From Bacteroidota bacterium (GTDB lineage: Bacteria; Bacteroidota; Bacteroidia; CAILMK01; JAAYUY01): DNA of 64,000 nt. The notes below the pieces were generated by a model. That model was not told the origin of the DNA. It saw only the letters and a program-made list of their open reading frames with translations, and did no database searches. A program made the position numbers and the translations under genes. The stretch is from positions 7,686-71,685 of the forward strand of contig JABINZ010000274.1 in NCBI GenBank assembly GCA_018698135.1, written 5' to 3'. Of the stretch, positions 1-64,000 are shown one piece after another. Positions within the stretch are counted from its first letter, which is position 1. Each line of letters starts with the position of its first letter.

Positions 1-1576
1 AGCTCATTACAGTTTTGGCTTTTATCATTATGATATTGGCGCTTCAAAAAAGAATATTTATAACGACACCAATTCAAGCCTTATTAGCAATGATATCAAT
101 TTAATAAAACAAGATCCTAAAGGCAACTTCTGGCTATCAAACTGGTCGAAGGGTGTTAGTTATTGGGATGGCGACACCTTCATTAATTACAACACTAGCC
201 AAGGATTATGCGATAACTGGATTCACGACATCGAGTTCAGGGATGGATTTGTTGTTTTCTCTAGTATTAATGGTCCATTATCCATTTATAATGACACTAA
301 TTTTATTACAATTCCAAAAGAAGCATCAATCGGTGAGGTGTCGGATATTGCTTTGGATGCTCAAGGAAATATTTGGGCATTGATGTATTCGATGTCAAAT
401 TCTGCCTATCTGATTGGAAAATATGATGGTACAAAATGGATTACATTTCCATCTCCTTTTCAAAAAAGTGTTTATTTAACAGATATTGCTTTCGACAAAA
501 ACAACAATATGTGGATTAGTTCCTGGAATGGCCTTGTAAAATTTAATGGTATGAATTATCGATATTACAAACAAAGCGATGGATTAATCAATGATAGCAT
601 CAATCATTTTAAAATATCATCTAAGGAGGAAATCTGGTTTTCATCCGAGTATGGAGTATCTAAATTGACTGAATCTGGTCAAATTAGTGGACAAGTATTC
701 GCAGGAGGAAATCCGGCAACTGCAGCCTTTGTTAAGCTGTTTAAGCTGAATAAAAAGAAGACAAAAACGCTTGAGCTAATTGATTCTGTAGGGACAAATG
801 CCAGTGGAAATTTTGATTTCTCAGACTTAAAGCAAGGTGAATACATGCTTTACGCTGGTGGTGAAGTAAACTATGTAAATACCTATTTAGGAGATGTTGA
901 AAGCTGGATGAAATCAAAAATTATTTATGTTGCATTTTGTGATAGCTTGTACGACAACAATACAATCAACCTGATCGATTTTCATCCTATTGCAGTTGGA
1001 AATGGTAAAATAGCAGGTAAACTAGTATCTGCTGATGGAACTCGAGCTGGAGCAGGACCAATTAAGGATGTGGATGTTACCCTTAAAAAAGTACCCGGTG
1101 GTGTAGTTAAAATCGCTAAAACCAATCAGTTTGGATTATTCGAATTCGATGAAATTGATACAGGTACTTTTTCCTTGATTATTGACATTCCCGGCTTGTC
1201 ACAAGACTCAGTAAGGCAAGTAGTTATAACTGATTCAGCTACTACATTCAGTCATCAGGATTATGAGGTGGATTCAACTGGTATTCATTTGGGTGATTAC
1301 AGCTCGGTTCAGGAAACATTTAATAGTTGGGGAAAAATGACTATCTATCCAAATCCGGCAACTTTTGAAATCAATACATCTCTTTATATACCTGTTTCCC
1401 AAGAGTTTGAAATAGAATTAGTTAATAGCAATGGCCAGTTGGTTTATTACAAAAAAACAGTATCAACAGGTCAAAATAATATTAAAATTAACATCCAGAA
1501 TCAAGCTAGAGGTTTATACCTGCTAACTATAAAATCATCATCAATTAAAAGCATGCAAAAAGTTGTGGTGATGTAG
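1..1576 (+). CDS. T9SS C-terminal-sorting-domain secreted protein, 5' partial; propeller-like repeats plus carboxypeptidase-regulatory-like domains
   Basis: The reading frame is open from base 2 with no stop, so the ORF-track Met at 338 is internal. The translation upstream of 338 (…GNFWLSNWSKGVSYWDGDTF…) continues in the same frame. The C-terminus (…IYPNPATFEINTS…LYLLTIKSSSIKSMQKVVVM) is a typical Por_Secre_tail. The middle has AGKLVSADG…/…TGTFSL CarbopepD_reg-like segments. Confidence 0.7.
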   Translation, partial: AHYSFGFYHYDIGASKKNIYNDTNSSLISNDINLIKQDPKGNFWLSNWSKGVSYWDGDTFINYNTSQGLCDNWIHDIEFRDGFVVFSSINGPLSIYNDTNFITIPKEASIGEVSDIALDAQGNIWALMYSMSNSAYLIGKYDGTKWITFPSPFQKSVYLTDIAFDKNNNMWISSWNGLVKFNGMNYRYYKQSDGLINDSINHFKISSKEEIWFSSEYGVSKLTESGQISGQVFAGGNPATAAFVKLFKLNKKKTKTLELIDSVGTNASGNFDFSDLKQGEYMLYAGGEVNYVNTYLGDVESWMKSKIIYVAFCDSLYDNNTINLIDFHPIAVGNGKIAGKLVSADGTRAGAGPIKDVDVTLKKVPGGVVKIAKTNQFGLFEFDEIDTGTFSLIIDIPGLSQDSVRQVVITDSATTFSHQDYEVDSTGIHLGDYSSVQETFNSWGKMTIYPNPATFEINTSLYIPVSQEFEIELVNSNGQLVYYKKTVSTGQNNIKINIQNQARGLYLLTIKSSSIKSMQKVVVM

Positions 1577-1696
1577 TAATATTTTTACTAAAGAGCCTTT
1601 ATTTCCAACGATTTCACTAAATTGAGTTTAGTAAAATGTACTTTGATTTGAAGCTTAATTAGAATAAGTTCAATTTGAAGGATTAAATTTTTAGTT

Positions 1697-4600
1697 TTGA
1701 GGAAATTCATTTACATCGTTCTATTTTTTATTAGTACTCTTCCCTCCTTTGCACAGCTGAGTGGAACCTATAGCATAGGTTCAGGAGCATCAAATTTCAG
1801 TAGTATCCAGCAAGCTGTCGATTCGCTGATCGTACAGGGAATCAATGGTCCGGTGGTTTTTAATTTGGTAAATAGCGTTTATTCAGAACAAATTCGAATC
1901 CCTGAAATTAATGGGGCATCATCAAGTAATACAATAACCATCCAATCTGATCTAAATAGTAATGCAACATGGACCTATGACTCTGCCACAGCCAATAAAA
2001 ATTACGTCCTCAAACTTGATTCAGCAGATCATTTTATCATTCAGGGCATATTATTCACCAATCCAAGTTTAAACTTTGGGCGTTTAATAGAAATTGATGG
2101 AGATGCCAATCATAATGCTTTTATTAAAAATGGATTTACAGGTCAAAATGTTAATTCTACTTCTGATAATTACGCCTTGGTTTATTCATCAGGAGGTCGC
2201 GATACCTTGAACATATTTGATTCAAATTCCTTTTCTAAAGGTTCTGTTGGTTTGTATTGGTCGGGCAGCGGTAATCCGGAAAGTTATAATCAGGTTATTA
2301 ATAATTCATTTTGGGGCCAATATGCTCGTGCGATCTATTGTTCAAACCAGGCAGAATTACTGATTGAAAATAATTATATCGGTAGCAATTCATCAGCCAG
2401 CACTTTTACTGGAATTGAGGTTGAAAATTCAACTGATTATGTTAAAGTAATTAGAAATCAGATATCTTTTTCATCAGAGGGTTTTTGTTTGTTGCTGGAT
2501 GCTATTCAGGCACAAGCAGGAACCGAAGCACTGATTGCTAATAACTTTCTGCATGCTGGTGGAAATACTGCTGCCATAGGTGTGTTTGTTGAAACGTCCA
2601 ACTACATAAATATTTATAACAACAATATAAATATTACATCAACAACTATTGGAAGTGCAGGACGAGCTATCAACATACAAGATGTTAATGGGAGAACTTC
2701 GCATATTAAAATGCGCAACAATATCATTGTTAACAGGGGGCTTGGCTTTGGAATTATAACCTTTACAACAGATACCGTCAGCAGCGACTATAACTGTTTT
2801 TATACCCCAAATTGCCCCTTTGGTTATTGGAATGGATATTCTACCAACACCATGGCTATATGGTGGTTATACACCAACCAGGATTCAAACTCAATCATTG
2901 CCAATCCGGGATTCTTTTCCCCATCCAATCTGCATGTTAGTCAGCGCAACCTTGATTCCAATGGACTCAGCTTAGCTGAAGTGATATACGACATTGATGG
3001 TGATGTAAGGGATTCGTTATATCCTGACATTGGTGCTGATGAATTTAATGTTTTCTTGAATGATATTGGATTAACCCAAATAGTTGATCCCATTGCACCT
3101 TGTCCAAATGCTTCTTCTATGATTTCTGTTCGTGTAAAGAACTTTGGACTGGATACTATTAATTCAATAGAGTTTGATTGGTTTGTCAACGGATTGAAAA
3201 AAAATAGCAATCCCATTGTCAAAACAGTGGTTTTGGCTCCGGGTCAGGCGACAAACATAATGTTGGCCTCCTATATTTTTCCATCGAATAAACCCACAGA
3301 TATCATAATTATTGCCAATAGAGTAAATCTAAAAACGGATACAAATTCATTCAACAACATGGTTGTCAGGACATTTCAAACCGCCCTGACTGGCAATTAT
3401 ACCATAGGTCCAACTGGAGATTACACAAGCATTTCAAATGCTGTTAGTGATTTACATGAATTAGGTGTTTGTGGACCTATTGATTTTTATATTGAAGCAG
3501 GTATTTATATTGGCCAAATTAGCATTAACGATATTAAAGGTATTTCATCAAATAGCAGAGTTCGTTTTATAGGTGAAAAATCGACAACTGATAGCGTAAT
3601 CATTCAATTTACGGCTGCTCAGTGGTATGCAAATTACACCCTCAAAATTGGTAGCCCCTGGGTTGGTTTCGAAAATGTGAGCATTATCAACGATGGAGCA
3701 ACTTATGGACGGGTAATTGACCTCGTGGGTGCAACACATGGGGTTACATTCAGCAAAAACAACATCATCGGACTTAGTTCAGTTTCTGCTTCCTCTGAAT
3801 TTGCTCTTATTTATGCTGCAGATAATTTCAGTACTGATTCATTAATGCTATTTGATTCCAATCATTTTATTGATGGATCTTATGGTATTTGGATTTCTGG
3901 TTTATCCTTAAATGATTTCGGATCATCTAATTATATCACCAATAACCAATTTAAAAACCAATTTGTTATTGCCATTCAAGGTCTTTATCAAAAAGGACTT
4001 CACATAATTGGAAACCATATTGAAACATCTACAAGCTATTCGAATTATGCGGCTATTCAAATTCAAAACTCTTTTAACAATTTTGTTATTTCCAAAAATA
4101 AAATAAATGTAAAGCAAGGCCGATATGGTATCAACATCGTTTATACAAATGGCAATATAAATGAAAGAGGACTCATTTCAAATAATTTCATCCACATCGG
4201 AGGAAGCTTTAGTAATGTCAAAGGTATTGGGCTCGACAATAGTAGCTTTACGAATATTTATAATAACAGTATTCACATAACCACAGATCATTATTCCGCA
4301 TCTGGATTGTTTATCAATAGCAATGTAACTAATTCCTGGGTTTATAATAATAATCTGGTTAATACTGGTCCTGGATATGCTCTCTCCTACTTCGGTGTAA
4401 CATATCTAAAAAGTGATTACAATAATATCTATACAACATCGAATAATTTTGCTTGGTTTAATGGCAACCGATTAGATCTTTCGGCCTGGCAACTTTCAAC
4501 AAAATATGATTCCAATTCTGTTTCGGCTAATCCCTATTTCACATCAAAAACCGATTTACATTCAAAAGCTATTGAATTGGATTCTGCTGGTACACGTTTA

Positions 4601-6967
4601 CAAAAAGTATTGTACGATATTGATGGTGATTTAAGAAATCCCTATTTCCTTGATATTGGTGCTGATGAGTTTGTATTGTTAAGTAGTGATGCAGGTGTTG
4701 TAGATTGTCCTACATTTTCAGAAACGGCCTGCGATGGCATGAAGAGTCTTCAGGTTGAGTTGATAAACTATGGTGTAATTCGCCTCGACAGTATTGATAT
4801 TGTTTGGTCCATCAACAATCAAGTTGCCGACACAGCTACTTATTACGGTGCCTTAGGCTATTTAAAATCAGATACCCTAACATTGGGCAATTATTCCTTT
4901 AATGCCGACTCCAACTATACCATAACCTTTTTTACTCTCTTCCCAAATGGACAAACAGATGAAAAGCACGAAAATGATAGTTTTACTATTCGTGATTTAA
5001 ATATTGTTTCTTTTCCTCAAAATATTCAAACTCACGATACGCTCTCATGTTTCAATGATTCGGCACTCTTAGAAGCAACTGCAAGCAATGCTTACAGTTA
5101 TTTTTGGTTTGATTCAATAGCATCAGGAGCATTACAGCATATTGGTCAAACTTTTAAAACACCAAAGCTTAAAAATACAACCACCTATTTTGTAGAAGCA
5201 CGAAGCAAAGCCATACCCGATAGTCTGAAAACTACCTATAATTCAGGATTAGGTAATCTGACCAATGGTTGCATGTTTGATGTATCAGCAATTTCAACAG
5301 ATCTTACCATAGATAGTTTCGATATTCATACCCTGTATAAAAACGACTACCCAGTTTGGGTGTATTATAAAAAGGGATCATACGTTGGCTTTCAAAACGA
5401 TTCAGCCAGCTGGATATTATTGGACTCAACTACTGTTAATGCACAAGGATTTGAAAAAGCAACCCGAGTACCAATAGGTGGTTTTACCATTCCAAAAGGA
5501 GAAATGTATGCTATTTATATTACCACTATTCCTGTTAGTTTCTTAAACTTCAGTAGTGGCAATAGTACTTATTTAGATGATGAGCTCGCTATTTGGCCAG
5601 GCATAGCTTTAGATTACCTTTTTGATGCCACATTTGCCGTGAGCGCGGTCTTCAATGGTCAAATATATTATTCAAGTGGTGCTTTTTGTCAAACTGAACG
5701 AAAAGCAGCTACAGTATTTGTAAAAGAAAAACCAAACGTTATTCTTCCTGTCGATACCTTCGTTTGTTATCAGCAAACATTGGAACTAAATGGAAATCAT
5801 GGACCAAGCTATAGCTACGAATGGAGAAAATTACCTTCTTCTGCCGTAATTAGTAGTTCCGAAATATTTAGTATTATTTCAAATGGCATCTACAGCCTGA
5901 CAGTTGATGATGGATGTGGACATATTGATATTGATACAATACAAGTGATTAGTGCACTTAACCCTGAAGCTGATTTTATTTTAAATGATACTTCACAGTG
6001 TATTTATAACAACCGAATAGTTTGTACGAATAAGTCTTTTGTTTTATTGGATAGCTTGATTTATCACTGGGATTTTGGTGATGGAGACACCTCCAGTGCG
6101 GAGAATCCAAAACATAAGTATACGAAGGATTCTGTTTATAGAGTTACACTCAAAGCTATATCTGATAAAGGTTGTATGGATTCACTGAGCAGGAATGTGT
6201 ACATTAATCCAAAACCTGAAGTCGATTTTTCTATCGCTATTAATTCGAATTGTTTAAACGACAATAGTTTTGATTTCTACAATAGCTCAAAAATCAAATC
6301 AGGTAGTTTAACATACAAGTGGTTGTTCAGTGATAACTATACAAATACTGTGGATTCGATCTTTAACTATGGTTTTAAATCCAATGGATCGTTTAGCATT
6401 CAACTGATTGGAAAATCGAATTATGCTTGTTACGATACCTTCTCAAAAAGTGTCAATGTAAAAGAAAATCCTGTAATTGATTTGGGTAAGGACACAACTT
6501 TGTGTGCAGAACAGCATCTTGTTTTGGCACCCGGATTTGGATTTGATTCCTATTTATGGTCCAATGATTCTACGGATGCAGCTATTTTGGTGGATACCAA
6601 TAAAGTGGGTATAGGTTTGCAAACATTTTGGGTACAGGTGTCTGAAAATGGTTGTGAGAGTTATGATACTATTCTGGTCACTTTTGTGATTTGTGGATCA
6701 ATTGAAGAAGAGAATCATACTGTTTTGGTTTATCCAAACCCGGTTTCCGATCTACTTCATATTAAATTTGATGGTTTTACATCAAGTAACGAGCTGGTCA
6801 TATTAGTTCTTAATATAGAAGGTAAGCAACTACTTATTGATCATGTGGGATCTTCTAATACATCTCAAACGAATTCTATTAATGTTTCTCAATTGCCTGA
6901 AGGAATGTACATATTGCAGATTAAAGGCGAGCATTACTATAGCCATGTTAAATTCATCAAGAAGTAA
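1697..6967 (+). CDS. Giant T9SS-secreted protein (1756 aa) with 2 x [parallel beta-helix + CARDB-like] modules, a central domain, PKD domains and a Por_Secre_tail
   Basis: Signal peptide MRKFIYIVLFFISTLPSFAQ from a TTG start at 1697 (start uncertain). N-x-[IV]-x-N-rich beta-helix repeats duplicated (LSGTYSIGSG… and LTGNYTIGPTGDY…). Each is followed by a …YDIDGD(V/L)R…DIGADEF… segment. PKD signature WDFGDGDTSSAENPKHKY. C-terminus VYPNPVSDLLHIKF…MYILQIKGEHYYSHVKFIKK. Paralogous to 48105..55040. Confidence 0.8.
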   Translation: MRKFIYIVLFFISTLPSFAQLSGTYSIGSGASNFSSIQQAVDSLIVQGINGPVVFNLVNSVYSEQIRIPEINGASSSNTITIQSDLNSNATWTYDSATANKNYVLKLDSADHFIIQGILFTNPSLNFGRLIEIDGDANHNAFIKNGFTGQNVNSTSDNYALVYSSGGRDTLNIFDSNSFSKGSVGLYWSGSGNPESYNQVINNSFWGQYARAIYCSNQAELLIENNYIGSNSSASTFTGIEVENSTDYVKVIRNQISFSSEGFCLLLDAIQAQAGTEALIANNFLHAGGNTAAIGVFVETSNYINIYNNNINITSTTIGSAGRAINIQDVNGRTSHIKMRNNIIVNRGLGFGIITFTTDTVSSDYNCFYTPNCPFGYWNGYSTNTMAIWWLYTNQDSNSIIANPGFFSPSNLHVSQRNLDSNGLSLAEVIYDIDGDVRDSLYPDIGADEFNVFLNDIGLTQIVDPIAPCPNASSMISVRVKNFGLDTINSIEFDWFVNGLKKNSNPIVKTVVLAPGQATNIMLASYIFPSNKPTDIIIIANRVNLKTDTNSFNNMVVRTFQTALTGNYTIGPTGDYTSISNAVSDLHELGVCGPIDFYIEAGIYIGQISINDIKGISSNSRVRFIGEKSTTDSVIIQFTAAQWYANYTLKIGSPWVGFENVSIINDGATYGRVIDLVGATHGVTFSKNNIIGLSSVSASSEFALIYAADNFSTDSLMLFDSNHFIDGSYGIWISGLSLNDFGSSNYITNNQFKNQFVIAIQGLYQKGLHIIGNHIETSTSYSNYAAIQIQNSFNNFVISKNKINVKQGRYGINIVYTNGNINERGLISNNFIHIGGSFSNVKGIGLDNSSFTNIYNNSIHITTDHYSASGLFINSNVTNSWVYNNNLVNTGPGYALSYFGVTYLKSDYNNIYTTSNNFAWFNGNRLDLSAWQLSTKYDSNSVSANPYFTSKTDLHSKAIELDSAGTRLQKVLYDIDGDLRNPYFLDIGADEFVLLSSDAGVVDCPTFSETACDGMKSLQVELINYGVIRLDSIDIVWSINNQVADTATYYGALGYLKSDTLTLGNYSFNADSNYTITFFTLFPNGQTDEKHENDSFTIRDLNIVSFPQNIQTHDTLSCFNDSALLEATASNAYSYFWFDSIASGALQHIGQTFKTPKLKNTTTYFVEARSKAIPDSLKTTYNSGLGNLTNGCMFDVSAISTDLTIDSFDIHTLYKNDYPVWVYYKKGSYVGFQNDSASWILLDSTTVNAQGFEKATRVPIGGFTIPKGEMYAIYITTIPVSFLNFSSGNSTYLDDELAIWPGIALDYLFDATFAVSAVFNGQIYYSSGAFCQTERKAATVFVKEKPNVILPVDTFVCYQQTLELNGNHGPSYSYEWRKLPSSAVISSSEIFSIISNGIYSLTVDDGCGHIDIDTIQVISALNPEADFILNDTSQCIYNNRIVCTNKSFVLLDSLIYHWDFGDGDTSSAENPKHKYTKDSVYRVTLKAISDKGCMDSLSRNVYINPKPEVDFSIAINSNCLNDNSFDFYNSSKIKSGSLTYKWLFSDNYTNTVDSIFNYGFKSNGSFSIQLIGKSNYACYDTFSKSVNVKENPVIDLGKDTTLCAEQHLVLAPGFGFDSYLWSNDSTDAAILVDTNKVGIGLQTFWVQVSENGCESYDTILVTFVICGSIEEENHTVLVYPNPVSDLLHIKFDGFTSSNELVILVLNIEGKQLLIDHVGSSNTSQTNSINVSQLPEGMYILQIKGEHYYSHVKFIKK

Positions 6968-7116
6968 GCAAAGAACTGCTATTATAACTTGTCAAGATGG
7001 GAGTCGTAGGCCGACTTCAAGTCGCACTACGACTGAAACTGGATGAAGCACACTAGCAATAAGGTTTAACATAAACTTTTATTCAATAAATTTGAGTTTA
7101 AAACAACACAAATTTT

Positions 7117-7686
7117 ATGAATTTAAAAGCCCTAATTACTAAAAACCGCAGTTACCGCAGGTTCTTTGAAGATATCCAAATTGAACGTTCACAACTCGAG
7201 GAATGGGTTGATTTAGCCCGCCTATCCCCTTCTGCTAAAAACTTACAACACTTTAAGTATCATTTAAGTTATACTACTGAAGCTTGTGACCAGATATTTC
7301 CCAATACGGCTTGGGCTGGTTATCTAAAAGATTGGCCGGGACCAGAAAAAGGAGAAAGACCATCTGCCTATATTACAGTATTGCTGGATAAAACCATTAG
7401 TTCCAATCCATGGCACGATGAATATATTTCCGCACAAAGCATATTATTAGGAGCTGTAGAAGCTGGATTTGGAGGCTGTATATTAGCTGCCATCAATAAA
7501 AGAGAATTATCAAAAGAATTTCAACTGGCTGAGCATTTTGAAATAATGTATTGTATTGCGCTGGGAAAACCCAAAGAAGAAGTTATCGTAGAAGATGTTG
7601 AAGATGATAGTATTATTTACTATCGTGACGCAAATCAGGTTCATCATGTGCCAAAGCGGAAATTGAGTGAGTTAATTATTAACTAG
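7117..7686 (+). CDS. Nitroreductase-family protein (NAD(P)H-dependent oxidoreductase)
   Basis: 189 aa. Pattern RRSYRRF…PSA.N.Q….AGY…ILLGAVEAGFGGC… is typical of the nitroreductase fold. Confidence 0.65.
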   Translation: MNLKALITKNRSYRRFFEDIQIERSQLEEWVDLARLSPSAKNLQHFKYHLSYTTEACDQIFPNTAWAGYLKDWPGPEKGERPSAYITVLLDKTISSNPWHDEYISAQSILLGAVEAGFGGCILAAINKRELSKEFQLAEHFEIMYCIALGKPKEEVIVEDVEDDSIIYYRDANQVHHVPKRKLSELIIN

Positions 7687-7899
7687 CATTCGACATAACA
7701 AAAGCTTGGATTTAATAGTAAAAAATGTTTTACAGCTTATTCTGTAGTTATTTATAAAAAAAATGTATATCCTCAATTATACCACAGTCATTTCTATTGT
7801 AATAGCATTCATATTTGTCCACCGATTCCAGAAATTTCACTAGTCTCCTAAAAACAAAACTATGGCAATTTTTACATCATTGGTTTAATAGCGGAAATT

Positions 7900-7934
7900 C
7901 AATTAAAAAAGGGAATCAATAAAAATCAATTCCC
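7900..7934 (-). terminator. Putative rho-independent terminator of the glutathione-peroxidase gene
   Basis: Hairpin GGGAAT-N12-ATTCCC at 7911..7934. On the minus-strand transcript it is followed by UUUUUUAAUU (complement of 7901..7910). It lies 30 nt downstream of the minus-strand stop at 7965. Confidence 0.5.
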
Positions 7935-7964
7935 TTCGTAATAATTCTATGAATTCAGTGATAT

Positions 7965-8783
7965 CTACTTATCAATCCTGATTTGCATGCTTTTCTTTTC
8001 CTGATTAATTTCAGCAATCACCACGTATAATCCGGCAAGCATTCGATCTGTATTATAACTAATCCTTAAATCGTTTTCTACAGGGCTGTTATAAAGTTCT
8101 TCAACTAATTGTCCATTCATGTTCATTATTTTTACCACCACATTGGACAATTCCTCAACCGTAACAACCACATTGAAATGATCGGTAGCAGGTGCAGGAT
8201 AAACTGTCAAATTTGACACCCTGCATTCTTCTTCGGTGAGTGATGTTCCTTGAGCAATCCAAGTAGTAATAATGGGTGCCAAAGGAGAAGTTGCTGATAA
8301 ACGTACATCGTGCCAGCTTCCATCTTCATCAATTAGAAATTTTTGAAAATTCCACTCAACAGGCGCATCTTTTACACCATTCTCAGTTTGTTTGGTAAGC
8401 CATTGATAAAGGGGATGAATTTGAGCCCCACTGACATGAATTTTGGCCATCATTGGAAAAGTGACCCCATAATTATCTTCACAAAATTTGAGAATATCGC
8501 CATCTGAACCTGGCTCCTGATTTCCAAAATCGTTGGAAGGAAATCCGATGATGGTAAAATTATGCTTCTTATAATCTTGAAACAATTGTTGCAGCTCTTC
8601 ATATTGATACGTATATCCGCACAAAGAAGCTGTATTTACAACCATGATCTTTTGCCCTTTAAAAATGGACAAATCAACAGTATCTCCATTAATGGATATT
8701 ACCTTAAAATCATGAAAGGTCTTTTGTGAAAATGCTAAAAATGAGAGTAGAACAAATATATAAATTGAAATGGCTTTTTTCAT
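7965..8783 (-). CDS. Glutathione peroxidase-family (Cys-type) domain fused to a T9SS C-terminal sorting domain
   Basis: N-terminal signal peptide. GPx motifs VNTASLCGYT, (I)GFPSNDFGNQEPG, WNFQKFLIDEDG. C-terminal ~80 aa (…LTVYPAPATDHFNVV…LYVVIAEINQEKKSMQIRIDK) resemble Por_Secre_tail. Confidence 0.8.
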   Translation of the reverse strand: MKKAISIYIFVLLSFLAFSQKTFHDFKVISINGDTVDLSIFKGQKIMVVNTASLCGYTYQYEELQQLFQDYKKHNFTIIGFPSNDFGNQEPGSDGDILKFCEDNYGVTFPMMAKIHVSGAQIHPLYQWLTKQTENGVKDAPVEWNFQKFLIDEDGSWHDVRLSATSPLAPIITTWIAQGTSLTEEECRVSNLTVYPAPATDHFNVVVTVEELSNVVVKIMNMNGQLVEELYNSPVENDLRISYNTDRMLAGLYVVIAEINQEKKSMQIRIDK

Positions 8784-8789
8784 GTATTG

Positions 8790-10169
8790 CTAAATTTTTT
8801 CAAGTTCAACCGTGAAGTGACGCATAATAGGAGCTTCGTAATTAATCCTGAATCCGGATTTAATGTCATTTCTTCTGTCCCAAACGTTCTTCAACGCAAC
8901 TGCAATATAGTTCATATGATTGAAAGTATAGACACGCCTAGGGATTGCCAAGCGTAATAACTCTAATTTAGGGTAGCGATTTTCCCTGCTTACAGGATCT
9001 CGATCTGCCAGTAAAGTGCCAATTTCAACTCCCCTAACACCACTTTCGATATATAATTCAATACCTAAAAGCTGTGCAATAAATTCTTCTTGTTTAATAT
9101 GAGGAAAGAATCTTTTTGCATCTACAAAAATAGCATGGCCTCCAAAAGGCTCCTGAACAGGAATTCCAAAATCCTTCAATTTTTGTCCCAAATAAGCAAC
9201 CTGATCAATCCGGGCTTCTAAATAATCACATTCTGTTCCTTCGTATAAACCTTGAGCCAAGGCATTCATATCGCGACCTGACATACCACCATAGGATATA
9301 AATCCTTCATAAATAATATTGAATACACTAGCTTGTCGGAATAACTCCAGGTCTTTCATGCCAATGAAACCACCCATGTTCACAATAGCATCCTTTTTTG
9401 AGCTCATGGTCATAGCATCCATGTAGGAAAATGTTTCCTTCACTATCTCCCGAATATCCTTGTTTGCATATCCTTCTTCTCTTTTTTTAATGAAATATGC
9501 ATTTTCGGCAAAGCGCGCACTATCAGCAACCATTTTCACACCATGCTTCGAACACAAGGCCGCTACTTCGCGGATATTTTGCATGGAAACAGGTTGTCCT
9601 CCTGATGAATTACAGGTAATGGTTACAACTATAAAGGGTATTTTCTCAATCGGGTTATTTAAAAAAACATCTTCCAATTTTTTCAGGTCAATATTTCCCT
9701 TGAAGGGATGGAGAACCTGGGTATCGAATGCTTCATCGATGGTGCAATCAATTGCTTTGGCCTTACGAAACTCGATATGTCCTTTAGTTGTATCGAAATG
9801 TGTGTTTCCGGGAATAAGGTCTCCCTCTTTGATTAATGCTGAAAACAATACATTCTCGGCTGCCCTACCTTGGTGCACTGGTAGAAAATACTCAAATCCG
9901 GTTATATCTGTAATGGCATTTTTTAGTTTGTAATAAGAAGTGGAACCTGCATAGCTTTCATCTCCCAGCATCATTTCTGACCATTGTTTATCAGACATGG
10001 CACCGGTTCCCGAATCAGTCAACAGGTCAATAAATACATTTTCGCTTTTCAGATTGAACAAATTGTATTTGGCTTCTTTTATAAATTCTACTCTTTCTTC
10101 TCTGGTTGTCCTTTTAATGGTTTCAACCATTTTAATTTTATAGGGTTCTGCAAATGGTAATTTCATCAT
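8790..10169 (-). CDS. tnaA: Tryptophanase / tyrosine phenol-lyase family beta-eliminating lyase (PLP-dependent), most likely tryptophanase
   Basis: 459 aa. Segments shared with E. coli TnaA and Citrobacter TPL (DLLTDSGTGAMSDKQW, TITCNSSGGQPVSM, DSARFAENAYFIKKRE, MSSKKD PLP-lysine region, RLAIPRRVYT), recalled from memory. Confidence 0.8.
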   Translation of the reverse strand: MMKLPFAEPYKIKMVETIKRTTREERVEFIKEAKYNLFNLKSENVFIDLLTDSGTGAMSDKQWSEMMLGDESYAGSTSYYKLKNAITDITGFEYFLPVHQGRAAENVLFSALIKEGDLIPGNTHFDTTKGHIEFRKAKAIDCTIDEAFDTQVLHPFKGNIDLKKLEDVFLNNPIEKIPFIVVTITCNSSGGQPVSMQNIREVAALCSKHGVKMVADSARFAENAYFIKKREEGYANKDIREIVKETFSYMDAMTMSSKKDAIVNMGGFIGMKDLELFRQASVFNIIYEGFISYGGMSGRDMNALAQGLYEGTECDYLEARIDQVAYLGQKLKDFGIPVQEPFGGHAIFVDAKRFFPHIKQEEFIAQLLGIELYIESGVRGVEIGTLLADRDPVSRENRYPKLELLRLAIPRRVYTFNHMNYIAVALKNVWDRRNDIKSGFRINYEAPIMRHFTVELEKI

Positions 10170-10409
10170 TTAATTGATTTAGTTAATACAAATATGTAAG
10201 ATGGATTTCAATTAGACAGAAAAGAGTCGCGGTCTTTGATATTTCGGAATATTTGTATCACAATAGACAGAATTGATAAAAGTATTATCAGAAATTAATA
10301 ATGGTCAAAAGTATGAATTTTTTATTTAAGTTGCTTTGCGAAATATTAAAACGTGTTTTGAGCTAGTTTTGATGGGTCGAAACGTTCTGTAACAATCACA
10401 ACCTGACTT

Positions 10410-10976
10410 TTACTCTTTATCCTTCACTTGCAGCATATTCAAGGCTTTATATACTTTATGAATTGGCAAACCCATGACATTATAAAACGATCCTTCTATC
10501 CTTTCAATTCCAACCATCCCAATAAAATCCTGTACGCCATATGCTCCAGCCTTGTCGTATGGCTTATGATGTTCAATATAATAAAGAATTTCGTCTTCGG
10601 TCAACTCACGAAAAGTCACTAAACTTATATCGCTAAACGTAATTACGTCTTCTCCCTTGGCAATACAAACACCGGATATTACCTGATGCGTTTTTCCAGA
10701 AAGTAAGGAGAGCATTTCAAATGCTTCCTTTGCATCCGCTGGTTTATTAATTACTTGCTCATCTAATACAACAATGGTATCTGCTGCCAATAATATTTCA
10801 TTTTCATAAGCTGCACTAAGCGACATGGCTTTTTGCTCAGCCAAAAAAACTGGAATTTCTTCAATGGACATATTATCAGGATAATTTTCGTCAATATGAG
10901 CTGGAAGGACTTCAAAAGTATAGCCTGCTTTGGTCAATATTTCCTGTCTGCGTGGTGATTGGGATACGAGGATCAT
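10410..10976 (-). CDS. maf: Maf-family nucleoside triphosphate pyrophosphatase (septum-formation protein Maf)
   Basis: 188 aa. MILVSQSPRRQEIL…, …AADTIV…, …YGVQDFIG… are typical Maf motifs. Confidence 0.8.
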   Translation of the reverse strand: MILVSQSPRRQEILTKAGYTFEVLPAHIDENYPDNMSIEEIPVFLAEQKAMSLSAAYENEILLAADTIVVLDEQVINKPADAKEAFEMLSLLSGKTHQVISGVCIAKGEDVITFSDISLVTFRELTEDEILYYIEHHKPYDKAGAYGVQDFIGMVGIERIEGSFYNVMGLPIHKVYKALNMLQVKDKE

Positions 10977-11055
10977 AAGAAGTAAAAAGTTGAAAGTTTA
11001 AAGTGACTAAAGTTAAATGTAGCAAAAATAGGTTAGGATTTAGAATATTATAAAA

Positions 11056-11940
11056 TCAGAATAATAAAGCAAACATGGAAACTGTTCCTGTAACAACAAT
11101 AAACTTAATGAAGCGTGTAAGTTGCTCAAAATCATTTTTAGTTTCTGCTTTTGGAATAAGATAGAGTGTGAGCGATAATGGAATAAGGACCAAAATAAAG
11201 AAATACACCATTAATGCCCAATAAGCAGTTAAGCCGTAAACTAACACAGAAAATATGATCAGGGCAATAATTTGGACAATGGTAAGGTTTTGCACCAGAT
11301 TCTTACTCTTTTGTACGCCAAATTTGAGGGGAAAGGTTTTGAATCCTGCTTTTTTGTCTCCGTCCATATCTTCAATATCTTTCAACAATTCCCGAATTAT
11401 GCCGGTTAAAAATGCAAACGAAGCATACAGGAGTAAAAGTTCAGGATGAGATCCCTGCTTGTAAATCCAGACAATGATTAATACAAAAGCAAGAAGCAAG
11501 GCCACAACAAAATTCCCGAATAAGGGCGTCCGTTTTATTTTAACAGCATACAGAAATAGTATGAAGCTAACTGCTGAAAACATCAAAAAAAACTTGACAC
11601 CCATGTGAAATTTCCAATAAAGAAGAAATCCAAAATACAAAGCCAACAGGTTAAAGCCAACATAGATATACATGGCTGTTCTGATTTTTATCCGTTGCCC
11701 GAGCAAGACTGTATCAGGTCGGTTGATAATATCTGCCTTTAAATCATAAATATCATTGATGATATAACCTGCTGAGGCAATTAAAATCGTTCCCCCAATT
11801 AACAACAACAAACTTCTGGGTGGAATATGAAGAAATCCTTCGACCAAACAGAAATAAACCATTAATTGAACCATTATGGTGATGAGCAGGTTTTTATACC
11901 TGAACAATCGTAAATAAGCCATGATGGTTTGAATGTTCAT
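11056..11940 (-). CDS. UbiA-family prenyltransferase (integral membrane)
   Basis: 294 aa with about 8 predicted TM helices. Asp-rich motif NDIYDLKADIINRPDTV and a second DMDGDKKAG motif are characteristic of UbiA superfamily prenyltransferases. Confidence 0.65.
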   Translation of the reverse strand: MNIQTIMAYLRLFRYKNLLITIMVQLMVYFCLVEGFLHIPPRSLLLLIGGTILIASAGYIINDIYDLKADIINRPDTVLLGQRIKIRTAMYIYVGFNLLALYFGFLLYWKFHMGVKFFLMFSAVSFILFLYAVKIKRTPLFGNFVVALLLAFVLIIVWIYKQGSHPELLLLYASFAFLTGIIRELLKDIEDMDGDKKAGFKTFPLKFGVQKSKNLVQNLTIVQIIALIIFSVLVYGLTAYWALMVYFFILVLIPLSLTLYLIPKAETKNDFEQLTRFIKFIVVTGTVSMFALLF

Positions 11941-12110
11941 TTAAACTAGTTTATAAGTGCCTAGAGTTCATCAAGTGCCTAAAGTGTTTCGAGTACTTGG
12001 CATTTTTAATAGATCAAATTTACTAAAACAGAACGAATGATTATATAAACCAAATTGAAGCTTGAATTTAATACATAATCAAACTTTAGGCACTTTCAAC
12101 TTTAGTCACT

Positions 12111-12896
12111 TTAAGTAATTCTCTTATAATCCTCCCTTATCATATCACTAATCAACGCGTATAATTTCTTTTGACTTTTATCTTTTAATAAACTTTTGTG
12201 TTTATCAGTAATACCACAATCTCCCCTTTTAGCAGGCCCTGTTTGTGCTTTGGCAGGACTCAGGTCAAAGGCTTTTTTCATTGTCTCGTCAACCAGTGGT
12301 TTTAGTATTTGAAAATCCAGATTTTCTCTTTCCAATATTTCACTGGAAATTTTTAATAAATAATTAGGGAAGTTGGAGGCAAAAACAGCAGCCATATGCA
12401 CAATCAGTCTCTTTTCATCCGATAATATTGCCGTTTTATTACTTAGTTTTTGCGCAAAATTTAACAATATTTGCTCGCTTTCATCATTATTTCCACTGAC
12501 AAATATGGGTACTTCATCAATTTGAATTTTTTGATCTTTACTGATTGTTTGCAATGGATAGAAAATGCCAAATCTGGAGGAAGTTTTCTTGAATACCTCT
12601 GATGAAACAGAACCAGATGTATGAACGATCAATTGATCTGAAAGTGGAATTCTTTTTCTTAATTCCATAATTGCATCATCTTTAACTGATAAAATATACA
12701 AATCAGCTGTTGGATCTATTTTATCAAATTGATTCACATTCAACTTTGCTCCCAGCATTTCTGCCAGAGGTTTAGCCTTTTCTTCCGTTCTTGATATTAT
12801 TTCAAGAATGTCAAATCCCTTGCGTTTCATTTCATTTCCAAAAAAATGAGCTACGCAACCAGAACCAATGATGGATATTTTTTGTATTTCCTTCAT
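12111..12896 (-). CDS. Rossmann-like / DUF2520 domain protein
   Basis: N-terminal IIGSGCVAHFFG dinucleotide-binding motif. The C-terminal region resembles the DUF2520 family. Confidence 0.5.
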   Translation of the reverse strand: MKEIQKISIIGSGCVAHFFGNEMKRKGFDILEIISRTEEKAKPLAEMLGAKLNVNQFDKIDPTADLYILSVKDDAIMELRKRIPLSDQLIVHTSGSVSSEVFKKTSSRFGIFYPLQTISKDQKIQIDEVPIFVSGNNDESEQILLNFAQKLSNKTAILSDEKRLIVHMAAVFASNFPNYLLKISSEILERENLDFQILKPLVDETMKKAFDLSPAKAQTGPAKRGDCGITDKHKSLLKDKSQKKLYALISDMIREDYKRIT

Positions 12897-13030
12897 AATA
12901 GAATAACAAAGTTAGGTAAAGGTGAGAAAACGAATAAAAGCTTGAAGTTAAAAGTGTTAGCGAAATGAAGAAGTTTGGAGTGGCTTATCCTAATTCATTA
13001 ATTCAGGAATAAGTATAGACCGTCAGCTGC

Positions 13031-13828
13031 TTATTGAATACTTCTCTGACGAAAAGCTTCATAAATCATGACAGCTGCTGCATTCGACACATTCATTGAA
13101 TCAGCTTCACCGCGCATCGGAATTTTGATTCGCTGATCAGCAGCATGCAGCCAGTAATCACTTACTCCGCTAGATTCAGCTCCTAAAACCAAAGCAGTTG
13201 GCTGTTTATAATCCAAACCAAAAAAGTTTTCTGCAGATTCTAAATGAGATACATAGACCTGTATGTTGTTCTCTTTAAAATATGTTACAGCATCCGATGA
13301 AGAACAAACAACGATTTGATTGGTAAACAAACATCCCAAACTGGAACGCACTACATTGGGATTATAAAGATCAGTTTTAGCATCACAAATAAACACAGCA
13401 TCCACGCCTGCTGCATCGCAAGTGCGCAATACAGCACCTATATTCCCTGGTTTTTCAACACTTTCTAAAACAATAATGAGTGGTTTTTCAGGAAGTTTCA
13501 AATCCACCAAATGATGAGATTTCAAGGATGCAACAGCTACTATATTATCAACTCGGTCTCGATAAGCAAATTTTGAGAAAACCTTTTTATCCATTTGAAT
13601 CAAATCGCATTGGTCACTCAGATTTTTGAATAAGTCTAGATCGATTAGGTAGCTTTGATTAAATATTACTTTACTAATCTCATAGCCCGCCTTGATTGCT
13701 TTCTCAACTTCACGAATTCCTTCGATAAGAAATGATGCTGATTGTTCTCGATTTGAAGCTTTCTGATAACTGACTAATTCTTTAACCAGTGGATTTTGGG
13801 CACTGCATATTTCGATTATTCTATTCAT
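13031..13828 (-). CDS. TrmH/SpoU-family RNA 2'-O-methyltransferase
   Basis: SPOUT motifs …LESVEKPGNIGAVLRTCDAAGVD… and …IPMRGEADSMNVSNAAAV…. Confidence 0.75.
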   Translation of the reverse strand: MNRIIEICSAQNPLVKELVSYQKASNREQSASFLIEGIREVEKAIKAGYEISKVIFNQSYLIDLDLFKNLSDQCDLIQMDKKVFSKFAYRDRVDNIVAVASLKSHHLVDLKLPEKPLIIVLESVEKPGNIGAVLRTCDAAGVDAVFICDAKTDLYNPNVVRSSLGCLFTNQIVVCSSSDAVTYFKENNIQVYVSHLESAENFFGLDYKQPTALVLGAESSGVSDYWLHAADQRIKIPMRGEADSMNVSNAAAVMIYEAFRQRSIQ

Positions 13829-13908
13829 GATGGTTTATCTCCTATCCTCACCGTATCTGTACAATAAACGAAAAATCAAAAGCAGTCTTAAGCAAGATGC
13901 TGGCTCAA

Positions 13909-14685
13909 CTATTTCATTTGCTTCCACTTAAACATCAGTTCAGTGAGTTTTTGCTTGGTATGTTGCGGGAAATCATTTTTGATCATCCAACCATAATAGG
14001 CGGGATCTTTTTCGAAAATGTCAAAAACCTTTTTGGATTTATGTTTACCAAAATTGAATACAGCATCTCCTTCAGCGTTTAAAACAACTCGTCCTGCTAA
14101 ATCAACCATGTTTTCTAATTGTTTGCCCGTAAACTCATATAGACTTTCCATATCGTCCCCAATATCGTCATAACGCAATACCTGAGCTTGAAGAACCTCT
14201 TCTGTAGCAGCAATATCTGCTTCAGCCGAATGTTGATTAATAATTTCTTTATTGCAATAAAACTTAAAAGCTGCTGCTAAATCTCTCCTTTCTTTTCGAT
14301 GAAAAATATGCTGTACATCCACCACCTTTCTTCCATCCAAAGAAAAATCGACATTGGCACGAAGTAGTTCTTCAACAAACATGGGCAAATCAAATTTCAC
14401 TACATTATATCCAGACAAATCTGCATTTCCTATAAAATTAACAAGACTTTTGGCCACTTTTGCAAAAACAGGTTCATCCTTTAAATCTTCATTTGAAATT
14501 CCATGAATCTCTAAGCTTTCCTTAGAAATTGGTATTTCAGGATTAATCCGTTGTGTTAGGATTTCTCTTTTACCATCAGGCATGAGTTTCAAAATGGATA
14601 TTTCGATAATTCGGTCGGTACTAACGTTTAATCCCGTTGTTTCGAGATCGAATAATGCTAAAGGCTTTGTTAATTTAATTGACAT
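13909..14685 (-). CDS. DEDDh-family 3'-5' exonuclease (DnaQ-like)
   Basis: Exo motif I LALFDLETTGL, motif II (…HGISNEDL…), motif III …HSAEADIAAT…. Confidence 0.75.
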   Translation of the reverse strand: MSIKLTKPLALFDLETTGLNVSTDRIIEISILKLMPDGKREILTQRINPEIPISKESLEIHGISNEDLKDEPVFAKVAKSLVNFIGNADLSGYNVVKFDLPMFVEELLRANVDFSLDGRKVVDVQHIFHRKERRDLAAAFKFYCNKEIINQHSAEADIAATEEVLQAQVLRYDDIGDDMESLYEFTGKQLENMVDLAGRVVLNAEGDAVFNFGKHKSKKVFDIFEKDPAYYGWMIKNDFPQHTKQKLTELMFKWKQMK

Positions 14686-14727
14686 AGTTTAATGTTTGCA
14701 GCAAAGTTGAAAAATTTTGAAGAATTA

Positions 14728-15313
14728 TTAGGATTTATTTGATAATAGCAATTTTTCAATCACTATAGGAAAATATTCATATTCTAAGGCATGAACTTTC
14801 TGAGCTATTTCATCTACGGATTCTGTTTCTGGATCAATAGTGCAGGATTTTTGGAAAATAATTTGTCCTTCATCATAATAGGAATTCACATAATGAATGC
14901 TAATGCCTGTGATTTTGTCTCTGTTTTGCTTTACACTGGCATGAACTTTATCACCATACATCCCTTTTCCTCCATACTTAGGCAATAAAGCCGGATGAAT
15001 ATTGATAATTTTATGTGGATAAAGCTGAATAATAGTATCTGGAATTTTCCATAAAAAACCAGCCAGCACAATTAAATCTATTTTATCTGTTTGTAATTTG
15101 TCGATAATATCAGTGCGCTGTTGCAGGCTTGTTTTATCAAATACATGATAAGGTATATCCAATCTTTTGGCCCGTTCTATAACTCCTGCAAGAGGATTAT
15201 TCGTAAAAATACATTTAAGGGCAATCTGCTCATTTTTGGCAAAATAATTAGCAATATTCTCAGCATTAGAGCCACTACCAGAAGCAAATATGGCGATGTT
15301 TTTTACAGACAAG
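14728..15313 (-). CDS. purN: Phosphoribosylglycinamide formyltransferase
   Basis: IAIFASGSGSN, …NIHPALLPKYGGKGMYG…, …ITGISIHYV…EGQIIFQ… match PurN. The ORF-track start at 15384 would overlap the upstream gene by 62 nt. An in-frame TTG at 15313..15311 gives MSVKNIAIFASGSGSN…, a typical PurN N-terminus 10 nt after the upstream stop. Start is uncertain. Confidence 0.8.
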
Positions 15314-15322
15314 GGCTCGCTT

Positions 15323-16816
15323 TTAGAGTTCAAATTCGTCAATGAAAAGTTTTGTAAAGAGCTCGCTAATATTTCCATTCCCATCTAAATTGTGTAATTC
15401 AAGAGATGAAATAATGAAAGTTGTTTTGCCCAATGTATTAGCTCTTTTTGCCATAACTGTCGATTTTCCCGTCCAAATGGTGGAGCCCGATGAAGTTGAT
15501 TTCGTAATAACTGCATCATACAGTGGAGTTGATGAGAAATCTTCATAGAAAGGACGAGCACTGGCTATAAATTTATTTGGATCGGTCTTTAAATCAGGCC
15601 ATCCCGTATGCAACTTATTAACATCCGATCCTTTGGGTAAGCGAAAAGCGATAACACCGGGAGGCAAACCAACTAAGGAATCCATGGGTGAAAAATCGAG
15701 ATAACCAGCCTGTTCTGAAATAGATGAGGCAATTTCAACCGACATAAACATCTTCCCTCCTTTTGCAAAAAATTCGCTTGTAGTCCGTTGTGCCAGCGAC
15801 ATGGAAAAATCAATATCCTTCCCAAACCAAATAATGGTCTCAAAAAGATTAAAAATCATGGATTGGGTGATATTATCTGGTGCCAGTTCGGTATAATGTT
15901 CACTATTAATTTCCTGTAAACGTGTAACATCAAAATCAGTTATGCCAATGGATTGTAGATTATTTACATAAAAGTTCTCGCGTGTAACAATACTGGACGA
16001 ATACGCATTGACCAGCAACACGTCTGACTTTGGTTTCCGGACATATATTTTATAGGAATAGGTAAAAGCCGATTTTTCGCCAACAATATCTACAGCTCGT
16101 ATGATTAATTCATTGGTATCATTTAATAGCATTCCCTCCAAAGTATTGGTATGCAATGTCAGGTTATTACCCTGAAGCACTTCACAATCAGTAATTGCAT
16201 TGCTGCTTTTAGCTTTTAAAATCACTGAATTAAAAACAGCATCTATAACAACTGGATTTGAGGATGTATCATTTAAGAATAGTTCATAAAAAGCAATGTT
16301 CTCATCGCCATCAGGATCGCTTCCTTTCCAGGTATATTTTAATATGGGGAATGAATTATCAGGCTTACGTTTGGGATTTCCAACAGCATACTCAAATTTC
16401 ACACTGGGAGGTGAATTTTTAACAGGAAAAACAATATAGGCCGGTGATGGATCAACCATCCCTTCGTTATCAACTGATCGAACATAAAAAGCAAAATCAA
16501 AAGTATCCTGACCTTGTGGGATATTCACCAAAAAAACGGAATCCTGCCGTTGTGTAGCTTTCCACATAATTTTATCCAAGGAAAACTCAAAAGAGCTGAC
16601 ATATCCATCAGGATCGTCTCCCCACCAATTAATGGCTATTTGTGTGATAAACCTATTTTCACCAAAGCGCATGATTGTATCAACAGTGGTGTAGGTTTCT
16701 GGAGCTTTGTTCGGGATTAATTCTCCCTTGATATTATCTTCACAAGCAGAAAAACCAATAAGGATAATTCCTGCAAATAAAATCGAATGTATAGTGGATT
16801 TAAACATTAGTAACAA
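15323..16816 (-). CDS. Hypothetical lipoprotein (signal peptide + lipobox Cys)
   Basis: 497 aa. N-terminus MLLMFKSTIHSILFAGIILIGFSAC… fits a lipoprotein signal peptide. No recognisable catalytic motifs. Confidence 0.5.
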   Translation of the reverse strand: MLLMFKSTIHSILFAGIILIGFSACEDNIKGELIPNKAPETYTTVDTIMRFGENRFITQIAINWWGDDPDGYVSSFEFSLDKIMWKATQRQDSVFLVNIPQGQDTFDFAFYVRSVDNEGMVDPSPAYIVFPVKNSPPSVKFEYAVGNPKRKPDNSFPILKYTWKGSDPDGDENIAFYELFLNDTSSNPVVIDAVFNSVILKAKSSNAITDCEVLQGNNLTLHTNTLEGMLLNDTNELIIRAVDIVGEKSAFTYSYKIYVRKPKSDVLLVNAYSSSIVTRENFYVNNLQSIGITDFDVTRLQEINSEHYTELAPDNITQSMIFNLFETIIWFGKDIDFSMSLAQRTTSEFFAKGGKMFMSVEIASSISEQAGYLDFSPMDSLVGLPPGVIAFRLPKGSDVNKLHTGWPDLKTDPNKFIASARPFYEDFSSTPLYDAVITKSTSSGSTIWTGKSTVMAKRANTLGKTTFIISSLELHNLDGNGNISELFTKLFIDEFEL

Positions 16817-16979
16817 CTAAAAACTTAATTTGTATAAAACAAAAATAGATAAATTTTGAGTTTATACTAAGCGTTTTGTAAAGAGTATTCTTCATAGATA
16901 AAAATAATAATTGGAAGCGAATTTTAGACATTGATATTAAATTTTGGTCTTATTGTGCGATTATTATTATTCAGGAGAA

Positions 16980-17007
16980 TTGAAATTTGAATATTCGTTT
17001 AACTTTG
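16980..17007 (+). promoter_or_regulatory. Candidate Bacteroidetes-type promoter (-33 TTG … -7 TAnnTTTG) for the tRNA-Arg gene
   Basis: TTG at 16980..16982 and TAACTTTG at 17000..17007 with 17-nt spacing. The tRNA starts at 17022. The match to TAnnTTTG is seen in sequence, and its function is inferred. Confidence 0.3.
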
Positions 17008-17021
17008 TATTTAATTTTATT

Positions 17022-17093
17022 GGCCTCATAGTTCAATGGATAGAATTTCAGATTCCGGTTCTGAAGATTTGGGTTCGAATCCCGATGAGGTCG
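17022..17093 (+). tRNA. tRNA-Arg (anticodon CCG)
   Basis: Cloverleaf folded by hand. Acceptor GGCCTCA/TGAGGTC with one G-U pair. D-arm GTTCAATGGATAGAA. Anticodon stem TCAGA/TCTGA with loop TTCCGGT, giving anticodon CCG. T-arm GGG-TTCGAAT-CCC. Discriminator G. No encoded CCA. Confidence 0.85.
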
Positions 17094-17424
17094 CTAAACT
17101 GATAATAAATAACACTAATACTGCTTTAATTTTATTTGAGTAAGCTGTATCACTCTTCTCACAAAAACCAAATTTTTCATAAAACTATATTTTAGGGTAA
17201 CAATTAGTAGTCTTTAAAAGATCACTGATACCCAATACTACTATCTGTTAAACAGATTTAATCCAAAAGAAAAAAAATTGCACAAAGTCATATTTTCTTA
17301 TCAAAAATACTTAACTTTGGTTACACGAATAGCGAAACTGCTAACTGCTGAAATACAAAGACATACGTCTTCTCCATATTGTTTTTCCCTACAATATTAT
17401 TTCGTCAAAATTAAACTCAAAACT

Positions 17425-20400
17425 ATGATACTCCATTATTCTTTCAAAAATTCTAAGTTTTCAAATTATGTAGCCCTAATTATTATGTTTTGTATAATTA
17501 GTGTAAACTGCAGCTTGGGGCAATCCATAAAACCTACAAGTTTTAGACAGGAAGCTCCTTCACTCGGCTTCATTGAAAACAAAGGTCAAATTATTGATCA
17601 AAATAATAAACAAAATCCGGATGTAAAATATTTGCTTAATCTTCCGGGATTAAATGTTCAGTTAAAAGCAAATAGCTTTAGTTATGATTGTTATGTTATC
17701 AAGCAAAAAGAACATGCTTCTACTTCTCTTTTTGACGATTTGCAGGAAGACGACATTATTGAACGTTATGCAGTTTCTCAGCGTATTGATATCGAATTTA
17801 TTGGAGCAAACACATCTCCACAGATAATTTGTGAAAATCCAGCTGGCGATTACCTCAATTATTATACAACATCATTAGCTGAAAGCGGTGCTACTTTGGT
17901 AAAGCATTTTGAAAAAGTAAGCTATATCAATTTGTACCCAGGGATAGATCTTGTGTTTATTGCCCAAGCAGGAACAAAAACACCTGTTGAATATAAATTT
18001 ATTCTGCATCCGGGAGCTGACCTATCTGTAATTCGCTGGAAATACATTGGTAGTGAAAACAACATATTAAAGGATGGGAAAGTTAATATTCAAACCACAC
18101 ACGGAATACTCCATGAAAGCATCCCCTATAGCTATGAATTTGAGACCGGTCGTTTTATTAATATTGAATACAAGGAGCTAAAAAATAACATCTTTGGATT
18201 TGATGGTTCCTATAATACACAAAATACTTTGGTCATTGATCCTGTTCCAGATGTTGTTTGGGCCAGCTATTATGGTAGCAGTGGGCGAGATAAAGTAAAT
18301 GGGGTTGCAACAGATTCTGCAGGAAATGTCTATATAACCGGAGAAACTACTTCTACAACAAATATTGCCACATCAGGAAGTCATTTAAGTTCTTATGCGG
18401 GAGGAGCAGTTCACTATAACTGGGGAGGCGATGCCTATGTAGCAAAACTTGATGCTAATGGATCCAGAGTTTGGGGAACCTATTATGGAGGTAGCGATAA
18501 TGATCAGGGAAATGCAATAGTAACCAACAAAGATGGAGACTCCTATGTAGCCGGCTGTGCAGAATCCACTTCAGGAATTGCAACAACAGGTGCATTCCAA
18601 GCAAGCAGAGCCAGTTCATCCTATCATAATCCATTTCTGGCTAAATTTAATTCAGCAGGAAGCCGACAATGGGGAACATATTTTGCCTCAGGAGGAAACG
18701 ATCATACAGGTTTGAATACACTGGCTTTGGATAAAAGCGGTCATGTTTATATCGCAGGAAGTGCCAATTGTGTTGGTAGTTGTCAGTCCATTACCACCAC
18801 AGGGGCATACCAAACTCAAAATTCAGCTAGCGGTACAGGAAATGCCTATAATGATGCCTTTGTTGCCAAATTCAGTCCTTCAGGTTCATTGGTTTGGGGA
18901 ACTTATTTTGGTGGTAATAGAGGTAGTAATCAAGCCAGTCACGACCAAGCTGATGCCGTTTTTGTGGATGACAGTAATTATGTTTATATAGCTGGAAGTT
19001 GTGAATCATCTGTTGGCATTGCATCAACAGGAGCTCACCAGACTTCATTTGGTGGATCGGTAGGATCCAAAGATGGATTTATTGCAAAGATTAACAGTAC
19101 AGGAACACAGGTCATGTGGGCTACTTACTATGGTGGCTCAAGCAATGATTATTGCAGAGGAGTAATCGCTGACGATTCCGGCTATGTTTACGCTTCAGGC
19201 ATATCAGCATCTTCCAGTGCCATCAGTACCAGCGGATCGTATCAAGCATCTCATGCGGGCGGTAGTTATGATGCATTCTTAGTCAAATTCGACCAATCAG
19301 GTACCAGACAATGGGGAACATATTTTGGTGGTGGTGGTACTGAGGTTTTTAGTAAATTATCACAAAATTCAAATGGCGACTTAATTGTAACTGGCTATTT
19401 AGATTCAATTTCATCCATTTCAGGTTTAGCTACCACAGGAAGTTATCAAACAACCTATGGAGGTGGTAGCCAAGATGGTTTGATTGTTAAATTCACTACT
19501 TCTGGATCACCCATTTGGTGTAGCTATTTTGGCGGAAGCCTGCAGGATATGATTTATTCCAATACGGTTGATACCATTGGGAATATTTACATCAGCGGCT
19601 TAACATTTTCAACCAATGCAATTGCCACGAGTGGAACACATTCAACCAGTCAATCAGGGCAAGAAGATGGATTTGTGGCTAAAATACAGGATCAATTGCC
19701 TATCATGTTGGAAAGTACAAGCTGTATTCAACCTGACACTTCAGCTACACCGGCAGGGACATTAAACAAAATGATCATTGGCATCAAAGTAAATACCACT
19801 GGTGGTTTGGCAGCTGCAAAAATCACCCAGTTTAAATTTGATACTGCTGGCATTTTCAACTACGCCAACATTAATGGAACAGCCAAGGTTTACTATACTG
19901 CTAATATTGATACTTTCAACACAAGCAATCTTTTTGACAGCACAGCCAGCACACCTTCATCAACATTTACAATTTCAGGTAGCCAGATTTTGGATACCGG
20001 AAGCGTGTATTTTTGGTTGACTCTTGATATAAAATTCAATGCGACAGTTGGCGAATATCTGGATGCACAATGCATCGAAATTAAGTGGGATTCTGCTGGA
20101 AATACGGTAACAAATACACCTATAATTTCTTCACCAGCAGGTGATATCAGAATAATTGCACCGCTTAAAAAATTAAATTCTATCAGTTTTAGCCAGCCAA
20201 CTGTAGATTATGTGTACAGATATTCAACGGATAACCCTATTCTCAGAGTTGACCTGAATGTTATTGGAACAGGTGGAACACTTCCTTTAAACCAATTAGA
20301 AGTTGCGGCTAACAACACCGACAATTCAGATGTATCCGATGTTAAGCTCTACTTTACAACTTCCGCTGTTTTTTCAAAAGCAAATATGATAGGTTCAGCA

Positions 20401-23400
20401 ACAAGTCTGACTGGAGGAATAGCAAGCTTTACATCACTTAATTACAGTATGCCTACTGGTACTAGCTATATTTGGATAACATATGATATACCTGGCTCTG
20501 CAACTATTTTCGACACTGTTGACGCTAAAATTTCCGCAAATGGAATTAATATTGGAGGGATATTATATCCTACCACTGAACAAAATCCTACTGGCAAAAG
20601 GATCATTTTTACAAATTTCCAATACGATGCAGGTGTATCCTCTATCATTAGTCCGGCAGCCCCTTATTGTGATTTGACCCAGACGGTCAAGGTAAAACTC
20701 AATAACTATGGTGTTACCACCCTCACAAGCGATACCGTTCAGTGGACGATAAATGGCGTTGATCAATCATCTTACATCTGGACAGGAAGTCTGGCCACCG
20801 GTAACAGCAGCGAAATCGTTCTGGGAACTCATACATTCAGCATGGGAACTACCTATACCATCAAGGTATTTCCATCTTATATCAATGGAGTTTATCCAGA
20901 CAGTTATCATCAAAATGACACAGCCACACTTAGTTTTACCATATATCCAACTCCTGTAGCAAACTTTACTATTAATGATAATAACCAGTGCTTCAAAGGA
21001 AATTCATTTGAATTTAGCAATACAACAAGCATTGTATCAGGAAGCTACACAAGTAATTGGAGTTTTGGTGATGCCAATTATTCTACATCCATTTCACCTA
21101 CGCATTCCTACCAAAGTATCAATACTTTTCCTGTTACACTAATTGTCAGTTCAGCTTATGGCTGTACAGATAGTATCAGTAAAAATGTAATTCTAAAACC
21201 AAACCAAACTACTGCTTTTAGCATGAGTGATACAGCTATGTGCTATCAGGGAAATAGTTTTAGTTTTACAAATAACTCAACATTTGGGTATGGAACCCTC
21301 ACTAATTTATGGGATTTCGGAGATAATTCATCTTCGACAACTAGCTCTCCATCACATACATACAATTCTGAAGGCAACTATCAGGTAAAACTTGTTACAA
21401 CAAGCAACACAGGTTGCATCGATAGTTTAATAAAAACTGTTGATGTATATGTGCATCCGGTTACTTCATTCCAAATCACCACAGATTCAGCACAATGTTT
21501 GGGGAATAATTTATTTGTTTTCAATAATAGTTCAAGCATAAGCAGTGGAAGCTTTACTAGTTTGTGGAGTTTTGGAGACAACAGTTCCTCAACAAATACA
21601 TCTCCAACAAAATCTTACACTAACTTAGGAAACTATACTATTCAATTAGTAACCACTTCAGATTTTGGATGCACAGATAGTCAAAACAAAAGCATAATTG
21701 TTAGGACAAATCCAATAACTGATTTCTCCATAAATGATAGTTCTCAATGCATGAATAGTCACAGCTTTGTTTTTACAAATAATTCCAGCATTTCATCAGG
21801 AACATTTAATAACCTCTGGAATTTTGGAGATCAAACTACTTCAACAAACACATCCTTCACGAAAACCTATGCTTCTACAGGAATTTATGATGTGAAACTA
21901 GTTACAGAGTCAAATTATGGCTGCAAAGACAGTATCAGCAAAAAAGTATACGTGAGACCAAATGTAGGAACCTATTTTATTATCAACGATAGTGATCAAT
22001 GTTTAAATGCAAATTCCTTTATGTATAGTAATTATTCATCCATTATTTCCGGCACTTACACCAATAGCTGGGATTTTGGAGACAATACATTCAGTACGAG
22101 CAAATCACCTACAAAAAAGTATTTAGGTGTTGGCATCTATACTGTCAAATTAATAACCACTTCTAATTATGGATGTAAAGACAGTTTGAGTAGATTAGCC
22201 TATGTACGTCCACATCCTGTTGTTTCTTTTAGTATTAACGACAGTGCTCAATGTGTGAATGCAAATTTGTTTGACTTTACGAATAATACAACCATTTCAT
22301 CAGGTTCATTCAGTAATTCATGGGACTTTGGCGATTTTGATAAATCAACTCTGCACTCTCCTGCTCATGCTTATACAACTGAAGGAACTTTAAAAGTAAA
22401 GCTAACTGCAAGCTCCAATTATGGCTGCAAAGCAAGCAAGGAAAGAAGGATTATTATACATCCTCGTCCATTTTCATTTTTTACACAAGGAATGAATCCA
22501 CAATGTCTTCGCAGTAATTTATTTTATATGGATAACCATTCATCTGTCAGTTCTGGATCAATAACCAATACTTATTGGCAGTTTGGAGATGGAGACAGCA
22601 GTGATTTATACAACCCAAAACATAAATACCTTGCTTCAGGAAATTATACAATTCGGCTTAAAGTGGTTACCAGTTTTGGTTGCATCGATACTTCTTCACG
22701 AAAAGCAGATGTTATTCCTCAACCAGAGGCAGGTATGATTATTAGTGATACTGCACTTTGTTTCAGAAATAATGTCTTCAACTTTACTGATGATTCTAAA
22801 GCTACAAGCGGTTCAATTACTAATTATTTCTGGAATTTTGGTGATGGGAAATTCAATCTATTGCAAAATACTAGTCATTCCTATAAAAGCACAAAATCAT
22901 TTTTGATTACACATATTGTAACATCATCCAATGGATGCAAGGATACTGTTACTCAAATAATAGAAGTTCATCCGATGCCTGTAGCCATGTTTTCAATAAT
23001 GGATAGTATTCAATGCCAGCAAGGCAATTCCTTTGTTTTTGAAAATACTTCAACTTTTGCAGGAGATATGGATTATCAATGGACTTTTGGTGATGGAGAA
23101 ACATCAATAGATAGCAGTCCTGTACACTCTTATGATGCTTTTGGAAACTTTAAAGTAAAATTGATTTCAATTACGGCTGATAACTGTCCTGATACTATTG
23201 AAAATTCAATCATGGTGAAACAATCTCCAAAAATCAATCTGGGTAATGATACTACACTTTATCACAATCAATCTATTAAATTAAATGCTGGAAATGGCTT
23301 TGATTCCTATTTATGGTCTAATAGCAAAACAACAAGCAGCATTGTAATTGATACTACAGAAATAGGATTGGATAATCCTACAATATTCTGGGTGAAGGCT

Positions 23401-23718
23401 TTGATAGATGACTGTGACGGATATGATTCAGTCACGATTACTTTCATTCATAATGTTTCTATTAATGATCCACAAAACAATTTCGATTTATTGATTTATC
23501 CGAATCCTACTAAAGATTTTATTTACATAGAATCGAATAAAATATTGAAGGATGTTACAATAAGTCTAACTGATTTAAATGGCAAACTGTTGAGGAAAGA
23601 AATCTTTAATAATGAGAATCAAAAGTTGATCGACATGAGAGTACTGGCGAACGGCATATACTTCATTAACCTGAACAGTAATGAAAAAACTGAAGTGGTA
23701 AAAATTATTAAATATTGA
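17425..23718 (+). CDS. Giant T9SS-secreted protein with SBBP beta-propeller repeats and about 10 tandem PKD domains, ending in a Por_Secre_tail
   Basis: Likely start is the Met at 17425 (MILHYSFKNSKFSNYVALIIMFCIISVNCSLG signal peptide). The ORF track extends to 17278. Repeated …W.TYYGGS..D.G..I..D..GN.YV.G.T.S…G.YQ…GG..D.F(V/L)AKF…G…WGTY… units match SBBP propeller repeats. PKD consensus …NxSxI/SSG…WxFGDxxxSTxxSPxHxY…GxYxV.L..TSxxGCxDS… repeated about 10 times. C-terminus LLIYPNPTKDFIYIES…GIYFINLNSNEKTEVVKIIKY. Confidence 0.8.
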   Translation: MILHYSFKNSKFSNYVALIIMFCIISVNCSLGQSIKPTSFRQEAPSLGFIENKGQIIDQNNKQNPDVKYLLNLPGLNVQLKANSFSYDCYVIKQKEHASTSLFDDLQEDDIIERYAVSQRIDIEFIGANTSPQIICENPAGDYLNYYTTSLAESGATLVKHFEKVSYINLYPGIDLVFIAQAGTKTPVEYKFILHPGADLSVIRWKYIGSENNILKDGKVNIQTTHGILHESIPYSYEFETGRFINIEYKELKNNIFGFDGSYNTQNTLVIDPVPDVVWASYYGSSGRDKVNGVATDSAGNVYITGETTSTTNIATSGSHLSSYAGGAVHYNWGGDAYVAKLDANGSRVWGTYYGGSDNDQGNAIVTNKDGDSYVAGCAESTSGIATTGAFQASRASSSYHNPFLAKFNSAGSRQWGTYFASGGNDHTGLNTLALDKSGHVYIAGSANCVGSCQSITTTGAYQTQNSASGTGNAYNDAFVAKFSPSGSLVWGTYFGGNRGSNQASHDQADAVFVDDSNYVYIAGSCESSVGIASTGAHQTSFGGSVGSKDGFIAKINSTGTQVMWATYYGGSSNDYCRGVIADDSGYVYASGISASSSAISTSGSYQASHAGGSYDAFLVKFDQSGTRQWGTYFGGGGTEVFSKLSQNSNGDLIVTGYLDSISSISGLATTGSYQTTYGGGSQDGLIVKFTTSGSPIWCSYFGGSLQDMIYSNTVDTIGNIYISGLTFSTNAIATSGTHSTSQSGQEDGFVAKIQDQLPIMLESTSCIQPDTSATPAGTLNKMIIGIKVNTTGGLAAAKITQFKFDTAGIFNYANINGTAKVYYTANIDTFNTSNLFDSTASTPSSTFTISGSQILDTGSVYFWLTLDIKFNATVGEYLDAQCIEIKWDSAGNTVTNTPIISSPAGDIRIIAPLKKLNSISFSQPTVDYVYRYSTDNPILRVDLNVIGTGGTLPLNQLEVAANNTDNSDVSDVKLYFTTSAVFSKANMIGSATSLTGGIASFTSLNYSMPTGTSYIWITYDIPGSATIFDTVDAKISANGINIGGILYPTTEQNPTGKRIIFTNFQYDAGVSSIISPAAPYCDLTQTVKVKLNNYGVTTLTSDTVQWTINGVDQSSYIWTGSLATGNSSEIVLGTHTFSMGTTYTIKVFPSYINGVYPDSYHQNDTATLSFTIYPTPVANFTINDNNQCFKGNSFEFSNTTSIVSGSYTSNWSFGDANYSTSISPTHSYQSINTFPVTLIVSSAYGCTDSISKNVILKPNQTTAFSMSDTAMCYQGNSFSFTNNSTFGYGTLTNLWDFGDNSSSTTSSPSHTYNSEGNYQVKLVTTSNTGCIDSLIKTVDVYVHPVTSFQITTDSAQCLGNNLFVFNNSSSISSGSFTSLWSFGDNSSSTNTSPTKSYTNLGNYTIQLVTTSDFGCTDSQNKSIIVRTNPITDFSINDSSQCMNSHSFVFTNNSSISSGTFNNLWNFGDQTTSTNTSFTKTYASTGIYDVKLVTESNYGCKDSISKKVYVRPNVGTYFIINDSDQCLNANSFMYSNYSSIISGTYTNSWDFGDNTFSTSKSPTKKYLGVGIYTVKLITTSNYGCKDSLSRLAYVRPHPVVSFSINDSAQCVNANLFDFTNNTTISSGSFSNSWDFGDFDKSTLHSPAHAYTTEGTLKVKLTASSNYGCKASKERRIIIHPRPFSFFTQGMNPQCLRSNLFYMDNHSSVSSGSITNTYWQFGDGDSSDLYNPKHKYLASGNYTIRLKVVTSFGCIDTSSRKADVIPQPEAGMIISDTALCFRNNVFNFTDDSKATSGSITNYFWNFGDGKFNLLQNTSHSYKSTKSFLITHIVTSSNGCKDTVTQIIEVHPMPVAMFSIMDSIQCQQGNSFVFENTSTFAGDMDYQWTFGDGETSIDSSPVHSYDAFGNFKVKLISITADNCPDTIENSIMVKQSPKINLGNDTTLYHNQSIKLNAGNGFDSYLWSNSKTTSSIVIDTTEIGLDNPTIFWVKALIDDCDGYDSVTITFIHNVSINDPQNNFDLLIYPNPTKDFIYIESNKILKDVTISLTDLNGKLLRKEIFNNENQKLIDMRVLANGIYFINLNSNEKTEVVKIIKY
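20940..23220 (+). repeat. Intragenic tandem array of about 10 PKD-domain-encoding units (about 270-300 nt each)
   Basis: Periodic recurrence of the FGD(N/G)xxS…SP(T/S)(H/K)xY…GCxDS motif in the translation. DNA units are diverged but clearly periodic. Confidence 0.6.
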
Positions 23719-25533
23719 TTATTTGGTAGAAGAAGTGAATTCTGCGAACTGCAGTTCACTTAAATTGCGATAGATTCCACTTTCAACCTGCATGAGTTCG
23801 TCATGAGTTCCTTTTTCAGCAAGATGACCTTGATCCAATACAATAATCTGATCAGCAGCCCTAACTGTGGATAAACGATGAGCAATAACTATAGAAGTTC
23901 GTCCTTGCATTAAAACTTCTAAAGCATTTTGTACCAGCCTTTCTGATTCAGAATCCAATGAGGATGTAGCTTCATCTAAAATTAATATTTTAGGATCTTT
24001 TAATATAGCTCTGGCAATAGCTACTCTTTGACGTTGTCCCCCTGATAATTGGGTTCCTCTCTCTCCTACTATAGTATCCAGTTTCTCTGGGAATTTTTCA
24101 ACAAACTCCCAGCAATTAGCTTTTTTAGCAGCTTCAACAATTTCTTCATCAGTTGCATTTGGCTTACCGTATCCAATATTTTCCTTAATGCTGCCACCAA
24201 ATAAAAATATATCCTGAGGAACCAAAGCTATTTGTGCCCGCAATTGAGATAATGGAATTTCGCTGAATTTTAACCGATCATAAAAAAGATTTCCTTCATC
24301 AGGGTTATAAAGACGAAGTAATAAAGCAGCAATTGTAGATTTTCCAGCACCACTTGGTCCTACTAAAGCAATTAGCTGATTAGCTTTAATATCCAAATTA
24401 AGATCGTTTATTACAGTATCTTCTTTTCGAGAAGGATATGAAAATGACAGATTTTCAATCTTAATTTCACCTTTTAATTCATATGCTGAATCAATATGAA
24501 TATCATCACTTATTTCTTCTGTATCATTTTCTAGAATTTCAAAAAGATCTTCAGTAGCTCCAACAAATCGTTGAATCCGTGTAATAACAGCTGCCATTCC
24601 TCCAATATTACCAGCAATCAGAAAAGTATAAAAAAGAAATCCTACCAAATCGCCTACATTAATTTCACCTGCGCTTACCATTATTGATCCCTTCCAAATT
24701 ACAGCTATGATAGCTCCCATCATGGCCACCCCTAGAAAAGAATGAAAATCTCCTCTATACTTTCCATTTGTAATTCCAAACTTAACAACCTCTTTGATTT
24801 TTTTAGCATAACGTGCTATTTCAAACATTTCATTTGTATAGGATTTTACACTTCTTATTCCTTGTAAAGTTTCTTCAACAATTACGTTAGATTCAGCTAC
24901 TCCTTTTTGCGCTTTCCGAGATAAATTCCTGATAAATTTACCAAAGAAATAAACCAGAATCATTGTAACAGGAACAATAGCTAACATGAATAATGTCAGT
25001 TTTGGAGAATCAAACAATAATATTGTTACTGCTCCTAATACTATAATTAGTTGTCTGAGTAAATCAGCAAGCGATGATGTAAATGCTTCATGAACTAACG
25101 AAATATCGGCTGAAATACGGCTATTCAGTTCTCCTACTCTATTTTTATCAAAAAAGCTCAATGGAAGTTTTAATATATGATTGTATGTATTCTTTCGAAT
25201 ATCAGCAACACTTTTTTCTGTAACTCTTGTAAAAAGAACTACTCTTATGTAGGAAAAAATAGCTTGAACGACCAGAACTATGGCTAGAATAAGTATAATT
25301 CGATTAAGCTCAGATGTTAACCCTCCTTCATTTCCAATATTAACAATATTCCCTAATAATTTTGGAGCCACCAGATTAGCCAAACTACTGATTAATAAAA
25401 GCAGCAATCCAAGTGCATATTCAAACTTATAGGGTTTGATGTAACTGAAAAGTTTCCATACATCATTGAATCCTTGTTTACTGAATTTTTTCTTGTTTAG
25501 ATGGCTGTAGTCTGTTGAACTATGATGAGGCAT
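23719..25533 (-). CDS. ABC transporter, fused permease + ATP-binding (exporter type, MsbA-like)
   Basis: 604 aa. Six N-terminal TM helices. Walker A GPSGAGKST, ABC signature LSGGQRQRVAIARA, Walker B ILILDEATSSLD, H-loop IAHRLST. Confidence 0.85.
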   Translation of the reverse strand: MPHHSSTDYSHLNKKKFSKQGFNDVWKLFSYIKPYKFEYALGLLLLLISSLANLVAPKLLGNIVNIGNEGGLTSELNRIILILAIVLVVQAIFSYIRVVLFTRVTEKSVADIRKNTYNHILKLPLSFFDKNRVGELNSRISADISLVHEAFTSSLADLLRQLIIVLGAVTILLFDSPKLTLFMLAIVPVTMILVYFFGKFIRNLSRKAQKGVAESNVIVEETLQGIRSVKSYTNEMFEIARYAKKIKEVVKFGITNGKYRGDFHSFLGVAMMGAIIAVIWKGSIMVSAGEINVGDLVGFLFYTFLIAGNIGGMAAVITRIQRFVGATEDLFEILENDTEEISDDIHIDSAYELKGEIKIENLSFSYPSRKEDTVINDLNLDIKANQLIALVGPSGAGKSTIAALLLRLYNPDEGNLFYDRLKFSEIPLSQLRAQIALVPQDIFLFGGSIKENIGYGKPNATDEEIVEAAKKANCWEFVEKFPEKLDTIVGERGTQLSGGQRQRVAIARAILKDPKILILDEATSSLDSESERLVQNALEVLMQGRTSIVIAHRLSTVRAADQIIVLDQGHLAEKGTHDELMQVESGIYRNLSELQFAEFTSSTK

Positions 25534-25621
25534 AATAAAGTCTTAATTGAGCCTATCAATTAACAATTAGTATGCAAATGTTAAGAACTAGAAATTATGG
25601 CAGTAATTGAAGAGAAATTAA

Positions 25622-25655
25622 TTAAAAAACGCCAAAACCACGTTGAATTCAAACG
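25622..25655 (-). terminator. Possible intrinsic terminator downstream of the DUF4878-like lipoprotein gene
   Basis: Near-palindrome CGTTGAATTCAAACG at 25641..25655. On the minus strand it is followed by a U-rich run (complement of AAAAAACGCCAAAACCA). The stem is short with a bulge. Confidence 0.3.
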
Positions 25656-25682
25656 AAGTTTCAGCGTTAGAATAAATGTAAA

Positions 25683-26078
25683 TTAATTCATTTTAAGCTT
25701 CCAATCATCTCCGTCTTTCTGAAGCCGATATTTCTCTGTATTTTCATCTCCATTACCATAGATAAATTTCATTTCGACTTTTGCAGTTTCTCCATCTTCT
25801 GCAATTTCCTCACTTATAACTTCCATTGACTTAATTCCTTCCTTTTTATCCATTTCAGCTTTCCCCATGGCTAATAAACCGGACAATTTTGTCTTTGAAT
25901 CTTCATCCATTTCCTGACCACCTAAATACAAATAGTCAAATGCAGCTTCATAATCAGCTTTTTCAACTTTTTCAACAAATGATTTTACTGTGTCTGAAGG
26001 TTCTGCTCCTCCACCACCGCATGATACTAATGCGAAAAAAGACACTACAATAAGCATTGATACTAATGATCTTAACAT
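25683..26078 (-). CDS. Small lipoprotein (DUF4878-like)
   Basis: 131 aa. MLRSLVSMLIVVSFFALVSCGGGG lipobox. Acidic small domain. Family assignment from memory only. Confidence 0.45.
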   Translation of the reverse strand: MLRSLVSMLIVVSFFALVSCGGGGAEPSDTVKSFVEKVEKADYEAAFDYLYLGGQEMDEDSKTKLSGLLAMGKAEMDKKEGIKSMEVISEEIAEDGETAKVEMKFIYGNGDENTEKYRLQKDGDDWKLKMN

Positions 26079-26106
26079 TGTTTAGTTTTTATAGATTATT
26101 AAAAAA

Positions 26107-26772
26107 TTAGAATTCATATATTTTTGTTAAATGTGTGCTTTTTATAAAGCTACCAGGCAGTATAAAATCGCCTCCAACTACTGGAATTTGCAGCAAATCG
26201 AACTGATTATCGATTAAATCAATATCAATCAGTTTATATAGTTTCCAAATCAATTCAGTACAATACATTTTTCTATCAGAAGACAAATCATATTCATTGT
26301 CAAATTCAACCTTGTCTTTATATAAACAAACTGCTTTATTGGCTATTTTCTGTAGTTCAAAGAAGCTTGTTTCAGTACATCTATAAACACCTATTTTTGA
26401 AGCCTTGTTCCCTGCAACAAATGAATTTATTGATTCATTTATCAAATAATCGATACCAGATTCAGACTCACCTGGAACAGCATGTATAACATTAAATTGA
26501 TTGTTTGTGTTTACAACAATACCCACATGAGAGTATTCAGTACTTCTATCCGTCACTAATACTGCCTGACTTGCAAGACTTCTTCCTTTGCGGAAAATCA
26601 AATCACCACCATGTAGGTTTGCATGGAGCAGGAATTGATCTTTATTTTTTTGTATTAATTGATCCCTTTCAACCTTTTTGTAAATAATAAAAAGTCCAAC
26701 AACAGAAGCTATGACAATTATTAGAATTAGCAAATATCGCTTATGTAAGAAAAATCCATTATTATTACTCAC
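26107..26772 (-). CDS. YiiX-like permuted papain-fold (NlpC/P60-related) putative amidase/peptidase with N-terminal TM anchor
   Basis: 221 aa. N-terminal TM helix. GDLIF…, …YSHVGIVV…, …HA…, …C… order suggests a permuted His/Cys papain-like fold of the YiiX/DUF830 type. Confidence 0.4.
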   Translation of the reverse strand: MSNNNGFFLHKRYLLILIIVIASVVGLFIIYKKVERDQLIQKNKDQFLLHANLHGGDLIFRKGRSLASQAVLVTDRSTEYSHVGIVVNTNNQFNVIHAVPGESESGIDYLINESINSFVAGNKASKIGVYRCTETSFFELQKIANKAVCLYKDKVEFDNEYDLSSDRKMYCTELIWKLYKLIDIDLIDNQFDLLQIPVVGGDFILPGSFIKSTHLTKIYEF

Positions 26773-26899
26773 TATGTAAATGTATCATTTTTATTTTGAT
26801 TCATTCAATAATAATTAAATATTTATATTAATTAAAAATACACATATTTAAATTTATGATTATATTAAAGTATCAATAGTGAAGAGTATTGAACAAATA

Positions 26900-28537
26900 T
26901 TAAAAGAATCCAAATATCCCATTAGGGGTATATCCTAAAAACCTCAACCATGTTTCTCCTAATATCATAAAAAGAATCCATGTTATTCCCATCATAGTAA
27001 TACCATATTTGAATGTATCAGACCAACTATATTGATCAGTGCTATATAGTAATAAAGCTGGCTTACTGTTAAAAGGAAGAACGTAAACATGTTCAATAAG
27101 CAAAGCTACAGGAAAAGCAAGGCTCAATACCGGATAACCAAATTTTTGTGCAACACCAATTGCAATCGGCACAAAAATCAATGTACGCATTGTTTTCGAC
27201 TGGAAGATTAGAGCACTAAAGAGCATTGTAAATGTAAGTATTAAATATAAAACGCCAAATGGTGTACTATTATTAAAACCCAGACCATCAAAAACTGCAT
27301 TAACACTTATTGAAGGGAGGTCTGTTACCTTAAATCCAGCTCCTAGTGTATATGCTCCTGCTGAGAACAATAACAAATGCCAAGGAATATCAACTTCATT
27401 CCATTTTACAACACCAATTTTCGGTAATAATGATACAACTGCTCCAAGAAATGCTACAGCAGTTGGGCTAATTCCATGATATTTATCGGTTGTCCATAAT
27501 GCAAGCACAGCAACAAAAATTGCAACGGACCTAACTTCTTCAAAACTCACTTTCCCCATTTTTGAAAGCTCATCTTTCAGCTTCTCCATTCCTCCCTTGA
27601 TTTGAGGAACTCGTTCCTCCTTCTTTATTGGGAAAATAAACTTAGTTCCGACAAATAAACCAATAATCATAAGGGCTAAGGAAATTGGGAATGCAACTAT
27701 CATCCAATCTGTAAAAAAAATATCAGATCCAATAGCTCCACCAATTAGTGCAGCTGCTAAGAGATTGGCTCCAGATCCAGTAACAAAAGCTCCTGCACCC
27801 ATATTAATTTGCAACAAATTCTGTAGAACCAAGTTTCTGCCAAAATTATTTTTGTCCTTACCACCAGTAGCACCATATACTGCAGCAATAACCATAAAGA
27901 TCGGTAATAAAATAGCTGCCTTTGCAGTTGTTGCAGAAATAAAAGCAGAAAGAATTAAGTTGATCACAATAAAACTGACAAAAATTGAAGATGCATTTTT
28001 GCCAAACTTAATGATAAACCATAAGGCAAATCGTTTGGCAACACCCGTCTTTACCAGCATACTTGCCAATACAAACGATAAGATATTTAACCACATTACT
28101 TTATGTCCTAATTGATGATAGGCATCAACTTCTGAAAGCACATTGGTTAAAACTAATGCAATAATAAGTATCAAGGATGTTAAGTAATTTGGTATAGCTT
28201 CTGTTATCCATAAAATGATGGCAGCTAAAAAGATGGCCAGCATTGAAATATTTGTCGAGGTAAATGCTTCTGATCCAATGGCATCATATACGGTTCTTGC
28301 TTTATCACTTAATGTTGATGGATCAATATTATGCAAGAATGATAAATCTGCAAAATAGTTTAAAAAAACAAACACAATAATGGCTAGTGGAGCACCAGCA
28401 ATCAACAAAATCTTTTCAAACTTTGACCGCTCTCGCTGAGGCAACTTATTCAAGTGATAATTCCTCATGTCCAATGGATCAAATCCATTCCCATTTAATT
28501 GCTCATTATTATCTATCTGTCCTTTCTTGCTTTGCAT
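26900..28537 (-). CDS. SLC13/DASS-family (ion-transporter superfamily) anion:cation symporter
   Basis: 545 aa polytopic membrane protein with two-fold internal symmetry. ILWITEAIP and a second …LP(K/F)…GAG… repeat unit resemble DASS/SLC13 permeases. Confidence 0.55.
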   Translation of the reverse strand: MQSKKGQIDNNEQLNGNGFDPLDMRNYHLNKLPQRERSKFEKILLIAGAPLAIIVFVFLNYFADLSFLHNIDPSTLSDKARTVYDAIGSEAFTSTNISMLAIFLAAIILWITEAIPNYLTSLILIIALVLTNVLSEVDAYHQLGHKVMWLNILSFVLASMLVKTGVAKRFALWFIIKFGKNASSIFVSFIVINLILSAFISATTAKAAILLPIFMVIAAVYGATGGKDKNNFGRNLVLQNLLQINMGAGAFVTGSGANLLAAALIGGAIGSDIFFTDWMIVAFPISLALMIIGLFVGTKFIFPIKKEERVPQIKGGMEKLKDELSKMGKVSFEEVRSVAIFVAVLALWTTDKYHGISPTAVAFLGAVVSLLPKIGVVKWNEVDIPWHLLLFSAGAYTLGAGFKVTDLPSISVNAVFDGLGFNNSTPFGVLYLILTFTMLFSALIFQSKTMRTLIFVPIAIGVAQKFGYPVLSLAFPVALLIEHVYVLPFNSKPALLLYSTDQYSWSDTFKYGITMMGITWILFMILGETWLRFLGYTPNGIFGFF

Positions 28538-28599
28538 TGAATAAAATTTTGCATTGAATACAAAAAACCAACTTCTCTAGTAACAAATACTAGTGCTGC

Positions 28600-29067
28600 T
28601 TACCATTTAGAATATGGATTTTTCATCAACATAGAATTGTAATATTTTACATCTCCTGTTACTTCCTCTCCTAACCATACAGGCTTTTCAAATGTTTCGT
28701 CCTCTGAGTTTAGTTCTACTTCAGCTATTGTTAAACCTTCATTTTCTCCATAAAACTCATCTACTTCAAAAGTGTGTTTTCCTGCCTTCACTAAAAACCG
28801 AGTTTTATCTATTACACCAGGCTCACATATTTCGAGCAATTGTTGAGCTTCTTCGACTGGAATTACCTTTTCCCATTCATAGCGTGATGCACCTGACTTG
28901 CTCCCAATTCCTTTAACAGTAATAAATCCATTTTCACCTTTAATCCTTACACGAACTGTTCGCTCTGGAATTGATGATAAATAACCTTGAGTTATACGAA
29001 CCTGCTTAACTGCTAGGGCTTTAAATTCTCCTTTAACATGAAACTTACGTTCTATTTCTTGTGCCAT
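28600..29067 (-). CDS. CYTH-domain protein (triphosphate tunnel metalloenzyme; class-IV adenylate cyclase / thiamine-triphosphatase family)
   Basis: 155 aa. N-terminal EIERKF (ExExK) motif. Downstream …RVRIKGENGFITVKG…, …YEWEKVI…, …DKTRFLV…, …FEVDEF…, …IAEVEL… match the conserved charged beta-strand pattern of CYTH/TTM proteins. Confidence 0.75.
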   Translation of the reverse strand: MAQEIERKFHVKGEFKALAVKQVRITQGYLSSIPERTVRVRIKGENGFITVKGIGSKSGASRYEWEKVIPVEEAQQLLEICEPGVIDKTRFLVKAGKHTFEVDEFYGENEGLTIAEVELNSEDETFEKPVWLGEEVTGDVKYYNSMLMKNPYSKW

Positions 29068-29093
29068 ATCACTTAATTTATAACTATTACTAA

Positions 29094-29771
29094 TTATTCG
29101 TTTGCTAAAGGATCATCAATCATCCCTATAACTCGTTTAATTGCTTGCAAGTAGTTGATATTTTCAACACCTTCAAGTCCAAGATCTGCAATTGTTTTTT
29201 TGATATCATCCACTTCAGTTGACTCAGAATTAATTGATACTACTTTTGCACCATTGATAAGTACATTTGCATACTCACAAATTGTATCATTCACCATATA
29301 TCCAAACCTATGTTTGTAAACACGTACTGCTTGAAGATCTTTGTTTTCAATAATCATTGCAAGGAATTCGTCTAAAGTATATTCATCCTTTTCTAAAACA
29401 GGCATTTCAACCATAAACGCTGGAAAGACCTCTTCTTCAAGCACATTTTTTTTCATAGGAAACTCACCTTTCATTAATGGATTCCACTGTTCCAAACCAT
29501 CAACAGTTTGTACATAGGTTTTAATATCCATCTTACCATCACGTATTTTGGTGTTATTAATATTGTTAGTACGTGATAATATATATATTTCGTTTGAACT
29601 TCGCTCCCACACTTTTTTTGGTACTGGTACTGATAAGCGTACCATTAGTTTGTAAGCTTCGTCAAAAGACTGTCCAAATGATCTAAATTCAAATCTTGGT
29701 TTTGACTGTTCGCCAATTTTCATTTCTTTTTTTGTCATTTTAATCCTTTTTGCTTGACTGGATGTTAACAA
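29094..29771 (-). CDS. Uncharacterised protein, tandem paralog B (possible divergent CYTH-like fold)
   Basis: About 45% identical to the product of 29816..30454 (shared KPRFEFR(S/A)FG, …KIR…MDIK…, …GEFPMK…, …EVFPAF…, …YTL..FL…, …ICE.A.V.INGA…, …NY..AIKRVIG…). The true start is probably an internal Met (MTKKEMKIGEQSKPRFEF… or MKIGEQ…). Confidence 0.5.
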   Translation of the reverse strand: MLTSSQAKRIKMTKKEMKIGEQSKPRFEFRSFGQSFDEAYKLMVRLSVPVPKKVWERSSNEIYILSRTNNINNTKIRDGKMDIKTYVQTVDGLEQWNPLMKGEFPMKKNVLEEEVFPAFMVEMPVLEKDEYTLDEFLAMIIENKDLQAVRVYKHRFGYMVNDTICEYANVLINGAKVVSINSESTEVDDIKKTIADLGLEGVENINYLQAIKRVIGMIDDPLANE

Positions 29772-29815
29772 TTCAATTATTACTAACTACTTAAAGTCAA
29801 AATAGTGAACTTCTT

Positions 29816-30454
29816 TTAATTTTTTGTTAGATGCAAGTGATCCATAGGACGAGGAAACAAACCGATCACCCTTTTAATAGCCAATGGATAATTAACATTT
29901 TCTTCTTGTTCGTTGAAACCAATTAAGGTTTTTGTATCTAAAATATCTTTTAAATCTTCTGATTCGACTGCAATTGTTTTAATAAGTGCCCCATTTATTA
30001 TTACTTCTGCAACCTCACAAATACAGTTATTAATTGTATAAGCATATCGTTTTTTCTGAGTGTAAACTGCGATAATATCAGGATCAGGGCTAATTAATTC
30101 ATCTAGGAATTGTACAAGTGTATATACATCACGTTCAAATGGAGGGGACTCTACACCAAAAGCGGGGAAAACCTCAGATCTTATAATACTGGCTTTCATC
30201 GGAAATTCTCCAACCAAATAAGGTTCCCATAATTCTAAAGACTTCTTTTCAGAAAGCAGGACCTTAATATCCATCATTTTATTCCGAATTTTGACATTAT
30301 TCTTTATATTTCCGGCAGACATCAGATACACTTCATATATATCACGAATTCGCTCCACTTTCGAAAGCTGATTCATCTTATTGATCAATTCCTCTAAATG
30401 ATGTCCGAATGCTCTAAATTCGAAACGTGGTTTTATTTGATTTTCAGTAGTCAT
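29816..30454 (-). CDS. Uncharacterised protein, tandem paralog A (possible divergent CYTH-like fold)
   Basis: 212 aa. MTTENQIKPRFEFRAFG… See paralog B. No family recognised with confidence. Confidence 0.5.
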   Translation of the reverse strand: MTTENQIKPRFEFRAFGHHLEELINKMNQLSKVERIRDIYEVYLMSAGNIKNNVKIRNKMMDIKVLLSEKKSLELWEPYLVGEFPMKASIIRSEVFPAFGVESPPFERDVYTLVQFLDELISPDPDIIAVYTQKKRYAYTINNCICEVAEVIINGALIKTIAVESEDLKDILDTKTLIGFNEQEENVNYPLAIKRVIGLFPRPMDHLHLTKN

Positions 30455-30543
30455 ATTTGCCTTCGCCTTTATTTATGTATTTTAAAACTCTTGATATTAT
30501 CTTTCTAGCTTTTATTCAATAAACTCATAAAAACAATGCTCTT

Positions 30544-31278
30544 TTACATCGTTAAATCAATTTTATAAAGCTTATTATTAGGGTCTGAAACAACATAAGC
30601 CTCTGTTTCATCATCATTTACTACAATGCCTTCAACACCTGAAATAGGTAAATCATATATTTTCAATGCAATTCCTTCTGTTGTGCATTGTGTTAGAGTT
30701 CTTGACTCATCACTAACAATCCAGATAGTATTACTTATATGATGGTAGAATAAACCAGAATAATCGTGAGCAAATCCTAAAACTAGTTGAGTAACTGAAT
30801 TACTTTTCACATCATACTTAATCAGAGTTCCCTGCATTTTCTCTTTCAGCATGTAATATACTTCGTCAGAATGATTGTATGTAAGACCTTCCAAACCTGA
30901 ATTACCGGGCGTTTGAAGAATATCATATGTTGATTGAAAAACACCTATACTATCTAACTTTATTAAATTACCTTCCCTCTCTTCACAAATACAAATTTCT
31001 GAAGTTTCAGAGTCAACTGTAATACCTTCAAAATCATCACCTTTAAATGGCAACTCCCTCAACACATCTCCAGTTAATGATATTTGATATATTTTACCTT
31101 GATCGCTAACCGTGTATAACGATAGCTTATCTTTAGAATATGCAAGTCCAGATGGTTCTTCTATTTGAATTTCATACGAGTCTTTAATAATTGACATATC
31201 AATATCAAAAGATTCAGGACGGCATGAAAACATGAATAAGAGCCCTAGTATTGAAAACAAAAGAAATCTATTTTTCAC
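30544..31278 (-). CDS. SdiA-regulated/YjiK-like beta-propeller lipoprotein
   Basis: Lipobox …LLFMFSC. EPSGLAY…LYTVSDQGKIY…G…LR.LP..GDDFEGIT pattern matches the YjiK/SdiA-regulated family as recalled. Confidence 0.5.
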   Translation of the reverse strand: MKNRFLLFSILGLLFMFSCRPESFDIDMSIIKDSYEIQIEEPSGLAYSKDKLSLYTVSDQGKIYQISLTGDVLRELPFKGDDFEGITVDSETSEICICEEREGNLIKLDSIGVFQSTYDILQTPGNSGLEGLTYNHSDEVYYMLKEKMQGTLIKYDVKSNSVTQLVLGFAHDYSGLFYHHISNTIWIVSDESRTLTQCTTEGIALKIYDLPISGVEGIVVNDDETEAYVVSDPNNKLYKIDLTM

Positions 31279-31353
31279 TTAACTATTCTTTAAGTTACAT
31301 AGCATGTTAATAAATATGAAGCCCGTTTAATACGAGCTTCATATTATATTTTA

Positions 31354-33069
31354 TTATTGCACTATATAACTTTGCCATTTACTTGAATCGTCTTTGAAAT
31401 CATCAGAGCTATCAAAAGCACCATCTGCAGGAGAATCATCAACTGCTAATAGGTCACCATTCATACCAAAATAATATTCTGATGTAGCTGTTGCTATTCT
31501 GGCATAAAATTTAATGGTAGCACCTGAGGTACTGGTAGTTCCATCCAAAGTACCATCAGTTTTTTCAACATCATGGCCTTTCATATTTATGGTTACACCT
31601 GTTTGGGTAAATGAAGCATCATCTTCACCTTTTACTTTATTTGCTTTTACATATTTGGCTTCAGTACCAGCAAAATAAATTCTAGCTTCAACAATTGTTT
31701 CAGAAGAAACATACTCAAGAACAACATTAATATCGTTAGTAGCATCTGGTGTTGCTGGAAATTCGAATTTTGAAAGTGTAACTGGGGCTTTATTAGTGTA
31801 TGTATTCCACAAAGTTGGATCAGCTTTAAAATTATCTGCATTGGTAGGATCTCCACCATTTGCTTCATCATCAACAATAACATTTCCATCTTTGTCATAA
31901 TAAAACGCTGTTCCGTTTGATAATGTTAATCGAATATAGAATGAGATTTTAACACCAACATCACTTGAGTTTCCTACTACGGAACCACCAGCATCTTCAA
32001 CATCAAGATTTGCCATGCTAATGGTTACTCCTGTTTGAGTAAACGAAGCGTCATCCTCTCCTTTTACTTTATTTGCTTTTACATATGCGGGTGTACTACC
32101 TGCTGCAAAATAGATACGCGCTTCATCAACAGTGACTGTACTTGTATAAGCTAGCTCAACTGTTTCGTATCCTGCAGTTGGTGTTTCGCTATATACTAAG
32201 TCCAAAGTTGGAGCAGAAACACCACCTGAAATTGGAGTATATGAATACCAAAGTGCAGCATCAGCTTCTAACGTTGTTAAATCCGAAACTTTATTATCTT
32301 TATCATAATAATACACATTTGCATTATCAAGAGTAACAGCAACGAAGAATGAAACTTTTTCGTTTTCAACATTTAAATCTGTCATGGTAACAACAGCTTC
32401 GTCAGTACCAATTACACCTGTTAATTTGTTACTCACATTATAAACTGGAGTATTTCCTTTTGCATAAAACACAGAAACATCTGTAACTGTTTCAGTAGTA
32501 GCATATTTCACAGTTACTTCTATAGTATTGCCAGCAGCCGGAGCAGCATTAAATGTTGTTGTTACGCTAGGAATACTTGCATCACCCTTGTTTGCAGCAC
32601 CTGGTGTAGCTTCAGTTCCATTTAACCATACATCTCCTCCATCAGGTATTCTACTGAAAGATGTACCGTCCGCTTGAGAAGGTGGGCAAGTTACTAAATC
32701 AAGTAAAGTCCCATCAGGTTTTCCAAAAGAAACATCCTCGCCACCAGAACTAATAGATACAGTTAATTCTGGTTGAGTCACAGTATAATATCCTTTAGCA
32801 GCAATTTTAGTTCCCTGAGGAATAACAAAACCACCTTTTGGATCAGCTGCGTCATTGATTAAATATCCTGAGATATCTGCTTCAACTGTACCCTTGTTAT
32901 AAAGCTCTACCCAATCACCTTCAACGGTAGGATCCGGATGCTTTGAAAAAATCTCATTTAAGACAATATCCGAATCTTCGGGAGTAGGAGGTTCATATGG
33001 ATCATCCTTTACACAGCTTGACAACAGCGTTGTTATAGCTACAATTGTTAATAATAATAAATTTTTCAT
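31354..33069 (-). CDS. Lipoprotein with N-terminal lamin-tail domain (LTD) followed by three about-145-aa internal repeats
   Basis: Lipobox LLSSC. LTD signature IVLNEIFSK…GDWVELYNKG…DISGYLIND….GYYTV. Three repeats (…VSVFYAKGNTPVYNVSNK…, …ARIYFAAGSTPAYVKANKVKGEDDASFTQTGVTI…, …ARIYFAGTEAKYVKANKVKGEDDASFTQTGVTI…). Confidence 0.65.
   Translation of the reverse strand: MKNLLLLTIVAITTLLSSCVKDDPYEPPTPEDSDIVLNEIFSKHPDPTVEGDWVELYNKGTVEADISGYLINDAADPKGGFVIPQGTKIAAKGYYTVTQPELTVSISSGGEDVSFGKPDGTLLDLVTCPPSQADGTSFSRIPDGGDVWLNGTEATPGAANKGDASIPSVTTTFNAAPAAGNTIEVTVKYATTETVTDVSVFYAKGNTPVYNVSNKLTGVIGTDEAVVTMTDLNVENEKVSFFVAVTLDNANVYYYDKDNKVSDLTTLEADAALWYSYTPISGGVSAPTLDLVYSETPTAGYETVELAYTSTVTVDEARIYFAAGSTPAYVKANKVKGEDDASFTQTGVTISMANLDVEDAGGSVVGNSSDVGVKISFYIRLTLSNGTAFYYDKDGNVIVDDEANGGDPTNADNFKADPTLWNTYTNKAPVTLSKFEFPATPDATNDINVVLEYVSSETIVEARIYFAGTEAKYVKANKVKGEDDASFTQTGVTINMKGHDVEKTDGTLDGTTSTSGATIKFYARIATATSEYYFGMNGDLLAVDDSPADGAFDSSDDFKDDSSKWQSYIVQ
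31560..32110. repeat. Intragenic direct repeat (about 85 bp units, about 85% identical, about 445 bp apart) encoding the repeated KANKVKGEDDASFTQTGVTI motif
   Basis: Compare 31580..31665 (ggttacacctgtttgggtaaatgaagcatcatcttcaccttttactttatttgcttttacatat…) with 32024..32110 (ggttactcctgtttgagtaaacgaagcgtcatcctctccttttactttatttgcttttacatat…). Confidence 0.7.
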
Positions 33070-33128
33070 ACTAAATGGTTTAAGTTTTAATAAAATATTT
33101 GTTAAATAATCTTTAATAATTAAATTTT

Positions 33129-34754
33129 TTAGAAGTCGATTTCACATCTCCAAATAAGCATGCTGTAATCAAATCCCGTACCTGATTCCAAAATGTAATC
33201 GGCATAATCGCCAGCTCCATTTGAATACCTATCATGGTCAACATAAGAATAGTTAAGCATGAATTTAACATTGCGGGAAGCATAATAATTGAGACCCAAA
33301 GAAAACTGACCTTTTTGTCCTCCACGAATGCCATGGTCAAAATCGTTTAAATTAATATAAGAATAACGCGCTGCTACTTCCCAAGCGCCTCCTTTATTTT
33401 CAGCTTTAACCTGAGTAAATTCCCCTTCACGATAATTCCAAGGATGATTTTCACCTGTTAGTAAATAGGCTGATTGCACATAAAATCCACTGAAATTAAT
33501 TGGATCTGAACCGGCTTTCATAGCCAATCTATTAAAGTGATACTCACCCGTCATTCTCCAAGGACCAAATGAAATTGCAGCGTCAAAATTAATATTGGTA
33601 GCCGTTTTAACACCACCAACTTTTGCTACAGTAAATTCTAATTCTGAAACTTTGGTTTCATCTTTTGGATCGTATTTAATTCGGCTATCTGGATGCTTAT
33701 ATAGGCCAGGAGTGCGAATTGAATACCCACCGCTTAATGAAATAAGTTTTCCAGGATCATTTATTATGTAATAAGCGGCTCTAGATGAAAAGCCTTTCAT
33801 CGGCTGAGCTCCTTGCATAATACCTTCATTCGAAGGAATATCTTCATCGAAACTACCTTTGAAATAATTTGCATCACCTTCTAACTGATCGTGTTGATTT
33901 CTTGTTTCTTCGGTATGAACTGCAGCTGAAAACATATAACTTGTATTCCAAGATGCCCAGCCTATACCAATCCTACGATTAGGGTTGAATTCTGCAACAC
34001 TCGCCCTTTCAATTATTTTTAAATAACGTGAAGTTGTGGTTTGTTGCATACCTTGTGGCATACGAAACTGACCAATTCGTAATTGTGCCCATGGTTTACC
34101 AGCTTCTCCAAAATATTTCCGTAAATAAACATCTTTGATGTCAACCATATTTCCATCAAAATCAAAATCGATTTCAGCGTACCAGTTATCACCAACATTG
34201 GCTTTAACGGCAAACCTCATTCTTCTTAACTTTAATAATTGAGATGGTACATCTATTTGGCCAGCTAATTTGTTTTCATCTGGAGTTAGATTGTGATCAT
34301 AGTTATCAAAATATGTCGCACCATCTAAGTATACTCGATTGTCTAACCAAAGTTTGTAATTTTTATCTTTGGATTCAAACGCAATAAACCCTCCGCGTGA
34401 CTCTACAATCAATTCTTGTCTTGATACTTTTTGGCCATATTGATTGAATCTAACATTAGTCGTTAAAATAACATCAATTTGCCCTTTATAATCATCTGTG
34501 TTTACACGAAATTCATCGTAGTCAGCATGATTAAAAATTAGAATTTTAGTTGATCCAGTATTTTGAATAGAAAAAGTTCCATCATTTTTTGACAAAACTT
34601 CCATTTTTGAGCCCTGAAATCGGATGCTCGCACCTTCAATTGCTTTTCCAGTTTCTGAATCAACAATTTTACCTGTGATTGATTCCTGAGCGATTGTGGT
34701 CCCTGTTATTGCCATCAATAACAGAAAAATCATAAATCTGTAAGTTCCTCTCAT
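33129..34754 (-). CDS. Outer-membrane porin, probably phosphate-selective porin O/P family, with N-terminal CarbopepD_reg-like domain
   Basis: 541 aa. Signal peptide. ITGKIVDSETGKAIEGASIRF…NDGTFSI is a carboxypeptidase-regulatory-like domain. Beta-strand-rich remainder ending with an aromatic residue (…RCEIDF). The family call leans on genomic context (adjacent PiT and DUF47). Confidence 0.4.
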   Translation of the reverse strand: MRGTYRFMIFLLLMAITGTTIAQESITGKIVDSETGKAIEGASIRFQGSKMEVLSKNDGTFSIQNTGSTKILIFNHADYDEFRVNTDDYKGQIDVILTTNVRFNQYGQKVSRQELIVESRGGFIAFESKDKNYKLWLDNRVYLDGATYFDNYDHNLTPDENKLAGQIDVPSQLLKLRRMRFAVKANVGDNWYAEIDFDFDGNMVDIKDVYLRKYFGEAGKPWAQLRIGQFRMPQGMQQTTTSRYLKIIERASVAEFNPNRRIGIGWASWNTSYMFSAAVHTEETRNQHDQLEGDANYFKGSFDEDIPSNEGIMQGAQPMKGFSSRAAYYIINDPGKLISLSGGYSIRTPGLYKHPDSRIKYDPKDETKVSELEFTVAKVGGVKTATNINFDAAISFGPWRMTGEYHFNRLAMKAGSDPINFSGFYVQSAYLLTGENHPWNYREGEFTQVKAENKGGAWEVAARYSYINLNDFDHGIRGGQKGQFSLGLNYYASRNVKFMLNYSYVDHDRYSNGAGDYADYILESGTGFDYSMLIWRCEIDF

Positions 34755-34778
34755 ACTTTTAATTTTTGTTTATATCAT

Positions 34779-36620
34779 TTATACTTTTCCAATAATAATT
34801 GAAAGATTTTCATCTTTATTTACTTTTAGTTTTTTCCTTAATCTATACCTACTCATTTCAACGCTTTTAGGTGAAATATTTAAAAGGGATGCTATTTCCT
34901 TTGTAGTTAAGTTAATTCGAATGAGTGTACACAATCTTATCTCATTAGTAGTTAGGTTAGGATAGTTATGCAATAGCCTTTTTTTGAACTCTGAATTAAG
35001 TTTCTCCGCATATTGGTAAAATGTATCACGTTCTTTATCAACATTAAGGTTTTGATTAATCTGGAGCATTAATTGATTGTACTCCTTTTCACCGATGTTA
35101 TTCCCTTCCTGAAGGCGCACTTTGAAGTGCATAATTTGCATTTTAATATTTTTCAAAAAATCATTTTTCTGAATAATACTAAGTGCCATATCTGTAAACT
35201 CTTTGCTCTGTATTTTGTTTTTACTTAAATTTTTCTCAAGATCATTATTTCGTTCCTGTATCCTTAATTTTTCTTTTAACGAATTGACCTTCTTTTCTTT
35301 TTTTGTTAACTGTTTTTGTAGCGATTTATACTTTATTTTCCGATACCTGTGATAGATAAGGAAACCTATAATAATCAATATAGCTATACCAATTTCTATT
35401 AGTAAGTTCCTAGAAATTTCCTTATTTGCATTCTCAGCAGATTCATCCTTATCGCCTTTTGTTTGGACAATTTTAATAGAATCAGTCGATCCTTTTACTT
35501 CAGAACCAACACTATCAATTGTTATAATATTTTCAATCACTTTAGGTTCTTCTATTTGCTGGTTAACAACAACTTCTGTCTTTGTTTGCACAGGCAACAT
35601 AAATACATTATTAACAAAAAACAATAAGAATAATGATACGACACCAGCAATTATTGGAGTTGTAACCCAGCCTGCTGTAATTCCTCCCAAAACACGAAGC
35701 TTAATATTACGCCCACCTTTAATTAATCCTATACCAATAATGGCACCTACAATAGCTTGTGAACTTGATACTGGTACCAAGGGAATTGCTGGGAGCCCAA
35801 TACTTTGAAATGCATTTGACAAACCTTGTGAAGAGAAAACGAATAATACCAATGAATGAGCTAAAACAACAATCATAGCTGTTTCTCCTGAAAGTGGCAT
35901 TAAATTGCTACCAACAGTTTCCATGACCTTACGTGAATAAGTAAAAATTCCAATAGCAATTGCCAAACCTCCAATAAAAAACAGCTGTTGAGCACCAGAA
36001 AATGAGATTATACCAAAATCCAAAGTTTCTAAAGGAATTGCTGGAACAAAAACACCCATTACGTTTGCAATATTATTTGCTCCTAAACTAAATGATCCAA
36101 AAGCACCTACTGCTAATAAACCTGTACGTAAATAGGCATCTCTTTTTAATAAATGAAGATTTACTTTTTTTAAGACAAAATTTAGAATTAAGTATAGTAT
36201 AATTGCGAAAACGGCACCCATTATTGGGCCACTTATCCAGGTTGAAATAATTTTAATTAATGATGTTGTATCTGTTACATTCCCAGTATACAAATTCCAG
36301 CCAATAATAGCTCCAACAATTGCTTGAGAAGTGGAAACTGGTACTTTAAGGCGAGTCATCCAAAAGACTGTCAAAGCTGCTGCTAAAGCCACTGTAAATG
36401 AGCCTGCTATAGCATCTACAGCTCCTAATTTCCCAAGTGTATGAGAAGCACCTGCTCCCTGAAAAACAGCACCAAGTATTACAAAAATTCCAGCAATAAT
36501 GGCTGCTTTTTTAAATCTGACCATACGTGAACCAACCGCTGAACCAAATACGTTAGCGGCATCGTTAGCACCTAATGACCAACCTAAAAACAACCCACTG
36601 GAAAGAAAGAGTAATACCAT
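34779..36620 (-). CDS. PiT-family inorganic phosphate transporter fused to a C-terminal TM helix, coiled-coil and LuxR/GerE-type HTH DNA-binding domain
   Basis: The N-terminal ~340 aa contain both PiT repeat signatures (GANDAANVFGSAVGS… and GANNIANVMGVF…) in a polytopic membrane domain. Then one more TM (LLIEIGIAILIIIGFLIY), a K/E-rich heptad region, and a C-terminal …LTTNEIRLCTLIRINLTTKEIASLLNISPKSVEMSRYRLRKKLKV matching the LuxR-type HTH. Confidence 0.7.
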   Translation of the reverse strand: MVLLFLSSGLFLGWSLGANDAANVFGSAVGSRMVRFKKAAIIAGIFVILGAVFQGAGASHTLGKLGAVDAIAGSFTVALAAALTVFWMTRLKVPVSTSQAIVGAIIGWNLYTGNVTDTTSLIKIISTWISGPIMGAVFAIILYLILNFVLKKVNLHLLKRDAYLRTGLLAVGAFGSFSLGANNIANVMGVFVPAIPLETLDFGIISFSGAQQLFFIGGLAIAIGIFTYSRKVMETVGSNLMPLSGETAMIVVLAHSLVLFVFSSQGLSNAFQSIGLPAIPLVPVSSSQAIVGAIIGIGLIKGGRNIKLRVLGGITAGWVTTPIIAGVVSLFLLFFVNNVFMLPVQTKTEVVVNQQIEEPKVIENIITIDSVGSEVKGSTDSIKIVQTKGDKDESAENANKEISRNLLIEIGIAILIIIGFLIYHRYRKIKYKSLQKQLTKKEKKVNSLKEKLRIQERNNDLEKNLSKNKIQSKEFTDMALSIIQKNDFLKNIKMQIMHFKVRLQEGNNIGEKEYNQLMLQINQNLNVDKERDTFYQYAEKLNSEFKKRLLHNYPNLTTNEIRLCTLIRINLTTKEIASLLNISPKSVEMSRYRLRKKLKVNKDENLSIIIGKV

Positions 36621-37270
36621 TACATCATAACTTTGATAGAAAGCTGTGAAAGAATATCTGCTACTTCTTCAGCACAGTCTGAGACCTGCTCAATGTGTAA
36701 TGCAAAATATCGCAAGTGGATCTTCTGGGCAAGTTCTAATTCATCCAATTCCTGAAATAGTTTGAGTTTAATATCATTTGCAAATTTGTCTGCTTCACGT
36801 TCATAAAGGTAAATTTTGTGAATATAATCTTTAATTCGCATGGGCTCAGTAAAAAATAACCTTGCTGCAGAAATAGCTGCATTGGCAGCTGCTGTTGAGA
36901 TTTCGGTTAAGCGGGAATAATCTTTCACCAAAGCAGCTGGTATTTCAGGAACTTCAACCTCAAATTCACCTACATCTGTTTTAGCTGTATCAATTATATC
37001 ATCTAATTTGTCAATAAGCAATATTACATCTGCAGAATGCTGTGGGATAAGTGAGTGTATAAAAAAATAGTTTTCAATTTTTCGTTGAATTGAATCTGCT
37101 CTTGCTTCAATTTTATCAAGTCGTTTCAAATTTTCCTTAAAGCGATCTTTATCATCATCCAGATAATTATTTATTGCTTCATTAAAAAGCATGACGCCCT
37201 CTTCAATTGCATTTATAAACTCATCTACATGATGAATAACCTTTCCTGCTGTCTTAAATAATTTTGACAT
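36620..37270 (-). CDS. DUF47-family (PhoU-like) phosphate-transport regulator
   Basis: 216 aa, all-helical. Matches the YkaA/DUF47 partner typically encoded immediately upstream of pit genes. Its stop overlaps the PiT start codon (ATGA at 36620). Confidence 0.6.
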   Translation of the reverse strand: MSKLFKTAGKVIHHVDEFINAIEEGVMLFNEAINNYLDDDKDRFKENLKRLDKIEARADSIQRKIENYFFIHSLIPQHSADVILLIDKLDDIIDTAKTDVGEFEVEVPEIPAALVKDYSRLTEISTAAANAAISAARLFFTEPMRIKDYIHKIYLYEREADKFANDIKLKLFQELDELELAQKIHLRYFALHIEQVSDCAEEVADILSQLSIKVMM

Positions 37271-37523
37271 TTCTTCTTTGACTTAAATCAACACTTTGGA
37301 TTCAAAATAACAACCAGTAAATTCAATTTCGAGACGCTAAAATACTTCAAACATTCATTAATAATAGCTGTAGAGTGTTAATTGTTTTCTAAAACACTAA
37401 TTATCAATAATGTAAAACAAAGGATGTAGTGTAATTTACAAAAACGTTGTACTATTTCCTACTTCACTAGTAAAATTCAATATTCATTAATTGATGTTCA
37501 ATTAGCTGTAAAAAATGAAATAG

Positions 37524-37575
37524 GTTAAAAAAGAAAAAACCTCACAAGCTTCTCTTCATCGAAACCAGTGAGGTT
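37524..37575 (-). terminator. Putative intrinsic terminator of the arylsulfotransferase gene
   Basis: 8-bp stem AACCTCAC/GTGAGGTT (37538..37545 / 37568..37575). On the minus-strand RNA it is followed by UUUUUUCUUUUUU (complement of 37524..37537). Lies 22 nt downstream of the stop at 37597. The loop is unusually long (22 nt). Confidence 0.5.
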
Positions 37576-37596
37576 TAAATTAACCAAATCATTAAA

Positions 37597-39243
37597 TCAC
37601 TTTTTTATAAACCGCTCAGAAAAGCTACCTCTTTCAGAATCCACTTTAACAACATACATACCTGTTTCAAAGCTTTGTATATCAATCACTAAAACTCCTT
37701 TTACTTCTTCATCTGTTACATAAACAATCTCACCAATTGTATTAAAGATTTGAACTGAAACATTTTTACTTTCTATGTCAATAAAACTAATATTGATTTT
37801 TTCTTTTGCTGGATTAGGATAAATTTTAAGCTTATTACTGTCTGAGTTACTTTCGATACCAAGAACTAAATGACATGAGTCAGAAATAGTATTTGAATTT
37901 TCTATTGTTTTTCCAGGTATTAAGGTATGGCTAGCAAAACCAGTATATGAACTTGGATAATATGTGCATCTAAAAACACTATTCATTGATGGGGTTGTTC
38001 CTTGACTAATTACTCCAGTATTTTTTACCGGATTAATGTATTCCCATACTTGCATTCCAGACGTTGTAGTCTCAATAAAACTACCAGACCCACCAATACA
38101 TATTAGAACATTCCCATTTGGTAATTGTTGTGCTCCTGAAATGTTTTGAGAGTATAAACCATTTGGATCTCCGTAATTGTAATTCCATGAAGTAGAACTT
38201 GGCAAAAAAGGTAGTGAAATATCATATGTATAGCCATTTACTGGAGGATTTATTATTTCTACAGTAGAATAATTTCCATCTGGTCTTCTTACTCCATTAT
38301 TAAAAATCATAATTTGGTCTTCGAAAGGATAGCCAGTCGGAATCCAATACGCATTATGCTGTCCATATAATTTTTGAGTTGCACTAGTACCTTTGTCATA
38401 AGCTGCTGGATTTCCCCATCGGTACAATAAATCACCACCAGCTCCTGAATTTCCTCCAGTATGGGATGCCGCTTCTGCGGTTGATGTACTATGATCAATT
38501 ATCCAGATTTCATTGAAATTATGCGAACTCAATACAATCTGATCTAATACAGGATTGTAATCAATCGAATTCAAATGTATCCAATCTTCGTTTGTAGTAG
38601 TGCTCTTATAATTAATATTAATTAGTTGATGATTTGACGCAATTGCTCCAAAATTAGGTTTATTGTTGTCATAATCCTGAACTAAATGATCCCATAAATG
38701 CCACTCCCAAACGATTGTTCCTCCATTTATTCCTTTGGGTTGCACTTCAATTATATATTCACTCCAAACAGTTGTCGGAGCTAAAGATGGATTTAAACCT
38801 GCTGCAATTGCTTCTGTCTTGGTTTTTGATTCCCAGGCAATTATTAATACATTTCCATTGGGCATTGCTTTTACATCGTGATGCTGACATTTCGTAGCAT
38901 CAGAAACGATATAGCTCCATACTACATTTCCATCCCAATCAATTTTCTCAACAATTCCACCTGATCCCCCAACTTTAAAAGTTGTATTATTTGTATTCCC
39001 TGTTCTCAGTAATGTCCCATCGGATAAGAGGTAAACTGACTGACCAGGTTTATATGCACTTTGCCAGCTTTTTACTTTTTTACCACATTTGTCAATCAAA
39101 TAAGTGGTTGTACTTGTATTTGGAGCAAAAAGCACATAACCATCATCTAATGAATTATTCTCATGTTGAATAAGTCCAACTGTCTGACCTTTAACAATAT
39201 AGCTAAATAGTAGTATGACAGCAAACAGTGAAAAATACTTCAT
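37597..39243 (-). CDS. Aryl-sulfate sulfotransferase (ASST)-family beta-propeller protein with T9SS C-terminal sorting domain
   Basis: Signal peptide. Segments …NPVLDQIVLSSHNFNEIWIIDH… and …WEWHLWDHLVQDYD… resemble the arylsulfotransferase family. C-terminus LKIYPNPAKEKINISF…MYVVKVDSERGSFSERFIKK is a Por_Secre_tail. Confidence 0.6.
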   Translation of the reverse strand: MKYFSLFAVILLFSYIVKGQTVGLIQHENNSLDDGYVLFAPNTSTTTYLIDKCGKKVKSWQSAYKPGQSVYLLSDGTLLRTGNTNNTTFKVGGSGGIVEKIDWDGNVVWSYIVSDATKCQHHDVKAMPNGNVLIIAWESKTKTEAIAAGLNPSLAPTTVWSEYIIEVQPKGINGGTIVWEWHLWDHLVQDYDNNKPNFGAIASNHQLININYKSTTTNEDWIHLNSIDYNPVLDQIVLSSHNFNEIWIIDHSTSTAEAASHTGGNSGAGGDLLYRWGNPAAYDKGTSATQKLYGQHNAYWIPTGYPFEDQIMIFNNGVRRPDGNYSTVEIINPPVNGYTYDISLPFLPSSTSWNYNYGDPNGLYSQNISGAQQLPNGNVLICIGGSGSFIETTTSGMQVWEYINPVKNTGVISQGTTPSMNSVFRCTYYPSSYTGFASHTLIPGKTIENSNTISDSCHLVLGIESNSDSNKLKIYPNPAKEKINISFIDIESKNVSVQIFNTIGEIVYVTDEEVKGVLVIDIQSFETGMYVVKVDSERGSFSERFIKK

Positions 39244-39272
39244 AAAAAATGTTGTTTTGAGTTAATTGTTCA

Positions 39273-40805
39273 TTACTCTTTTATAAATCGCTCAGCAAAA
39301 ATTCTACTATCACTTTCTAATCTAACTATATAAATACCTGCATCATATCCTTCAATATTTATAGTTTTTATATCGGATGAACGATAAACTACTTCACCAA
39401 ATGCATTAATAACAGAAACAGAAAACTTTTCACCTTCACTTTCATAAAAATTAATATTAAGCTTGTCTTTTGCTGGATTTGGATAAAGCTTTAAGCCTTT
39501 GTCATTTTCGTTTGTATTGATTGAAGATGTTCCTGCATCTCGGACAAGACGTACATAATTATAAATTCTGATTACATCTCCTTGTGGACCATGACCATTT
39601 GGATAATCAGCAGGATCACCTACTTTCGGGTCGCTTCTTTGACAACCAGCACCATGAACATCCATTAAGGTATAATTACCAGAGTTTGGTGGTTGTTCCA
39701 TAAAACCAAGTCCTTCTCCAAAACAAACATATGATGCAAATCCACCTGATTTTTGGGTTTGCATTGTAGCATGTGTTGTTCCACTCCAATACTGCGCATA
39801 ATTATCATTTCCACCTTCATCCTTAATTTTTGTGCAACTAAATAGAGGATCAATTGCAGAGGAACTGCTTGTAGAAGGCGATCTTGTGTAGTCAACAATA
39901 CTTTGAAGTTCTTTAACATTTGGAAGTCTCCAATCTGAATGACTTGCTATTGTTGCATTTTCAGCATAGCTTAATGCAGCTTCCCATGTCATTCCACTTC
40001 CGTCATCATCTTGTGTCCACATTAAACCAGTTGCATTATCAGTTATAGTTTTGTCTCCATTGTCTTTAAAATTATTTTTACCATAGTCAGTATTTCCACG
40101 GACATACATAATGTAAAACTGTTTGTCAACAGACTGCCCAGGCATTGGTCCAGTAGGATAGCCTTTAATACGACCATCGGCAAAGTTTACCCCAAACATG
40201 GTTTCTGCTCCCATCATAGTAGTACCGACATAAATATTCGATGAAGCCATTTGCGCATCAATAAGGCGTTCGTTTGCGCTTAAATCACCATAGCCAAAAT
40301 CAAAATAATTAGTATCGATATAAGGAACCAAGCCAGCAGTTGATGTTCCTGAATATCCACTGGGGTCTTTACCACTAAACACAATAAGTGAATACATTTC
40401 TTTTATGGATGGCAGTCTCCAATCGGAATAACCTGCCAAACCAAATGTATCGGCTGCAGCCATAGCCTCATCATATGATAATTTATCATCATAATCAATG
40501 ACCCCATCCCAATCTAAATCAGGGCTTTTTTGCCACATTAAACCTGTCACATTATCTGTAACTGTTCCATCTCCATTGTCTGTATAATCAGTTGCATATC
40601 TTGTATAATGAGCATCTTGGCCATAGAAAGCCTGACCAGCAGTTGGAGCCGTAATTATTGACATCGAATCGTAATACAGTTTCTGATCAGTATCTACAAT
40701 AGAAAAAGTGATTTGAGCAAAGACAGTATTCAGTTGTATAATCAGTACTAGGATAAAAGAAAAAATAATTGAGACTCTTTTCAAGATATTTTTCATGGCA
40801 TTCAA
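39273..40805 (-). CDS. DUF1566 (Lcl C-terminal-like) domain protein, two copies, with T9SS C-terminal sorting domain
   Basis: Two repeats of …T(V/I)TDN(V/A)TGLMW…(Y/W)…A…SDWRLP(S/N)(I/V)KE(M/L)(Y/Q)S(L/I)… are the DUF1566 signature. C-terminus LKLYPNPAKDKLNINFY…IYIVRLESDSRIFAERFIKE. Confidence 0.65.
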   Translation of the reverse strand: MNAMKNILKRVSIIFSFILVLIIQLNTVFAQITFSIVDTDQKLYYDSMSIITAPTAGQAFYGQDAHYTRYATDYTDNGDGTVTDNVTGLMWQKSPDLDWDGVIDYDDKLSYDEAMAAADTFGLAGYSDWRLPSIKEMYSLIVFSGKDPSGYSGTSTAGLVPYIDTNYFDFGYGDLSANERLIDAQMASSNIYVGTTMMGAETMFGVNFADGRIKGYPTGPMPGQSVDKQFYIMYVRGNTDYGKNNFKDNGDKTITDNATGLMWTQDDDGSGMTWEAALSYAENATIASHSDWRLPNVKELQSIVDYTRSPSTSSSSAIDPLFSCTKIKDEGGNDNYAQYWSGTTHATMQTQKSGGFASYVCFGEGLGFMEQPPNSGNYTLMDVHGAGCQRSDPKVGDPADYPNGHGPQGDVIRIYNYVRLVRDAGTSSINTNENDKGLKLYPNPAKDKLNINFYESEGEKFSVSVINAFGEVVYRSSDIKTINIEGYDAGIYIVRLESDSRIFAERFIKE

Positions 40806-40902
40806 TTTATATAGATGAAGTAATGTTATTCAAAACTACGTGCATTTCAAATTGGATTAAAATATAATAGATGAATTGATGGATTTTGAAGACGAATTGC
40901 AA

Positions 40903-41616
40903 TTAAATAAATCTGGATTTTATAAACTCATCAAAACCTTCTTTATACTTAACCGAAACTGATATTCGTAAATCTCCAAAAATAATGTTACCTCTTTCAA
41001 TGGTTGTAATACTATTGAGATTTACAATAAAGGAACGATGCACACGCATAAATTGTTCTGTGGGAAGTTTTTCTTCAAGGGATTTCATAGTGAGTAGAGA
41101 GAGAATTGGTTTGACCTCTTGTACATATATTTTCACATAGTCTTTCAATCCTTCAATATAGCGGATGTCAGACAATTTGATTTTAACCAATTTATATTCA
41201 GATTTTACAAAAAGGAAATCATCTTTTTGTTCTATAGTGGTTTCCGCTTTCTCTTTTAAATCAAAAAAAGCTTTGGCCTTATTAGCTGATTTCAGAAATT
41301 CTTCATAACCATAAGGCTTAAGTAAATAATCTAAAGCGTCTACTTTAAAGCCTTCGAGTGCATATTCGGCATAAGCTGTGGTAAAGATGACTTTAATGCT
41401 TTTATCTAGAGTTATAGAGAACTCTAATCCGTTTAAATCAGGCATTTGAATATCAGCAAATATTAAATCAACCTGATGATCATTGAGAACTTCCATGGCA
41501 TTAAATGCACTGTTGCAAGAAGCCGTAAGTTCAAGAAATGGTGTTTTCTCAATAAAAGTGCTTAGCTGTTTTAAGGCTAAAGGTTCATCGTCCATTGCAA
41601 TGCATCGAATAATCAT
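40903..41616 (-). CDS. LytTR-family response regulator
   Basis: REC domain (IAMDDEPLAL…DLIFADIQMPDLNGLEF…) plus C-terminal LytTR DNA-binding domain. Confidence 0.8.
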   Translation of the reverse strand: MIIRCIAMDDEPLALKQLSTFIEKTPFLELTASCNSAFNAMEVLNDHQVDLIFADIQMPDLNGLEFSITLDKSIKVIFTTAYAEYALEGFKVDALDYLLKPYGYEEFLKSANKAKAFFDLKEKAETTIEQKDDFLFVKSEYKLVKIKLSDIRYIEGLKDYVKIYVQEVKPILSLLTMKSLEEKLPTEQFMRVHRSFIVNLNSITTIERGNIIFGDLRISVSVKYKEGFDEFIKSRFI

Positions 41617-42710
41617 GATACGGGGATTTTAAGATAAATAGAATAGGTATCTTTTGAATCAGTGATCGTTAGATCATGCTTGTTTTCATATAGTAATTCC
41701 AATCTTTTCTTCACATTGCTTAATCCAATACCCGAATCCTCTTCAATCTGTCCTTTTTGATTATGATTGCTATTGATGCATAAAAACTCAATGAATTCAT
41801 CAGACTGAGTAAGTGATATTTTAATAAAAGAAGGATGACTATAACTGACTCCATGTTTGAAAGCATTTTCAATAAAGGAGATGAAAAGCAATGGAGGAAT
41901 ACTCACATCGGGTAATTCATCGGGTAATTCAATGCTTAATCCAACTTTCTCATCAATACGAAGTTTCATTAAATCGATAAAGTTTTGAATAAATGCTATT
42001 TCTTTTTTCAGGCTGCTCTCCCCTTTTTCTGATTCATATAGCAAATAGCGCATCATACCAGATAGTTCTATAATTGCTTTCTGCGAATCCTTTTTATCAA
42101 TATCAATCAGGGCATGAATATTATTCAGTGTATTTAAAAAGAAATGAGGACTTATTTGGTTTTTCAAAAACGCTAATTCTGATCGCAAGTTTTCCTTTTC
42201 CATTTCTCTCAGGCTTTTTTCATCAGCAAGCCATTTCTGGGTTACACGCAAAGCAGTTGAGAGTCCAACAACTAAAAAAGAAATCAATACATTATTGATC
42301 AACATTATAGAGCGTTTCGGAGGATGATCTTGTGGAGGAGGTCTGAAGTTATGATCTGGAGGCCCAAATCCAGGTTGTGGATGAGGTGGTAAACCTTGAG
42401 GCCTTGCTTTTACTCCTTCAAAAAGAGGCATGAATAATTCCCAGGCTAATGCAAGTAGAGAAACACTTACAATAACGACAATGATATACAGCACTCTTTC
42501 TTTTCGGAAAAAGAGTTTGGGAACAAACACATAGGAATTTACAAGAAACAGGATAATGAAAATAGCTGTTCTGATCCATGCATTGAAGGTGCGATGATCC
42601 CACATCATTCGCTTGCCCTCTGCATCCATTAGAGGAATTGTAAAAAGAATGATGCAAATGGCTATAAATGCAAATACACGAATGAGATTATTTTGCTTTT
42701 CCTGAATCAT
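41613..42710 (-). CDS. LytS/YehU-type sensor histidine kinase (His_kinase family) with Pro-rich periplasmic/linker segment
   Basis: N-terminal TM helices. Pro-rich stretch PQGLPPHPQPGFGPPDHNFRPPPQDHPP. LRSELAFLKNQISPHFFLNTLNNIHALI matches the LytS-type phospho-acceptor. 4-nt overlap with the response-regulator gene. Confidence 0.75.
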   Translation of the reverse strand: MIQEKQNNLIRVFAFIAICIILFTIPLMDAEGKRMMWDHRTFNAWIRTAIFIILFLVNSYVFVPKLFFRKERVLYIIVVIVSVSLLALAWELFMPLFEGVKARPQGLPPHPQPGFGPPDHNFRPPPQDHPPKRSIMLINNVLISFLVVGLSTALRVTQKWLADEKSLREMEKENLRSELAFLKNQISPHFFLNTLNNIHALIDIDKKDSQKAIIELSGMMRYLLYESEKGESSLKKEIAFIQNFIDLMKLRIDEKVGLSIELPDELPDVSIPPLLFISFIENAFKHGVSYSHPSFIKISLTQSDEFIEFLCINSNHNQKGQIEEDSGIGLSNVKKRLELLYENKHDLTITDSKDTYSIYLKIPVS

Positions 42711-43210
42711 TTTTCTGCTGTCTCAAAACTACAATTTATTGATAGCTTAATTGAAAACTAATTCAATATTCAGCTAATTGAGGGGATGATGCAAATATTA
42801 TCGATGAATCAGGATATTATATCGACAAATTAGTTTCTTTCGCTAATTTCCAGAAATCCCAATAGTATATAAAATCACAAATAACAATCTTCAAATTTCA
42901 AATAAGTTACAATGTTTAAAACCACAATGATTAAAAATTTTATCAAAGTTTGAATCCACTCTGAAAAGTGCACGAAATAGTTCTCAGCACCTTTCCGCCC
43001 TACCCTGAAGGGAGAAGTCTCTGAAAATCAGCATTTAGAGCATTGTAGCAAAACCTGATTTTCTATTCCAAGTATTACACACTTTGAAGATTGGACTCAA
43101 GTTTAAATAGTTGTTTATTGCTATTTGGAGTTTGTTTGTCATTTATGCTTTGTTATTTGGTGCTTTATCTCAAGAATTAATTTACATATAGGATAGATAC
43201 AAATCAATTC

Positions 43211-44584
43211 CTAAAGATTTATACTGTACAGTTTCACCACTTTTCGTTCAGAACTCAAGTAATCATTTTCCTTATACAGAAAATAGGCTGAGCCATCATG
43301 CAGCTGTATATTGGATACAAAGGAAAATGGGAGTTTCTTTTCTGATATAAGCTTACCTGTTTTAAGGTCAATTTCTTTTAAATAACTACTTCCTGATTTT
43401 TCAAACAGCCCATATACCTTGTGTGTTATTTCATCCAGAAGTATTTCTCGTTTCCAATTCCTGTGTTCGAAGTAATCAATTTTAACTTGTGATACTAATT
43501 CCAGATTGGAGGTGTATTTTTCTATTTGTCCATCTACATGATTAAAAAGATACAAATATCCATTTAGTTTAAAAATAGGCACATAAACAGCTTTATTAAT
43601 CACGTGATTATAATAATGCAGGTTCAATAAATAACGATTATCTACATTCGGATTCATGTTCAATCCAGCATAAAAATCATCTTCATCTTTATACATACCG
43701 GCTTCTTCAATAACTGTCATGTGCTTTTTATAGGACAAATTGCGGCCAGCCAGATTATTCAAATAATTGAAATCATATTCTTTATCATTCTGAACGCTGA
43801 CTCCCCAGTTAGCTGCCTGATTCAGATAATCTCTATTATCAAGTATGCGAAAATAATTGAGGGTCGAATCTGCATCTATGCTGACATAGGTATAAAGTTG
43901 GTTAGTGACGTAAAAGCCGGATAAAAATCCCTTGTTATAATTACACAAACAAGCTAAACGGATTCCCTCATTGTTATTTGTATACAGATACTTAAATTTA
44001 AACTCATTGTTGACATACTCCATTGAAAAAACCTGATCGTCCTGTACCAATTGGATCTCCCGATCACAATCTTTTTGCAAATAACTTGCTTTACCAGCTA
44101 ATTTTGTTTCTGAAAGAGTATCGCCAAAAACATCGATCATAAAAATAGATGAACGATTATAGCGTTCATAATAACCTAAAACAGCTAGATTTTTCCGATA
44201 GAATTCAAAGTCCAGTATGTAAATGTTCCCATCATTCACCACTTGACGTATAGCTGAAAAAGTAAATTCAGGAAGTTTTAAGCTTTCTTTTTCCATGAAA
44301 ACATCCATATTCATAGCTTCTTCAACCCAAACAGTTTTTTTCTTGTATGCAACATGAGTGAATTCTAATTGCAATGGCAATGAATTCAAAGCAAAACTGA
44401 CTTTCCCATTCTGCGAAGTAATTGTGAAAGAATTAAAACCAATAGTTTTAACATGAACATTTGCTAAGCTTTCCAATGTTTCACTATCACTTACTGTGAT
44501 TTCTACATCCTTTCTATTTTGGGCATACAATTCAAATTGAAATGACAATAGTATGAGTGCTATGAAAAATATCTTTTTACGCAT
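43211..44584 (-). CDS. Hypothetical secreted protein with N-terminal CarbopepD_reg-like domain
   Basis: Signal peptide MRKKIFFIALILLSFQFELYAQ. …EITVSDSETLESLANVHVKT…TSQNGKVSF… resembles the carboxypeptidase-regulatory-like fold. Rest unassigned. Confidence 0.4.
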   Translation of the reverse strand: MRKKIFFIALILLSFQFELYAQNRKDVEITVSDSETLESLANVHVKTIGFNSFTITSQNGKVSFALNSLPLQLEFTHVAYKKKTVWVEEAMNMDVFMEKESLKLPEFTFSAIRQVVNDGNIYILDFEFYRKNLAVLGYYERYNRSSIFMIDVFGDTLSETKLAGKASYLQKDCDREIQLVQDDQVFSMEYVNNEFKFKYLYTNNNEGIRLACLCNYNKGFLSGFYVTNQLYTYVSIDADSTLNYFRILDNRDYLNQAANWGVSVQNDKEYDFNYLNNLAGRNLSYKKHMTVIEEAGMYKDEDDFYAGLNMNPNVDNRYLLNLHYYNHVINKAVYVPIFKLNGYLYLFNHVDGQIEKYTSNLELVSQVKIDYFEHRNWKREILLDEITHKVYGLFEKSGSSYLKEIDLKTGKLISEKKLPFSFVSNIQLHDGSAYFLYKENDYLSSERKVVKLYSINL

Positions 44585-44788
44585 AATTCGGAGCTGAATT
44601 CATTTATAAATTTAGGCATTCATACGGCTGATAACAAGATACAACTAGTATATCAGGATTATCACTTATTAGTCATGTAAATCAATAAATTCAGCATTAA
44701 TAAATAGATACACTATCAGCCATCATTAATATCTTATTTTGATTTTAACCATATTTATATGTATATTGCTTATAATTAAAAGTCTATT

Positions 44789-45244
44789 ATGATCAAGCGT
44801 AAAAGCAGCATAAACCTCGCTGATGTAGCGGTTGCCAAGCGAAAAATTAAAAATCAATTCCTAGACAAAATCAACAAAAGTGTCAATTGGAAATTGATTG
44901 ACGAGAAGATCAATGAAAAATACACGAGAGGTGATCGCGTTGATGGCCGCCCTGCTTACCCCGGATTACTCCTCTTTAAAATGTGTTTACTCGAAGAATG
45001 GTTTAATATATTTCATAATAAAATAGACTTCTATGTTAATGACTCCATTAGTTTTACCCATTTTATCGGACTAAGTTTAGATGATGAGGTCCCATCCAGC
45101 TCAACGGTAAGTCGGTTCAGAATAGAACTGATCAAAAAAGATTTATACAGCGAGCTCATTTCAATGATTAACCAACAATTAGACAGTAAAAACTTAAGAG
45201 TCAGAAAAGGAACTTTAAAACAGGCAGCAATTTTGCATAAATAA
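44789..45244 (+). pseudogene. IS5/IS1182-family transposase, N-terminal fragment only (DUF772/InsH N-terminal domain), probably a degraded IS remnant
   Basis: 151 aa with hallmark …DGRPAYPGLLLFKMCLLEEWFN…. Terminates at a TAATAA long before the DDE catalytic domain that intact family members carry. No terminal inverted repeats recognisable. Confidence 0.6.
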
Positions 45245-45340
45245 TAAAAAAAACAATTGATATAATAATTATTGTTTGCAAATTTGCAGGTAAATAAAAT
45301 GATTATCTGTTAATTAGAATTACATTTTTATAATTTATTA

Positions 45341-47689
45341 ATGTTCCTAAGCACCCGAAATATTAGCGTTATTTTTCTATTTTTGGCCTTATCCATTTCC
45401 GGATTTGGACAAAGTCCAAAGAAATATTTCAAAGAGGGTGAAAAATATCTGGAAGAAAGAAAATATATGCTTGCAGTAACCAAGTTTACTCAAGCACTTC
45501 GAATGGATCAGGAATACAAAGATGCCTACGTCTTCCGAGCAAAAGCATATTTTGAATTAGGTGAAATAGAAAAATCTGCTAACGACTATGCAAGTGCTGC
45601 CAGTTATGAGAAGAAGAATCCTGAATTTGCCTTCAATGCTGGAAAAATGTATTATAATTTAGGCAGCTATTTTAAAGCAGTCGATTACTTGAACCTTTGT
45701 ACCGAAATTGATAAAAAGCATTTAGACGGCTATGATTATAAAGTAAGGGCTTTAATGGCTCTTGAAAATTACGATGCAGCCTTATTTGAAGCTGAAAAAG
45801 CGATAAAAATAAAGAAAACAGCCATAAGCCATTACAATTTGGGAAATGTAGCATTTCATTTAAACGATTTAGAAACAGCCTACACCAATTTATCCAAGGC
45901 AGTGAAATTGGATAATAAAATGAAGGAAGCCCATTTTACTTTGGCCAAATTATTTTTCAAATTAGAAAAATCAACAGAAGCATTAACTGCCATTAATACA
46001 GCAGCAACATTGAGTCCTAAAAGTTTTGATGTTTATAAATTGAGAAGTGAAATTTATTATCACCGAAAAAATTATGTCAAAGCAATTAATGATTTAACCT
46101 ACATCCTAATAAATATTAATCCTGAAAATGCAGACATATATCTGTTGAGAGGTGATTATTATATGGAAAACAATAAATCATATAATGCAGTTAGCGACTA
46201 TTCTCAGGTACTCATACTGGCACCATTGCGTTTTGATGCAGTTTTCAAACGTGCCAAGGCCTACGAAATAATTGATAACAAAGAAAAAGCTGTCCAGGAT
46301 TTTGAGGATTATTTGAGTAGGATTGACCACAATAAAGAAGAGAACAGAGTTGATATTTATTATGCTAAAACGCATGTTTTTGAGCTAAATCGAGAACAAA
46401 ATAAACCTATAATCGATTTAACATGGCCCGTGACAAAAAGGGATTACCTTTTTGAAATACCCCTGAATATTGACAAAATATCCCTGAAAGGAATAGTAAG
46501 AGATCAAAGTGCGTTGAAATATTTTAAGATCAATAATAGCGAGTATCCCATCGATTCAATTACACTTTCTTTTACTTATTCATTAACAATAGCGAACTTA
46601 GAAAAGGTTGTTTTTGAAGCAGAGGATATTTATAATAATTATCAAAGTATTACTTATACAATCAAACGAACAGAAACAGATCCACCCGTTATACACTTGT
46701 ATAGTCCTTTTGCGTCTGATAATGGCGAAATCGTATTGCAATCAACAAATCCAATACTGTTCGTAGAGGGTAAAGTAACAGATCAAAGTGTTATCAAATC
46801 AATTATGATTGATAATACCTATGCCAGTTTCCTCAGCACAGAACAAAATCCAACTTTCTCTGCTTATTTAAATATCAGTGGGAAAAATGAAATTACCATT
46901 TCAGTCATCGATATTTACGATAATGAAACAAGTATTAATTATCATTTCAATAGGGAATTAGCCAAATCAGATGCTGAAAATCCCATGGGAAAAACTTGGG
47001 TTGTATTTATTGAAAACTCCGATTACAATCAATTACAAGACCTAACATCCCCTGCAAAAGATATCAACTTGGTAAAGGAATCACTGAAAGATTATAATAT
47101 TTCGAATTTCATTTACAAGCAAAACCTGACAAAATCTGAAATGCAAAGGTTTTTCAGCATTGAGTTAAGGGATTTGGTTATTGATAATAATGTAAACTCC
47201 ATTGTGCTTTGGTATGCCGGACATGGAAAATATACCAACGAAACAGGTTATTGGTTGCCTGTAAATGCAAGTTTTGCAGATGAATTCACCTATTTTCCAA
47301 TCAATAGTTTAAAAGCTGCCATACAGCCTTACTCTAAATATTTAAAACACATATTGGTTGTGACCGATGCCTGTGAAGCAGGTCCTTCATTTTATATGGC
47401 ATTACGAGCAAGTCCACAGCAGCGCGATTGCAGCGATTGGACTGATACTCGACATAAGTCTGCCCAGGTGCTTACATCTGCTGGAAACGAACCTGCTGTT
47501 GATAATTCAAAGTTCACACAAACATTTGCTAACGCTCTCTTGTATAATCCCGACTACTGTATTTCAATTGATGATATAGTGATTAAAGTAAATAAAGCCT
47601 ACGAAGAAGCAAATGGCCAAAACCCAAAGTTTGGTAAAATTGCCGGTCTTGAAGATGAAAATGGAACTTTCTTCTTTATAAAAAAATAG
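45341..47689 (+). CDS. Secreted TPR-repeat protein with C-terminal caspase-like (clan CD, peptidase C14-type) domain
   Basis: Signal peptide MFLSTRNISVIFLFLALSISGFG. About 8 TPR-like helical repeats (residues about 20-330). C-terminal domain …KTWVVFIENSDYNQLQDLTSPAKDINLV…LWYAGHGKY…LVVTDACEAGP… matches the caspase His (GHG) / Cys (DAC) dyad architecture. Confidence 0.7.
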   Translation: MFLSTRNISVIFLFLALSISGFGQSPKKYFKEGEKYLEERKYMLAVTKFTQALRMDQEYKDAYVFRAKAYFELGEIEKSANDYASAASYEKKNPEFAFNAGKMYYNLGSYFKAVDYLNLCTEIDKKHLDGYDYKVRALMALENYDAALFEAEKAIKIKKTAISHYNLGNVAFHLNDLETAYTNLSKAVKLDNKMKEAHFTLAKLFFKLEKSTEALTAINTAATLSPKSFDVYKLRSEIYYHRKNYVKAINDLTYILININPENADIYLLRGDYYMENNKSYNAVSDYSQVLILAPLRFDAVFKRAKAYEIIDNKEKAVQDFEDYLSRIDHNKEENRVDIYYAKTHVFELNREQNKPIIDLTWPVTKRDYLFEIPLNIDKISLKGIVRDQSALKYFKINNSEYPIDSITLSFTYSLTIANLEKVVFEAEDIYNNYQSITYTIKRTETDPPVIHLYSPFASDNGEIVLQSTNPILFVEGKVTDQSVIKSIMIDNTYASFLSTEQNPTFSAYLNISGKNEITISVIDIYDNETSINYHFNRELAKSDAENPMGKTWVVFIENSDYNQLQDLTSPAKDINLVKESLKDYNISNFIYKQNLTKSEMQRFFSIELRDLVIDNNVNSIVLWYAGHGKYTNETGYWLPVNASFADEFTYFPINSLKAAIQPYSKYLKHILVVTDACEAGPSFYMALRASPQQRDCSDWTDTRHKSAQVLTSAGNEPAVDNSKFTQTFANALLYNPDYCISIDDIVIKVNKAYEEANGQNPKFGKIAGLEDENGTFFFIKK

Positions 47690-48104
47690 ATCCCTCTAAC
47701 ATTCATTTTTTTAATATTTCACTAATCATATTATTAATGCCAATGGGGCCAAATTATAGAATTTAACTCCTGAATGGACATTTTGATATCAAATTATACG
47801 GATATTCTTTATTATACCACAAACATATTTACTGTAATACCATTCATATTAAGGCCACTGATTTGCATAAACTTCATTTTTCTCCTGAAAACAAATCAAT
47901 GGAATCTGTGGCAATTTTCACATCATAGGTACAATTGATATTCAAATTAAATTATTAAATATGCAATGATATGTTGATTTTTCATCAAGTAGAAACAACT
48001 TTATAGTGCCAGCATACGTCATTCATAAAATATCAAAATACATGGTTACTATTCTCATGTTAAGTATACTAAACCCTTGAATTAGAATAATACAAATAGG
48101 AATT

Positions 48105-51100
48105 ATGCGTATAAAAGGTGCCTTCTTGTTCTGTTTTCTCTTATTTAGTAGCCTGCTTGGTTTAGCACAATTGAATGGAAGTTATACGATTAAACCTTCT
48201 TTGTCAAACTTTTCAGGAAATCCTAATGGCATTTCTGGCAAAAATTACACCTCCTTAAATAATGCAGTATCTGCTTTAAAGAATTATGGAATAAGTGGAC
48301 AAGTTACTTTTAATATTGATTCAGGCAGTTATAATGAACAGATATCCATTCCTTCAATTACGGGTGCTTCTGCTACAAGTCGAATAGTTTTTCAATCGGC
48401 AAATGGAGATAGCAGTTCCGTACATATTAAGTTCAATAATTCAAATTCCAATACTAATTATGTTATTCAATTAAACGGTGGTGACTACTTAACTTTCCGT
48501 CAACTCACAGTTATTGCAAGCGGAAAATTTTTTGGTAGAGTTATAGAACTTACAAATAATGCTAATTACAATATCATCAGTAATTGTAAAATTAATGCAG
48601 AGAATGGAAATTCTTCCTATTCAGCCGGAATTTATGCCTATTCTAGTTCTATCGATTGTTACAATACAATTACAAACAACTTGATAGTTGGAGGATATTA
48701 TGGTTTGACATTTTATGGTTACCATGAAACGGGTAATAACGTAATTGGAAATACTATTAAAGATTTTTATTATGTCGGCATTAATTTGAGGTATCAGGAT
48801 TCTTTTCTTTTAGAGAACAATACGATTACCAGTTTAAATCAATCCTCACATATTATTGGGATTTACCTTTATAGTACATTAAACGAAGGAAAAGTATGTC
48901 AAAACAAAATCAATCTCAGTTCAACCTCATCTTGCACAGGAATCTATCATTCAGGTAATCAAAGTACTTTAATAGCCAATAATTTTATTAGTATTCAAGG
49001 TTATGGTTCAGCTACTTTATATGGATTAAATTTTACGTATTCTTCAAATTGCATAATTGCTAATAATTCAGTAAGCATACGATCAAATTCGACATATAGT
49101 AGTTATGCCATATATTTAAGAAATTCTACATATCTAGGAATCTATGTAAAAAATAACATATTTGCCAATTATGCCGGTGGATATAGTATGTATATCAGGG
49201 ATTATTCAAATTTTGCTGATTCATTGTTTTCTGATTATAACAACTTATACTCCAATGGCTCTAATCTGGTTTATTGGAATACTTCATTTACTAATCTTAC
49301 TCATTGGCAGAATAATAGTGGAAGAGATTTACACTCTGTATCACTTGATCCTCATTTTTTGTCTAACACTGATTTACATATTAATACTGTGGGCCTGAAT
49401 AATAAGGGGATTGCATTAGCAGCAGTTAACAAAGATATTGATGGGGAAATCAGATCCTCTACTCCTGATATTGGTGCTGATGAATTTTTTCCAGCACAAT
49501 ATGATGTAACGATTGTCGAACTAGTTAAACCAACTGCTCTTGCACCAGGATCAAATCCAATTGTTGTGAAAATTAAAAATTTCGGAGATTCTACACTGAA
49601 TAGTTTATCAATTAATTGGGAAGTGAATGATGTTTCTCAAACAACGGCTTCCTTTTCATCTTTGTCTCTTAATAAGTATGCTGAAACAACTGTTACTATT
49701 GGAAATTTTGCATTTTCTGATGGAAATTATTATACTCTAAAAATATGGACATCCTCCCCAAATGGACATGTTGATGACAATCCTTCTAATGATACTTTTT
49801 GTGTTCATGGCATAAGGACAGCATTATCAGGTGAATTCACTATTGGTGATAGTTTAGCCGATTATCCTGATTTTTCTTCTGCAATAAACGAATTAATTGA
49901 AAGGGGAGTTTGTGGTGCTGTTAAATACAGGGTTTTCGATGGAATATACAAGGAACAACTTAGCATTCCTGAAATTAAAGGAGCATCTTCTACTCATCCC
50001 ATAACTTTCGAATCATATAATAAAGACAGCAGCAAAGTCGAAATCCAATACTCAAGCCCTTATTCAAATGATTTTGTCATTGAGCTAAGAGGTGCTGATT
50101 ATATCCATTTTAAATTCCTGACTATTCGATCAACTTCATCACATCGCCCCAAAGTAATAGAACTTAGTCTGGAGGCAAACAATAATACCTTTTCGAACAA
50201 CAGACTCATCTGCAATTCAAGTTTGAATCCGTATTATTCTCATGTCATTTTCAGTAATTCACAAAATAATGATAGCAATTCATTCATCCATAATATAATT
50301 GATGGCGGTGAATATTCATTGTATTTAAGAGGTGAAAGTTCTAACAACTACAATCAAAACATTATTATCAAAGACAATTTAATTACCAATTTTACCTACC
50401 AAGCAGTCTCTATGCAATATCAGGAAAGTCCTATAATTTCAGGGAATACTATTGTTTCAAGTTCAATCAATTCTTACTCAACAGGCATATCACTAATCCA
50501 ATGTTCTGGTCCAGTATTTATTTGCAATAACAATATTAAACTAACAGACATAACCCTTGCTAATGGTATTAATTTGGAAAAATGTATTGGAACTGTAAAT
50601 TCCAGAGTTAAAATATACAACAACTTCATTTTATTATCTGGAAATGTCAATGCATCATCAAACGGTTTTTATATCTCCAGAGGAGAATACAATACAATTG
50701 CCAACAATACAGTTAAGATAATGTCAACTTCTGTAAGCTCCTCAAACGCTCTTTATTTGTATGGTGGATCAAACATAGAAATACTTAATAATAATCTCAC
50801 TCATTTTTCAGGAGGATATGCCATTAATTCCCCTTACCAGCCCTCAATATTGAGTTCAGACTACAACAATTTATATTCTACAGGAACATACTTGGGTAGA
50901 TGGAACAATCAGAATGTTTTAAGTTTAAGCTCATGGAAATCCAAAAGCTCCTTAGACTCACATTCAGTATCCACAGATCCATTGTTTTTGGATAATGATA
51001 ATTTGCATATTTATTCTCAAGTATTGGATGGAGCAGGATCTCCAATTTCATACATAAATAAAGATATTGATTACGAAACAAGAAATGTAAGCCAACCAGA

Positions 51101-54100
51101 TATTGGTGCTGATGAATACAGTTTCAAAGAATATGATGTTGCTTTGCTTAAACTGAACTCAGCAAGTACTGCTTGCGATAATAGCAAAACAGGTATCAGT
51201 ATTAAGATACGAAATGTAGGTTTAAAAGGTATTTCAAGCCTTAAAACATATTGGAGTATCAATGATTCAGTTCAGGCAATAAAAACAATATCCTGCTATC
51301 TCCCTCCCGCCACAACTCTTACACTAACTATTGATTCACATACTTTTTCTGGAAGGCAAGCCCATGAACTAAAAATATGGGTGGACACATTAAATATCAA
51401 TAAGCCTGACCAATATCATAGAAATGATACGCTGAAATATTCTTTCCGTCCTGCTATGAAAGGAACCTATACAATAGGTCATTCAGCCAGAGACTATAAT
51501 AGCTTTACAGAGGCTGTTGATGACCTCATCACTTCAAGCATATGCGGCTCGGTTGTATTCATCGTGGATACTGGCTTTTATGATGAGCAAATTAGCATTC
51601 CTCCTATTATCGGAACATCAGCCACAAATACAATTACGTTTACAACTACAGTAAAAGACAGTACAAAAACAATCATTCATTACAACTCTTTGTCCAGTTA
51701 CGATAATTATATCCTTCAACTAGTTGGTGCCGATTACATCAGGTTTGAGTATTTTAATTTTCAATGCAGTAATGTCGTGTCAGATATGAGATGCATTTAC
51801 ATTACAAATGGCTCTCATCATAACATTTTTCGCAACAATAAAATCGGCTTTCAAAATTCTAATACGCTAAATATAAGTGGCATTTATTCAACTTCACAAC
51901 TTAATAATTACAATAAAATAGTGAATAACTATGTTGAAAATTGCAGGAATGGGATCATTTTAAATGGTGCAGATAAAGGAAACTTGATAAAAGACAATGT
52001 GATTACTGGATTCTCAAGTTCAGGGATATACGTAAACAATCAAGATAGTATTATAGTAGATGCCAATATAATTAGTGGTCATGGTTATTATGGCATTAAT
52101 TTCAATTCCTGCATTAATGGTTCAAAGTTAATCAACAATAGAATTATTTTGTATTCTGGTTCATCCTCAATTCTTGGAATATATGCCAGATATAATAGTG
52201 GAACAGCTTCGGAGAGAATATTGATAGCGAATAATTTTATTAGTTCTTTCTCTGGCAATTCCATTTCAGGGATGTATGTATTAAACAACAACTATATCAA
52301 TATCTTTCACAATTCTATTAACCTCTTATCAAGTGGAGGAAATTCGAATTATGCTATTCGTTTTCGATCATCATCATCTGGGAAATATGGTAACATTAAC
52401 TTTAAAAATAATATTGTTTTAAATAAAGGAATAGGATATGCAATTATTGTTGAAGATGATACTGCATCCATGAGTCATCTGAATAATTCAGATTACAATA
52501 TCTTTTATACCAATGGGCCAAGCTTTGGCGTTTATGGTACAACAAGCATAAACGATATTAACCATTGGCAAAAAATTACATCAAAGGATAAGAACTCTTT
52601 TACGGCTTTACCTCTTTTTATAAACGATAGCGACCTGCATTTATTAAGTCCCAGAAAATACAGGATAAATAATCCACTACCTGCAGTTACCACAGATATC
52701 GATGGTGAAATTAGAAGCAAGGTCAAACCAATTGTTGGTGCCGATGACCTCCATGTATATGCGCTGGATGCCGCTGCGCTACAGCTTACAAATCCACTTT
52801 CAACAACTTGTGAAGGCCCTTCTGAATTCTATGCTAAAATAATTAATGAAGCATCTGAACCAATGGACAGTGTAGAAATCGAATGGTCGGTTAATGGCAA
52901 TATTCATCAACCCATTAAATATTTTGGTAGAATAAGAAGCTTTGAAGAGGTCACAGTATATTTAGGTATTGATTCATTAAACGCAACTTTAAAAAACGAA
53001 GCAATTATAAAAACGAAAAATCCAAATGGTTTTGCAGATCAAAATCCTGTGAACGACAGTATATATATTGATAATTTCAAGATATTTCAAGCTCCCATAA
53101 TCTCAAAAATATACCATGACACAATTTGCCGTAATAGCGATGCATTACTGAAAGTAAGTGGTAAAGCTGAAAATTATTTATGGTACGATAAAGCCAATAG
53201 TACGAATCCCATTTCAGAAGATTCCTTTTATGTATTGAAAAATCTGCAAAAATCCAAAATGTTATTTGTTGAAGGAGTGACGGGTGGACTTCCAGACAGT
53301 CTACAAACTTATCTCCTGAATCACAATCTGCAGATGGGTATGGGAAATATGTTTAATATGAAAGCGTTAAACGATGACCTTGTTATTGATAGTTTTGGGG
53401 TATTGATAAACGCTAAAAAGGGCATTCCAGTGCCCATTGCAGTATATTACAAATATGGAACATTTACCAATTATGAAAAAGACTCAAATGCATGGACATT
53501 AGTAGGACTGGATACCATGATTTCAAGAGGTCAAAATGAATATACTCCTGTATCATTCGGAAATATAAAAGTAAAAGAAGGAGAATATGTAGCCATTTAT
53601 ATAAGTTCAACGAATCCAGATTTTTTACTATACTCAACGGAAGGAGCTCTATCTTTTTCAAATTCTGACTTGAAGATATCTTGTGGAATTATGAGTTATT
53701 ACCCCTTTGATGCTTATTTTGAAAAACAGAAAACATGGAATGGAATTGTTTATTATTCCAAAGGCGTGTTATGCCGATCAGAAAGAGATTCCGTTTATGC
53801 CCATGTTAATAAAGTTCCTCATGTAAATTTAGGGATTGACACCAATTTTTGTCTCATTACTCCCCTTATTCTTGATGCAGGTGCAGGACCAGGTTTTAAG
53901 TATAATTGGAAATATGACTTGCAGTCAGACACCATTTCTACTGCACAACAATTAACCATCGACTCATCAGGCAGGTATTCTGTCCAAGTGACTGATAGTT
54001 GCGGTTTTACAGCATATGATGAGAAAGCTGTCATTATTAGAGAAAATCCTGTAGCTGAGTTTACAATTAATGATAGTTCTCAATGCATGAATGAACACAA

Positions 54101-55040
54101 ATTTGTGTTTTACAATGCATCAATAGCTCCAACTGGAGGCAAAATATGGTCCTATTGGGATTTTGGAGATGGCGATCATTCACTCTTCAATCAGCCTGAG
54201 CATTTGTACAAAACTACTGGCATCTATCCTGTCAAACTTGTTATTTTTGCAGATAATGGCTGTAGTGATACTACGCATTATGATAGTTTAAAACTATTCT
54301 CTTCCCCACAATCTGGTTTTCTGGTTAATAAGGATACTCAGTGTTTGAATGAGAATAATTTTAGTTTTTTCAATGCAAGTTCACTGAGTCAGGCAACACT
54401 TCAGTATTATTGGTTTTTTGATGATGGTGGCGTTTCAAGGCAAAAAGATGTCAATTACAAGTATAGTCTGGCTGGTAAATACAACGTCATGTTAGTAGCA
54501 ATATCAGAAAATGATTGTAACGACACAACAAGCCATAGTATATTAGTTAAGCCTTCTCCTTACGTATTTTTAGGCAATGACACCAGCTTAAAAACCAATC
54601 AATCAATTCTGCTGAGTGCTGGCCAAGGATTTGACAGCTATCAATGGTCGGATGGAGGAAATAAAGATACAGTATTGATCCAATCGCCCTATGCACAGAC
54701 AAAAACAGTCTGGGTAATAGTTCAAAAAGATGGCTGCCCAAACTACGACTCAATTAATATTCATTTCGACTCACTAATTGGTATGTATGAATCCTTTTCA
54801 AATACTGAATTGCATATTTTCCCAAATCCAGTAACTGATTATTTGAATATTATTTCTAAAACTAAAATTCAGCATCCGCTTGAACTAAGTATCTATTCAT
54901 CTTCTGGAAAACTCATCAGTAATCATGAAATGTGCTACGAAACAAATAAAATAGATACCAGACAGTTATGCAGGGGTACCTACTTCCTTAGCATAGTTAA
55001 AGATGGTAAGTTGAGCGTATTCAAATTTGTGAAACAGTAA
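48105..55040 (+). CDS. Giant T9SS-secreted protein (2311 aa): 3 x [parallel beta-helix + CARDB-like] modules, central domain, PKD domains, Por_Secre_tail; paralog of 1697..6967
   Basis: Signal peptide. LNGSYTIKPS…, LSGEFTIGDSLADYPDF…, MKGTYTIGHSARDY… module starts each carry N-x-I-x-N beta-helix repeats. Each is followed by a …DIDGEIRS…DIGADE(F/Y)… segment. PKD WDFGDGDHSLFNQPEHLY. C-terminus LHIFPNPVTDYLNII…GTYFLSIVKDGKLSVFKFVKQ. Confidence 0.8.
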   Translation: MRIKGAFLFCFLLFSSLLGLAQLNGSYTIKPSLSNFSGNPNGISGKNYTSLNNAVSALKNYGISGQVTFNIDSGSYNEQISIPSITGASATSRIVFQSANGDSSSVHIKFNNSNSNTNYVIQLNGGDYLTFRQLTVIASGKFFGRVIELTNNANYNIISNCKINAENGNSSYSAGIYAYSSSIDCYNTITNNLIVGGYYGLTFYGYHETGNNVIGNTIKDFYYVGINLRYQDSFLLENNTITSLNQSSHIIGIYLYSTLNEGKVCQNKINLSSTSSCTGIYHSGNQSTLIANNFISIQGYGSATLYGLNFTYSSNCIIANNSVSIRSNSTYSSYAIYLRNSTYLGIYVKNNIFANYAGGYSMYIRDYSNFADSLFSDYNNLYSNGSNLVYWNTSFTNLTHWQNNSGRDLHSVSLDPHFLSNTDLHINTVGLNNKGIALAAVNKDIDGEIRSSTPDIGADEFFPAQYDVTIVELVKPTALAPGSNPIVVKIKNFGDSTLNSLSINWEVNDVSQTTASFSSLSLNKYAETTVTIGNFAFSDGNYYTLKIWTSSPNGHVDDNPSNDTFCVHGIRTALSGEFTIGDSLADYPDFSSAINELIERGVCGAVKYRVFDGIYKEQLSIPEIKGASSTHPITFESYNKDSSKVEIQYSSPYSNDFVIELRGADYIHFKFLTIRSTSSHRPKVIELSLEANNNTFSNNRLICNSSLNPYYSHVIFSNSQNNDSNSFIHNIIDGGEYSLYLRGESSNNYNQNIIIKDNLITNFTYQAVSMQYQESPIISGNTIVSSSINSYSTGISLIQCSGPVFICNNNIKLTDITLANGINLEKCIGTVNSRVKIYNNFILLSGNVNASSNGFYISRGEYNTIANNTVKIMSTSVSSSNALYLYGGSNIEILNNNLTHFSGGYAINSPYQPSILSSDYNNLYSTGTYLGRWNNQNVLSLSSWKSKSSLDSHSVSTDPLFLDNDNLHIYSQVLDGAGSPISYINKDIDYETRNVSQPDIGADEYSFKEYDVALLKLNSASTACDNSKTGISIKIRNVGLKGISSLKTYWSINDSVQAIKTISCYLPPATTLTLTIDSHTFSGRQAHELKIWVDTLNINKPDQYHRNDTLKYSFRPAMKGTYTIGHSARDYNSFTEAVDDLITSSICGSVVFIVDTGFYDEQISIPPIIGTSATNTITFTTTVKDSTKTIIHYNSLSSYDNYILQLVGADYIRFEYFNFQCSNVVSDMRCIYITNGSHHNIFRNNKIGFQNSNTLNISGIYSTSQLNNYNKIVNNYVENCRNGIILNGADKGNLIKDNVITGFSSSGIYVNNQDSIIVDANIISGHGYYGINFNSCINGSKLINNRIILYSGSSSILGIYARYNSGTASERILIANNFISSFSGNSISGMYVLNNNYINIFHNSINLLSSGGNSNYAIRFRSSSSGKYGNINFKNNIVLNKGIGYAIIVEDDTASMSHLNNSDYNIFYTNGPSFGVYGTTSINDINHWQKITSKDKNSFTALPLFINDSDLHLLSPRKYRINNPLPAVTTDIDGEIRSKVKPIVGADDLHVYALDAAALQLTNPLSTTCEGPSEFYAKIINEASEPMDSVEIEWSVNGNIHQPIKYFGRIRSFEEVTVYLGIDSLNATLKNEAIIKTKNPNGFADQNPVNDSIYIDNFKIFQAPIISKIYHDTICRNSDALLKVSGKAENYLWYDKANSTNPISEDSFYVLKNLQKSKMLFVEGVTGGLPDSLQTYLLNHNLQMGMGNMFNMKALNDDLVIDSFGVLINAKKGIPVPIAVYYKYGTFTNYEKDSNAWTLVGLDTMISRGQNEYTPVSFGNIKVKEGEYVAIYISSTNPDFLLYSTEGALSFSNSDLKISCGIMSYYPFDAYFEKQKTWNGIVYYSKGVLCRSERDSVYAHVNKVPHVNLGIDTNFCLITPLILDAGAGPGFKYNWKYDLQSDTISTAQQLTIDSSGRYSVQVTDSCGFTAYDEKAVIIRENPVAEFTINDSSQCMNEHKFVFYNASIAPTGGKIWSYWDFGDGDHSLFNQPEHLYKTTGIYPVKLVIFADNGCSDTTHYDSLKLFSSPQSGFLVNKDTQCLNENNFSFFNASSLSQATLQYYWFFDDGGVSRQKDVNYKYSLAGKYNVMLVAISENDCNDTTSHSILVKPSPYVFLGNDTSLKTNQSILLSAGQGFDSYQWSDGGNKDTVLIQSPYAQTKTVWVIVQKDGCPNYDSINIHFDSLIGMYESFSNTELHIFPNPVTDYLNIISKTKIQHPLELSIYSSSGKLISNHEMCYETNKIDTRQLCRGTYFLSIVKDGKLSVFKFVKQ

Positions 55041-55299
55041 AGTACTAAGAAATTAACTCAATTAGTATTTCAGTAATATGTAATTACCTACTAGACAGCA
55101 TTCTGTCAATAAGTTTATTGAGATCACTACATACAAATATCACATGGTAATGAATGAAAATATGTTTCTGTACTATCTCAAATTTTTAACCTATTTATTG
55201 CAGCATCCCTATTTGACTTATTTTTTATTTCACAGATGCTTTTAATAATCTTATTTTTACTTTATTAATTGTACACGCTAATCATTAAAATTAACAATT

Positions 55300-58200
55300 T
55301 TGTCCAAACTGTTTTCTAAAATTGATTTAGAAAAGGTCCTGAATGTAAAAAAGAGCGAATTTGGCTTTGTCAAATTACTGTTCTTTCATAATTTCTTTCA
55401 GGGTGTGGGTTTGGCACTTTTCTTTACAGCAGCCAATGCTATATTTCTGGCTCAGGCTTCAGTCAAATCGCTTCCTTTAGTTTACATACTTTCTGCAGTC
55501 CTCTTATTATTCATTGGCAGTCTCTATTCATATATTGAGAAACGCTATTCGGTTAAACGATTATTGCAATTTTCATTAGGATTATTGGTTGTCAGCATAT
55601 TAGGTATTCGCATTGGATTGCAATTCTCAGAAAGTTTATGGATTGCATTTGCCATGATGATGTGGTATAGGGTAACTTCTTTGCTAAACTATCTTGAATT
55701 TTGGGGTTTATCAGCCATGTTATTAGATGTAAGACAAAGCAAGCGTCTTTTTGGCTTAGTAAGTTCAGGAGAAGTATCAGCCAAGCTTTTGGGTTATTTT
55801 TCGGTACCAGCTTTAGTTCCGCTTATTGGGAATAAAAATCTAATCCTTATTGCAGCGATGGCCTTTATGGTTTGTTTACTTTTCCTGAACCAAATCATAA
55901 AAAAATATGGTAAACATAAAATTGATCAATCCACAGTAAAAAAAGTAGTAGATAATTCGGAAAGCCTTTTAAAGAAATACCTTAAAAGTGACTTTATAAT
56001 TTTACTTTCCATCCTATCTTTTGTTGCCATCGTTTCATTCACATTTATTGATTTTGCCTTTTTAAGTAATGTGCAGAACAAATACACTACAGGTGAAGAA
56101 ATAGCTGTTTTCTTTGGGTTATTCTTTGGTATTAACAAAGGAGTAACCATTTTAATCAAAATGTTTTTAACAGGACGAATAATCGACAAACTAGGCATTA
56201 AACACAGCCTGTTATTTTTACCTATTGTATTCATTATCATAACAGCCGGTATTATTTTTTACCGTTTATTCTCTGCTGAAGAAGCTTTGCTCTTTAGTTT
56301 ATTTGCTACACTTGCCTTTTCTCTTGAGTTATTTAGATACTCCATCTTTGAACCTGTTTTCTTTTCATTGATCCAACCCTTAAGTAAAAAGTTACGCTTA
56401 TTCGGACATACTATTGTGAATGGATTCTTAAATCCTATAGCTCTGGCCGTAGCAGGTATTACCTTATTCTTGCTTATTTATTTTCAGGATCAAATTAATT
56501 TGGGTTTGGTGAGTTATCTTTTGATATTCACTTTAGTTGTCTGGATGGTTATTGTGTTTATTACCAATAGGCAATACATTATTGTGCTTCAAAATGCGGT
56601 GAAAAAACGATTCTTTGAAGGCTCAGAAATGCCCATTCAAGGCAAGCTAATTAAGAATATTCTATTAAAGAAACTGAATAGCCCCTATCCTGAAGAAACA
56701 ATTTATTCATCCGAGCTCTTATTTAAGCTAGATGAGAAAGATGAAGAAACCATTATACCAGAACTGCTCAAACATCCCTCTGATGAGGTGAAAAAATATG
56801 CTTTTAGTAAAATTGAATCAGAAAAAATAAAAGGTCTGGAGTTATTAATATACTCCTTCATCGTTTCTGGACAAAGTAGTCAGGTCAGGGAAGCAGCCAT
56901 TCGCGCTTACTGTATGGTTGAGCAAAATGAACTTAGCAATATTTTCCCTTTTCTTGAGGATAAAGATCCACACATTCGGACAGGTGCCATTACTGGTTTA
57001 CTCAAAAGTGGGGATTTGGAGCCGGTGGTATTAGCAGGTCAACAATTACTTTTACTCATACAATCAACTAATTCGCAGGAAAATATTATTGCTGCACATA
57101 TCATACGCGATTTAGCCATAAAAAACTTCTTTCAACCCATTCTAGACTTTTTTGAAAACAAGGATCCCGCTCTTGTTCGAGCTGCCATTGAAGCAAGTGC
57201 AACATCGCTTAACCCAAGGTTTATTCCTTATTTGATTGATTTTCTAAAACATACAGTTTATAGCGAGTTGGCCATGCAGGCATTATCAAGTTTTGGTGAT
57301 GTGAGCACAAGTTATATTCAAACTTTTGCTGACAAATTACCTGCTAAGGAATATCATATATCACAAATTGTAAGATTGTGTAGAGTTTTGGGCAATATTG
57401 CCAGTCCACACGCACAGCAGATATTATTGAAATTTATGAACTTTAGTGTTTGTAAAATCCAGAATGAAGCATTGATTAGTTTGCGGAAATCGAATTATAA
57501 AGTGTCTGGTGACGATTCTCTGATTCGAAACAAATTTGATGATCAGTTCAATCAGGCTAGTTGGCTATATCAGGCAATTTTCATCCTCAATCAACAAAAA
57601 TCTTTAAATAAGAGACTTGTTACTGCATTGGATATTGAATTGCTAATCGTTAAGGAGAACCTCTTTAATTTACTTTCTTTCCTATACGATACGCGAACTG
57701 TGTATAAAGCCAGAGAAGGCTTGCTGGCAGATTTTTCAGAACGTAAAGCCAATGCACTCGAGATAATTGATAATTTGATTAGCAAAAAAATGGCAATCAA
57801 GTTGTCTGTTATATTCGAAGATATGCCTTTGGATGAAAGAGTGAAAAAACTGGACGTGTTTAAAGTTAAAGTAGCATCCGAATTAGTATCTATTCCCGAA
57901 ACCATATTGCGGGAAAAAGACAATAAATTCAATCGATGGACACAAGTTTCAGCCATCATATCAATACTTGATTTCGTTAAATTTGAACTTACTCCACTCC
58001 TCTTACCTTATCTGGATAACCAGAACAAATTACTTAGTGAAGCAGCCCAAAACACACTTTTCCGTATCAACCAAAACGCAACATTCAACAGTAATGTTTT
58101 GGAAGGATATATCGAAAACAATAAATTTGAATCACTTATGGAAAACAGTTCGCATGGAAGCCTTCTTGATATCGAAAAGGTGATTATTTTAAAAAGCACC

Positions 58201-58593
58201 AGTTTGTTTACTGAAACCCCGGAAAACATTTTAGTGGATATTGCCAACATTATTAAGGAAGAACGTATTGAAGAAGGGCAAAGCATATTCACTAAAGGCG
58301 ACATGGGAACCTGTATGTATATTATTAACGAAGGTGAAGTAAACATCCATGATGGCGACCTAAGTCTTGCTGTACTTAAAAATCGTGATTTCTTTGGGGA
58401 ATTAGCACTACTTGATCCAGAACCCCGCTCCGCTTCTGCCAAGGCATCAAAAGACACATTATTACTGCGCCTTGATCAGGAAGCATTTTATGAATTGATG
58501 TCGGAACGCATGGAAGTCGCTAAAGGAATTCTTAAAATCCTTTGTCGCAGAATTAGAAATCAAAATGACGTAATTGCTGGATTGAAAAAATAA
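55300..58593 (+). CDS. Multidomain membrane protein: N-terminal TLC/MFS-like transporter domain, central HEAT/ARM-like repeats, C-terminal cyclic-nucleotide-binding (CAP-family) domain
   Basis: Residues about 1-430 have about 11-12 TM helices. Residues 470-700 have repeated …L..D.(D/S)..VR..A… helical pairs (HEAT-like). C-terminus FTKGDMGTCMYIINEGEVNI…FFGELALLDPEPRSASAKA… is a canonical cNMP-binding beta-roll (FGE…RSA). Start is the TTG at 55300 per the ORF track (uncertain). Confidence 0.65.
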   Translation: MSKLFSKIDLEKVLNVKKSEFGFVKLLFFHNFFQGVGLALFFTAANAIFLAQASVKSLPLVYILSAVLLLFIGSLYSYIEKRYSVKRLLQFSLGLLVVSILGIRIGLQFSESLWIAFAMMMWYRVTSLLNYLEFWGLSAMLLDVRQSKRLFGLVSSGEVSAKLLGYFSVPALVPLIGNKNLILIAAMAFMVCLLFLNQIIKKYGKHKIDQSTVKKVVDNSESLLKKYLKSDFIILLSILSFVAIVSFTFIDFAFLSNVQNKYTTGEEIAVFFGLFFGINKGVTILIKMFLTGRIIDKLGIKHSLLFLPIVFIIITAGIIFYRLFSAEEALLFSLFATLAFSLELFRYSIFEPVFFSLIQPLSKKLRLFGHTIVNGFLNPIALAVAGITLFLLIYFQDQINLGLVSYLLIFTLVVWMVIVFITNRQYIIVLQNAVKKRFFEGSEMPIQGKLIKNILLKKLNSPYPEETIYSSELLFKLDEKDEETIIPELLKHPSDEVKKYAFSKIESEKIKGLELLIYSFIVSGQSSQVREAAIRAYCMVEQNELSNIFPFLEDKDPHIRTGAITGLLKSGDLEPVVLAGQQLLLLIQSTNSQENIIAAHIIRDLAIKNFFQPILDFFENKDPALVRAAIEASATSLNPRFIPYLIDFLKHTVYSELAMQALSSFGDVSTSYIQTFADKLPAKEYHISQIVRLCRVLGNIASPHAQQILLKFMNFSVCKIQNEALISLRKSNYKVSGDDSLIRNKFDDQFNQASWLYQAIFILNQQKSLNKRLVTALDIELLIVKENLFNLLSFLYDTRTVYKAREGLLADFSERKANALEIIDNLISKKMAIKLSVIFEDMPLDERVKKLDVFKVKVASELVSIPETILREKDNKFNRWTQVSAIISILDFVKFELTPLLLPYLDNQNKLLSEAAQNTLFRINQNATFNSNVLEGYIENNKFESLMENSSHGSLLDIEKVIILKSTSLFTETPENILVDIANIIKEERIEEGQSIFTKGDMGTCMYIINEGEVNIHDGDLSLAVLKNRDFFGELALLDPEPRSASAKASKDTLLLRLDQEAFYELMSERMEVAKGILKILCRRIRNQNDVIAGLKK

Positions 58594-58761
58594 ATGGACA
58601 GCTAAACGACATCTTCATTTCATAGTTTATCTGATTATTGATTCTCAGATATTTATACTAAAATATAAAATATTCTTATATTTACAATTGCTGGATACAC
58701 AATCCATTCCTACTTCCTAAACTAATTTGCCCATTTAATACTTTATTGTCTGCAAATTTCT

Positions 58762-59973
58762 ATGAAGTATATTTTGATTTTATTGTTTTTAGTAAGTGGA
58801 AACTGTTTTGCACAAACGGACAGTAGTTTAGTGAACGACTTATTACAAAATGATAGTCCAATTTTCTTCCCAAATACATTATCAACCCATCCTCTTGGTA
58901 TTCTCATGTCAAGGATGAATCATAATTTCCAGCTGAAACCACCCATGAAAAAATCATTTTTCGTATATATATCAAATGGGAATGTGTGGTTGCCTCAAGT
59001 TAAAGGTTATATGCCGTTGAATGAATCCGACAAAAAAAATCTAGCAGCTTATGTTTGGCACAAGAGACATTGGCATTTCGATGAACTAAACTCTCCATCA
59101 AAATTTATTGAACTACATGCAGATGCAATCATCAGGCTTTATCAAATTAGACTGGATATTCCGATTTCTCAAAAGCAAGAATTAAAAATAAATACCCGTT
59201 TTTTTTCATTAGATGCAGGAAAGTTCCCTCTATCTTTTGTCACTAATGATGCTTTTATTGAATGGATTCACTCAAATATTGCAAATGACGATGATTGCTT
59301 TGCACGAAAATGCTATGGCTTAAATAAAACACGAATTAGCTATACAGATCAATTTGGCAAAACAATGATTTTAGGTAGAGGTAATCAGTTATTTTCTGGA
59401 ATCGAATTCTCTTACTTCTATTATCCAAACATAAAATCACTCAATGAAAAAAACATACATCTAACAATTGGATTGCAATCGGGATTTAACATCAATGAAA
59501 TTAACCCATCAATGGATTTCGGCATTAATGCAAGTATCAATAAACAATTCCTGTTTAAAAAGCATGACAAAATACAAATTGGATTAAGTGCTGGAGCTTT
59601 ACAGCAAAAAGTCCTCATGTTTAGGCCAGGAATTGAACTTAGCAGCAATCCATATTTATATAGCGCTGAACTACTATTTTGTTATCAAAAACAAATGAAT
59701 AGAAATTGGAATTTTGCCATAGGTACAACATACTTTAAGCAAAGTGCATATAATAATATAGACGACTTTAATTCGATGGTGATGAAGGGTGAAAAAATAA
59801 GCAGTCATTGGCACTATTCTATTTCTCACTTATTTAAAACCTTAACATGCAATAACTTTTTCATCTCCATGTCTAAAGGAAAATATTCGTTTTCAGCTTA
59901 TTTACGAGAGGATTTCCGTGTTGATAATGCACCCGATATTCAAACAGGTTTGGGGTTTAATTTGATTTATTGA
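58762..59973 (+). CDS. Hypothetical exported protein, possibly an outer-membrane beta-barrel
   Basis: Signal peptide MKYILILLFLVSGNCFAQ. Alternating amphipathic pattern and C-terminal aromatic residues (…GLGFNLIY). Confidence 0.35.
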   Translation: MKYILILLFLVSGNCFAQTDSSLVNDLLQNDSPIFFPNTLSTHPLGILMSRMNHNFQLKPPMKKSFFVYISNGNVWLPQVKGYMPLNESDKKNLAAYVWHKRHWHFDELNSPSKFIELHADAIIRLYQIRLDIPISQKQELKINTRFFSLDAGKFPLSFVTNDAFIEWIHSNIANDDDCFARKCYGLNKTRISYTDQFGKTMILGRGNQLFSGIEFSYFYYPNIKSLNEKNIHLTIGLQSGFNINEINPSMDFGINASINKQFLFKKHDKIQIGLSAGALQQKVLMFRPGIELSSNPYLYSAELLFCYQKQMNRNWNFAIGTTYFKQSAYNNIDDFNSMVMKGEKISSHWHYSISHLFKTLTCNNFFISMSKGKYSFSAYLREDFRVDNAPDIQTGLGFNLIY

Positions 59974-60081
59974 ATCCTAAAGACTTACAGCAAAACTAGG
60001 TGGCATCTCTTATTGTTTTTAGGAGTTCATCAACAATTTACTTTACACTCTAATATATTAATTATATATTCGCACATTAAA

Positions 60082-60094
60082 TGACTGTCAGTCA
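60082..60094. promoter_or_regulatory. Candidate TetR operator (perfect 6-1-6 palindrome TGACTGTCAGTCA)
   Basis: Perfect inverted repeat 24 nt upstream of the TetR-family start codon at 60118, inside an AT-rich leader. Confidence 0.4.
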
Positions 60095-60117
60095 GTTTTG
60101 TAAATATGAAATAAATT

Positions 60118-60762
60118 ATGGGTATAACTGAACGTAAAGTCCGCGATCGAGAACGCAGATTAAATGATATTATTGATGCAGCCGAGAAAGTATTCTTTAA
60201 AAAAGGAGTTGATGCTGCCACCATGGATGATATTGCACATGAAGCTGAGCTAAGCAAAGGAACTCTCTACTTGTATTTTAAAAACAAGGAAGACCTGCAT
60301 TATGCCATTATTATCAGGGGGATGACTATCATGACTGAATTGTTTAAGAAACATTTATCCGAAACAAAAAATGGTCTTCAAAATATAATAAGTATTGGCA
60401 AAGCTTATATTGAATTCTTTGAGAAGCATTACAGTTATTTTCAGGTAATGATGGAGTTTCATGCTACAAAATTTGATAAAATAGCAGATGAAAAGAAAGG
60501 TAAAATACTTGAAAAAGATTCTCCACTTATCATTGTAAGTCAAACAATTCAACAAGGACAAGACGATAAAAGTATTCGACAAGATATCAATCCCAACGCA
60601 CTGACGTTCATACTTTGGTCACAACTTAATGGATTTCTTGAATTTGTTGCCCTGCGTGGGAAACTATTGGATGTTTTTGAACTGGATAAATCTGAAATGA
60701 TTGAAAATCAGTTTAATGTTTTACTAAATGGAATTATTAATAATGAAGCAAATCATGAATAA
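60118..60762 (+). CDS. TetR/AcrR-family transcriptional regulator
   Basis: N-terminal HTH …IIDAAEKVFFKKGVDAATMDDIAHEAELSKGTLYLYFKNKEDL… is the TetR_N signature. Confidence 0.85.
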   Translation: MGITERKVRDRERRLNDIIDAAEKVFFKKGVDAATMDDIAHEAELSKGTLYLYFKNKEDLHYAIIIRGMTIMTELFKKHLSETKNGLQNIISIGKAYIEFFEKHYSYFQVMMEFHATKFDKIADEKKGKILEKDSPLIIVSQTIQQGQDDKSIRQDINPNALTFILWSQLNGFLEFVALRGKLLDVFELDKSEMIENQFNVLLNGIINNEANHE

Positions 60763-62116
60763 ATTACTCCTTTTTAGTCTCTTACTTTTCTGTTTTCAAA
60801 CACATGCGCAAGTACTGGATGAATATGTTGAATATGGCTTGGAAAGCAATCTGGCCATCAAGCAAAAAGAAGCAGATTATAGAAAAAGCTTGTTAGTGCT
60901 AAAGGAAGCAAAAGGCCTCTTCTACCCTACTATAACATTAGATGCACGCTATTCACTTTCTACAGGTGGACGTATTATTGAGTTTCCAATTGGCGATTTA
61001 TTGAACCCTGTTTATGCCAACTTAAACAATTTATATCAGCTCCATGGATTTCCAACTGATCCGCCCATTGTTTTAGACAATGAAGAATTTCCTTTTTACA
61101 GGCCAAAAGAGCAGGAAACAAAAATCAGGTTGATTCAACCACTCTTTAATCCACAGATATATTTCAATCAGAAAATCCAAAACAAACTAAGTGAATCTGC
61201 TCAAATTAGCCTTGACCTATACAAAAAGAATTTGGTAGCAGAAATTAAGATTGCATATTACAATTTTCAAAAAGCAAGTCAATACAAGCTATTGCTGGAA
61301 GATATCAAGTTGCTTTTGAATGAGAATCTTCGTGTTAACGAAAGTTTATACAAAAACGACAAAGTAACTATTGATCATATTTATCGCTCACAGGCTGAAA
61401 TCAGCAAACTTGATCAAGAGTTTTCAGAAGCGGATAAAGGAATACAAATGACCAAAGCCTATTTTAACTTTTTACTCAATAAACCATTGGATTCTGAAAT
61501 AACAAACGAATCAGCATCACAAAATACGGAAGTATTGCCAATGGATCATTTGCAAAAATCAGCATTAAGTACACGAGAAGAATTAACCCAGTTAAATAAA
61601 TACAGTCAAATTCTCAATTACAAACTCAAAATGGATCAATATAATGCAACACCAAACATCATTGCAGTTGTTGATTATGGTTTTCAAGGAGAAAAATATG
61701 CATTTAATAATGAAAGTGATTTTGCTATGGCATCTTTGGTTTTGAGCTGGGATATTTTTAAAGGGTTTCAAAATGCATCTAAAACACAGCAAACAAAAAT
61801 TGATCAGGAAATTTTATCCTTACGAGAAAAAGAATTAAAAGCTCAAATTGAACTGCAGTTAATGAATGCTTATTATGACGTGGAAAGCATCAATAATAAA
61901 CGCACTGCAGCAACTCAAGAATTAATAGCTGCCACTCAAAGTTTCAAAATTATTAACAAGAAGCATAAAGAAGGACTCGTCAGTCTGCTGGAATATCTTG
62001 ATTCACAAAACACCACGAATAGAGCAAGAAAGCAATTGCTTTTGCTTCAATACGATTTACTTATTTCTTTGGTTGAATTGGAAAAAGTGGCTGGAACAAC
62101 AATTATTACAGATTAA
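60728..62116 (+). CDS. TolC-family outer-membrane efflux protein
   Basis: Signal peptide. Two-repeat coiled-coil/beta-barrel organisation typical of OEP/TolC. Overlaps the TetR stop, so the real start may be the Met at 60743 or 60755. Confidence 0.7.
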   Translation: MELLIMKQIMNKLLLFSLLLFCFQTHAQVLDEYVEYGLESNLAIKQKEADYRKSLLVLKEAKGLFYPTITLDARYSLSTGGRIIEFPIGDLLNPVYANLNNLYQLHGFPTDPPIVLDNEEFPFYRPKEQETKIRLIQPLFNPQIYFNQKIQNKLSESAQISLDLYKKNLVAEIKIAYYNFQKASQYKLLLEDIKLLLNENLRVNESLYKNDKVTIDHIYRSQAEISKLDQEFSEADKGIQMTKAYFNFLLNKPLDSEITNESASQNTEVLPMDHLQKSALSTREELTQLNKYSQILNYKLKMDQYNATPNIIAVVDYGFQGEKYAFNNESDFAMASLVLSWDIFKGFQNASKTQQTKIDQEILSLREKELKAQIELQLMNAYYDVESINNKRTAATQELIAATQSFKIINKKHKEGLVSLLEYLDSQNTTNRARKQLLLLQYDLLISLVELEKVAGTTIITD

Positions 62117-62126
62117 TAGAAACACA

Positions 62127-63158
62127 ATGAAAAAATATGCATGTTATATCCCTTTTTTGATAATCTTAATTATCAGTAGCTGTCAACAAAAAGCAGAAGT
62201 GGAAAAAGAAATAGATCCCATAAAAGTCAAAACTGTTACGATTGAAAAAGTGTTTCTGAACAAGAGCATACACAGTAGTGGAAAGGTATATTCGCAAAAA
62301 GAAATAAAACTCAGCTTTAAAACAGGCGGACTTATCCAACATATTTTAGTGAAGGAAGGAGAACCTGTGAACAAAGAACAAGTCCTTGCTAGTCTGAACC
62401 TCTCAGAAATACAAGTACACCATAATCAGGCAAATTTTGCTGTTGAAAAAGCACAGCGAGATTACAATCGGGTAAAAAATCTTTATACAGATAGTGTGGC
62501 AACTTTGGAACAGTTTCAAAATGTAAAAACAGCATTGGATTATGCAAAGACAAATGCACAAATTGCCCAATTTAATTTAAAATATTCCACAATAAAAGCC
62601 CCTGAAAATGGTATAATCCTGAAAAAATTAAACGAAACCAACGAAATTGTAGGACCTGGCTATCCTGTGTTTCTATTCGCGCCAAAAGGTGAGAGCTGGA
62701 TTGTACGAACCAATATCACAGATAAAGACATTGTAAAACTTCAAATTGGCGATTCAGCTCAAATATATGTGGATGCATATCCTAAAATAATATTCACCGC
62801 TCACATTATTGAAATTGCTTCTATGGCTGATCCCTATTCTGGAACATATGAAATTGAACTTGCTATAGATAAAAATGATGCAGAATTACGCTCTGGATTT
62901 ATCGCAAAGATTAATATTTATCCAGCTCAAAAAAAGGAGTTATTTGCGATACCAATTGATGCACTTGTTGAATTAGAGGCTTCAAAAGCAGTATTCATGC
63001 TGATTGAAAATAATACAGTGCGAAAGTCCACACTAGATATCGTTTCCTTCGATGATCAATTTATTTATGTGGAAAAAGGTATAGTTGAAGGCGCTCAAGT
63101 TATAACAGAAGGTTCAACCTATGTGGATGAATCGTCTATTATTGAAATTATTAACTAG
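62127..63158 (+). CDS. Efflux RND transporter periplasmic adaptor subunit (HlyD/MFP family) lipoprotein
   Basis: Start placed at the internal Met (MKKYACYIPFLIILIISSCQQK, lipobox) rather than the ORF-track 61998. Biotin-lipoyl-like and beta-barrel segments (…IKAPENGIILK…) typical of MFP. Confidence 0.75.
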   Translation: MKKYACYIPFLIILIISSCQQKAEVEKEIDPIKVKTVTIEKVFLNKSIHSSGKVYSQKEIKLSFKTGGLIQHILVKEGEPVNKEQVLASLNLSEIQVHHNQANFAVEKAQRDYNRVKNLYTDSVATLEQFQNVKTALDYAKTNAQIAQFNLKYSTIKAPENGIILKKLNETNEIVGPGYPVFLFAPKGESWIVRTNITDKDIVKLQIGDSAQIYVDAYPKIIFTAHIIEIASMADPYSGTYEIELAIDKNDAELRSGFIAKINIYPAQKKELFAIPIDALVELEASKAVFMLIENNTVRKSTLDIVSFDDQFIYVEKGIVEGAQVITEGSTYVDESSIIEIIN

Positions 63159-63165
63159 CAAAATC

Positions 63166-64000
63166 ATGTTGATTCCAAAACTGGCCATAGATAACTATCG
63201 GTTCACCATTTTATTGTTCATTCTATTTACCATTGCCGGCATTAATTCCTATTTATTTATGCCCCGTACTGAAAATCCGGAAATGACCGTACCCGGAGCA
63301 TCAGTATATACTATTTACCCAGGTGCCAATCCAAACGATTTAGAGGAGTTAGTTGCAATTCCCATAGAAGAAACGCTAAATGAATTAGACGATATTATAA
63401 GCATTAATACATTTATTCGAGATGGTGTTACCATCACCAGTGTTGAGTTTGATTTCAATACCAATGCATCAAAAAAATATGATGAAGTTGTTCGTCAAGT
63501 TAATTCGATAAAAAACAAACTTCCTGAAGAAGTATACAGCATTGAAACATTTCGCTGGTCATCTTCCGATGTAGTGATGCTACAATTAGGATTGGTATCT
63601 GAAACAGCATCTTTCAATGCATTGAAGGATGAAGCAGAAAAGTTAAAGAAGGATATTGAGAAGCTTAATGGAGTCAAAAAAACGGAAATCATAGCATCTC
63701 CTGATCAAGAAATCAGAATTTCACTTGATTTTGAAAAAATGGCTCAAATGAATATTTCTATCGACCAGATTTCCAATGCCTTAAAAAGCAATAATGCAAA
63801 TATCCCTGGTGGCAGTATTGATTTGTCCAATAAAAGTTTTGGCATTAAAACGAGTGGAACTTATCAGTATATAGATGAAATAAGAAATACAGTTATCAAT
63901 GCATATATGGGTCAATTAATTTTCCTGAAAAATATTGCTCAAGTAGATTATGCTTACGAAGACAACAATTATTTTGCCCGTTATAATGGTGAAAAATCAA
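63166..64000 (+). CDS. Efflux RND transporter permease subunit (AcrB/HAE1 family), 3' partial
   Basis: Hand translation from ATG 63166 is open to the window end: MLIPKLAIDNYRFTILLFILFTIAGINSYLFMPRTENPEMTVPGASVYTIYPGANPNDLEELVAIPIEETL… matches the conserved RND N-terminus. Not in the ORF track because it has no in-window stop. Confidence 0.75.
   Translation, partial: MLIPKLAIDNYRFTILLFILFTIAGINSYLFMPRTENPEMTVPGASVYTIYPGANPNDLEELVAIPIEETLNELDDIISINTFIRDGVTITSVEFDFNTNASKKYDEVVRQVNSIKNKLPEEVYSIETFRWSSSDVVMLQLGLVSETASFNALKDEAEKLKKDIEKLNGVKKTEIIASPDQEIRISLDFEKMAQMNISIDQISNALKSNNANIPGGSIDLSNKSFGIKTSGTYQYIDEIRNTVINAYMGQLIFLKNIAQVDYAYEDNNYFARYNGEKS

Follow-up and report, generated by a model that had tools for sequence, protein, structure and literature searches.

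In the genome of a Bacteroidota bacterium, two tandem genes were identified whose products, designated PAR-A and PAR-B, are predicted from structure models to be cytoplasmic proteins of the eight-stranded triphosphate-tunnel fold, in an altered form that has so far not been classified. In many phyla, PAR proteins are encoded beside a hydrolase or are fused to one, usually in a phosphate-uptake cluster, which suggests that condensed phosphates are handled by an undescribed route. The preferred reading, held with about even confidence, is that PAR handles tri- or polyphosphate together with a phosphoanhydride hydrolase in a phosphate-acquisition cluster, and that condensed phosphate is imported and cleaved inside the cell. 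For the PAR family and the PAR-CYTH system, no description was found in the literature. All positions refer to the window, a stretch of 64,000 nucleotides (contig JABINZ010000274.1, positions 7,686 to 71,685).

Organization of the gene cluster

The initial annotation had described four packed minus-strand genes, coding for two paralogs, a CYTH protein and an SLC13-type transporter. These four open reading frames were recovered at the same coordinates (Table 1), tightly packed with gaps of 26-77 nt: 44 nt between PAR-A and PAR-B (77 nt with the start at 29738), 26 nt between PAR-B and CYTH, and 62 nt between CYTH and DASS. For PAR-B, the NCBI call gives a protein of 214 aa starting at 29738, which is the probable true start.

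The four genes are best explained as the downstream (3') half of a larger, conserved set of co-directional genes for phosphate acquisition. The co-directional run spans about 10.4 kb from 37270 to 26900 and starts with the gene for PhoU_div, followed by PiT-HTH, porin O/P, the LTD lipoprotein, the phytase-like propeller, PAR-A, PAR-B, CYTH and DASS; the SdiA-regulated/propeller lipoprotein gene thus adjoins PAR-A on its upstream side. The cluster may be controlled by phosphate starvation; a generic promoter scan of the window gave no evidence for a promoter, terminator or Pho box. None of the PADLOC anti-phage defence models matched PAR-A, PAR-B, CYTH or DASS.

Table 1. Genes of the co-directional cluster in the window, in the direction of transcription
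Gene product	Position	Strand	Characteristics
PhoU_div (DUF47) protein	36620..37270	-	PF01865 E 1.2e-17
PiT (PHO4) phosphate transporter + coiled coil + C-terminal LuxR/GerE HTH	34779..36620	-	PF01384 E 2.4e-56, PF00196 E 4.5e-7
Outer-membrane phosphate-selective porin O/P, N-terminal CarboxypepD_reg domain	33129..34754	-	PF07396 E 1.2e-33
Lamin-tail-domain (LTD) lipoprotein	31354..33069	-	PF00932
Lipoprotein, SdiA-regulated / phytase-like beta-propeller domain	30544..31278	-	PF06977 E 1.5e-21, PF13449 E 1.9e-9
PAR-A (paralog A)	29816..30454	-	212 aa; predicted divergent TTM/CYTH-fold protein, R-x-E-x-R signature
PAR-B (paralog B)	29094..29771	-	225 aa from TTG start; 45% identical to PAR-A
CYTH/TTM protein, canonical, NeuTTM-like	28600..29067	-	155 aa, begins MAQEIERKF; PF01928 E 1.5e-15
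DASS/SLC13-family anion transporter	26900..28537	-	545 aa; PF00939 + TIGR00785

Fold and conserved residues of the PAR family

The PAR family consists of 1,735 clusters at 50% identity, spread over about 15 phyla, and the clusters from gut and rumen Bacteroidales hold thousands of member sequences. In the source databases, members are labelled "hypothetical" or, for fusions, "Ppx/GppA". PAR-A and PAR-B are 45% identical over 208 aa (E 4e-54), as had been estimated. They were also correctly placed outside recognised families, since no match was identified in Pfam or NCBIfam, nor among PDB sequences, either with the single sequences or with a profile searched up to E 10. Among the families matched by any of 47 PAR members at E up to 1, PF01928 was absent.

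The predicted structure of PAR is a TTM/CYTH-like fold, with an eight-stranded antiparallel beta tunnel and flanking helices. This agrees with the earlier proposal that the paralogs belong to the CYTH/TTM superfamily. In the sequence-profile comparison, PAR and CYTH align collinearly but non-significantly (E about 0.6), so that their homology rests on the predicted structure. The motif PRFEFR(S/A)FG is found in the paralogs, and the N-terminus of PAR carries R10-x-E12-x-R14 where the CYTH hallmark is E-x-E-x-K; this pattern shows no variation in three clades or among the Ppx-fused forms. The proposed change of the first Glu to Arg is real, with R10, E12 and R14 conserved family-wide, and the mapping of E-x-E-x-K to R-x-E-x-R, followed by K-x-R and K, holds in the collinear but non-significant alignment. 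The motifs occur in the same order in both proteins (CYTH/PAR: Y29/Y43, R39xR41/K55xR57, K52/K64, K88xR90/K134xR136 and E101/E147).

Thirteen residues of PAR (R10, E12, R14, Y43, K55, R57, K64, E74, W76, K134, R136, E147 and E164) are at least 93% conserved among 142 diverse representatives, and the same residues are invariant in 40 Ppx-fused N-domains, in which position 166 varies. They include the basic tunnel residues R14, K55, R57, K64, K134 and R136, of which those at alternate strand positions (K55-x-R57, K64, K134-x-R136) are predicted to line the tunnel. Of each acidic pair of CYTH, one Glu is retained (E12, E74, E147 and E164), and D62 is present in most members. The E-x-E of CYTH beta8 is missing: E164 alone is conserved, with E, T or V at position 166 and A, C, N or S at position 162. 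Since both PAR-A and PAR-B retain every family-invariant tunnel residue, neither is a decayed copy.

In the published two-metal model, the ligand of metal site 1 is the first Glu of the beta8 E-x-E, and metal site 2 is formed by both Glu of E-x-E-x-K and the second Glu of E-x-E (PMC4641920). Judged by this model, the substrate-holding site 1 of PAR is plausibly intact and the water-activating site 2 appears incomplete, E164 being assignable to either site. The incomplete site 2 makes canonical gamma-phosphate hydrolysis by PAR unlikely. The four strictly conserved tunnel Glu, mostly accompanied by D62, look more enzyme-like than expected for a passive binder. It is therefore considered possible, though rather unlikely, that PAR itself is an active metal-dependent phosphohydrolase with a specificity unlike that of its CYTH neighbour, which would give a two-enzyme degradation pathway instead of an enzyme with a helper. 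Its substrate could be pyrophosphate, a polyphosphate of four or more phosphates, or a nucleotide, for instance pppGpp. The retention of these acidic and all basic tunnel residues, including in the Ppx fusions, and of the full set in both tandem paralogs, would fit such an activity; against it, two of the three water-activation ligands at site 2 of characterised TTM hydrolases are gone, one being Arg and one variable. A precedent is provided by plant TTM1/2, which are pyrophosphatases without E-x-E-x-K and E-x-E, and TTMs lacking these two motifs differ in specificity (PMC8233210).

PAR-B-type copies share clade-specific residues with the single-copy PARs of other phyla, and by these residues PAR-B is assigned as the ortholog of the single-copy ancestral form; PAR-A is a Bacteroidales-specific extra copy. 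Bacteroidales and gut metagenome loci contain orthologs of PAR-B with 70-81% identity. The tandem duplication was identified only in some Bacteroidales, and PAR-PAR-CYTH occurs in only 24 of 80 loci, all with the Bacteroidales-type SdiA-regulated gene. Of the triplicated CYTH/TTM module that had been suggested, the TTM-type paralogs with an altered motif have thus stood, but the triplication is not general. The ancestral module is one PAR and one CYTH.

Association with CYTH and Ppx/GppA hydrolases

The third gene codes for a canonical CYTH protein, as initially annotated: it matches PF01928 with 58 bits (cutoff 23.2), starts with EIERKF, and all 14 canonical residues (E4, E6, K8, R39, R41, K52, E64, E66, K88, R90, E101, D103, E116 and E118) are invariant in the partner orthologs. 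Its best PDB matches, 3typ and 2fbl, are both the N. europaea inorganic triphosphatase NE1496 (E 1e-16), and by this similarity to NeuTTM it is probably an inorganic triphosphatase.

Of 73 PAR-anchored genome loci, drawn from about 15 phyla, 66 have CYTH on the same strand and at most 700 nt downstream of PAR. Among 69 metagenome loci anchored on CYTH, 55 have PAR upstream of it, often less than 10 nt away. The pairing is not obligate, with CYTH missing from 7 of the 73 PAR loci and PAR from 14 of the 69 CYTH loci, but the linkage is far beyond chance. The two proteins may also be in contact.

A Ppx/GppA exopolyphosphatase is the partner in other lineages, either fused to PAR or encoded after it. 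When a PAR-Ppx protein was used as query, nearly all of the 119 best relatives had a length of about 495-525 aa, with PF02541 as the only precomputed Pfam match. In four scanned fusion proteins, PF02541 begins at residues 213-231, after the PAR domain, and PAR-A aligns to residues 2-212 of one fusion protein with 33% identity (E 1e-35). In the KSB1 locus L008, a short Ppx/GppA (E 4e-64) stands in the CYTH position, in a TctC-TctA-PhoU_div-PiT context. The structure model of a PAR-Ppx fusion contains two well-folded domains joined by a disordered linker, with a pTM of 0.62, and therefore gives no evidence for a fixed PAR-Ppx interface. The fusion genes examined in three genomes lie outside phosphate clusters. 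The fusion to a short Ppx core would also fit a catalytically active PAR, if PAR finishes the short chains left by Ppx.

The same partners bear on the idea that the module is a bacterial VTC counterpart, with PAR as a TTM-type polyphosphate polymerase coupled to a membrane protein and making or moving polyphosphate. This is highly improbable: the fusion and replacement partners are degradative enzymes, the alternative transporters (TctC/TctA, ABC with binding protein) are importers, SPX and VTC membrane domains are absent, and close tunnel similarity was not found, VTC matches to PAR ranking well below ThTPase, ygiF and archaeal TTMs.

Phosphate context and transporters

The link to phosphate, initially only assumed from a nearby uptake locus, was found to be stronger: the conserved cluster itself includes PiT, PhoU_div and porin O/P, and fusions of PAR with Ppx/GppA exist elsewhere. 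PiT, PhoU_div, porin O/P or a Na/Pi cotransporter-PhoU fusion occurs within 6 kb in 51 of 80 loci. Porin O/P was identified in 38-39 of the 80 PAR loci, and most of the metagenome loci anchored on CYTH have it as well; PhoU_div, the usual partner of PiT, adjoins PiT in 27-30 of 80, and the PiT-HTH fusion recurs in 17 loci from genomes and 13 from metagenomes. The upstream position of the SdiA-regulated lipoprotein gene relative to PAR is shared by 28 of 80 loci, and by ORF clustering the LTD lipoprotein family (c5) is present in 35.

For the transporter, DASS membership is supported by PF00939 (E 3e-52) and TIGR00785 (204.8 bits, cutoff 198.6). Gene-neighbourhood mapping showed that the expected synteny of PAR-CYTH with DASS is conserved in related genomes, the gene after CYTH being DASS in 29 of 53 loci. 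The coupling to an SLC13-type transporter holds to this extent; other lineages use TctC/TctA (7 of 53) or an ABC system with binding protein, so that the transporter is interchangeable. The latter two are importers by construction, and DASS may work in the same direction.

TctC-type receptors usually bind carboxylates. The closest solved relatives of the DASS protein are DiT1, DiT2.1 and bacterial DASS (6wtw/6wu1), all dicarboxylate carriers. The imported anion therefore need not be condensed phosphate. DASS and TctC/TctA being best known for carboxylates, the transporter could take an ordinary di- or tricarboxylate, with PAR and CYTH in an unrelated housekeeping role and the proximity to phosphate genes as a lineage-specific accident. 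This reading has very little probability, since the association recurs in about 15 phyla with differing gene orders, phosphate-transport genes are as frequent as given above, and the clusters are without carboxylate-catabolic genes. In addition, the two S-N-T motifs which bind substrate carboxylates and Na+ in the DASS family (PMC7553777) are non-canonical here, namely S-A-T (201-203) and S-K-T-M-R (447-451). Both Asn are thus replaced, by Ala and Lys, and A202, T203, S447, K448, T449 and the nearby R451 are invariant in 40 orthologs.

Alternatively, PAR might act, alone or with CYTH, as a regulatory sensor of a phosphoanhydride signal in the cytoplasm, such as PPi, PPPi, polyP or an alarmone; it would adjust nearby transporters like SPX domains or PhoU and would have no catabolic role. 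In favour of this, PAR consistently adjoins transporters and PhoU-type proteins, its catalytic site 2 appears incomplete, and in some phyla PAR is preceded by sigma-54-type promoter elements and by the genes of a dedicated two-component system whose sensor is PhnD-like. A sensor is nevertheless improbable: among the 150 best representatives, PAR was fused only to a hydrolase and never to a transporter or DNA-binding domain, and the transporter family switches while PAR-CYTH stays, which is unexpected for a specific protein-protein regulator.

A proposed route for condensed phosphate

In the preferred reading of imported and internally cleaved condensed phosphate, the substrate would cross the outer membrane through the O/P-type porin and would be taken up by the DASS carrier, or by TctC/TctA or the ABC system in other lineages. 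PAR would bind inorganic tri- or polyphosphate, its basic tunnel residues holding the phosphoanhydride chain. The true hydrolase would be its partner, the NeuTTM-like CYTH triphosphatase in the window and an adjacent or fused Ppx/GppA in other lineages, and cleavage to Pi would take place in the cytoplasm. In Vtc4p, the acidic patch is swapped for basic residues (PMC4641920). A bolder version, regarded as doubtful, is that PAR is a non-hydrolytic, chain-threading polyphosphate tunnel, functionally a bacterial counterpart of the basic-patch Vtc tunnel, which forms a dedicated and so far unrecognised pathway with the hydrolase and the interchangeable importer. If so, many uncultured sediment phyla and gut and rumen Bacteroidales would take in condensed phosphates from outside without prior cleavage and break them down in the cytoplasm, not extracellularly.

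The classification of the TTM/CYTH superfamily drew on PF01928 members only (PMC8233210); PAR is a large branch that escapes PF01928. The R-x-E-x-R signature with one Glu per pair can be read as a natural experiment that probes the two-metal mechanism. Many "Ppx/GppA" proteins have an N-terminal stretch of 200 residues without annotation, to which a fold can be assigned and for which a likely role is suggested. Gene context ties tunnel proteins to phosphate acquisition, by the O/P porin, PiT and swappable anion importers. According to a recent paper, polyphosphate metabolism is still regarded as intracellular cycling only (PMC13318637). The testable question is raised whether bacterial uptake of pyro-, tri- or polyphosphate, followed by cleavage inside the cell, exists.

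Comparison with known systems

Pho-type scavenging loci contain OprO/OprP porins and PiT with PhoU_div. An O/P-type porin, PiT and PhoU_div also form part of the cluster in the window, and their order relative to PAR-CYTH is conserved. The cluster differs by lacking PstSCAB and PhoBR, and the Bacteroidales PiT bears its own LuxR-type HTH. In the searchable literature, no description of tunnel proteins within Pho-type scavenging loci was found.

The DASS family includes the phosphate carriers Pho87/90/91; the PDB search with the DASS protein detected no match to a Pho90/91 entry. The window protein shares TIGR00785 with the exchanger clade (LaINDY, plant DiT1/DiT2) but, unlike these and Pho87/90/91, has both S-N-T motifs altered and an extra N-terminal segment. 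As in the exchanger clade, positive side chains are present at the Na+ sites of cotransporters (PMC7553777).

Many proteins of about 500 aa that are annotated only as Ppx/GppA (PF02541) begin with a PAR relative, which takes up their N-terminal 200 residues. Such proteins have a short Ppx core after PAR, in contrast to the long E. coli-type Ppx with its C-terminal extra domains; the window itself contains no Ppx. A purely functional analogy exists to CYTH-CHAD (E. coli ygiF) and stand-alone CHAD, a polyP-binding module with or beside a TTM or Ppx hydrolase (bioRxiv 10.1101/567040). CHAD is all-helical and of unrelated fold, whereas PAR is itself a tunnel domain.

The VTC tunnels, comprising the polymerase Vtc4 and the catalytically silent Vtc2/Vtc3, resemble PAR in their TTM fold and in basic residues at the acidic patch, and also in the arrangement of an altered tunnel paralog beside a membrane protein in phosphate homeostasis. 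Plant TTM1/TTM2 (SSN cluster 7, Vogt et al. 2021) likewise combine a TTM fold with loss of E-x-E-x-K and E-x-E, and are specific for pyrophosphate; in contrast to PAR, they are eukaryotic, kinase-fused and tail-anchored, with the residual motifs W/Y-x-R-x-R and D-x-Y. Among the closest known proteins are the CYTH/TTM triphosphatases of PF01928 (NeuTTM NE1496, CthTTM, ygiF, SaTTM and AtTTM3). PAR is missed by PF01928 and differs from them by R-x-E-x-R in place of E-x-E-x-K and by a single Glu in each acidic pair. It exceeds its partner CYTH by about 50 residues and is the dedicated partner of a canonical TTM or Ppx.

The Four-Gene Unit and the PAR Family

The ORF list agrees exactly with the initial annotation, which had placed four closely packed minus-strand genes in this region (see table). 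The gaps between them are 44 nt between the two paralogs (77 nt if PAR-B starts at 29738, as in the NCBI call), 26 nt between PAR-B and the CYTH gene, and 62 nt between the CYTH gene and the DASS gene, which encodes an SLC13-type anion transporter. The paralogs, designated PAR-A and PAR-B, share 45% identity over 208 residues (E 4e-54), in line with the earlier estimate. The claim that they belong to no recognised family was also borne out: neither gave a Pfam or NCBIfam match, and no PDB sequence was matched by phmmer with single sequences or by hmmsearch with a 47-sequence profile. The other two genes had been named correctly as a CYTH gene with an EIERKF motif and a DASS/SLC13 permease. A role in anti-phage defence was considered and rejected, since a PADLOC search of the four proteins gave no match.

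Features of the window (coordinates in nt)
Feature	Coordinates	Strand	Description
Giant ORF	17278-23718	+	2,146 aa; many PKD-like unit repeats, by eye
DUF4878 lipoprotein gene	25683-26078	-	downstream of the DASS gene
YiiX-like permuted papain (Peptidase_C92)	26107-26772	-	downstream of the DASS gene
DASS permease	26900-28537	-	545 aa; PF00939; TIGR00785 204.8 bits (cutoff 198.6)
CYTH gene	28600-29067	-	155 aa; begins MAQEIERKF; PF01928 58 bits (cutoff 23.2)
Paralog B (PAR-B)	29094-29771	-	225 aa, TTG start (ORF list); 214 aa in the NCBI call
Paralog A (PAR-A)	29816-30454	-	212 aa (ORF list)
PiT (PHO4)	34779-36620	-	613 aa; transporter domain, coiled coil of ~100 aa, C-terminal LuxR/GerE helix-turn-helix
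PhoU_div	36620-37270		
Genes with Por_Secre_tail sorting domains	37597-40805		
782-aa protein	45341-47689	+	N-terminal TPR repeats, C-terminal caspase (Peptidase_C14) domain
Giant ORF	48105-55040	+	2,311 aa

In a search of 5.8 billion proteins, 371 PAR relatives were identified, of which nearly all were annotated as "hypothetical" and not one had a Pfam domain; for one member, from Caldithrix, UniRef had automatically assigned the name "CYTH domain-containing protein". When 1.84 billion representatives at 50% identity were searched with a profile, 1,735 clusters were obtained at E <=1e-3 and 1,127 at E <=1e-10.

Fold and Tunnel Residues

An AlphaFold2 model of PAR-A, based on the 47-sequence alignment, contains eight strands and six helices (pLDDT 93.2, pTM 0.85). 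When this model was compared to the PDB with Foldseek, the top 35 places were all occupied by triphosphate tunnel metalloenzymes (TTM), among them mouse and human thiamine triphosphatase (E 1.6e-8), ygiF, class IV adenylate cyclase, SaTTM and AtTTM3. Membership of PAR in the TTM superfamily, as proposed in the initial annotation, is thus supported by the predicted model at the level of the fold, and no unrelated fold was obtained. By sequence, PAR lies outside the CYTH family: it matches no CYTH model, has no E-x-E-x-K motif, and its E-x-E motif is incomplete.

The PAR profile and the profile of the partner CYTH proteins did not align significantly in hhalign (E 0.65 with the narrow and 0.58 with the diverse PAR alignment), though the alignment is collinear motif by motif. 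In it, Y29, R39-x-R41, K52, K88-x-R90 and E101 of CYTH correspond to Y43, K55-x-R57, K64, K134-x-R136 and E147 of PAR; since the motifs are collinear, all basic tunnel residues are retained in PAR. The beta1 strand reads R-F-E-F-R in PAR versus E-I-E-R-K in CYTH, so that R10 takes the place of the first Glu, a replacement which had been noticed from the sequence together with the line-up of the strand motifs. Over 142 diverse representatives and 40 Ppx-fused N-domains, R10, E12, R14, Y43, K55, R57, K64, E74, W76, K134, R136, E147, E164 and N186 are invariant or nearly so, and D62 is retained in most members. For each acidic pair of CYTH (E4/E6, E64/E66, E101/D103 and E116/E118, CYTH numbering), PAR retains one Glu.

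In the published two-metal model of the TTM proteins, the E-x-E motif of beta8 contributes its first Glu to site 1, which holds the metal-triphosphate complex, and site 2 serves in water activation by both Glu residues of E-x-E-x-K together with the second Glu of E-x-E (PMC4641920). Site 2 looks incomplete in PAR, because an Arg stands at position one of E-x-E-x-K and a variable residue two places past E164, while site 1 may be intact, with E164 as a putative ligand of site 1 or site 2. The four conserved tunnel Glu residues nevertheless look enzyme-like, which argues against a purely binding role. PAR might therefore be an active hydrolase with a specificity unlike that of CYTH, an alternative which, set against the altered site 2, is somewhat unlikely but is the foremost of the rivals.

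Conserved Neighbourhood of PAR

A total of 80 PAR-anchored loci was compared, from Bacteroidota, KSB1, Calditrichota, Cloacimonadota, Acidobacteriota, Desulfobacterales, Myxococcota, Spirochaetota, Wallbacteria, Riflebacteria, Marinimicrobia, Aminicenantes, Anaerolineae, Synergistia, and Gamma- and Alphaproteobacteria. A CYTH gene was identified on the same strand within 700 nt downstream of PAR in 66 of the 73 loci with enough downstream sequence. Reciprocally, of 69 metagenome loci anchored on CYTH, 55 have PAR as the gene immediately upstream, in many cases 3-10 nt away. All canonical residues are invariant in the partner CYTH, which is closest to the inorganic triphosphatase NE1496 of N. 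europaea (E 1e-16). The gene linkage described in the initial annotation is thus conserved in relatives, with CYTH following PAR and DASS coming next in 29 of 53 loci. A metagenome protein of 341 aa (P0441) was rejected as a natural PAR-CYTH fusion; it is a deletion chimera, in which PAR (...AIKRVIG) is joined to CYTH (...ATRITQGYL) without the CYTH beta1 (E-x-E-x-K) strand.

The two PAR copies of the window are less general. Tandem PAR genes were found in 24 of the 80 loci, all of them with a Bacteroidales-type SdiA-regulated gene upstream, and the B-type copy is the only one in the majority of metagenome loci anchored on CYTH, human-gut contigs among them. In two-PAR loci, the clade-specific residues found in single-copy PAR of other phyla are shared by the B-type copy, which lies downstream, and the divergent duplicate is the A-type copy, which lies upstream. 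Every tunnel residue is invariant in both types. The triplicated module of the initial annotation is thus an elaboration specific to this lineage; the general form is a pair of PAR and CYTH.

Clustering of neighbouring ORFs revealed as recurrent families Porin_O_P (38-39 loci), PiT (33-38), an LTD lipoprotein (35), an SdiA-regulated/phytase-like propeller (28) and PhoU_div (27-30), in addition to a Na/Pi cotransporter-PhoU fusion and a divergent unit of PhnD-like binding protein, histidine kinase and sigma-54 response regulator. In 51 of the 80 loci, one or more genes for phosphate transport lie within 6 kb of PAR, which substantiates the phosphate link suspected earlier. In the window, the order is PhoU_div, PiT-HTH, porin, LTD, propeller, PAR-A, PAR-B, CYTH and DASS; roughly twelve Bacteroidales genomes share this order, and the genes flanking the block are unrelated.

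Fusion of PiT to a helix-turn-helix domain was seen at the start of the cluster in 17 loci from genomes and 13 from metagenomes; this conserved protein may be a phosphate transporter doubling as the transcription factor of the cluster. Of 18 loci with the divergent regulator unit, 6 (L013, L026, L028, L035, L039 and L063) have sigma-54-type promoter elements (GGCAT-N5-TTGC) immediately before PAR; the 53 others have none, and the background rate is 0.01 per 410 nt.

Several further families were observed in these loci. Family c14, whose proteins of ~315 aa match CYTH weakly (E 0.002) and carry a signal or anchor segment at the N-terminus, adjoins PAR-CYTH in loci L001, L012, L016, L019, L027, L036, L053, L058, L068 and L071, from Wallbacteria, Spirochaetota and others, and could be an exported tunnel protein. 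A 391-aa protein with two tandem adenylate kinase domains (c18; L014, L015, L020, L044) sits between PiT-HTH and the porin in some Bacteroidales phosphate clusters. In two Pseudomonadota/Gammaproteobacteria loci (L054, L069), a calcineurin-like phosphoesterase (Metallophos, c42, 471 aa) follows PAR-CYTH, replacing the transporter. Bacteroidales of the human gut and the rumen often have the arrangement porin, PAR-B, CYTH, DASS (human gut metagenome contigs L092, L094, L096, L097 and L100), with named matches to Rikenellaceae, Tidjanibacter and Cryptobacteroides; the protein clusters, with as many as 2,986 members, consist throughout of sequences that are unnamed or labelled hypothetical.

Ppx/GppA as a Second Partner of PAR

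Several long PAR representatives include the start of a Ppx/GppA (exopolyphosphatase) domain. With a PAR-Ppx protein as query, the best 119 matches are nearly all ~495-525 aa long, with 98% query coverage and PF02541 as the sole precomputed Pfam domain, which begins at residues 213-231 in the four examples scanned. The window's PAR-A aligns to residues 2-212 of one such protein with 33% identity (E 1e-35). In KSB1 bacterium 4484_87 (locus L008), a short stand-alone Ppx/GppA of 304 aa (4312-5226, +; E 4e-64) follows PAR in the place of CYTH, in an otherwise unchanged context of TctC-TctA-PhoU_div-PiT. From the fusions and from this replacement, PAR thus has partners from two unrelated enzyme families, CYTH and Ppx/GppA. 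From what is established for these enzymes, the substrate class common to both is linear inorganic tri- and polyphosphate, and this is the strongest pointer, an indirect one, to what PAR handles.

In an AlphaFold2 model of the fusion, both domains are confident; no fixed interface between them is predicted, since the linker is disordered and the pTM is 0.62. No phosphate cluster was found around the three PAR-Ppx fusion genes examined in context. That PAR, encoded beside transporters in the clusters and fused to an enzyme here, is a sensor regulating these transporters seems quite improbable.

The Transporter

After CYTH, DASS is encoded in the 29 loci already counted and TctC/TctA in 7 of the 53, with an ABC system including a binding protein elsewhere. 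Import was argued as the direction of transport, because TctC/TctA or a binding-protein-dependent ABC system substitutes for DASS. The nearest solved structures to the window's DASS are plant DiT1/DiT2.1 and bacterial DASS (6wtw/6wu1). In DASS cotransporters, two S-N-T motifs bind the substrate carboxylates and Na+, and in the exchangers basic side chains are permanent surrogates of Na+ (PMC7553777). The hairpin-tip motifs of the window's protein are instead S-A-T (residues 201-203) and S-K-T-M-R (447-451), where A and T of the first and S, K, T and R of the second do not vary among 40 orthologs, a second subtype at 40% identity among them. By analogy, this DASS protein probably works without Na+ and would suit a substrate of strongly anionic character. 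What these transporter families are known to carry is carboxylates; that the module takes up carboxylates and plays no part in phosphate handling is, with phosphate-transport genes so frequent nearby, nonetheless very improbable.

The YiiX-like and DUF4878 genes were rejected as members of the unit on the evidence of the former, which is absent from the 80 related loci and therefore probably lies outside.

Proposed Role

The best reading, to which about an even chance is given, is that of a phosphate-acquisition cluster. Condensed phosphate would cross the outer membrane via the O/P porin, would be imported by DASS (or by TctC/TctA or the ABC system), and would be cleaved in the cytoplasm, where PAR would hold the chain of tri- or polyphosphate in its basic tunnel and act together with the true hydrolase, CYTH or Ppx. 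Besides the tunnel Glu residues and the carboxylate substrates, two observations stand against it: the pairing of PAR and CYTH is not obligate, and a scan of 25500-38000 for sigma-70 promoters and terminators gave no regulatory signal, with site counts below or no higher than those of shuffled sequence and no site in any intergenic gap.

Comparison to Known Systems

In literature searches, no description of the PAR family, the PAR-Ppx fusions or the PAR/CYTH cluster was found, in agreement with the initial annotation, to which no system of such an architecture was known. The most complete published TTM classification drew on PF01928 members only (PMC8233210), which would have left out PAR; the partner CYTH gene is an ordinary PF01928 member. 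Polyphosphate polymerase Vtc4p has basic residues in place of the acidic patch (PMC4641920). Like the Vtc tunnels, PAR carries basic residues at the acidic-patch positions, but it is not a Vtc member, and there is hardly any likelihood that the module is a VTC-like synthase. Plant TTM1/2, which are without E-x-E-x-K and E-x-E, are pyrophosphatases (PMC8233210); PAR likewise is without the hallmark motifs, but is not a member of TTM1/2. Like the CHAD domains, to which it does not belong, PAR would serve TTM or Ppx enzymes as an accessory.

Follow-up and report, generated by a model that had tools for sequence, protein, structure and literature searches.

A PiT-family transporter core fused to a LuxR-type DNA-binding domain in a conserved gene cluster of Bacteroidota, a candidate membrane-bound one-component regulator

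The window analysed here is a 64,000-nucleotide stretch of a Bacteroidota contig (JABINZ010000274.1), and its minus strand carries a gene whose product combines a PiT-family transporter core with a LuxR-type helix-turn-helix (HTH) domain. The gene and the parts of its product are as follows.

34779..36620, minus strand: PiT-LuxR fusion gene, 613 aa, whole open reading frame including the stop codon
35586..36620, minus strand: PiT/PHO4 transporter core, residues 1-345 (Pfam PHO4 and TmPiT 6l85 matches)
35409..35585, minus strand: periplasmic linker, residues 346-404, disordered and acidic, hypervariable in length and sequence
35352..35408, minus strand: extra transmembrane helix, residues ~405-423 (from sequence and AlphaFold model)
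34959..35351, minus strand: cytoplasmic coiled-coil/helical region, residues 424-554, with conserved A479, I483, N486, R531, F534 and F545
34809..34958, minus strand: GerE/LuxR-type HTH, residues 555-604 (Pfam PF00196), with the near-invariant ...NISPKSVEMxRYRLRKK

This architecture, a 613-aa protein consisting of a PiT core, an additional transmembrane helix, a coiled coil and a LuxR HTH, had been proposed from the letters alone, and it is borne out by Pfam and by the AlphaFold model. The Pfam comparison suggested in the sequence-only reading places both domains above their cutoffs (PF01384, PHO4, E=2.4e-56, 191.6 bits, cutoff 33.7; PF00196, GerE, at the C terminus, E=4.5e-7, 29.8 bits, gathering cutoff 23.5). 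The core matches TmPiT (6l85) by sequence (phmmer E=9.3e-22) and, as an AlphaFold2 model, by structure (Foldseek E=4.5e-12; target-normalised TM-score 0.65), and the HTH, whose modelled helices (residues 558-568, 573-580, 584-598 and 606-612; pLDDT >80) make up the four-helix HTH fold, matches StyR (1yio) with a Foldseek probability of 1.0. The extra transmembrane helix that had been postulated after the core is modelled at residues ~405-423, and one continuous helix (residues 398-503) starts with it; its segment is hydrophobic in all homologues aligned, and it is directly followed by a strongly basic HRYRKIKYK stretch, which by the positive-inside rule would place this side in the cytoplasm. 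The linker in front of the helix is an unalignable stretch in the homologue alignment and is modelled as disordered (residues 349-400, pLDDT ~30). Pfam detected neither a phosphorelay domain nor a histidine-kinase domain nor a Y_Y_Y domain in the fusion protein, the output being the GerE HTH.

A survey of orthologues, likewise proposed in advance, found the same fusion widely, in hundreds of Bacteroidota: both Pfam domains are present in at least 118 of the 120 homologues listed, at 51-99% identity and with the same length, and 48 genomic loci from different Bacteroidota families agree on the fusion. Fusions are found down to 39% core identity, the GerE HTH being also present in relatives at 39-60% core identity, and the carriers, which belong to several Bacteroidota families, include the cultured Lutibacter litoralis (JCM 13034). 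Judged by these sequence comparisons, the fusion is ancient. Our literature search found no description of a PiT-HTH fusion, and the PiT-LuxR arrangement seems to be undescribed.

The fusion gene is the second gene of a conserved nine-gene cluster that spans from ~37431 to 26900 on the minus strand, and the other genes, in cluster order, are these.

36620..37270, minus strand: DUF47/PhoU_div gene (PitR-like), 216 aa, upstream of the fusion gene (Pfam PF01865 E=1.2e-17)
33129..34754, minus strand: Porin_O_P gene (OprO/OprP-like anion porin), 541 aa (Pfam E=1.2e-33), with an N-terminal CarboxypepD_reg-like domain
31354..33069, minus strand: LTD (lamin-tail-domain) protein gene, 571 aa (Pfam LTD E=1.1e-12)
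30544..31278, minus strand: SdiA-regulated/phytase-like beta-propeller gene, 244 aa (PF06977 E=1.5e-21, PF13449 E=1.9e-9)
29816..30454, minus strand: U212, uncharacterised paralogue of U225, 212 aa (hhalign against U225, probability 100%)
29094..29771, minus strand: U225, uncharacterised, with a predicted CYTH/TTM-like fold (Foldseek; 72-78% identity across families)
28600..29067, minus strand: CYTH-domain protein gene (triphosphate tunnel metalloenzyme family), 155 aa (PF01928 E=1.5e-15)
26900..28537, minus strand: DASS-family Na+-coupled anion symporter gene, 545 aa, the last conserved gene (Na_sulph_symp E=3.2e-52)

Pfam matches agree with the earlier assignment of a DUF47/PhoU-like gene upstream and an OprO/P-like porin gene downstream; the DUF47-PiT-porin locus drawn from it therefore stands as to these genes but not as to its extent, as the conserved cluster is far larger. 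The DUF47/PiT junction, ...ATGATGTAATGG..., is a 1-nt TAATG overlap and not the ATGA overlap that had been described. A DUF47 gene lies upstream of the PiT gene, adjacent and co-oriented, in 78 of the 80 related loci fetched. The conserved cluster order is found in 28-32 of the 33 fusion loci with enough flank, as against 1-3 of 16 non-fusion loci; among these 33, the porin gene follows downstream in 32, U225 and the CYTH gene (72-83% identity) are each present in 32, the DASS gene in 29 (65-85% identity), the LTD gene in 28 and the phytase-like gene in 16.

The LTD protein begins with a lipoprotein-type signal (..LLSSC-VKDD), and by the lipobox rules of Bacteroidota we take it to be a surface-exported lipoprotein. 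The DASS symporter exceeds the TIGR00785 cutoff (204.8 bits, cutoff 198.6). U212 has no Pfam or NCBIfam match, and hhalign gave a probability of <1% for a relation of U212/U225 to CYTH by sequence profile; all top Foldseek matches of the U225 model, an AlphaFold2 model of moderate confidence (pLDDT 70.6, from a two-sequence alignment), are TTM/CYTH proteins, with E-values from 1.6e-5. This gives no more than a hint of a TTM fold in U212 and U225, appearing only at the structure level. A search with Rfam gave a single tRNA (17022-17093) and no RNA element within the locus or close to it. From their predicted functions, the genes would seem to form a pathway that takes up and processes phosphate or condensed phosphates.

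Upstream of the DUF47 gene lie two candidate sites for the HTH and a putative promoter element.

37425..37431, minus strand: distal heptamer CACTACA, candidate HTH site, 161 nt upstream of the DUF47 ATG
37369..37375, minus strand: proximal heptamer CTCTACA, candidate HTH site, 105 nt before the DUF47 ATG and 66 bp before the -7-like box
37303..37309, minus strand: -7-like box TATTTTG, an imperfect version of the Bacteroidota TAnnTTTG, with a putative promoter role

Both heptamers are invariant islands in the promoter alignment with relatives at 69-99% identity, and strict TAnnTTTG boxes occur at the matching place in 29 related promoters, the proximal heptamer lying 65-70 bp from the box in 15 of the 29 that could be scored. 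The operon promoter carries two to three direct CWMTACA heptamers, which lie ~66, 122 and 165 bp ahead of the -7 box and 43 and 53-57 bp apart; their positions, their spacing and their distance to the box are fixed. Two or more copies are present in 29 of 44 fusion promoters versus 1 of 28 non-fusion promoters, counts that ignore phylogenetic relatedness, and the lone non-fusion promoter belongs to a contig-truncated fusion; forward copies outnumber reverse ones 81:7. The density of CWCTACA is 4.95/kb in the 250 nt upstream versus 0.075/kb elsewhere in the same loci. Across the window, CWCTACA is not enriched (12 observed, 10.2 expected), and the heptamer signal comes from where the word is conserved and from the comparison of loci, not from the word itself. 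LuxR-type HTH dimers usually bind inverted repeats, whereas the heptamers here are lone and direct, with no inverted-repeat partner or second half-site within 30 bp and with flat information content on both sides. We infer from position and conservation that the CWMTACA heptamers are candidate binding sites of the LuxR HTH, and their upstream position is compatible with activation. A sigma-70 promoter and terminator scan (26 promoter-like sites, 33 expected) was uninformative, as could be foreseen, since Bacteroidota use a promoter consensus that differs from that of sigma-70.

Natural variants separate these elements from each other. One locus (L048) has the cluster without the tail and without the motif, and a second (L053) is a tail-less cluster as well; a two-gene version (L015) has the fusion and the motif without the cluster. 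As far as these loci indicate, the heptamer motif goes with the HTH and not with the cluster. In a Draconibacterium locus (L058), the cluster genes are split and circularly permuted: the TM-GerE module is a separate gene at the head of the cluster and DUF47-PiT is at its end; three motif copies in reverse orientation adjoin the tail gene on its downstream side, the sequence upstream of this gene amounting to 170 nt only. The split and the tail-less clusters together show that the covalent link is dispensable, and the split locus can also be read as Rosetta-stone evidence for the regulator reading set out below. Pfam detected no domain in the soluble C-terminal extensions of ~150 aa that relatives outside the Bacteroidota carry.

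The likeness of the tail to Y_Y_Y-LuxR regulators, which had been noted beforehand, is confirmed: from just after the transmembrane helix, the tail is 37% identical over 180 aa (E=5e-33) to a Y_Y_Y-GerE protein, the comparison being with proteins that share BguR's architecture, and many Y_Y_Y+GerE proteins are recovered among the best 120 of 560 tail-profile matches. Among these best 120, which are mostly short fragments, no transporter partner other than PiT was found. The cytoplasmic helical region is also homologous to the stand-alone TM-GerE gene of L058, and a relative (P0177) has a weak DUF6377 match in its tail region; our search of the literature on BT3442 and DUF6377 found no functional information. 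BguR of Formosa agariphila is a genetically validated, membrane-spanning one-component laminarin activator with a predicted upstream motif (bioRxiv 10.64898/2026.01.10.698779). As in BguR and in SusR of Bacteroides, a single transmembrane helix of the fusion tail divides the outside from a cytoplasmic linker with a C-terminal GerE HTH, phosphorelay being absent, and, as for BguR, the regulator gene lies inside or adjoining the locus that it controls, or in our case presumably controls. However, BguR binds glycan through a soluble periplasmic sensor made of a tandem beta-propeller and a Y_Y_Y domain, and the soluble periplasmic sensor of SusR is TPR-like, each with a signal peptide, whereas the helix of the fusion is preceded by a whole polytopic PiT (the N-terminal 345 residues) and the disordered linker, at a locus for phosphorus or another anion.

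The PiT core had been described as complete, with both GANDxANxxG repeats, and this has to be corrected: the first signature is GANDAANV (residues 17-24), but the second is GANNIANV (residues 180-187), with Asn for Asp, and reads GANN[IV]ANV in all 120 homologues listed. This Asn aligns with D258 of TmPiT, and the third-Na+ Asp of TmPiT, D327, is Val in the fusion core; the two conserved-Asp signatures of the PiT family do not occur together in the whole short-PiT subfamily. In other respects the core resembles TmPiT/SLC20, as it shares the fold, the first GANDxAN, both P-V-S-[ST]-[ST] hairpin tips and both conserved Trp residues, and a dimeric elevator-type architecture can be expected. Unlike TmPiT, it is ~55 residues shorter in the middle, lacks two of the three Na+-coordinating acidic residues (D258 and D327, as above) and carries a 270-residue C-terminal signalling extension. 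We considered whether the second-signature D-to-N change marks a dead sensor peculiar to the fusions and rejected this, as bare 330-350-aa proteins, like the rest of the subfamily, have the Asn too; the changes at both positions are common to all free relatives and thus do not mark a dead sensor, although they leave the ion coupling, and even the substrate, uncertain. Free PiTs share 63-69% identity with the core, whose conservation indicates that it is still under transporter-like constraint.

The general idea of the sequence-only reading, a transporter that serves as the base of a one-component regulator, is supported. On these comparisons we lean, by a modest degree, towards regarding the fusion as a membrane one-component transcription factor with a PiT-family input that autoactivates the nine-gene operon, probably together with its PitR-like partner. 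TmPiT has extracellular termini and is a dimer (PMC7413737), and by this homology the PiT core of the fusion would end outside the cell, so that the linker and the extra helix would lead the chain back into the cytoplasm. The protein would dimerise, as suggested by the TmPiT dimer and the long coiled-coil tail, and would stay in the membrane, where its HTH domains would bind the two to three direct CWMTACA heptamers of its own operon and activate the nine-gene cluster, its own gene included. More speculatively, the regulator would sense whether the PiT core is transporting or occupied, Pi flux or binding having been the signal proposed from the letters alone. Since a disordered and hypervariable linker would hardly transmit a mechanical signal directly, the relay could instead run via membrane contacts of the extra helix and the translationally coupled PitR-like DUF47 protein, which may be the real mediator.

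The PitR of Staphylococcus aureus, a single PF01865 domain, acts only with its cognate PiT and restrains the phosphate regulon when Pi is plentiful (PMC13170248). As in that PitA-PitR pair, the PiT gene here adjoins a single-domain PhoU_div (PF01865) accessory gene, and by analogy the fusion locus may, like the S. aureus pair, report phosphate import to a transcription system; by this analogy only, the operon would be switched on when PiT import falls. The S. aureus output is a separate two-component system, PhoPR, whereas here the HTH is fused to the transporter itself, and the core falls into another PiT subfamily, a short one whose second signature has Asn. It is a tentative reading, which we hold to be possible, that the fusion contains a working PiT whose transport cycle, together with the PitR-like partner, controls the HTH and serves as the switch for a condensed-phosphate uptake and cleavage pathway.

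The fusion could also be a mere tether of a working transporter and a transcription factor between which no information passes, anchoring a TM-GerE regulator and fixing its dose relative to PiT; the signal, for example cytoplasmic Pi, polyP, a metabolite or DUF47 alone, would then reach the helical region directly. The nature of the linker agrees with this, as do the many TM-GerE proteins that carry this cytoplasmic module on their own, the separate module gene of L058, and free PiTs of the same subclade that end in the linker alone, or in the linker and the transmembrane helix, without an HTH. However, the fusion has been kept across families and down to the lowest core identities, the separated genes of L058 still share one cluster, PitR-type proteins act only with their cognate transporter, and a mere anchor needs no 12-helix transporter, and we therefore judge a pure tether to be unlikely, though still worth weighing.

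A different substrate is improbable. If the substrate or signal were another oxyanion, such as sulfate, the operon would be no phosphorus system, and indeed NCBIfam matches the core best to the sulfate permease CysP (NF053884), and the last cluster gene encodes a DASS/Na_sulph_symp protein. Like our core, CysP of B. subtilis is a short PiT (~350 aa) whose second signature has Asn. However, the match to CysP reaches only 87.6 bits against an equivalog cutoff of 400; CysP lacks the first-signature Asp, which the fusion has kept, lies in a sulfur-assimilation operon and has neither a PitR partner nor an HTH. A PitR-type partner is almost always adjacent to the PiT, and the porin, the phytase-like protein, the CYTH protein and the two neighbours with a putative TTM fold are tied to phosphate or triphosphate chemistry.

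The assumption of a pure receptor, a PiT core that binds its ligand as a sensor without transporting it, is very improbable in our view. In its favour, D258 and D327 are replaced by Asn and Val, TmPiT D258A keeps its Pi affinity with an uptake of only 18.9%, and hPiT2 D506N abolishes uptake (PMC7413737). However, essentially all 140 relatives, including the bare proteins, which are plausible only as transporters, show the Asn-Asn pattern and the complete set of binding-site residues, which do not differ between fused and free proteins; CysP, a proven transporter, has Asn at the same position (PMC5840216); and fused cores are conserved as much as free ones. Practically negligible is an assembly or annotation artefact in which two genes were joined by a frameshift or a missed stop, which is rejected, as far as sequence data allow, by the uninterrupted reading frame at 34779-36620, a 99%-identical copy in an independent ENA assembly, an identical 614-aa protein from two different Logan runs and the homologues and genomic loci described above; no support for it was found, the window itself being a single sequence.

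If the reading as a transport-coupled switch is true, the fusion would be the first transporter-to-DNA one-component 'transceptor'. The newly recognised BguR/SusR class of glycan sensors would gain a member that has a transporter as its input and senses ions or nutrients. CbrA likewise contains a whole transporter domain and a signalling output in one polypeptide (bioRxiv 10.64898/2026.03.10.710862), but it joins an SSSF transporter to a histidine kinase that acts via a response regulator, whereas the fusion joins a PiT to a DNA-binding domain. The regulator would be a dedicated switch, in many Bacteroidota, for a previously unrecognised nine-gene condensed-phosphate pathway with a porin, a surface LTD lipoprotein, a DASS symporter and three triphosphate-tunnel proteins, and the conserved gene set may allow Bacteroidota of marine and sediment habitats to use organic or condensed phosphate; a paper on the Flavobacterium Pho regulon does not mention the cassette. 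Whether phosphate sensing monitors import or cytoplasmic sufficiency is still debated (PMC13170248). As a transporter is welded to a transcription factor and coupled to a PitR-like partner, the whole signalling path would consist of two proteins and one promoter, and the question would thereby become directly testable, with Lutibacter litoralis as a cultured carrier and with the split, tail-less, TM-only and two-gene versions as natural controls. The current NCBI annotation of these proteins is simply 'inorganic phosphate transporter'.

The 613-aa ORF unites a PiT core with a LuxR-type HTH, as the sequence-only reading had proposed, and Pfam recovered both domains in it (GerE at 29.8 bits against a cutoff of 23.5). 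It lies on the minus strand, closely packed with the DUF47 and porin ORFs:

36620-37270 (-), DUF47/PhoU_div ORF, 216 aa; Pfam E=1.2e-17
34779-36620 (-), PiT–LuxR ORF, 613 aa; Pfam PHO4 E=2.4e-56 and GerE E=4.5e-7
33129-34754 (-), porin ORF, 541 aa; Pfam Porin_O_P E=1.2e-33, with a CarboxypepD_reg-like domain N-terminal to it
29094-30454 (-), U225 and U212, no Pfam or NCBIfam match
37369-37375 and 37425-37431, two heptamer copies, the proximal one 66 bp from a TATTTTG box

Two details of that reading had to be corrected: the second PiT signature is GANNIANV and not GANDxAN, and the DUF47/PiT junction (...ATG ATG TAA TGG...) is a 1-base TAATG overlap instead of an ATGA overlap. A 40-sequence alignment and an AlphaFold model (mean pLDDT 77.5) gave concordant layouts. 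Residues 1-345 form a strongly conserved PiT core; the linker that follows (about 346-404) varies in length, could not be aligned and is predicted to be disordered (pLDDT about 30). Next comes a hydrophobic helix (about 405-423) at the start of a single continuous helix (398-503), and more helices lie at 509-552. Conserved positions in the cytoplasmic helical region are A479, I483, N486, R531, F534 and F545, and the HTH is close to invariant (...NISPKSVEMxRYRLRKK). In Foldseek, the model matched the solved PiT structure 6l85 (E=4.5e-12), and its C terminus resembled the LuxR/FixJ-type domain of StyR. The solved protein, TmPiT, is a dimer with both termini extracellular (PMC7413737). The extra helix is thereby explained, as it returns the chain to the cytoplasm. 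The basic stretch HRYRKIKYK directly follows this helix, in agreement with the positive-inside rule, by which basic residues lie on the cytoplasmic side of a transmembrane (TM) helix, and the topology is thus coherent.

Searches with the tail alone, i.e. its TM helix, coiled coil and GerE part, returned Y_Y_Y (PF07495)+GerE proteins, DUF6377+GerE proteins and short stand-alone TM-GerE proteins; the suspected likeness to Y_Y_Y-LuxR regulators was borne out by 37% identity to one Y_Y_Y-GerE protein over 180 residues, beginning directly past the TM helix. PiT was the sole transporter partner among the best 120 tail relatives listed. The tail belongs to the same architecture class (TM helix, linker, GerE) as BguR of Formosa agariphila, which functions without a phosphorelay and receives its input from a periplasmic beta-propeller/Y_Y_Y sensor, whereas in the fusion a PiT transporter precedes the TM helix (bioRxiv 10.64898/2026.01.10.698779). 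Deletion of bguR abolished growth on laminarin, the BguR-associated gene cluster is induced >80-fold in the wild type, and SusR is the sole comparable regulator according to the authors (bioRxiv 10.64898/2026.01.10.698779). CbrA, a transporter and kinase in one protein, has been termed a 'rare transceptor' (bioRxiv 10.64898/2026.03.10.710862); here, the partner of the transporter is not a kinase but a GerE HTH. We found no description of a PiT–HTH fusion in the searched literature: the parts (PiT, a PitR-type partner and a BguR/SusR-type TM-GerE output) are known, and their combination is undescribed in the searchable literature.

The genes had been regarded as a DUF47–PiT–porin locus, and these three indeed adjoin, including the porin gene, but the extent was too small, as the cluster has nine genes. 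Behind the fusion, also in (-) orientation and separated by 24-89 nt, come the genes for porin, LTD protein, phytase-like/SdiA-regulated protein, U212, U225, CYTH and a DASS symporter. Where at least 7.5 kb of downstream sequence was available (33 fusion loci), the porin, U225 and CYTH genes were each present in 32 loci, DASS in 29, LTD in 28 and the gene for the phytase-like protein in 16, versus one to three occurrences per gene among 16 non-fusion loci. U225, CYTH and DASS are 65-85% identical between families (U225 72-78% across Bacteroidota families). U212 and U225 are paralogs (hhalign probability 100%; 45% identical), and a moderate-confidence AF2 model of U225 matches triphosphate-tunnel (CYTH/TTM) structures only, a likeness that was not detected by sequence profile. 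In place of the N-terminal ExExK motif of CYTH, U225 carries PRFEFRxFG, and it may therefore bind without catalyzing. Together, the cluster genes point to a putative role in uptake and processing of phosphate or condensed phosphate. The domain at the N terminus of the OprO/P-type porin is typical of SusC-type transporter N termini, and porin orthologs fall into two size classes, long (526-541 aa) and short (452-461 aa). The LTD protein (31354-33069, -) starts with a signal of lipoprotein type, in which VKDD comes after LLSSC, much as in the Bacteroidota surface-export signal, and contains internal repeats (...ARIYFA.G...YVKANKVKGEDDASFTQTGVTI...) found twice, nearly verbatim.

In fusion loci, the 250 nt preceding the DUF47 gene contain direct repeats of a CWCTACA heptamer (variants CTATACA and CCCTACA) at a density of 4.95/kb; the rest of these loci, counting both strands, has 0.075/kb, and the region upstream of free DUF47–PiT pairs 0.43/kb. 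In raw counts, uncorrected for shared ancestry, at least one CWMTACA copy was found in 41 of 44 fusion promoters versus 5 of 28 non-fusion promoters, and at least two copies in 29 of 44 versus 1 of 28, that one being a fusion gene truncated at the end of its contig. As the fusion promoters are richer in AT than the others, base composition does not account for this C-containing motif. Its orientation is 81 forward to 7 reverse. Relative to the ATG, the copies concentrate near -100, -155 and -200, neighboring ones being 53-57 and 43 bp apart. The Bacteroidota -7 box is TAnnTTTG, and the proximal heptamer starts 65-70 bp upstream of it in 15 of 29 scorable promoters. When the promoter was aligned with those of relatives at 69-99% identity, its two heptamers stood out as invariant islands against a diverged AT-rich background; over the whole window, the short word occurs at chance frequency. 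A Saprospiraceae locus (L048) has the cluster and lacks both tail and motif, in its fused sister (L018) one heptamer is exact and two further copies are relaxed, and a Lentimicrobiaceae locus (L015) retains the motif at a two-gene DUF47–fusion unit without the cluster. To judge from L048 and L015, the motif therefore follows the HTH and not the cluster, and we regard the heptamers as a candidate operator. No inverted partner of the heptamers was found, which is unusual for LuxR-type dimers.

The DUF47 gene product belongs to the same family (PF01865) as PitR of Staphylococcus aureus, a single-domain protein whose gene adjoins pitA and which works solely with its cognate transporter, as the dominant accessory regulator that restrains the phosphate two-component system at plentiful Pi (PMC13170248). 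In the same study, no PhoPR could be found for 228 of 926 genomes; these were taxonomically diverse and included Bacteroidota (PMC13170248). We lean toward a model in which the fusion would be an autoregulating activator, dimeric and resident in the membrane: the PiT core and the PitR-like protein would jointly monitor import, the BguR-type cytoplasmic module would provide the output by binding the phased heptamers, and the regulon would be the fusion's own operon. As the linker is floppy and hypervariable, the signal would bypass it and travel via membrane contacts of the extra helix and the PitR-like protein. Solely by analogy with PitR, the operon would be switched on as import falls. The relation between transporter and regulator is illuminated by Draconibacterium orientale (L058; DYSI01000049.1, 171-9164), where the same nine-gene set occurs in an exact circular permutation (TM-GerE gene, porin, LTD, phytase-like, U212, U225, CYTH, DASS, DUF47, PiT); the PiT ends in the linker, and the break lies exactly between linker and TM helix. 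Such an order would result if the set had been tandemly duplicated and had then lost both ends. At the level of gene order, this Rosetta-stone arrangement places the regulator in the cluster, functionally tied to DUF47–PiT, and shows the covalent bond to be dispensable. That the fusion merely anchors a regulator responding to an independent signal appears rather unlikely to us. In the stretch separating the tail and porin genes of L058, TGTAG occurs three times in reverse orientation.

For the PiT core, the monitoring model has to be weighed against a different anion and against loss of transport. An anion other than phosphate, e.g. sulfate, is improbable; the core reaches 87.6 bits in the CysP equivalog model, against a cutoff of 400. 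A pure receptor without transport is slightly more improbable still. TmPiT binds Pi and two Na+ at D22/S105/T106/T107 and D258/S345/T346/T347 and a third Na+ via D327; its D258A variant keeps Pi affinity with uptake down to 18.9%, and D506N in hPiT2 abolishes uptake (PMC7413737). Mapped onto TmPiT, the window protein keeps N19-D20, S96-T97-S98 and S285-S286-S287 and has lost two Asp (the N182-N183 site and V252), which, taken alone, might suggest a transport-dead sensor. However, the second-signature Asn is present in 120 of 120 fusion homologs and in essentially all of 140 relatives, down to about 32% identity and including bare 330-350-aa proteins, the full binding-site pattern is identical in fused and free relatives, and the position is likewise Asn in CysP of B. 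subtilis, a PiT-family member proven to transport (PMC5840216). We therefore rejected the D-to-N change as a mark of a dead sensor; on this comparison, the Asp losses characterize a subfamily of short PiTs whose ion coupling probably differs, and not a degenerate receptor.

The fusion is real, widespread and uncharacterized, and the feature is larger and better supported than first described. A search of 5.8 billion proteins gave at least 8000 relatives, and PF01384 and PF00196 were both present in 118 of the best 120 (51-99% identity, 585-628 aa); a 99%-identical copy with the same neighbors occurs in an independent ENA assembly, and an identical 614-aa relative (69% identity to the window protein) is encoded by two different Logan sequencing runs, so that an artefact is extremely improbable. 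In a scan with one genome per species, 48 of 80 loci kept from at least 600 matching stretches were full fusions, with hosts in Lentimicrobiaceae, Flavobacteriaceae (Algibacter; Lutibacter litoralis JCM 13034, a cultured strain, locus L017), Saprospiraceae, Chitinophagaceae, Paludibacter, Petrimonas and other Bacteroidales; one carrier genome is complete (OZ223471.1, L014). More distant relatives were sought exhaustively with HMMER among representatives of 50%-identity clusters: GerE was present in all six long relatives tested, at 39-60% core identity (P0175, P0177, P0196, P0202, P0211, P0213), and the fusion is therefore old.

Other members of the PiT subclade are bare (about 347 aa), carry the linker alone, or add to it the TM helix and a short basic tail that is conserved (about 400-414 aa; in Rikenellaceae and further Bacteroidales). 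The short-tail PiTs at loci L047, L050, L051, L054, L056, L066, L068, L071, L072, L079 and L080 (408-414 aa; L071 462 aa as called) end in LERKKKxELxxSEEKFWKNIK without a LuxR module and have no porin cluster nearby; they may be fusion remnants, or the tail may be a docking motif. A Perlabentimonas sp. PiT (L073, 785-2269; 494 aa) has linker, TM helix and a long coiled coil without an HTH, with no cluster downstream and no heptamers upstream, and represents either a fusion in decay or a separate variant. An unrelated soluble C-terminal extension of about 150 aa, without TM helix or Pfam match, is found in 481-498-aa ORFs of non-Bacteroidota (L049, L062, L067, L074, L075, L077; Calditrichia, Acidobacteria, delta- and alpha-proteobacterial MAGs) and would, from the topology, lie outside the cytoplasmic membrane.

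Outside the cluster, the following features were recorded:

37597-40805 and 40903-42710 (-), two T9SS-sorted secreted proteins (Arylsulfotrans+Por_Secre_tail and Lcl_C+Por_Secre_tail), a LytTR response regulator and a 365-aa ORF
1697-6967, 17278-23718 and 48105-55040 (+), large ORFs of 1756, 2146 and 2311 aa
17022-17093 (+), single tRNA, just upstream of the 2146-aa ORF

Of the upstream neighbors, the 99%-identical contig shares only the arylsulfotransferase-like gene, and none recurs beside the cluster in the remaining loci. Just past this gene, CCTCAC...GTGAGG followed by a T-run (37534-37573, -) forms a possible terminator, which would isolate the promoter of the cluster; it is absent from the terminator scan output because of its 22-nt loop. 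The 365-aa ORF follows and overlaps the LytTR response regulator gene.

Follow-up and report, generated by a model that had tools for sequence, protein, structure and literature searches.

A divergent Bacteroidota member of the NTT-HEAT-cNBD family as a candidate cAMP-regulated membrane transporter

Results

We analysed a 64,000-nucleotide window of a Bacteroidota genome and focused on a single long gene near its end, whose product fuses an NTT-like membrane domain to a HEAT-like solenoid and a cyclic-nucleotide-binding (CNB) domain (Table 1). The gene starts with TTG and runs for 1097 codons plus a stop in an uninterrupted frame (ORF list and translation), exactly as the original prediction had placed it. 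The TTG start agrees with the N-termini of homologues, the consensus of our A3 alignment begins at the same residue as the product, and a 100% identical protein of 1097 aa (P0001) was called independently. Comparison with an 80%-identical orthologue gave a pN of 0.05-0.18 against a saturated pS of 0.79-0.91, with pN at 0.048 in the CNB domain and 0.12 in the carrier domain; purifying selection acts on the gene and is strong in every domain. A scan for sigma-70 promoters and terminators around the gene returned counts at chance level, with Bacteroidota promoters outside the scan's models.

The rarity of TTG starts, and a single-sequence transporter score under the Pfam cutoffs, might be taken as signs of a chance ORF, a pseudogene, or a mis-assembled fusion of separate genes. 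This reading is already refuted, and we give it virtually no weight: 1097 codons pass without interruption, domain order and length are identical across hundreds of species and thousands of clusters, P0001 was called independently and is identical, every domain is under strong purifying selection, and the AF2 model is confident.

Table 1. Coordinates of the fusion gene, its domains and motifs, and the two genes upstream, in window positions
Feature	Position	Strand	Evidence
Fusion gene	55300..58593	+	ORF list, translation
NTT/TLC-like 12-helix membrane domain, residues 18-439; predicted N-in/C-in	55351..56616	+	family profile, Foldseek, model helices, loop charges
Family signature D143-V-R145-Q-S-K148-R149, cytoplasmic loop between helices 4 and 5	55726..55746	+	conservation, alignment
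HEAT-like alpha-solenoid, residues 449-950, ~14 antiparallel helix pairs	56644..58149	+	Pfam, AF2 model
CNB domain, residues 957-1096: N-terminal helices, beta-roll, C-terminal helix	58168..58587	+	Pfam, PDB, fold
Phosphate-binding cassette F1032-GELALLDPEP-R1043-SASAKA	58393..58446	+	sequence, PKG/PKA alignment
TPR-caspase (Peptidase_C14) gene, conserved upstream synteny partner in the lineage	45341..47689	+	Pfam
T9SS-secreted beta-helix/PKD protein gene, 2311 aa	48105..55040	+	Pfam

The membrane domain is of the NTT/TLC type, a branch of the MFS fold. Searched as a single sequence, it matched no transporter family above threshold in Pfam or NCBIfam: PF03219 (TLC) gave no Pfam match at E<=1, and MFS_1 (PF07690) covered residues 27-342 at 28.3-30.6 bits, under its 33.4-bit cutoff. 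Among 24 relatives, PF03219 is matched by 11 (best E 1.8e-16) and MFS_1 by 19 at E<=0.01. A family profile of 24 N-terminal-domain sequences, searched against the PDB, retrieved Chlamydia pneumoniae NTT1 (CpNTT1; 9j3n) at E 2.4e-30 across profile positions 11-442 and Arabidopsis NTT1 (AtNTT1; 9j3j) at E 1.2e-27, with OxlT the next best MFS protein at E 6.4e-5. The AF2 model of the fusion protein (pLDDT 85.6, pTM 0.70) has twelve long helices in its membrane part, and its top three Foldseek matches in the PDB are 9j3l, 9j3n and 9j3m (TM-score 0.66-0.72, 463-487 columns). Because lysines and arginines in the loops number 31 inside versus 3 outside, we predict that both ends of the domain are cytoplasmic. 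Family profile and fold thus bear out the TLC/MFS-like transporter of the original prediction, although the single sequence stays under the TLC and MFS_1 thresholds; that the region might belong to no transporter family is contradicted by the profile's match to NTTs. The Pfam/InterPro check proposed with that prediction recovered PF13646 and PF00027, with PF03219 absent and MFS_1 sub-threshold, so taken alone it would look negative for the transporter part.

The two cytoplasmic domains are recognizable from the single sequence. HEAT-like repeats had been predicted, and HEAT_2 (PF13646) matches residues 585-663 in Pfam (E 4.6e-11, 43.3 bits; cutoff 27.7), HEAT_EZ matches at E 0.015, and the model folds the region into the helix pairs listed in Table 1. 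This is the least conserved part of the protein, with a mean identity to relatives of 25-27%; the CNB domain, at 51%, is the most conserved. In the latter, PF00027 (cNMP_binding) matches residues 988-1069 (E 5.1e-20, 71.7 bits; cutoff 27.5), and sequence matches in the PDB include PKG, PKA-R, Epac, CRP and SthK, down to E 7.5e-32, PKG domains being the best. Fold matches have an rmsd of 1.8-2.7 A (Foldseek), and the modelled beta strands fall at residues 986-1059. The cassette lines up with its counterparts in PKG and PKA-R and has both elements by which we judged it, the Gly-Glu of the ribose contact and the Arg-[Ser/Thr]-Ala of the phosphate contact. Across 44 CNB-bearing relatives, G1033 is conserved in 43, E1034 in 39, R1043 in 38, S1044 in 35 and A1045 in 36. 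We conclude that the CNB domain is canonical, with its predicted ligand-contacting residues intact. An intact domain had been proposed from the motif FGELALL...RSASAKA; the Arg and Glu that could have been missing on alignment are in place. The Arg-Ser-Ala cassette is found in cAMP and cGMP binders alike and does not discriminate between them.

The three-domain architecture is real but not novel. The NTT-HEAT-cNBD fusion, consisting of an NTT-like carrier, HEAT repeats (PF13646/PF02985) and a C-terminal PF00027 domain, was described mostly from free-living bacteria in an NTT dataset with 43 Bacteroidetes sequences (Major, Embley & Williams 2017, Genome Biol Evol 9:480; PMC5381601), and published NTT-HEAT(-cNBD) members also come from Chlamydia trachomatis, cyanobacteria and oomycetes. 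Functional characterization of the fusion is absent from the literature, the 2017 description and the papers citing it assigning no function, in line with the earlier remark that such fusions are poorly characterised experimentally. The phylogenetic survey proposed at the outset revealed a large family: at E<=1e-30 it comprises 20,418 cluster representatives (50% identity), and the fusion occurs in at least 566 GTDB species; a word-indexed search found 87 homologues. The family is carried by free-living bacteria of soil and water, among them Bacteroidota, Chloroflexota and Acidobacteriota. Source annotations name relatives Npt1/Npt2, “ATP/ADP translocase” or “AAA family ATP:ADP antiporter”, and full-length homologues with TLC and HEAT matches and Npt1/Npt2 names score from E 1e-37 to 1e-240. 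NTT-HEAT versions lacking the CNB domain are common.

We next turn to residues in the carrier. In the family signature of Table 1, R145 is conserved in 51, K148 in 50 and R149 in 54 of 55 sequences, and K148-R149 align with the “AK(R/K)FY” motif of NTTs in the alignment to CpNTT1 and AtNTT1. A second cytoplasmic gate-loop motif, Q-P-L-x4-R, lies in loop 10-11. Near-invariant positions across more than 50 diverse members are R145, K148, R149, D251, K287, G299, P308, Q359-P360 and R366, and a buried polar set (R124, D251, K287, H370) is particular to the clade. Conserved intramembrane charges and gate-loop motifs such as these are what a functional carrier, not an anchor, should show.

Whether the carrier exchanges ATP for ADP can be judged against four conserved charged residues important for transport by AtNTT1, K155, E245, E385 and K527 (PMC4256464). 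Only E385 is kept, as D251 (acidic in 49/55). K155 sits inside an insertion that has no counterpart in the query, E245 aligns with R124 and is Arg or hydrophobic across the clade, K527, which is tied to triphosphate transport, aligns with the hydrophobic L382, and the canonical TM1 motif RDTKD reads T-A-A-N-A. As K155, K527, an acidic E245 and RDTKD are gone and the clade has a buried polar set of its own, the carrier probably does not exchange ATP for ADP as canonical NTTs do. Judged from these residues, a nucleotide with fewer phosphates or some other small charged metabolite appears more likely as its cargo; loss of three of the four AtNTT1 residues is still compatible with nucleotide transport. 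The clade has replaced residues that canonical NTTs use for ATP/ADP, and its “ATP/ADP translocase” annotations are for that reason probably wrong. A canonical antiporter that brings in external ATP for ADP, with uptake tuned to energy state by cAMP, was a speculation of Major et al. (2017; PMC5381601). NTT homology by profile and fold, the source annotations of relatives, and the use of ATP as substrate by neighbouring cyclases all fit such an antiporter; the residue losses just described do not, and neither do free-living hosts, which are enclosed by an outer membrane and for which no source of external ATP is apparent. We regard it as unlikely.

Clues to the signal come from gene neighbourhoods in GTDB species, where we searched for related loci with an alignment of 19 closer sequences. 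At 43 of 80 related loci, the fusion gene has a class III (adenylate-type) cyclase, a conserved small HD hydrolase or both within 8 kb, and at 30 of 80 species loci, spread over four phyla, a class III cyclase lies within that distance. At least five cyclase architectures occur near the gene, many directly adjoining it, and a trio of cyclase, carrier-CNB and HD genes recurs in many Bacteroidota. Two-component proteins, namely histidine kinases and a REC-cyclase, adjoin the fusion gene in relatives, and one relative's island holds a CNB-gated ion channel two genes away. The REC-cyclase has the adenylate cyclases CyaB and OaPAC as best matches and carries a Lys/Thr pair, which we take to be the mark of a class IIIb adenylate cyclase. 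The adenylate-type cyclase neighbours of relatives suggest cAMP as the signal.

We considered the HD neighbour as a cyclic-nucleotide phosphodiesterase and rejected this assignment, which Pfam, NCBIfam and profile search do not support. PDEase_I reached 21.1 bits in Pfam (cutoff 24.8) through the N-terminal motif only, the one NCBIfam match scored 17.7 bits against a 400-bit cutoff, and a 24-sequence profile found generic HD hydrolases only (2pq7, 4.6e-5), with class I PDE structures at E 0.2-0.6.

The window itself differs from these loci. When the window was searched by tblastn, neither the catalytic domain of a class III cyclase nor an HD-neighbour homologue turned up, and remnants of the two were likewise absent; the window's lineage has lost both from the fusion locus. 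The beta-helix/PKD gene stands between the TPR-caspase and fusion genes, where more distant relatives have the cyclase gene, and is missing from this position in the contigs of P0002 and P0005 and in the P0013 island. In the P0002 and P0005 contigs the TPR-caspase gene is directly upstream of the orthologue, and the P0013 cNMP island has a full-length homologue of it at 42% identity. The only candidate source of cAMP in the window is a CYTH-domain ORF (28600-29067) 26 kb from the fusion gene, which had no NCBIfam match as a class IV adenylate cyclase.

Discussion

We suggest, with moderate confidence, that the fusion protein is a cAMP-regulated inner-membrane secondary transporter of the NTT type, belonging to the NTT-HEAT-cNBD clade and carrying a substrate that is probably not ATP/ADP. 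We infer that its transport senses cyclic nucleotides, and the cyclases beside relatives' genes strengthen this. The predicted topology places the two termini of the 12-helix NTT-like domain on the cytoplasmic side; a cytoplasmic HEAT solenoid of ~500 residues and then the CNB domain follow. In such a protein the CNB domain would bind a cyclic nucleotide made inside the cell, most likely cAMP; movement of the C-helix driven by the ligand could travel along the rigid HEAT arm and reach the carrier on its cytoplasmic side, where the conserved D-x-R-Q-S-K-R motif of loop 4-5 and Q-P-L-x4-R motif of loop 10-11 would probably receive it, and the signal would switch transport on or off.

Alternatively, the protein may be a cAMP effector scaffold or “transceptor”, with the NTT-like part serving as an anchor or ligand sensor and the HEAT arm recruiting partners in a cyclic-nucleotide-dependent manner. 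HEAT repeats are well known for binding other proteins (PMC5381601), the canonical substrate residues are gone, two-component proteins adjoin relatives' genes, and the CNB domain is conserved above the carrier. A passive anchor would be hard to reconcile with near-invariant buried charged and polar residues and both gate-loop motifs; the carrier is also clearly under purifying selection (pN 0.12), and the common CNB-less NTT-HEAT versions imply a core function independent of the sensor. We consider a scaffold role fairly unlikely.

The cargo might instead be a cyclic nucleotide, making the protein a cAMP-gated exporter or importer that sets cellular cAMP together with the cyclase and HD hydrolase of relatives. 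Membership in a nucleotide-carrier family, loss of the lysines for a polyphosphate tail, as would fit a singly charged nucleotide, and recurrence of the cyclase, carrier-CNB and HD trio in Bacteroidota are consistent with this. The idea is purely inferential, and against it stand an HD neighbour with no significant similarity to known cyclic-nucleotide phosphodiesterases, a window locus with neither cyclase nor HD gene, and the existence of CNB-less family members; we hold it to be quite improbable. Similarly doubtful is a broader version, a widespread self-contained cAMP module in which the cyclase and HD hydrolase would work with a carrier moving cAMP or a closely related low-phosphate nucleotide over the inner membrane, with feedback from its own CNB domain. 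Were that module real, it would represent a dedicated ligand-gated bacterial cyclic-nucleotide transporter and the first function for the NTT-HEAT clade, including its Chlamydia trachomatis, cyanobacterial and oomycete members. Among membrane-protein families that have no assigned function, the NTT-HEAT(-cNBD) clade ranks with the larger, and Hymenobacter, Dyadobacter and Spirosoma are culturable genera with the cyclase/HD neighbourhood in which a role of cAMP could be tested.

Returning to the cAMP-regulated transporter that we favour, its closest known counterparts are the fusions of Major et al. (2017). These share its domain order, and nothing essential differs; the window copy is a divergent Bacteroidota member, to which no GTDB species representative is more than 52% identical, and on its own it misses the Pfam TLC threshold, whereas some relatives reach PF03219. 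It is an ordinary further member of a known fusion family, and nothing categorically new. AtNTT1 (9j3j/9j3l/9j3m) and CpNTT1 (9j3n/9j3o) share the 12-helix fold, full-length profile homology, the FWG ending helix 4, a K-R in loop 4-5, a P...K/R in loop 10-11 and the acidic E385 position. Identity to these canonical proteins is 14-16%; they have neither HEAT nor CNB extension and are found in intracellular or plastid settings, in contrast to the free-living hosts of the query clade, which lacks K155, K527 and RDTKD and has Arg or a hydrophobic residue for E245.

The regulatory logic is reminiscent of the sperm Na+/H+ exchanger SLC9C1 (8pd8, 8xq8), likewise a secondary transporter with a C-terminal cytoplasmic CNB domain, which by analogy offers a precedent for a CNB-regulated secondary transporter. 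SLC9C1 differs in its NhaA-type carrier fold, its voltage-sensor domain and the lack of a HEAT solenoid, and its Foldseek match to the model is confined to the CNB domain (whole-chain TM-score 0.09-0.12). The SthK and MloK1 channels and the CRP-family regulators have a homologous CNB domain and share the cassette with the query. They act through an ion channel or DNA-binding domain rather than a carrier, and their CNB domain is joined by a short C-linker in place of the ~500-residue HEAT arm.

The fusion protein combines an NTT-like carrier, a HEAT solenoid and a cyclic-nucleotide-binding domain

The fusion gene lies in a window of ~33% G+C in which many genes carry C-terminal sorting domains of the T9SS secretion system, which places the organism in the Bacteroidota. 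An identical 1097-aa protein (P0001) has been called independently, and we accept the TTG start because homologue N-termini agree with it, the consensus of 19 close relatives starting at the same position; that the fusion is an artefact is hardly conceivable. Pfam searches of the query alone directly bore out the HEAT and cNMP-binding calls of the original prediction, but not its transporter call, as MFS_1 stayed below threshold and TLC (PF03219) gave no match. The transporter emerged from the family profile and the fold. A profile of the first 465 residues of the query and 23 diverse relatives, searched against all PDB sequences, matched Chlamydia pneumoniae NTT1 ("ADP,ATP carrier protein 1"; 9j3n) at E 2.4e-30 over profile positions 11-442 and Arabidopsis plastid NTT1 (9j3j) at 1.2e-27, whereas OxlT, which ranked next among MFS proteins, reached only 6.4e-5; individually, 11 of the 24 profile sequences matched PF03219 and 19 matched MFS_1. 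The top three Foldseek matches in the PDB to a full-length AlphaFold2 model (55-sequence alignment; mean pLDDT 85.6, pTM 0.70) were AtNTT1 (9j3l, 9j3m) and CpNTT1 (9j3n), with TM-scores of 0.66-0.72 over 463-487 columns, followed by CNB domains of CRP, SthK, SLC9C1, HCN and PKG. The membrane domain is NTT-like, and fold and homology are established for all three domains. The HEAT and CNB parts are cytoplasmic, because under an N-in/C-in topology the loops hold 31 Lys and Arg inside and 3 outside.

Features of the fusion gene, its protein and the surrounding loci
Feature	Position	Strand	Remarks
Fusion gene	window 55300..58593	+	uninterrupted ORF, TTG start, 1097 codons
MFS_1 (Pfam, query alone)	residues 27-342		28.3 bits; gathering score 33.4 bits
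HEAT_2 (Pfam, query alone)	residues 585-663		E 4.6e-11
cNMP_binding (Pfam, query alone)	residues 988-1069		E 5.1e-20
Carrier, model	residues 18-439		twelve long helices
HEAT, model	residues 449-950		~14 antiparallel helix pairs
CNB, model	residues 986-1059		beta-roll, then long C-terminal helix
TPR-caspase (Peptidase_C14)	window 45341-47689; L081 7555-9903; L082 7445-9799; L084 411-2762	+ (window)	782 aa
T9SS-secreted beta-helix/PKD/Ig gene	window 48105-55040	+	2311 aa; between TPR-caspase and fusion gene
Signal-peptide ORF	window 58762-59973	+	403 aa; signal peptide MKYILILLFLVSGNCFAQ, C-terminal aromatic residue
CYTH-domain protein	window 28600-29067	-	154 aa; adjoins DASS transporter
DASS (Na_sulph_symp) transporter	window 26900-28537	-	
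DUF772 transposase-domain ORF	window 44789-45244; L081 7006-7464; L082 4388-4855	+ (window)	151 aa
SpoU methylase-RNase_T-formyltransferase block	window 13031-16816; L082 1-4361		includes an unknown ~500-aa protein
Lineage-specific insertion or rearrangement	window 17278-44584		
Glutathione peroxidase domain with T9SS sorting domain	window 7965-8783	-	
Further T9SS cargo	window 338-1576; 1697-6967; 17278-23718	+	412, 1756 and 2146 aa; PKD, Ig, DUF7948, SBBP domains
Cyclic-nucleotide islands	L084 1-12076; L085 1498-9908		compact

This architecture is known from Major, Embley and Williams 2017 (PMC5381601), who found NTT-HEAT fusions to form a single clade, widespread in bacteria and with no characterised member, in which the cNBD is a separate gene directly downstream in some cases and fused in others; oomycetes acquired the three-domain form. 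Among the papers searched, those using the term "NTT-HEAT" report no function. Searching 1.84 billion cluster representatives with a family profile, we obtained 20,418 proteins at E<=1e-30, the best 150 nearly all ~1000-1300 aa long (one 902 aa), and at least 566 relatives turned up when one genome per GTDB species was scanned. The best 80 of these include free-living Bacteroidota (among them Hymenobacter, Spirosoma, Dyadobacter, Pontibacter, Chitinophagaceae and Saprospiraceae), Chloroflexota, Acidobacteriota, Gemmatimonadota, Desulfobacterota, Latescibacterota, Nitrospinota and further phyla; the closest species representative among the matches listed shares 52% identity over a partial match. 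Family members of 1200-1300 aa (P0090, P0093, P0095 and others) each give two separate profile matches, probably because their CNB domain is duplicated, as oomycete members are reported to show. A different CNB-fused carrier is P0087, a DASS anion transporter that ends in a CNB domain. With the fusion gene, a described family without assigned function gains a new and divergent member, whose architecture would hold no surprise for a specialist; the residue substitutions and the cyclase/HD neighbourhood are modest new leads.

Carrier residues argue against canonical ATP/ADP exchange

The authors of PMC5381601 speculated that ATP uptake is adjusted by cAMP. Four charged residues of AtNTT1/AATP1, K155, E245, E385 and K527, are described as important for transport, and K527 is linked to triphosphate transport, in a passage of PMC4256464 citing Trentmann et al. 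We located them in the profile alignment, in which residue numbers of the 9j3j chain differ by 84 from those of the precursor; with this correction the four sites are K, E, E and K, as they should be, which validates the mapping. K155 has no query counterpart, lying in an insertion beside L58-P59-L-V-Y62 with no conserved basic residue among 55 sequences, and E245 corresponds to R124 (Arg in 27/55, the rest mostly hydrophobic), E385 to D251 (acidic in 49/55) and K527 to L382 (hydrophobic throughout the 55). The NTT helix-1 motif L-R-D-T-K-D stands opposite an uncharged F-T-A-A-N-A. Shared with canonical NTTs are F134-W135-G136 and G299 (query numbering), K148-R149, aligned with "AK(R/K)FY", and P360...R366, aligned with "IPLD..K"; these are structural or gating motifs. 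The substitutions argue against a canonical ATP/ADP exchanger, which we consider quite improbable. They are not evidence against nucleotide transport generally, since, as a caveat, both proteins of one study reportedly still carry nucleotides. The family has near-invariant residues of its own (D143, R145, Q146, K287, P308, Q359, H370, W415, Y426), and the carrier's buried polar residues and gate-loop motifs are conserved; a non-transporting, cAMP-dependent scaffold or transceptor is unlikely.

Conservation is highest in the sensor

The final 150 residues of the protein match CNB domains of PKG, PKA-R, Epac, CRP and SthK (best E 7.5e-32), and the ligand-contact residues are intact. The predicted FGELALL…RSASAKA phosphate-binding cassette was read at F1032-G-E-L-A-L-L-D-P-E-P-R1043-S-A-S-A-K-A; it is canonical and well kept among 44 CNB-bearing relatives (Gly in 43, Glu 39, Arg 38, Ser 35, Ala 36). 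It is compatible with cAMP and cGMP alike and does not discriminate between them. Relatives are on average 51% identical to the query in the CNB domain, 35% in the carrier and 25-27% in the HEAT part; against an 80%-identical orthologue, pN is 0.048, 0.12 and 0.15-0.18, respectively, with pS saturated in every part (0.79-0.91). The CNB domain is the protein's most conserved part.

Relatives of the fusion gene are associated with cyclases and HD proteins

The window's own gene context says little, the fusion gene being preceded by a 259-bp spacer and the T9SS beta-helix/PKD gene, and followed by the signal-peptide ORF and a TetR-OEP-HlyD efflux set; relatives' loci are informative. We called and clustered ORFs in 80 species loci, the best 80 of at least 566. 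A class III nucleotidyl cyclase domain lies within 8 kb in 30 loci, a conserved ~195-aa HD-domain protein in 24, and one or both in 43; no more than 220 bp separate the fusion gene from 22 of 24 HD genes and from 17 of 31 cyclase genes. The cyclases are varied in architecture (a 348-aa REC-cyclase in Cytophagales, a ~1010-aa Reg_prop/Y_Y_Y-cyclase, TPR-cyclases of 704 and 1466 aa, and other forms in Acidobacteriota, Chloroflexia and Desulfobacteraceae), which argues for repeated association, not merely inherited synteny. The REC-cyclase best matches the adenylate cyclases P. aeruginosa CyaB and OaPAC (E about 1e-28) and carries the D-K-F-x-G-D lysine and D-Y-T-x-I-G-D threonine, a pair that in class IIIb cyclases specifies ATP. 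That the protein carries cAMP itself is very unlikely. The HD protein (invariant Y24-H25, H29, H61-D62, H72-E73, D120, D122) is a generic HD hydrolase; our searches found no characterised homologue, and its candidacy as a phosphodiesterase was unsupported by profile searches.

Gene order varies with distance. The P0013 locus (48% identity to the query; contig L084) reads CNB-gated ion channel, TPR-caspase, cyclase (Y_Y_Y-cyclase), NTT-HEAT-CNB, HD, TPR-cyclase, and that of P0018 (37%; L085) TPR-cyclase, NTT-HEAT-CNB, HD. In P0002 and P0005 (80% and 59%; L081 and L082) the TPR-caspase directly precedes the fusion gene, with no cyclase or HD. The window (100%) has TPR-caspase, the T9SS gene and the fusion gene; this T9SS gene is missing at the equivalent position in the closest relatives, and more distant ones have a cyclase gene there. 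The TPR-caspase, with a signal-like N-terminus, is a conserved upstream partner where fusion proteins share 48-100% identity, and the L084 copy is an orthologue of the window's (42% identity over the full length). Nowhere in the 64-kb window could a trace of a cyclase or HD gene be detected. The window copy is thus what remains of a cyclic-nucleotide gene island. As its sensor is still strongly constrained, it presumably answers to a cyclase whose gene lies elsewhere in the genome.

The CYTH ORF, whose superfamily includes class IV adenylate cyclases and triphosphatases, is the sole conceivable cAMP source seen within the window; having no NCBIfam match, it cannot be called a cyclase. The signal-peptide ORF, which matches neither Pfam nor NCBIfam, has the look of an outer-membrane protein; relatives do not keep it beside the fusion gene. 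The DUF772 ORF, in the same syntenic position in 59-80%-identical relatives, looks like a fixed or domesticated fragment, not a recent insertion. On the P0005 contig the SpoU block adjoins DUF772 and the TPR-caspase; in the window it lies ~28 kb from them, which makes window 17278-44584 a lineage-specific insertion or rearrangement. Giant secreted adhesin-like proteins are unusually abundant in the window, and the sorting domain of the peroxidase suggests that it is secreted or surface-attached.

Discussion

The original prediction of a transporter-HEAT-cNMP-binding fusion suited to cNMP-gated or cNMP-sensing transport was essentially right in observation and interpretation. We propose that cAMP would bind the CNB domain, that the HEAT solenoid would relay this binding to the carrier's cytoplasmic gate, and that the relay may regulate transport of a cargo, probably not ATP/ADP. 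In mode of operation the closest parallel is SLC9C1: this secondary transporter has, like the query, a cytoplasmic CNB domain, although its carrier fold is unrelated.
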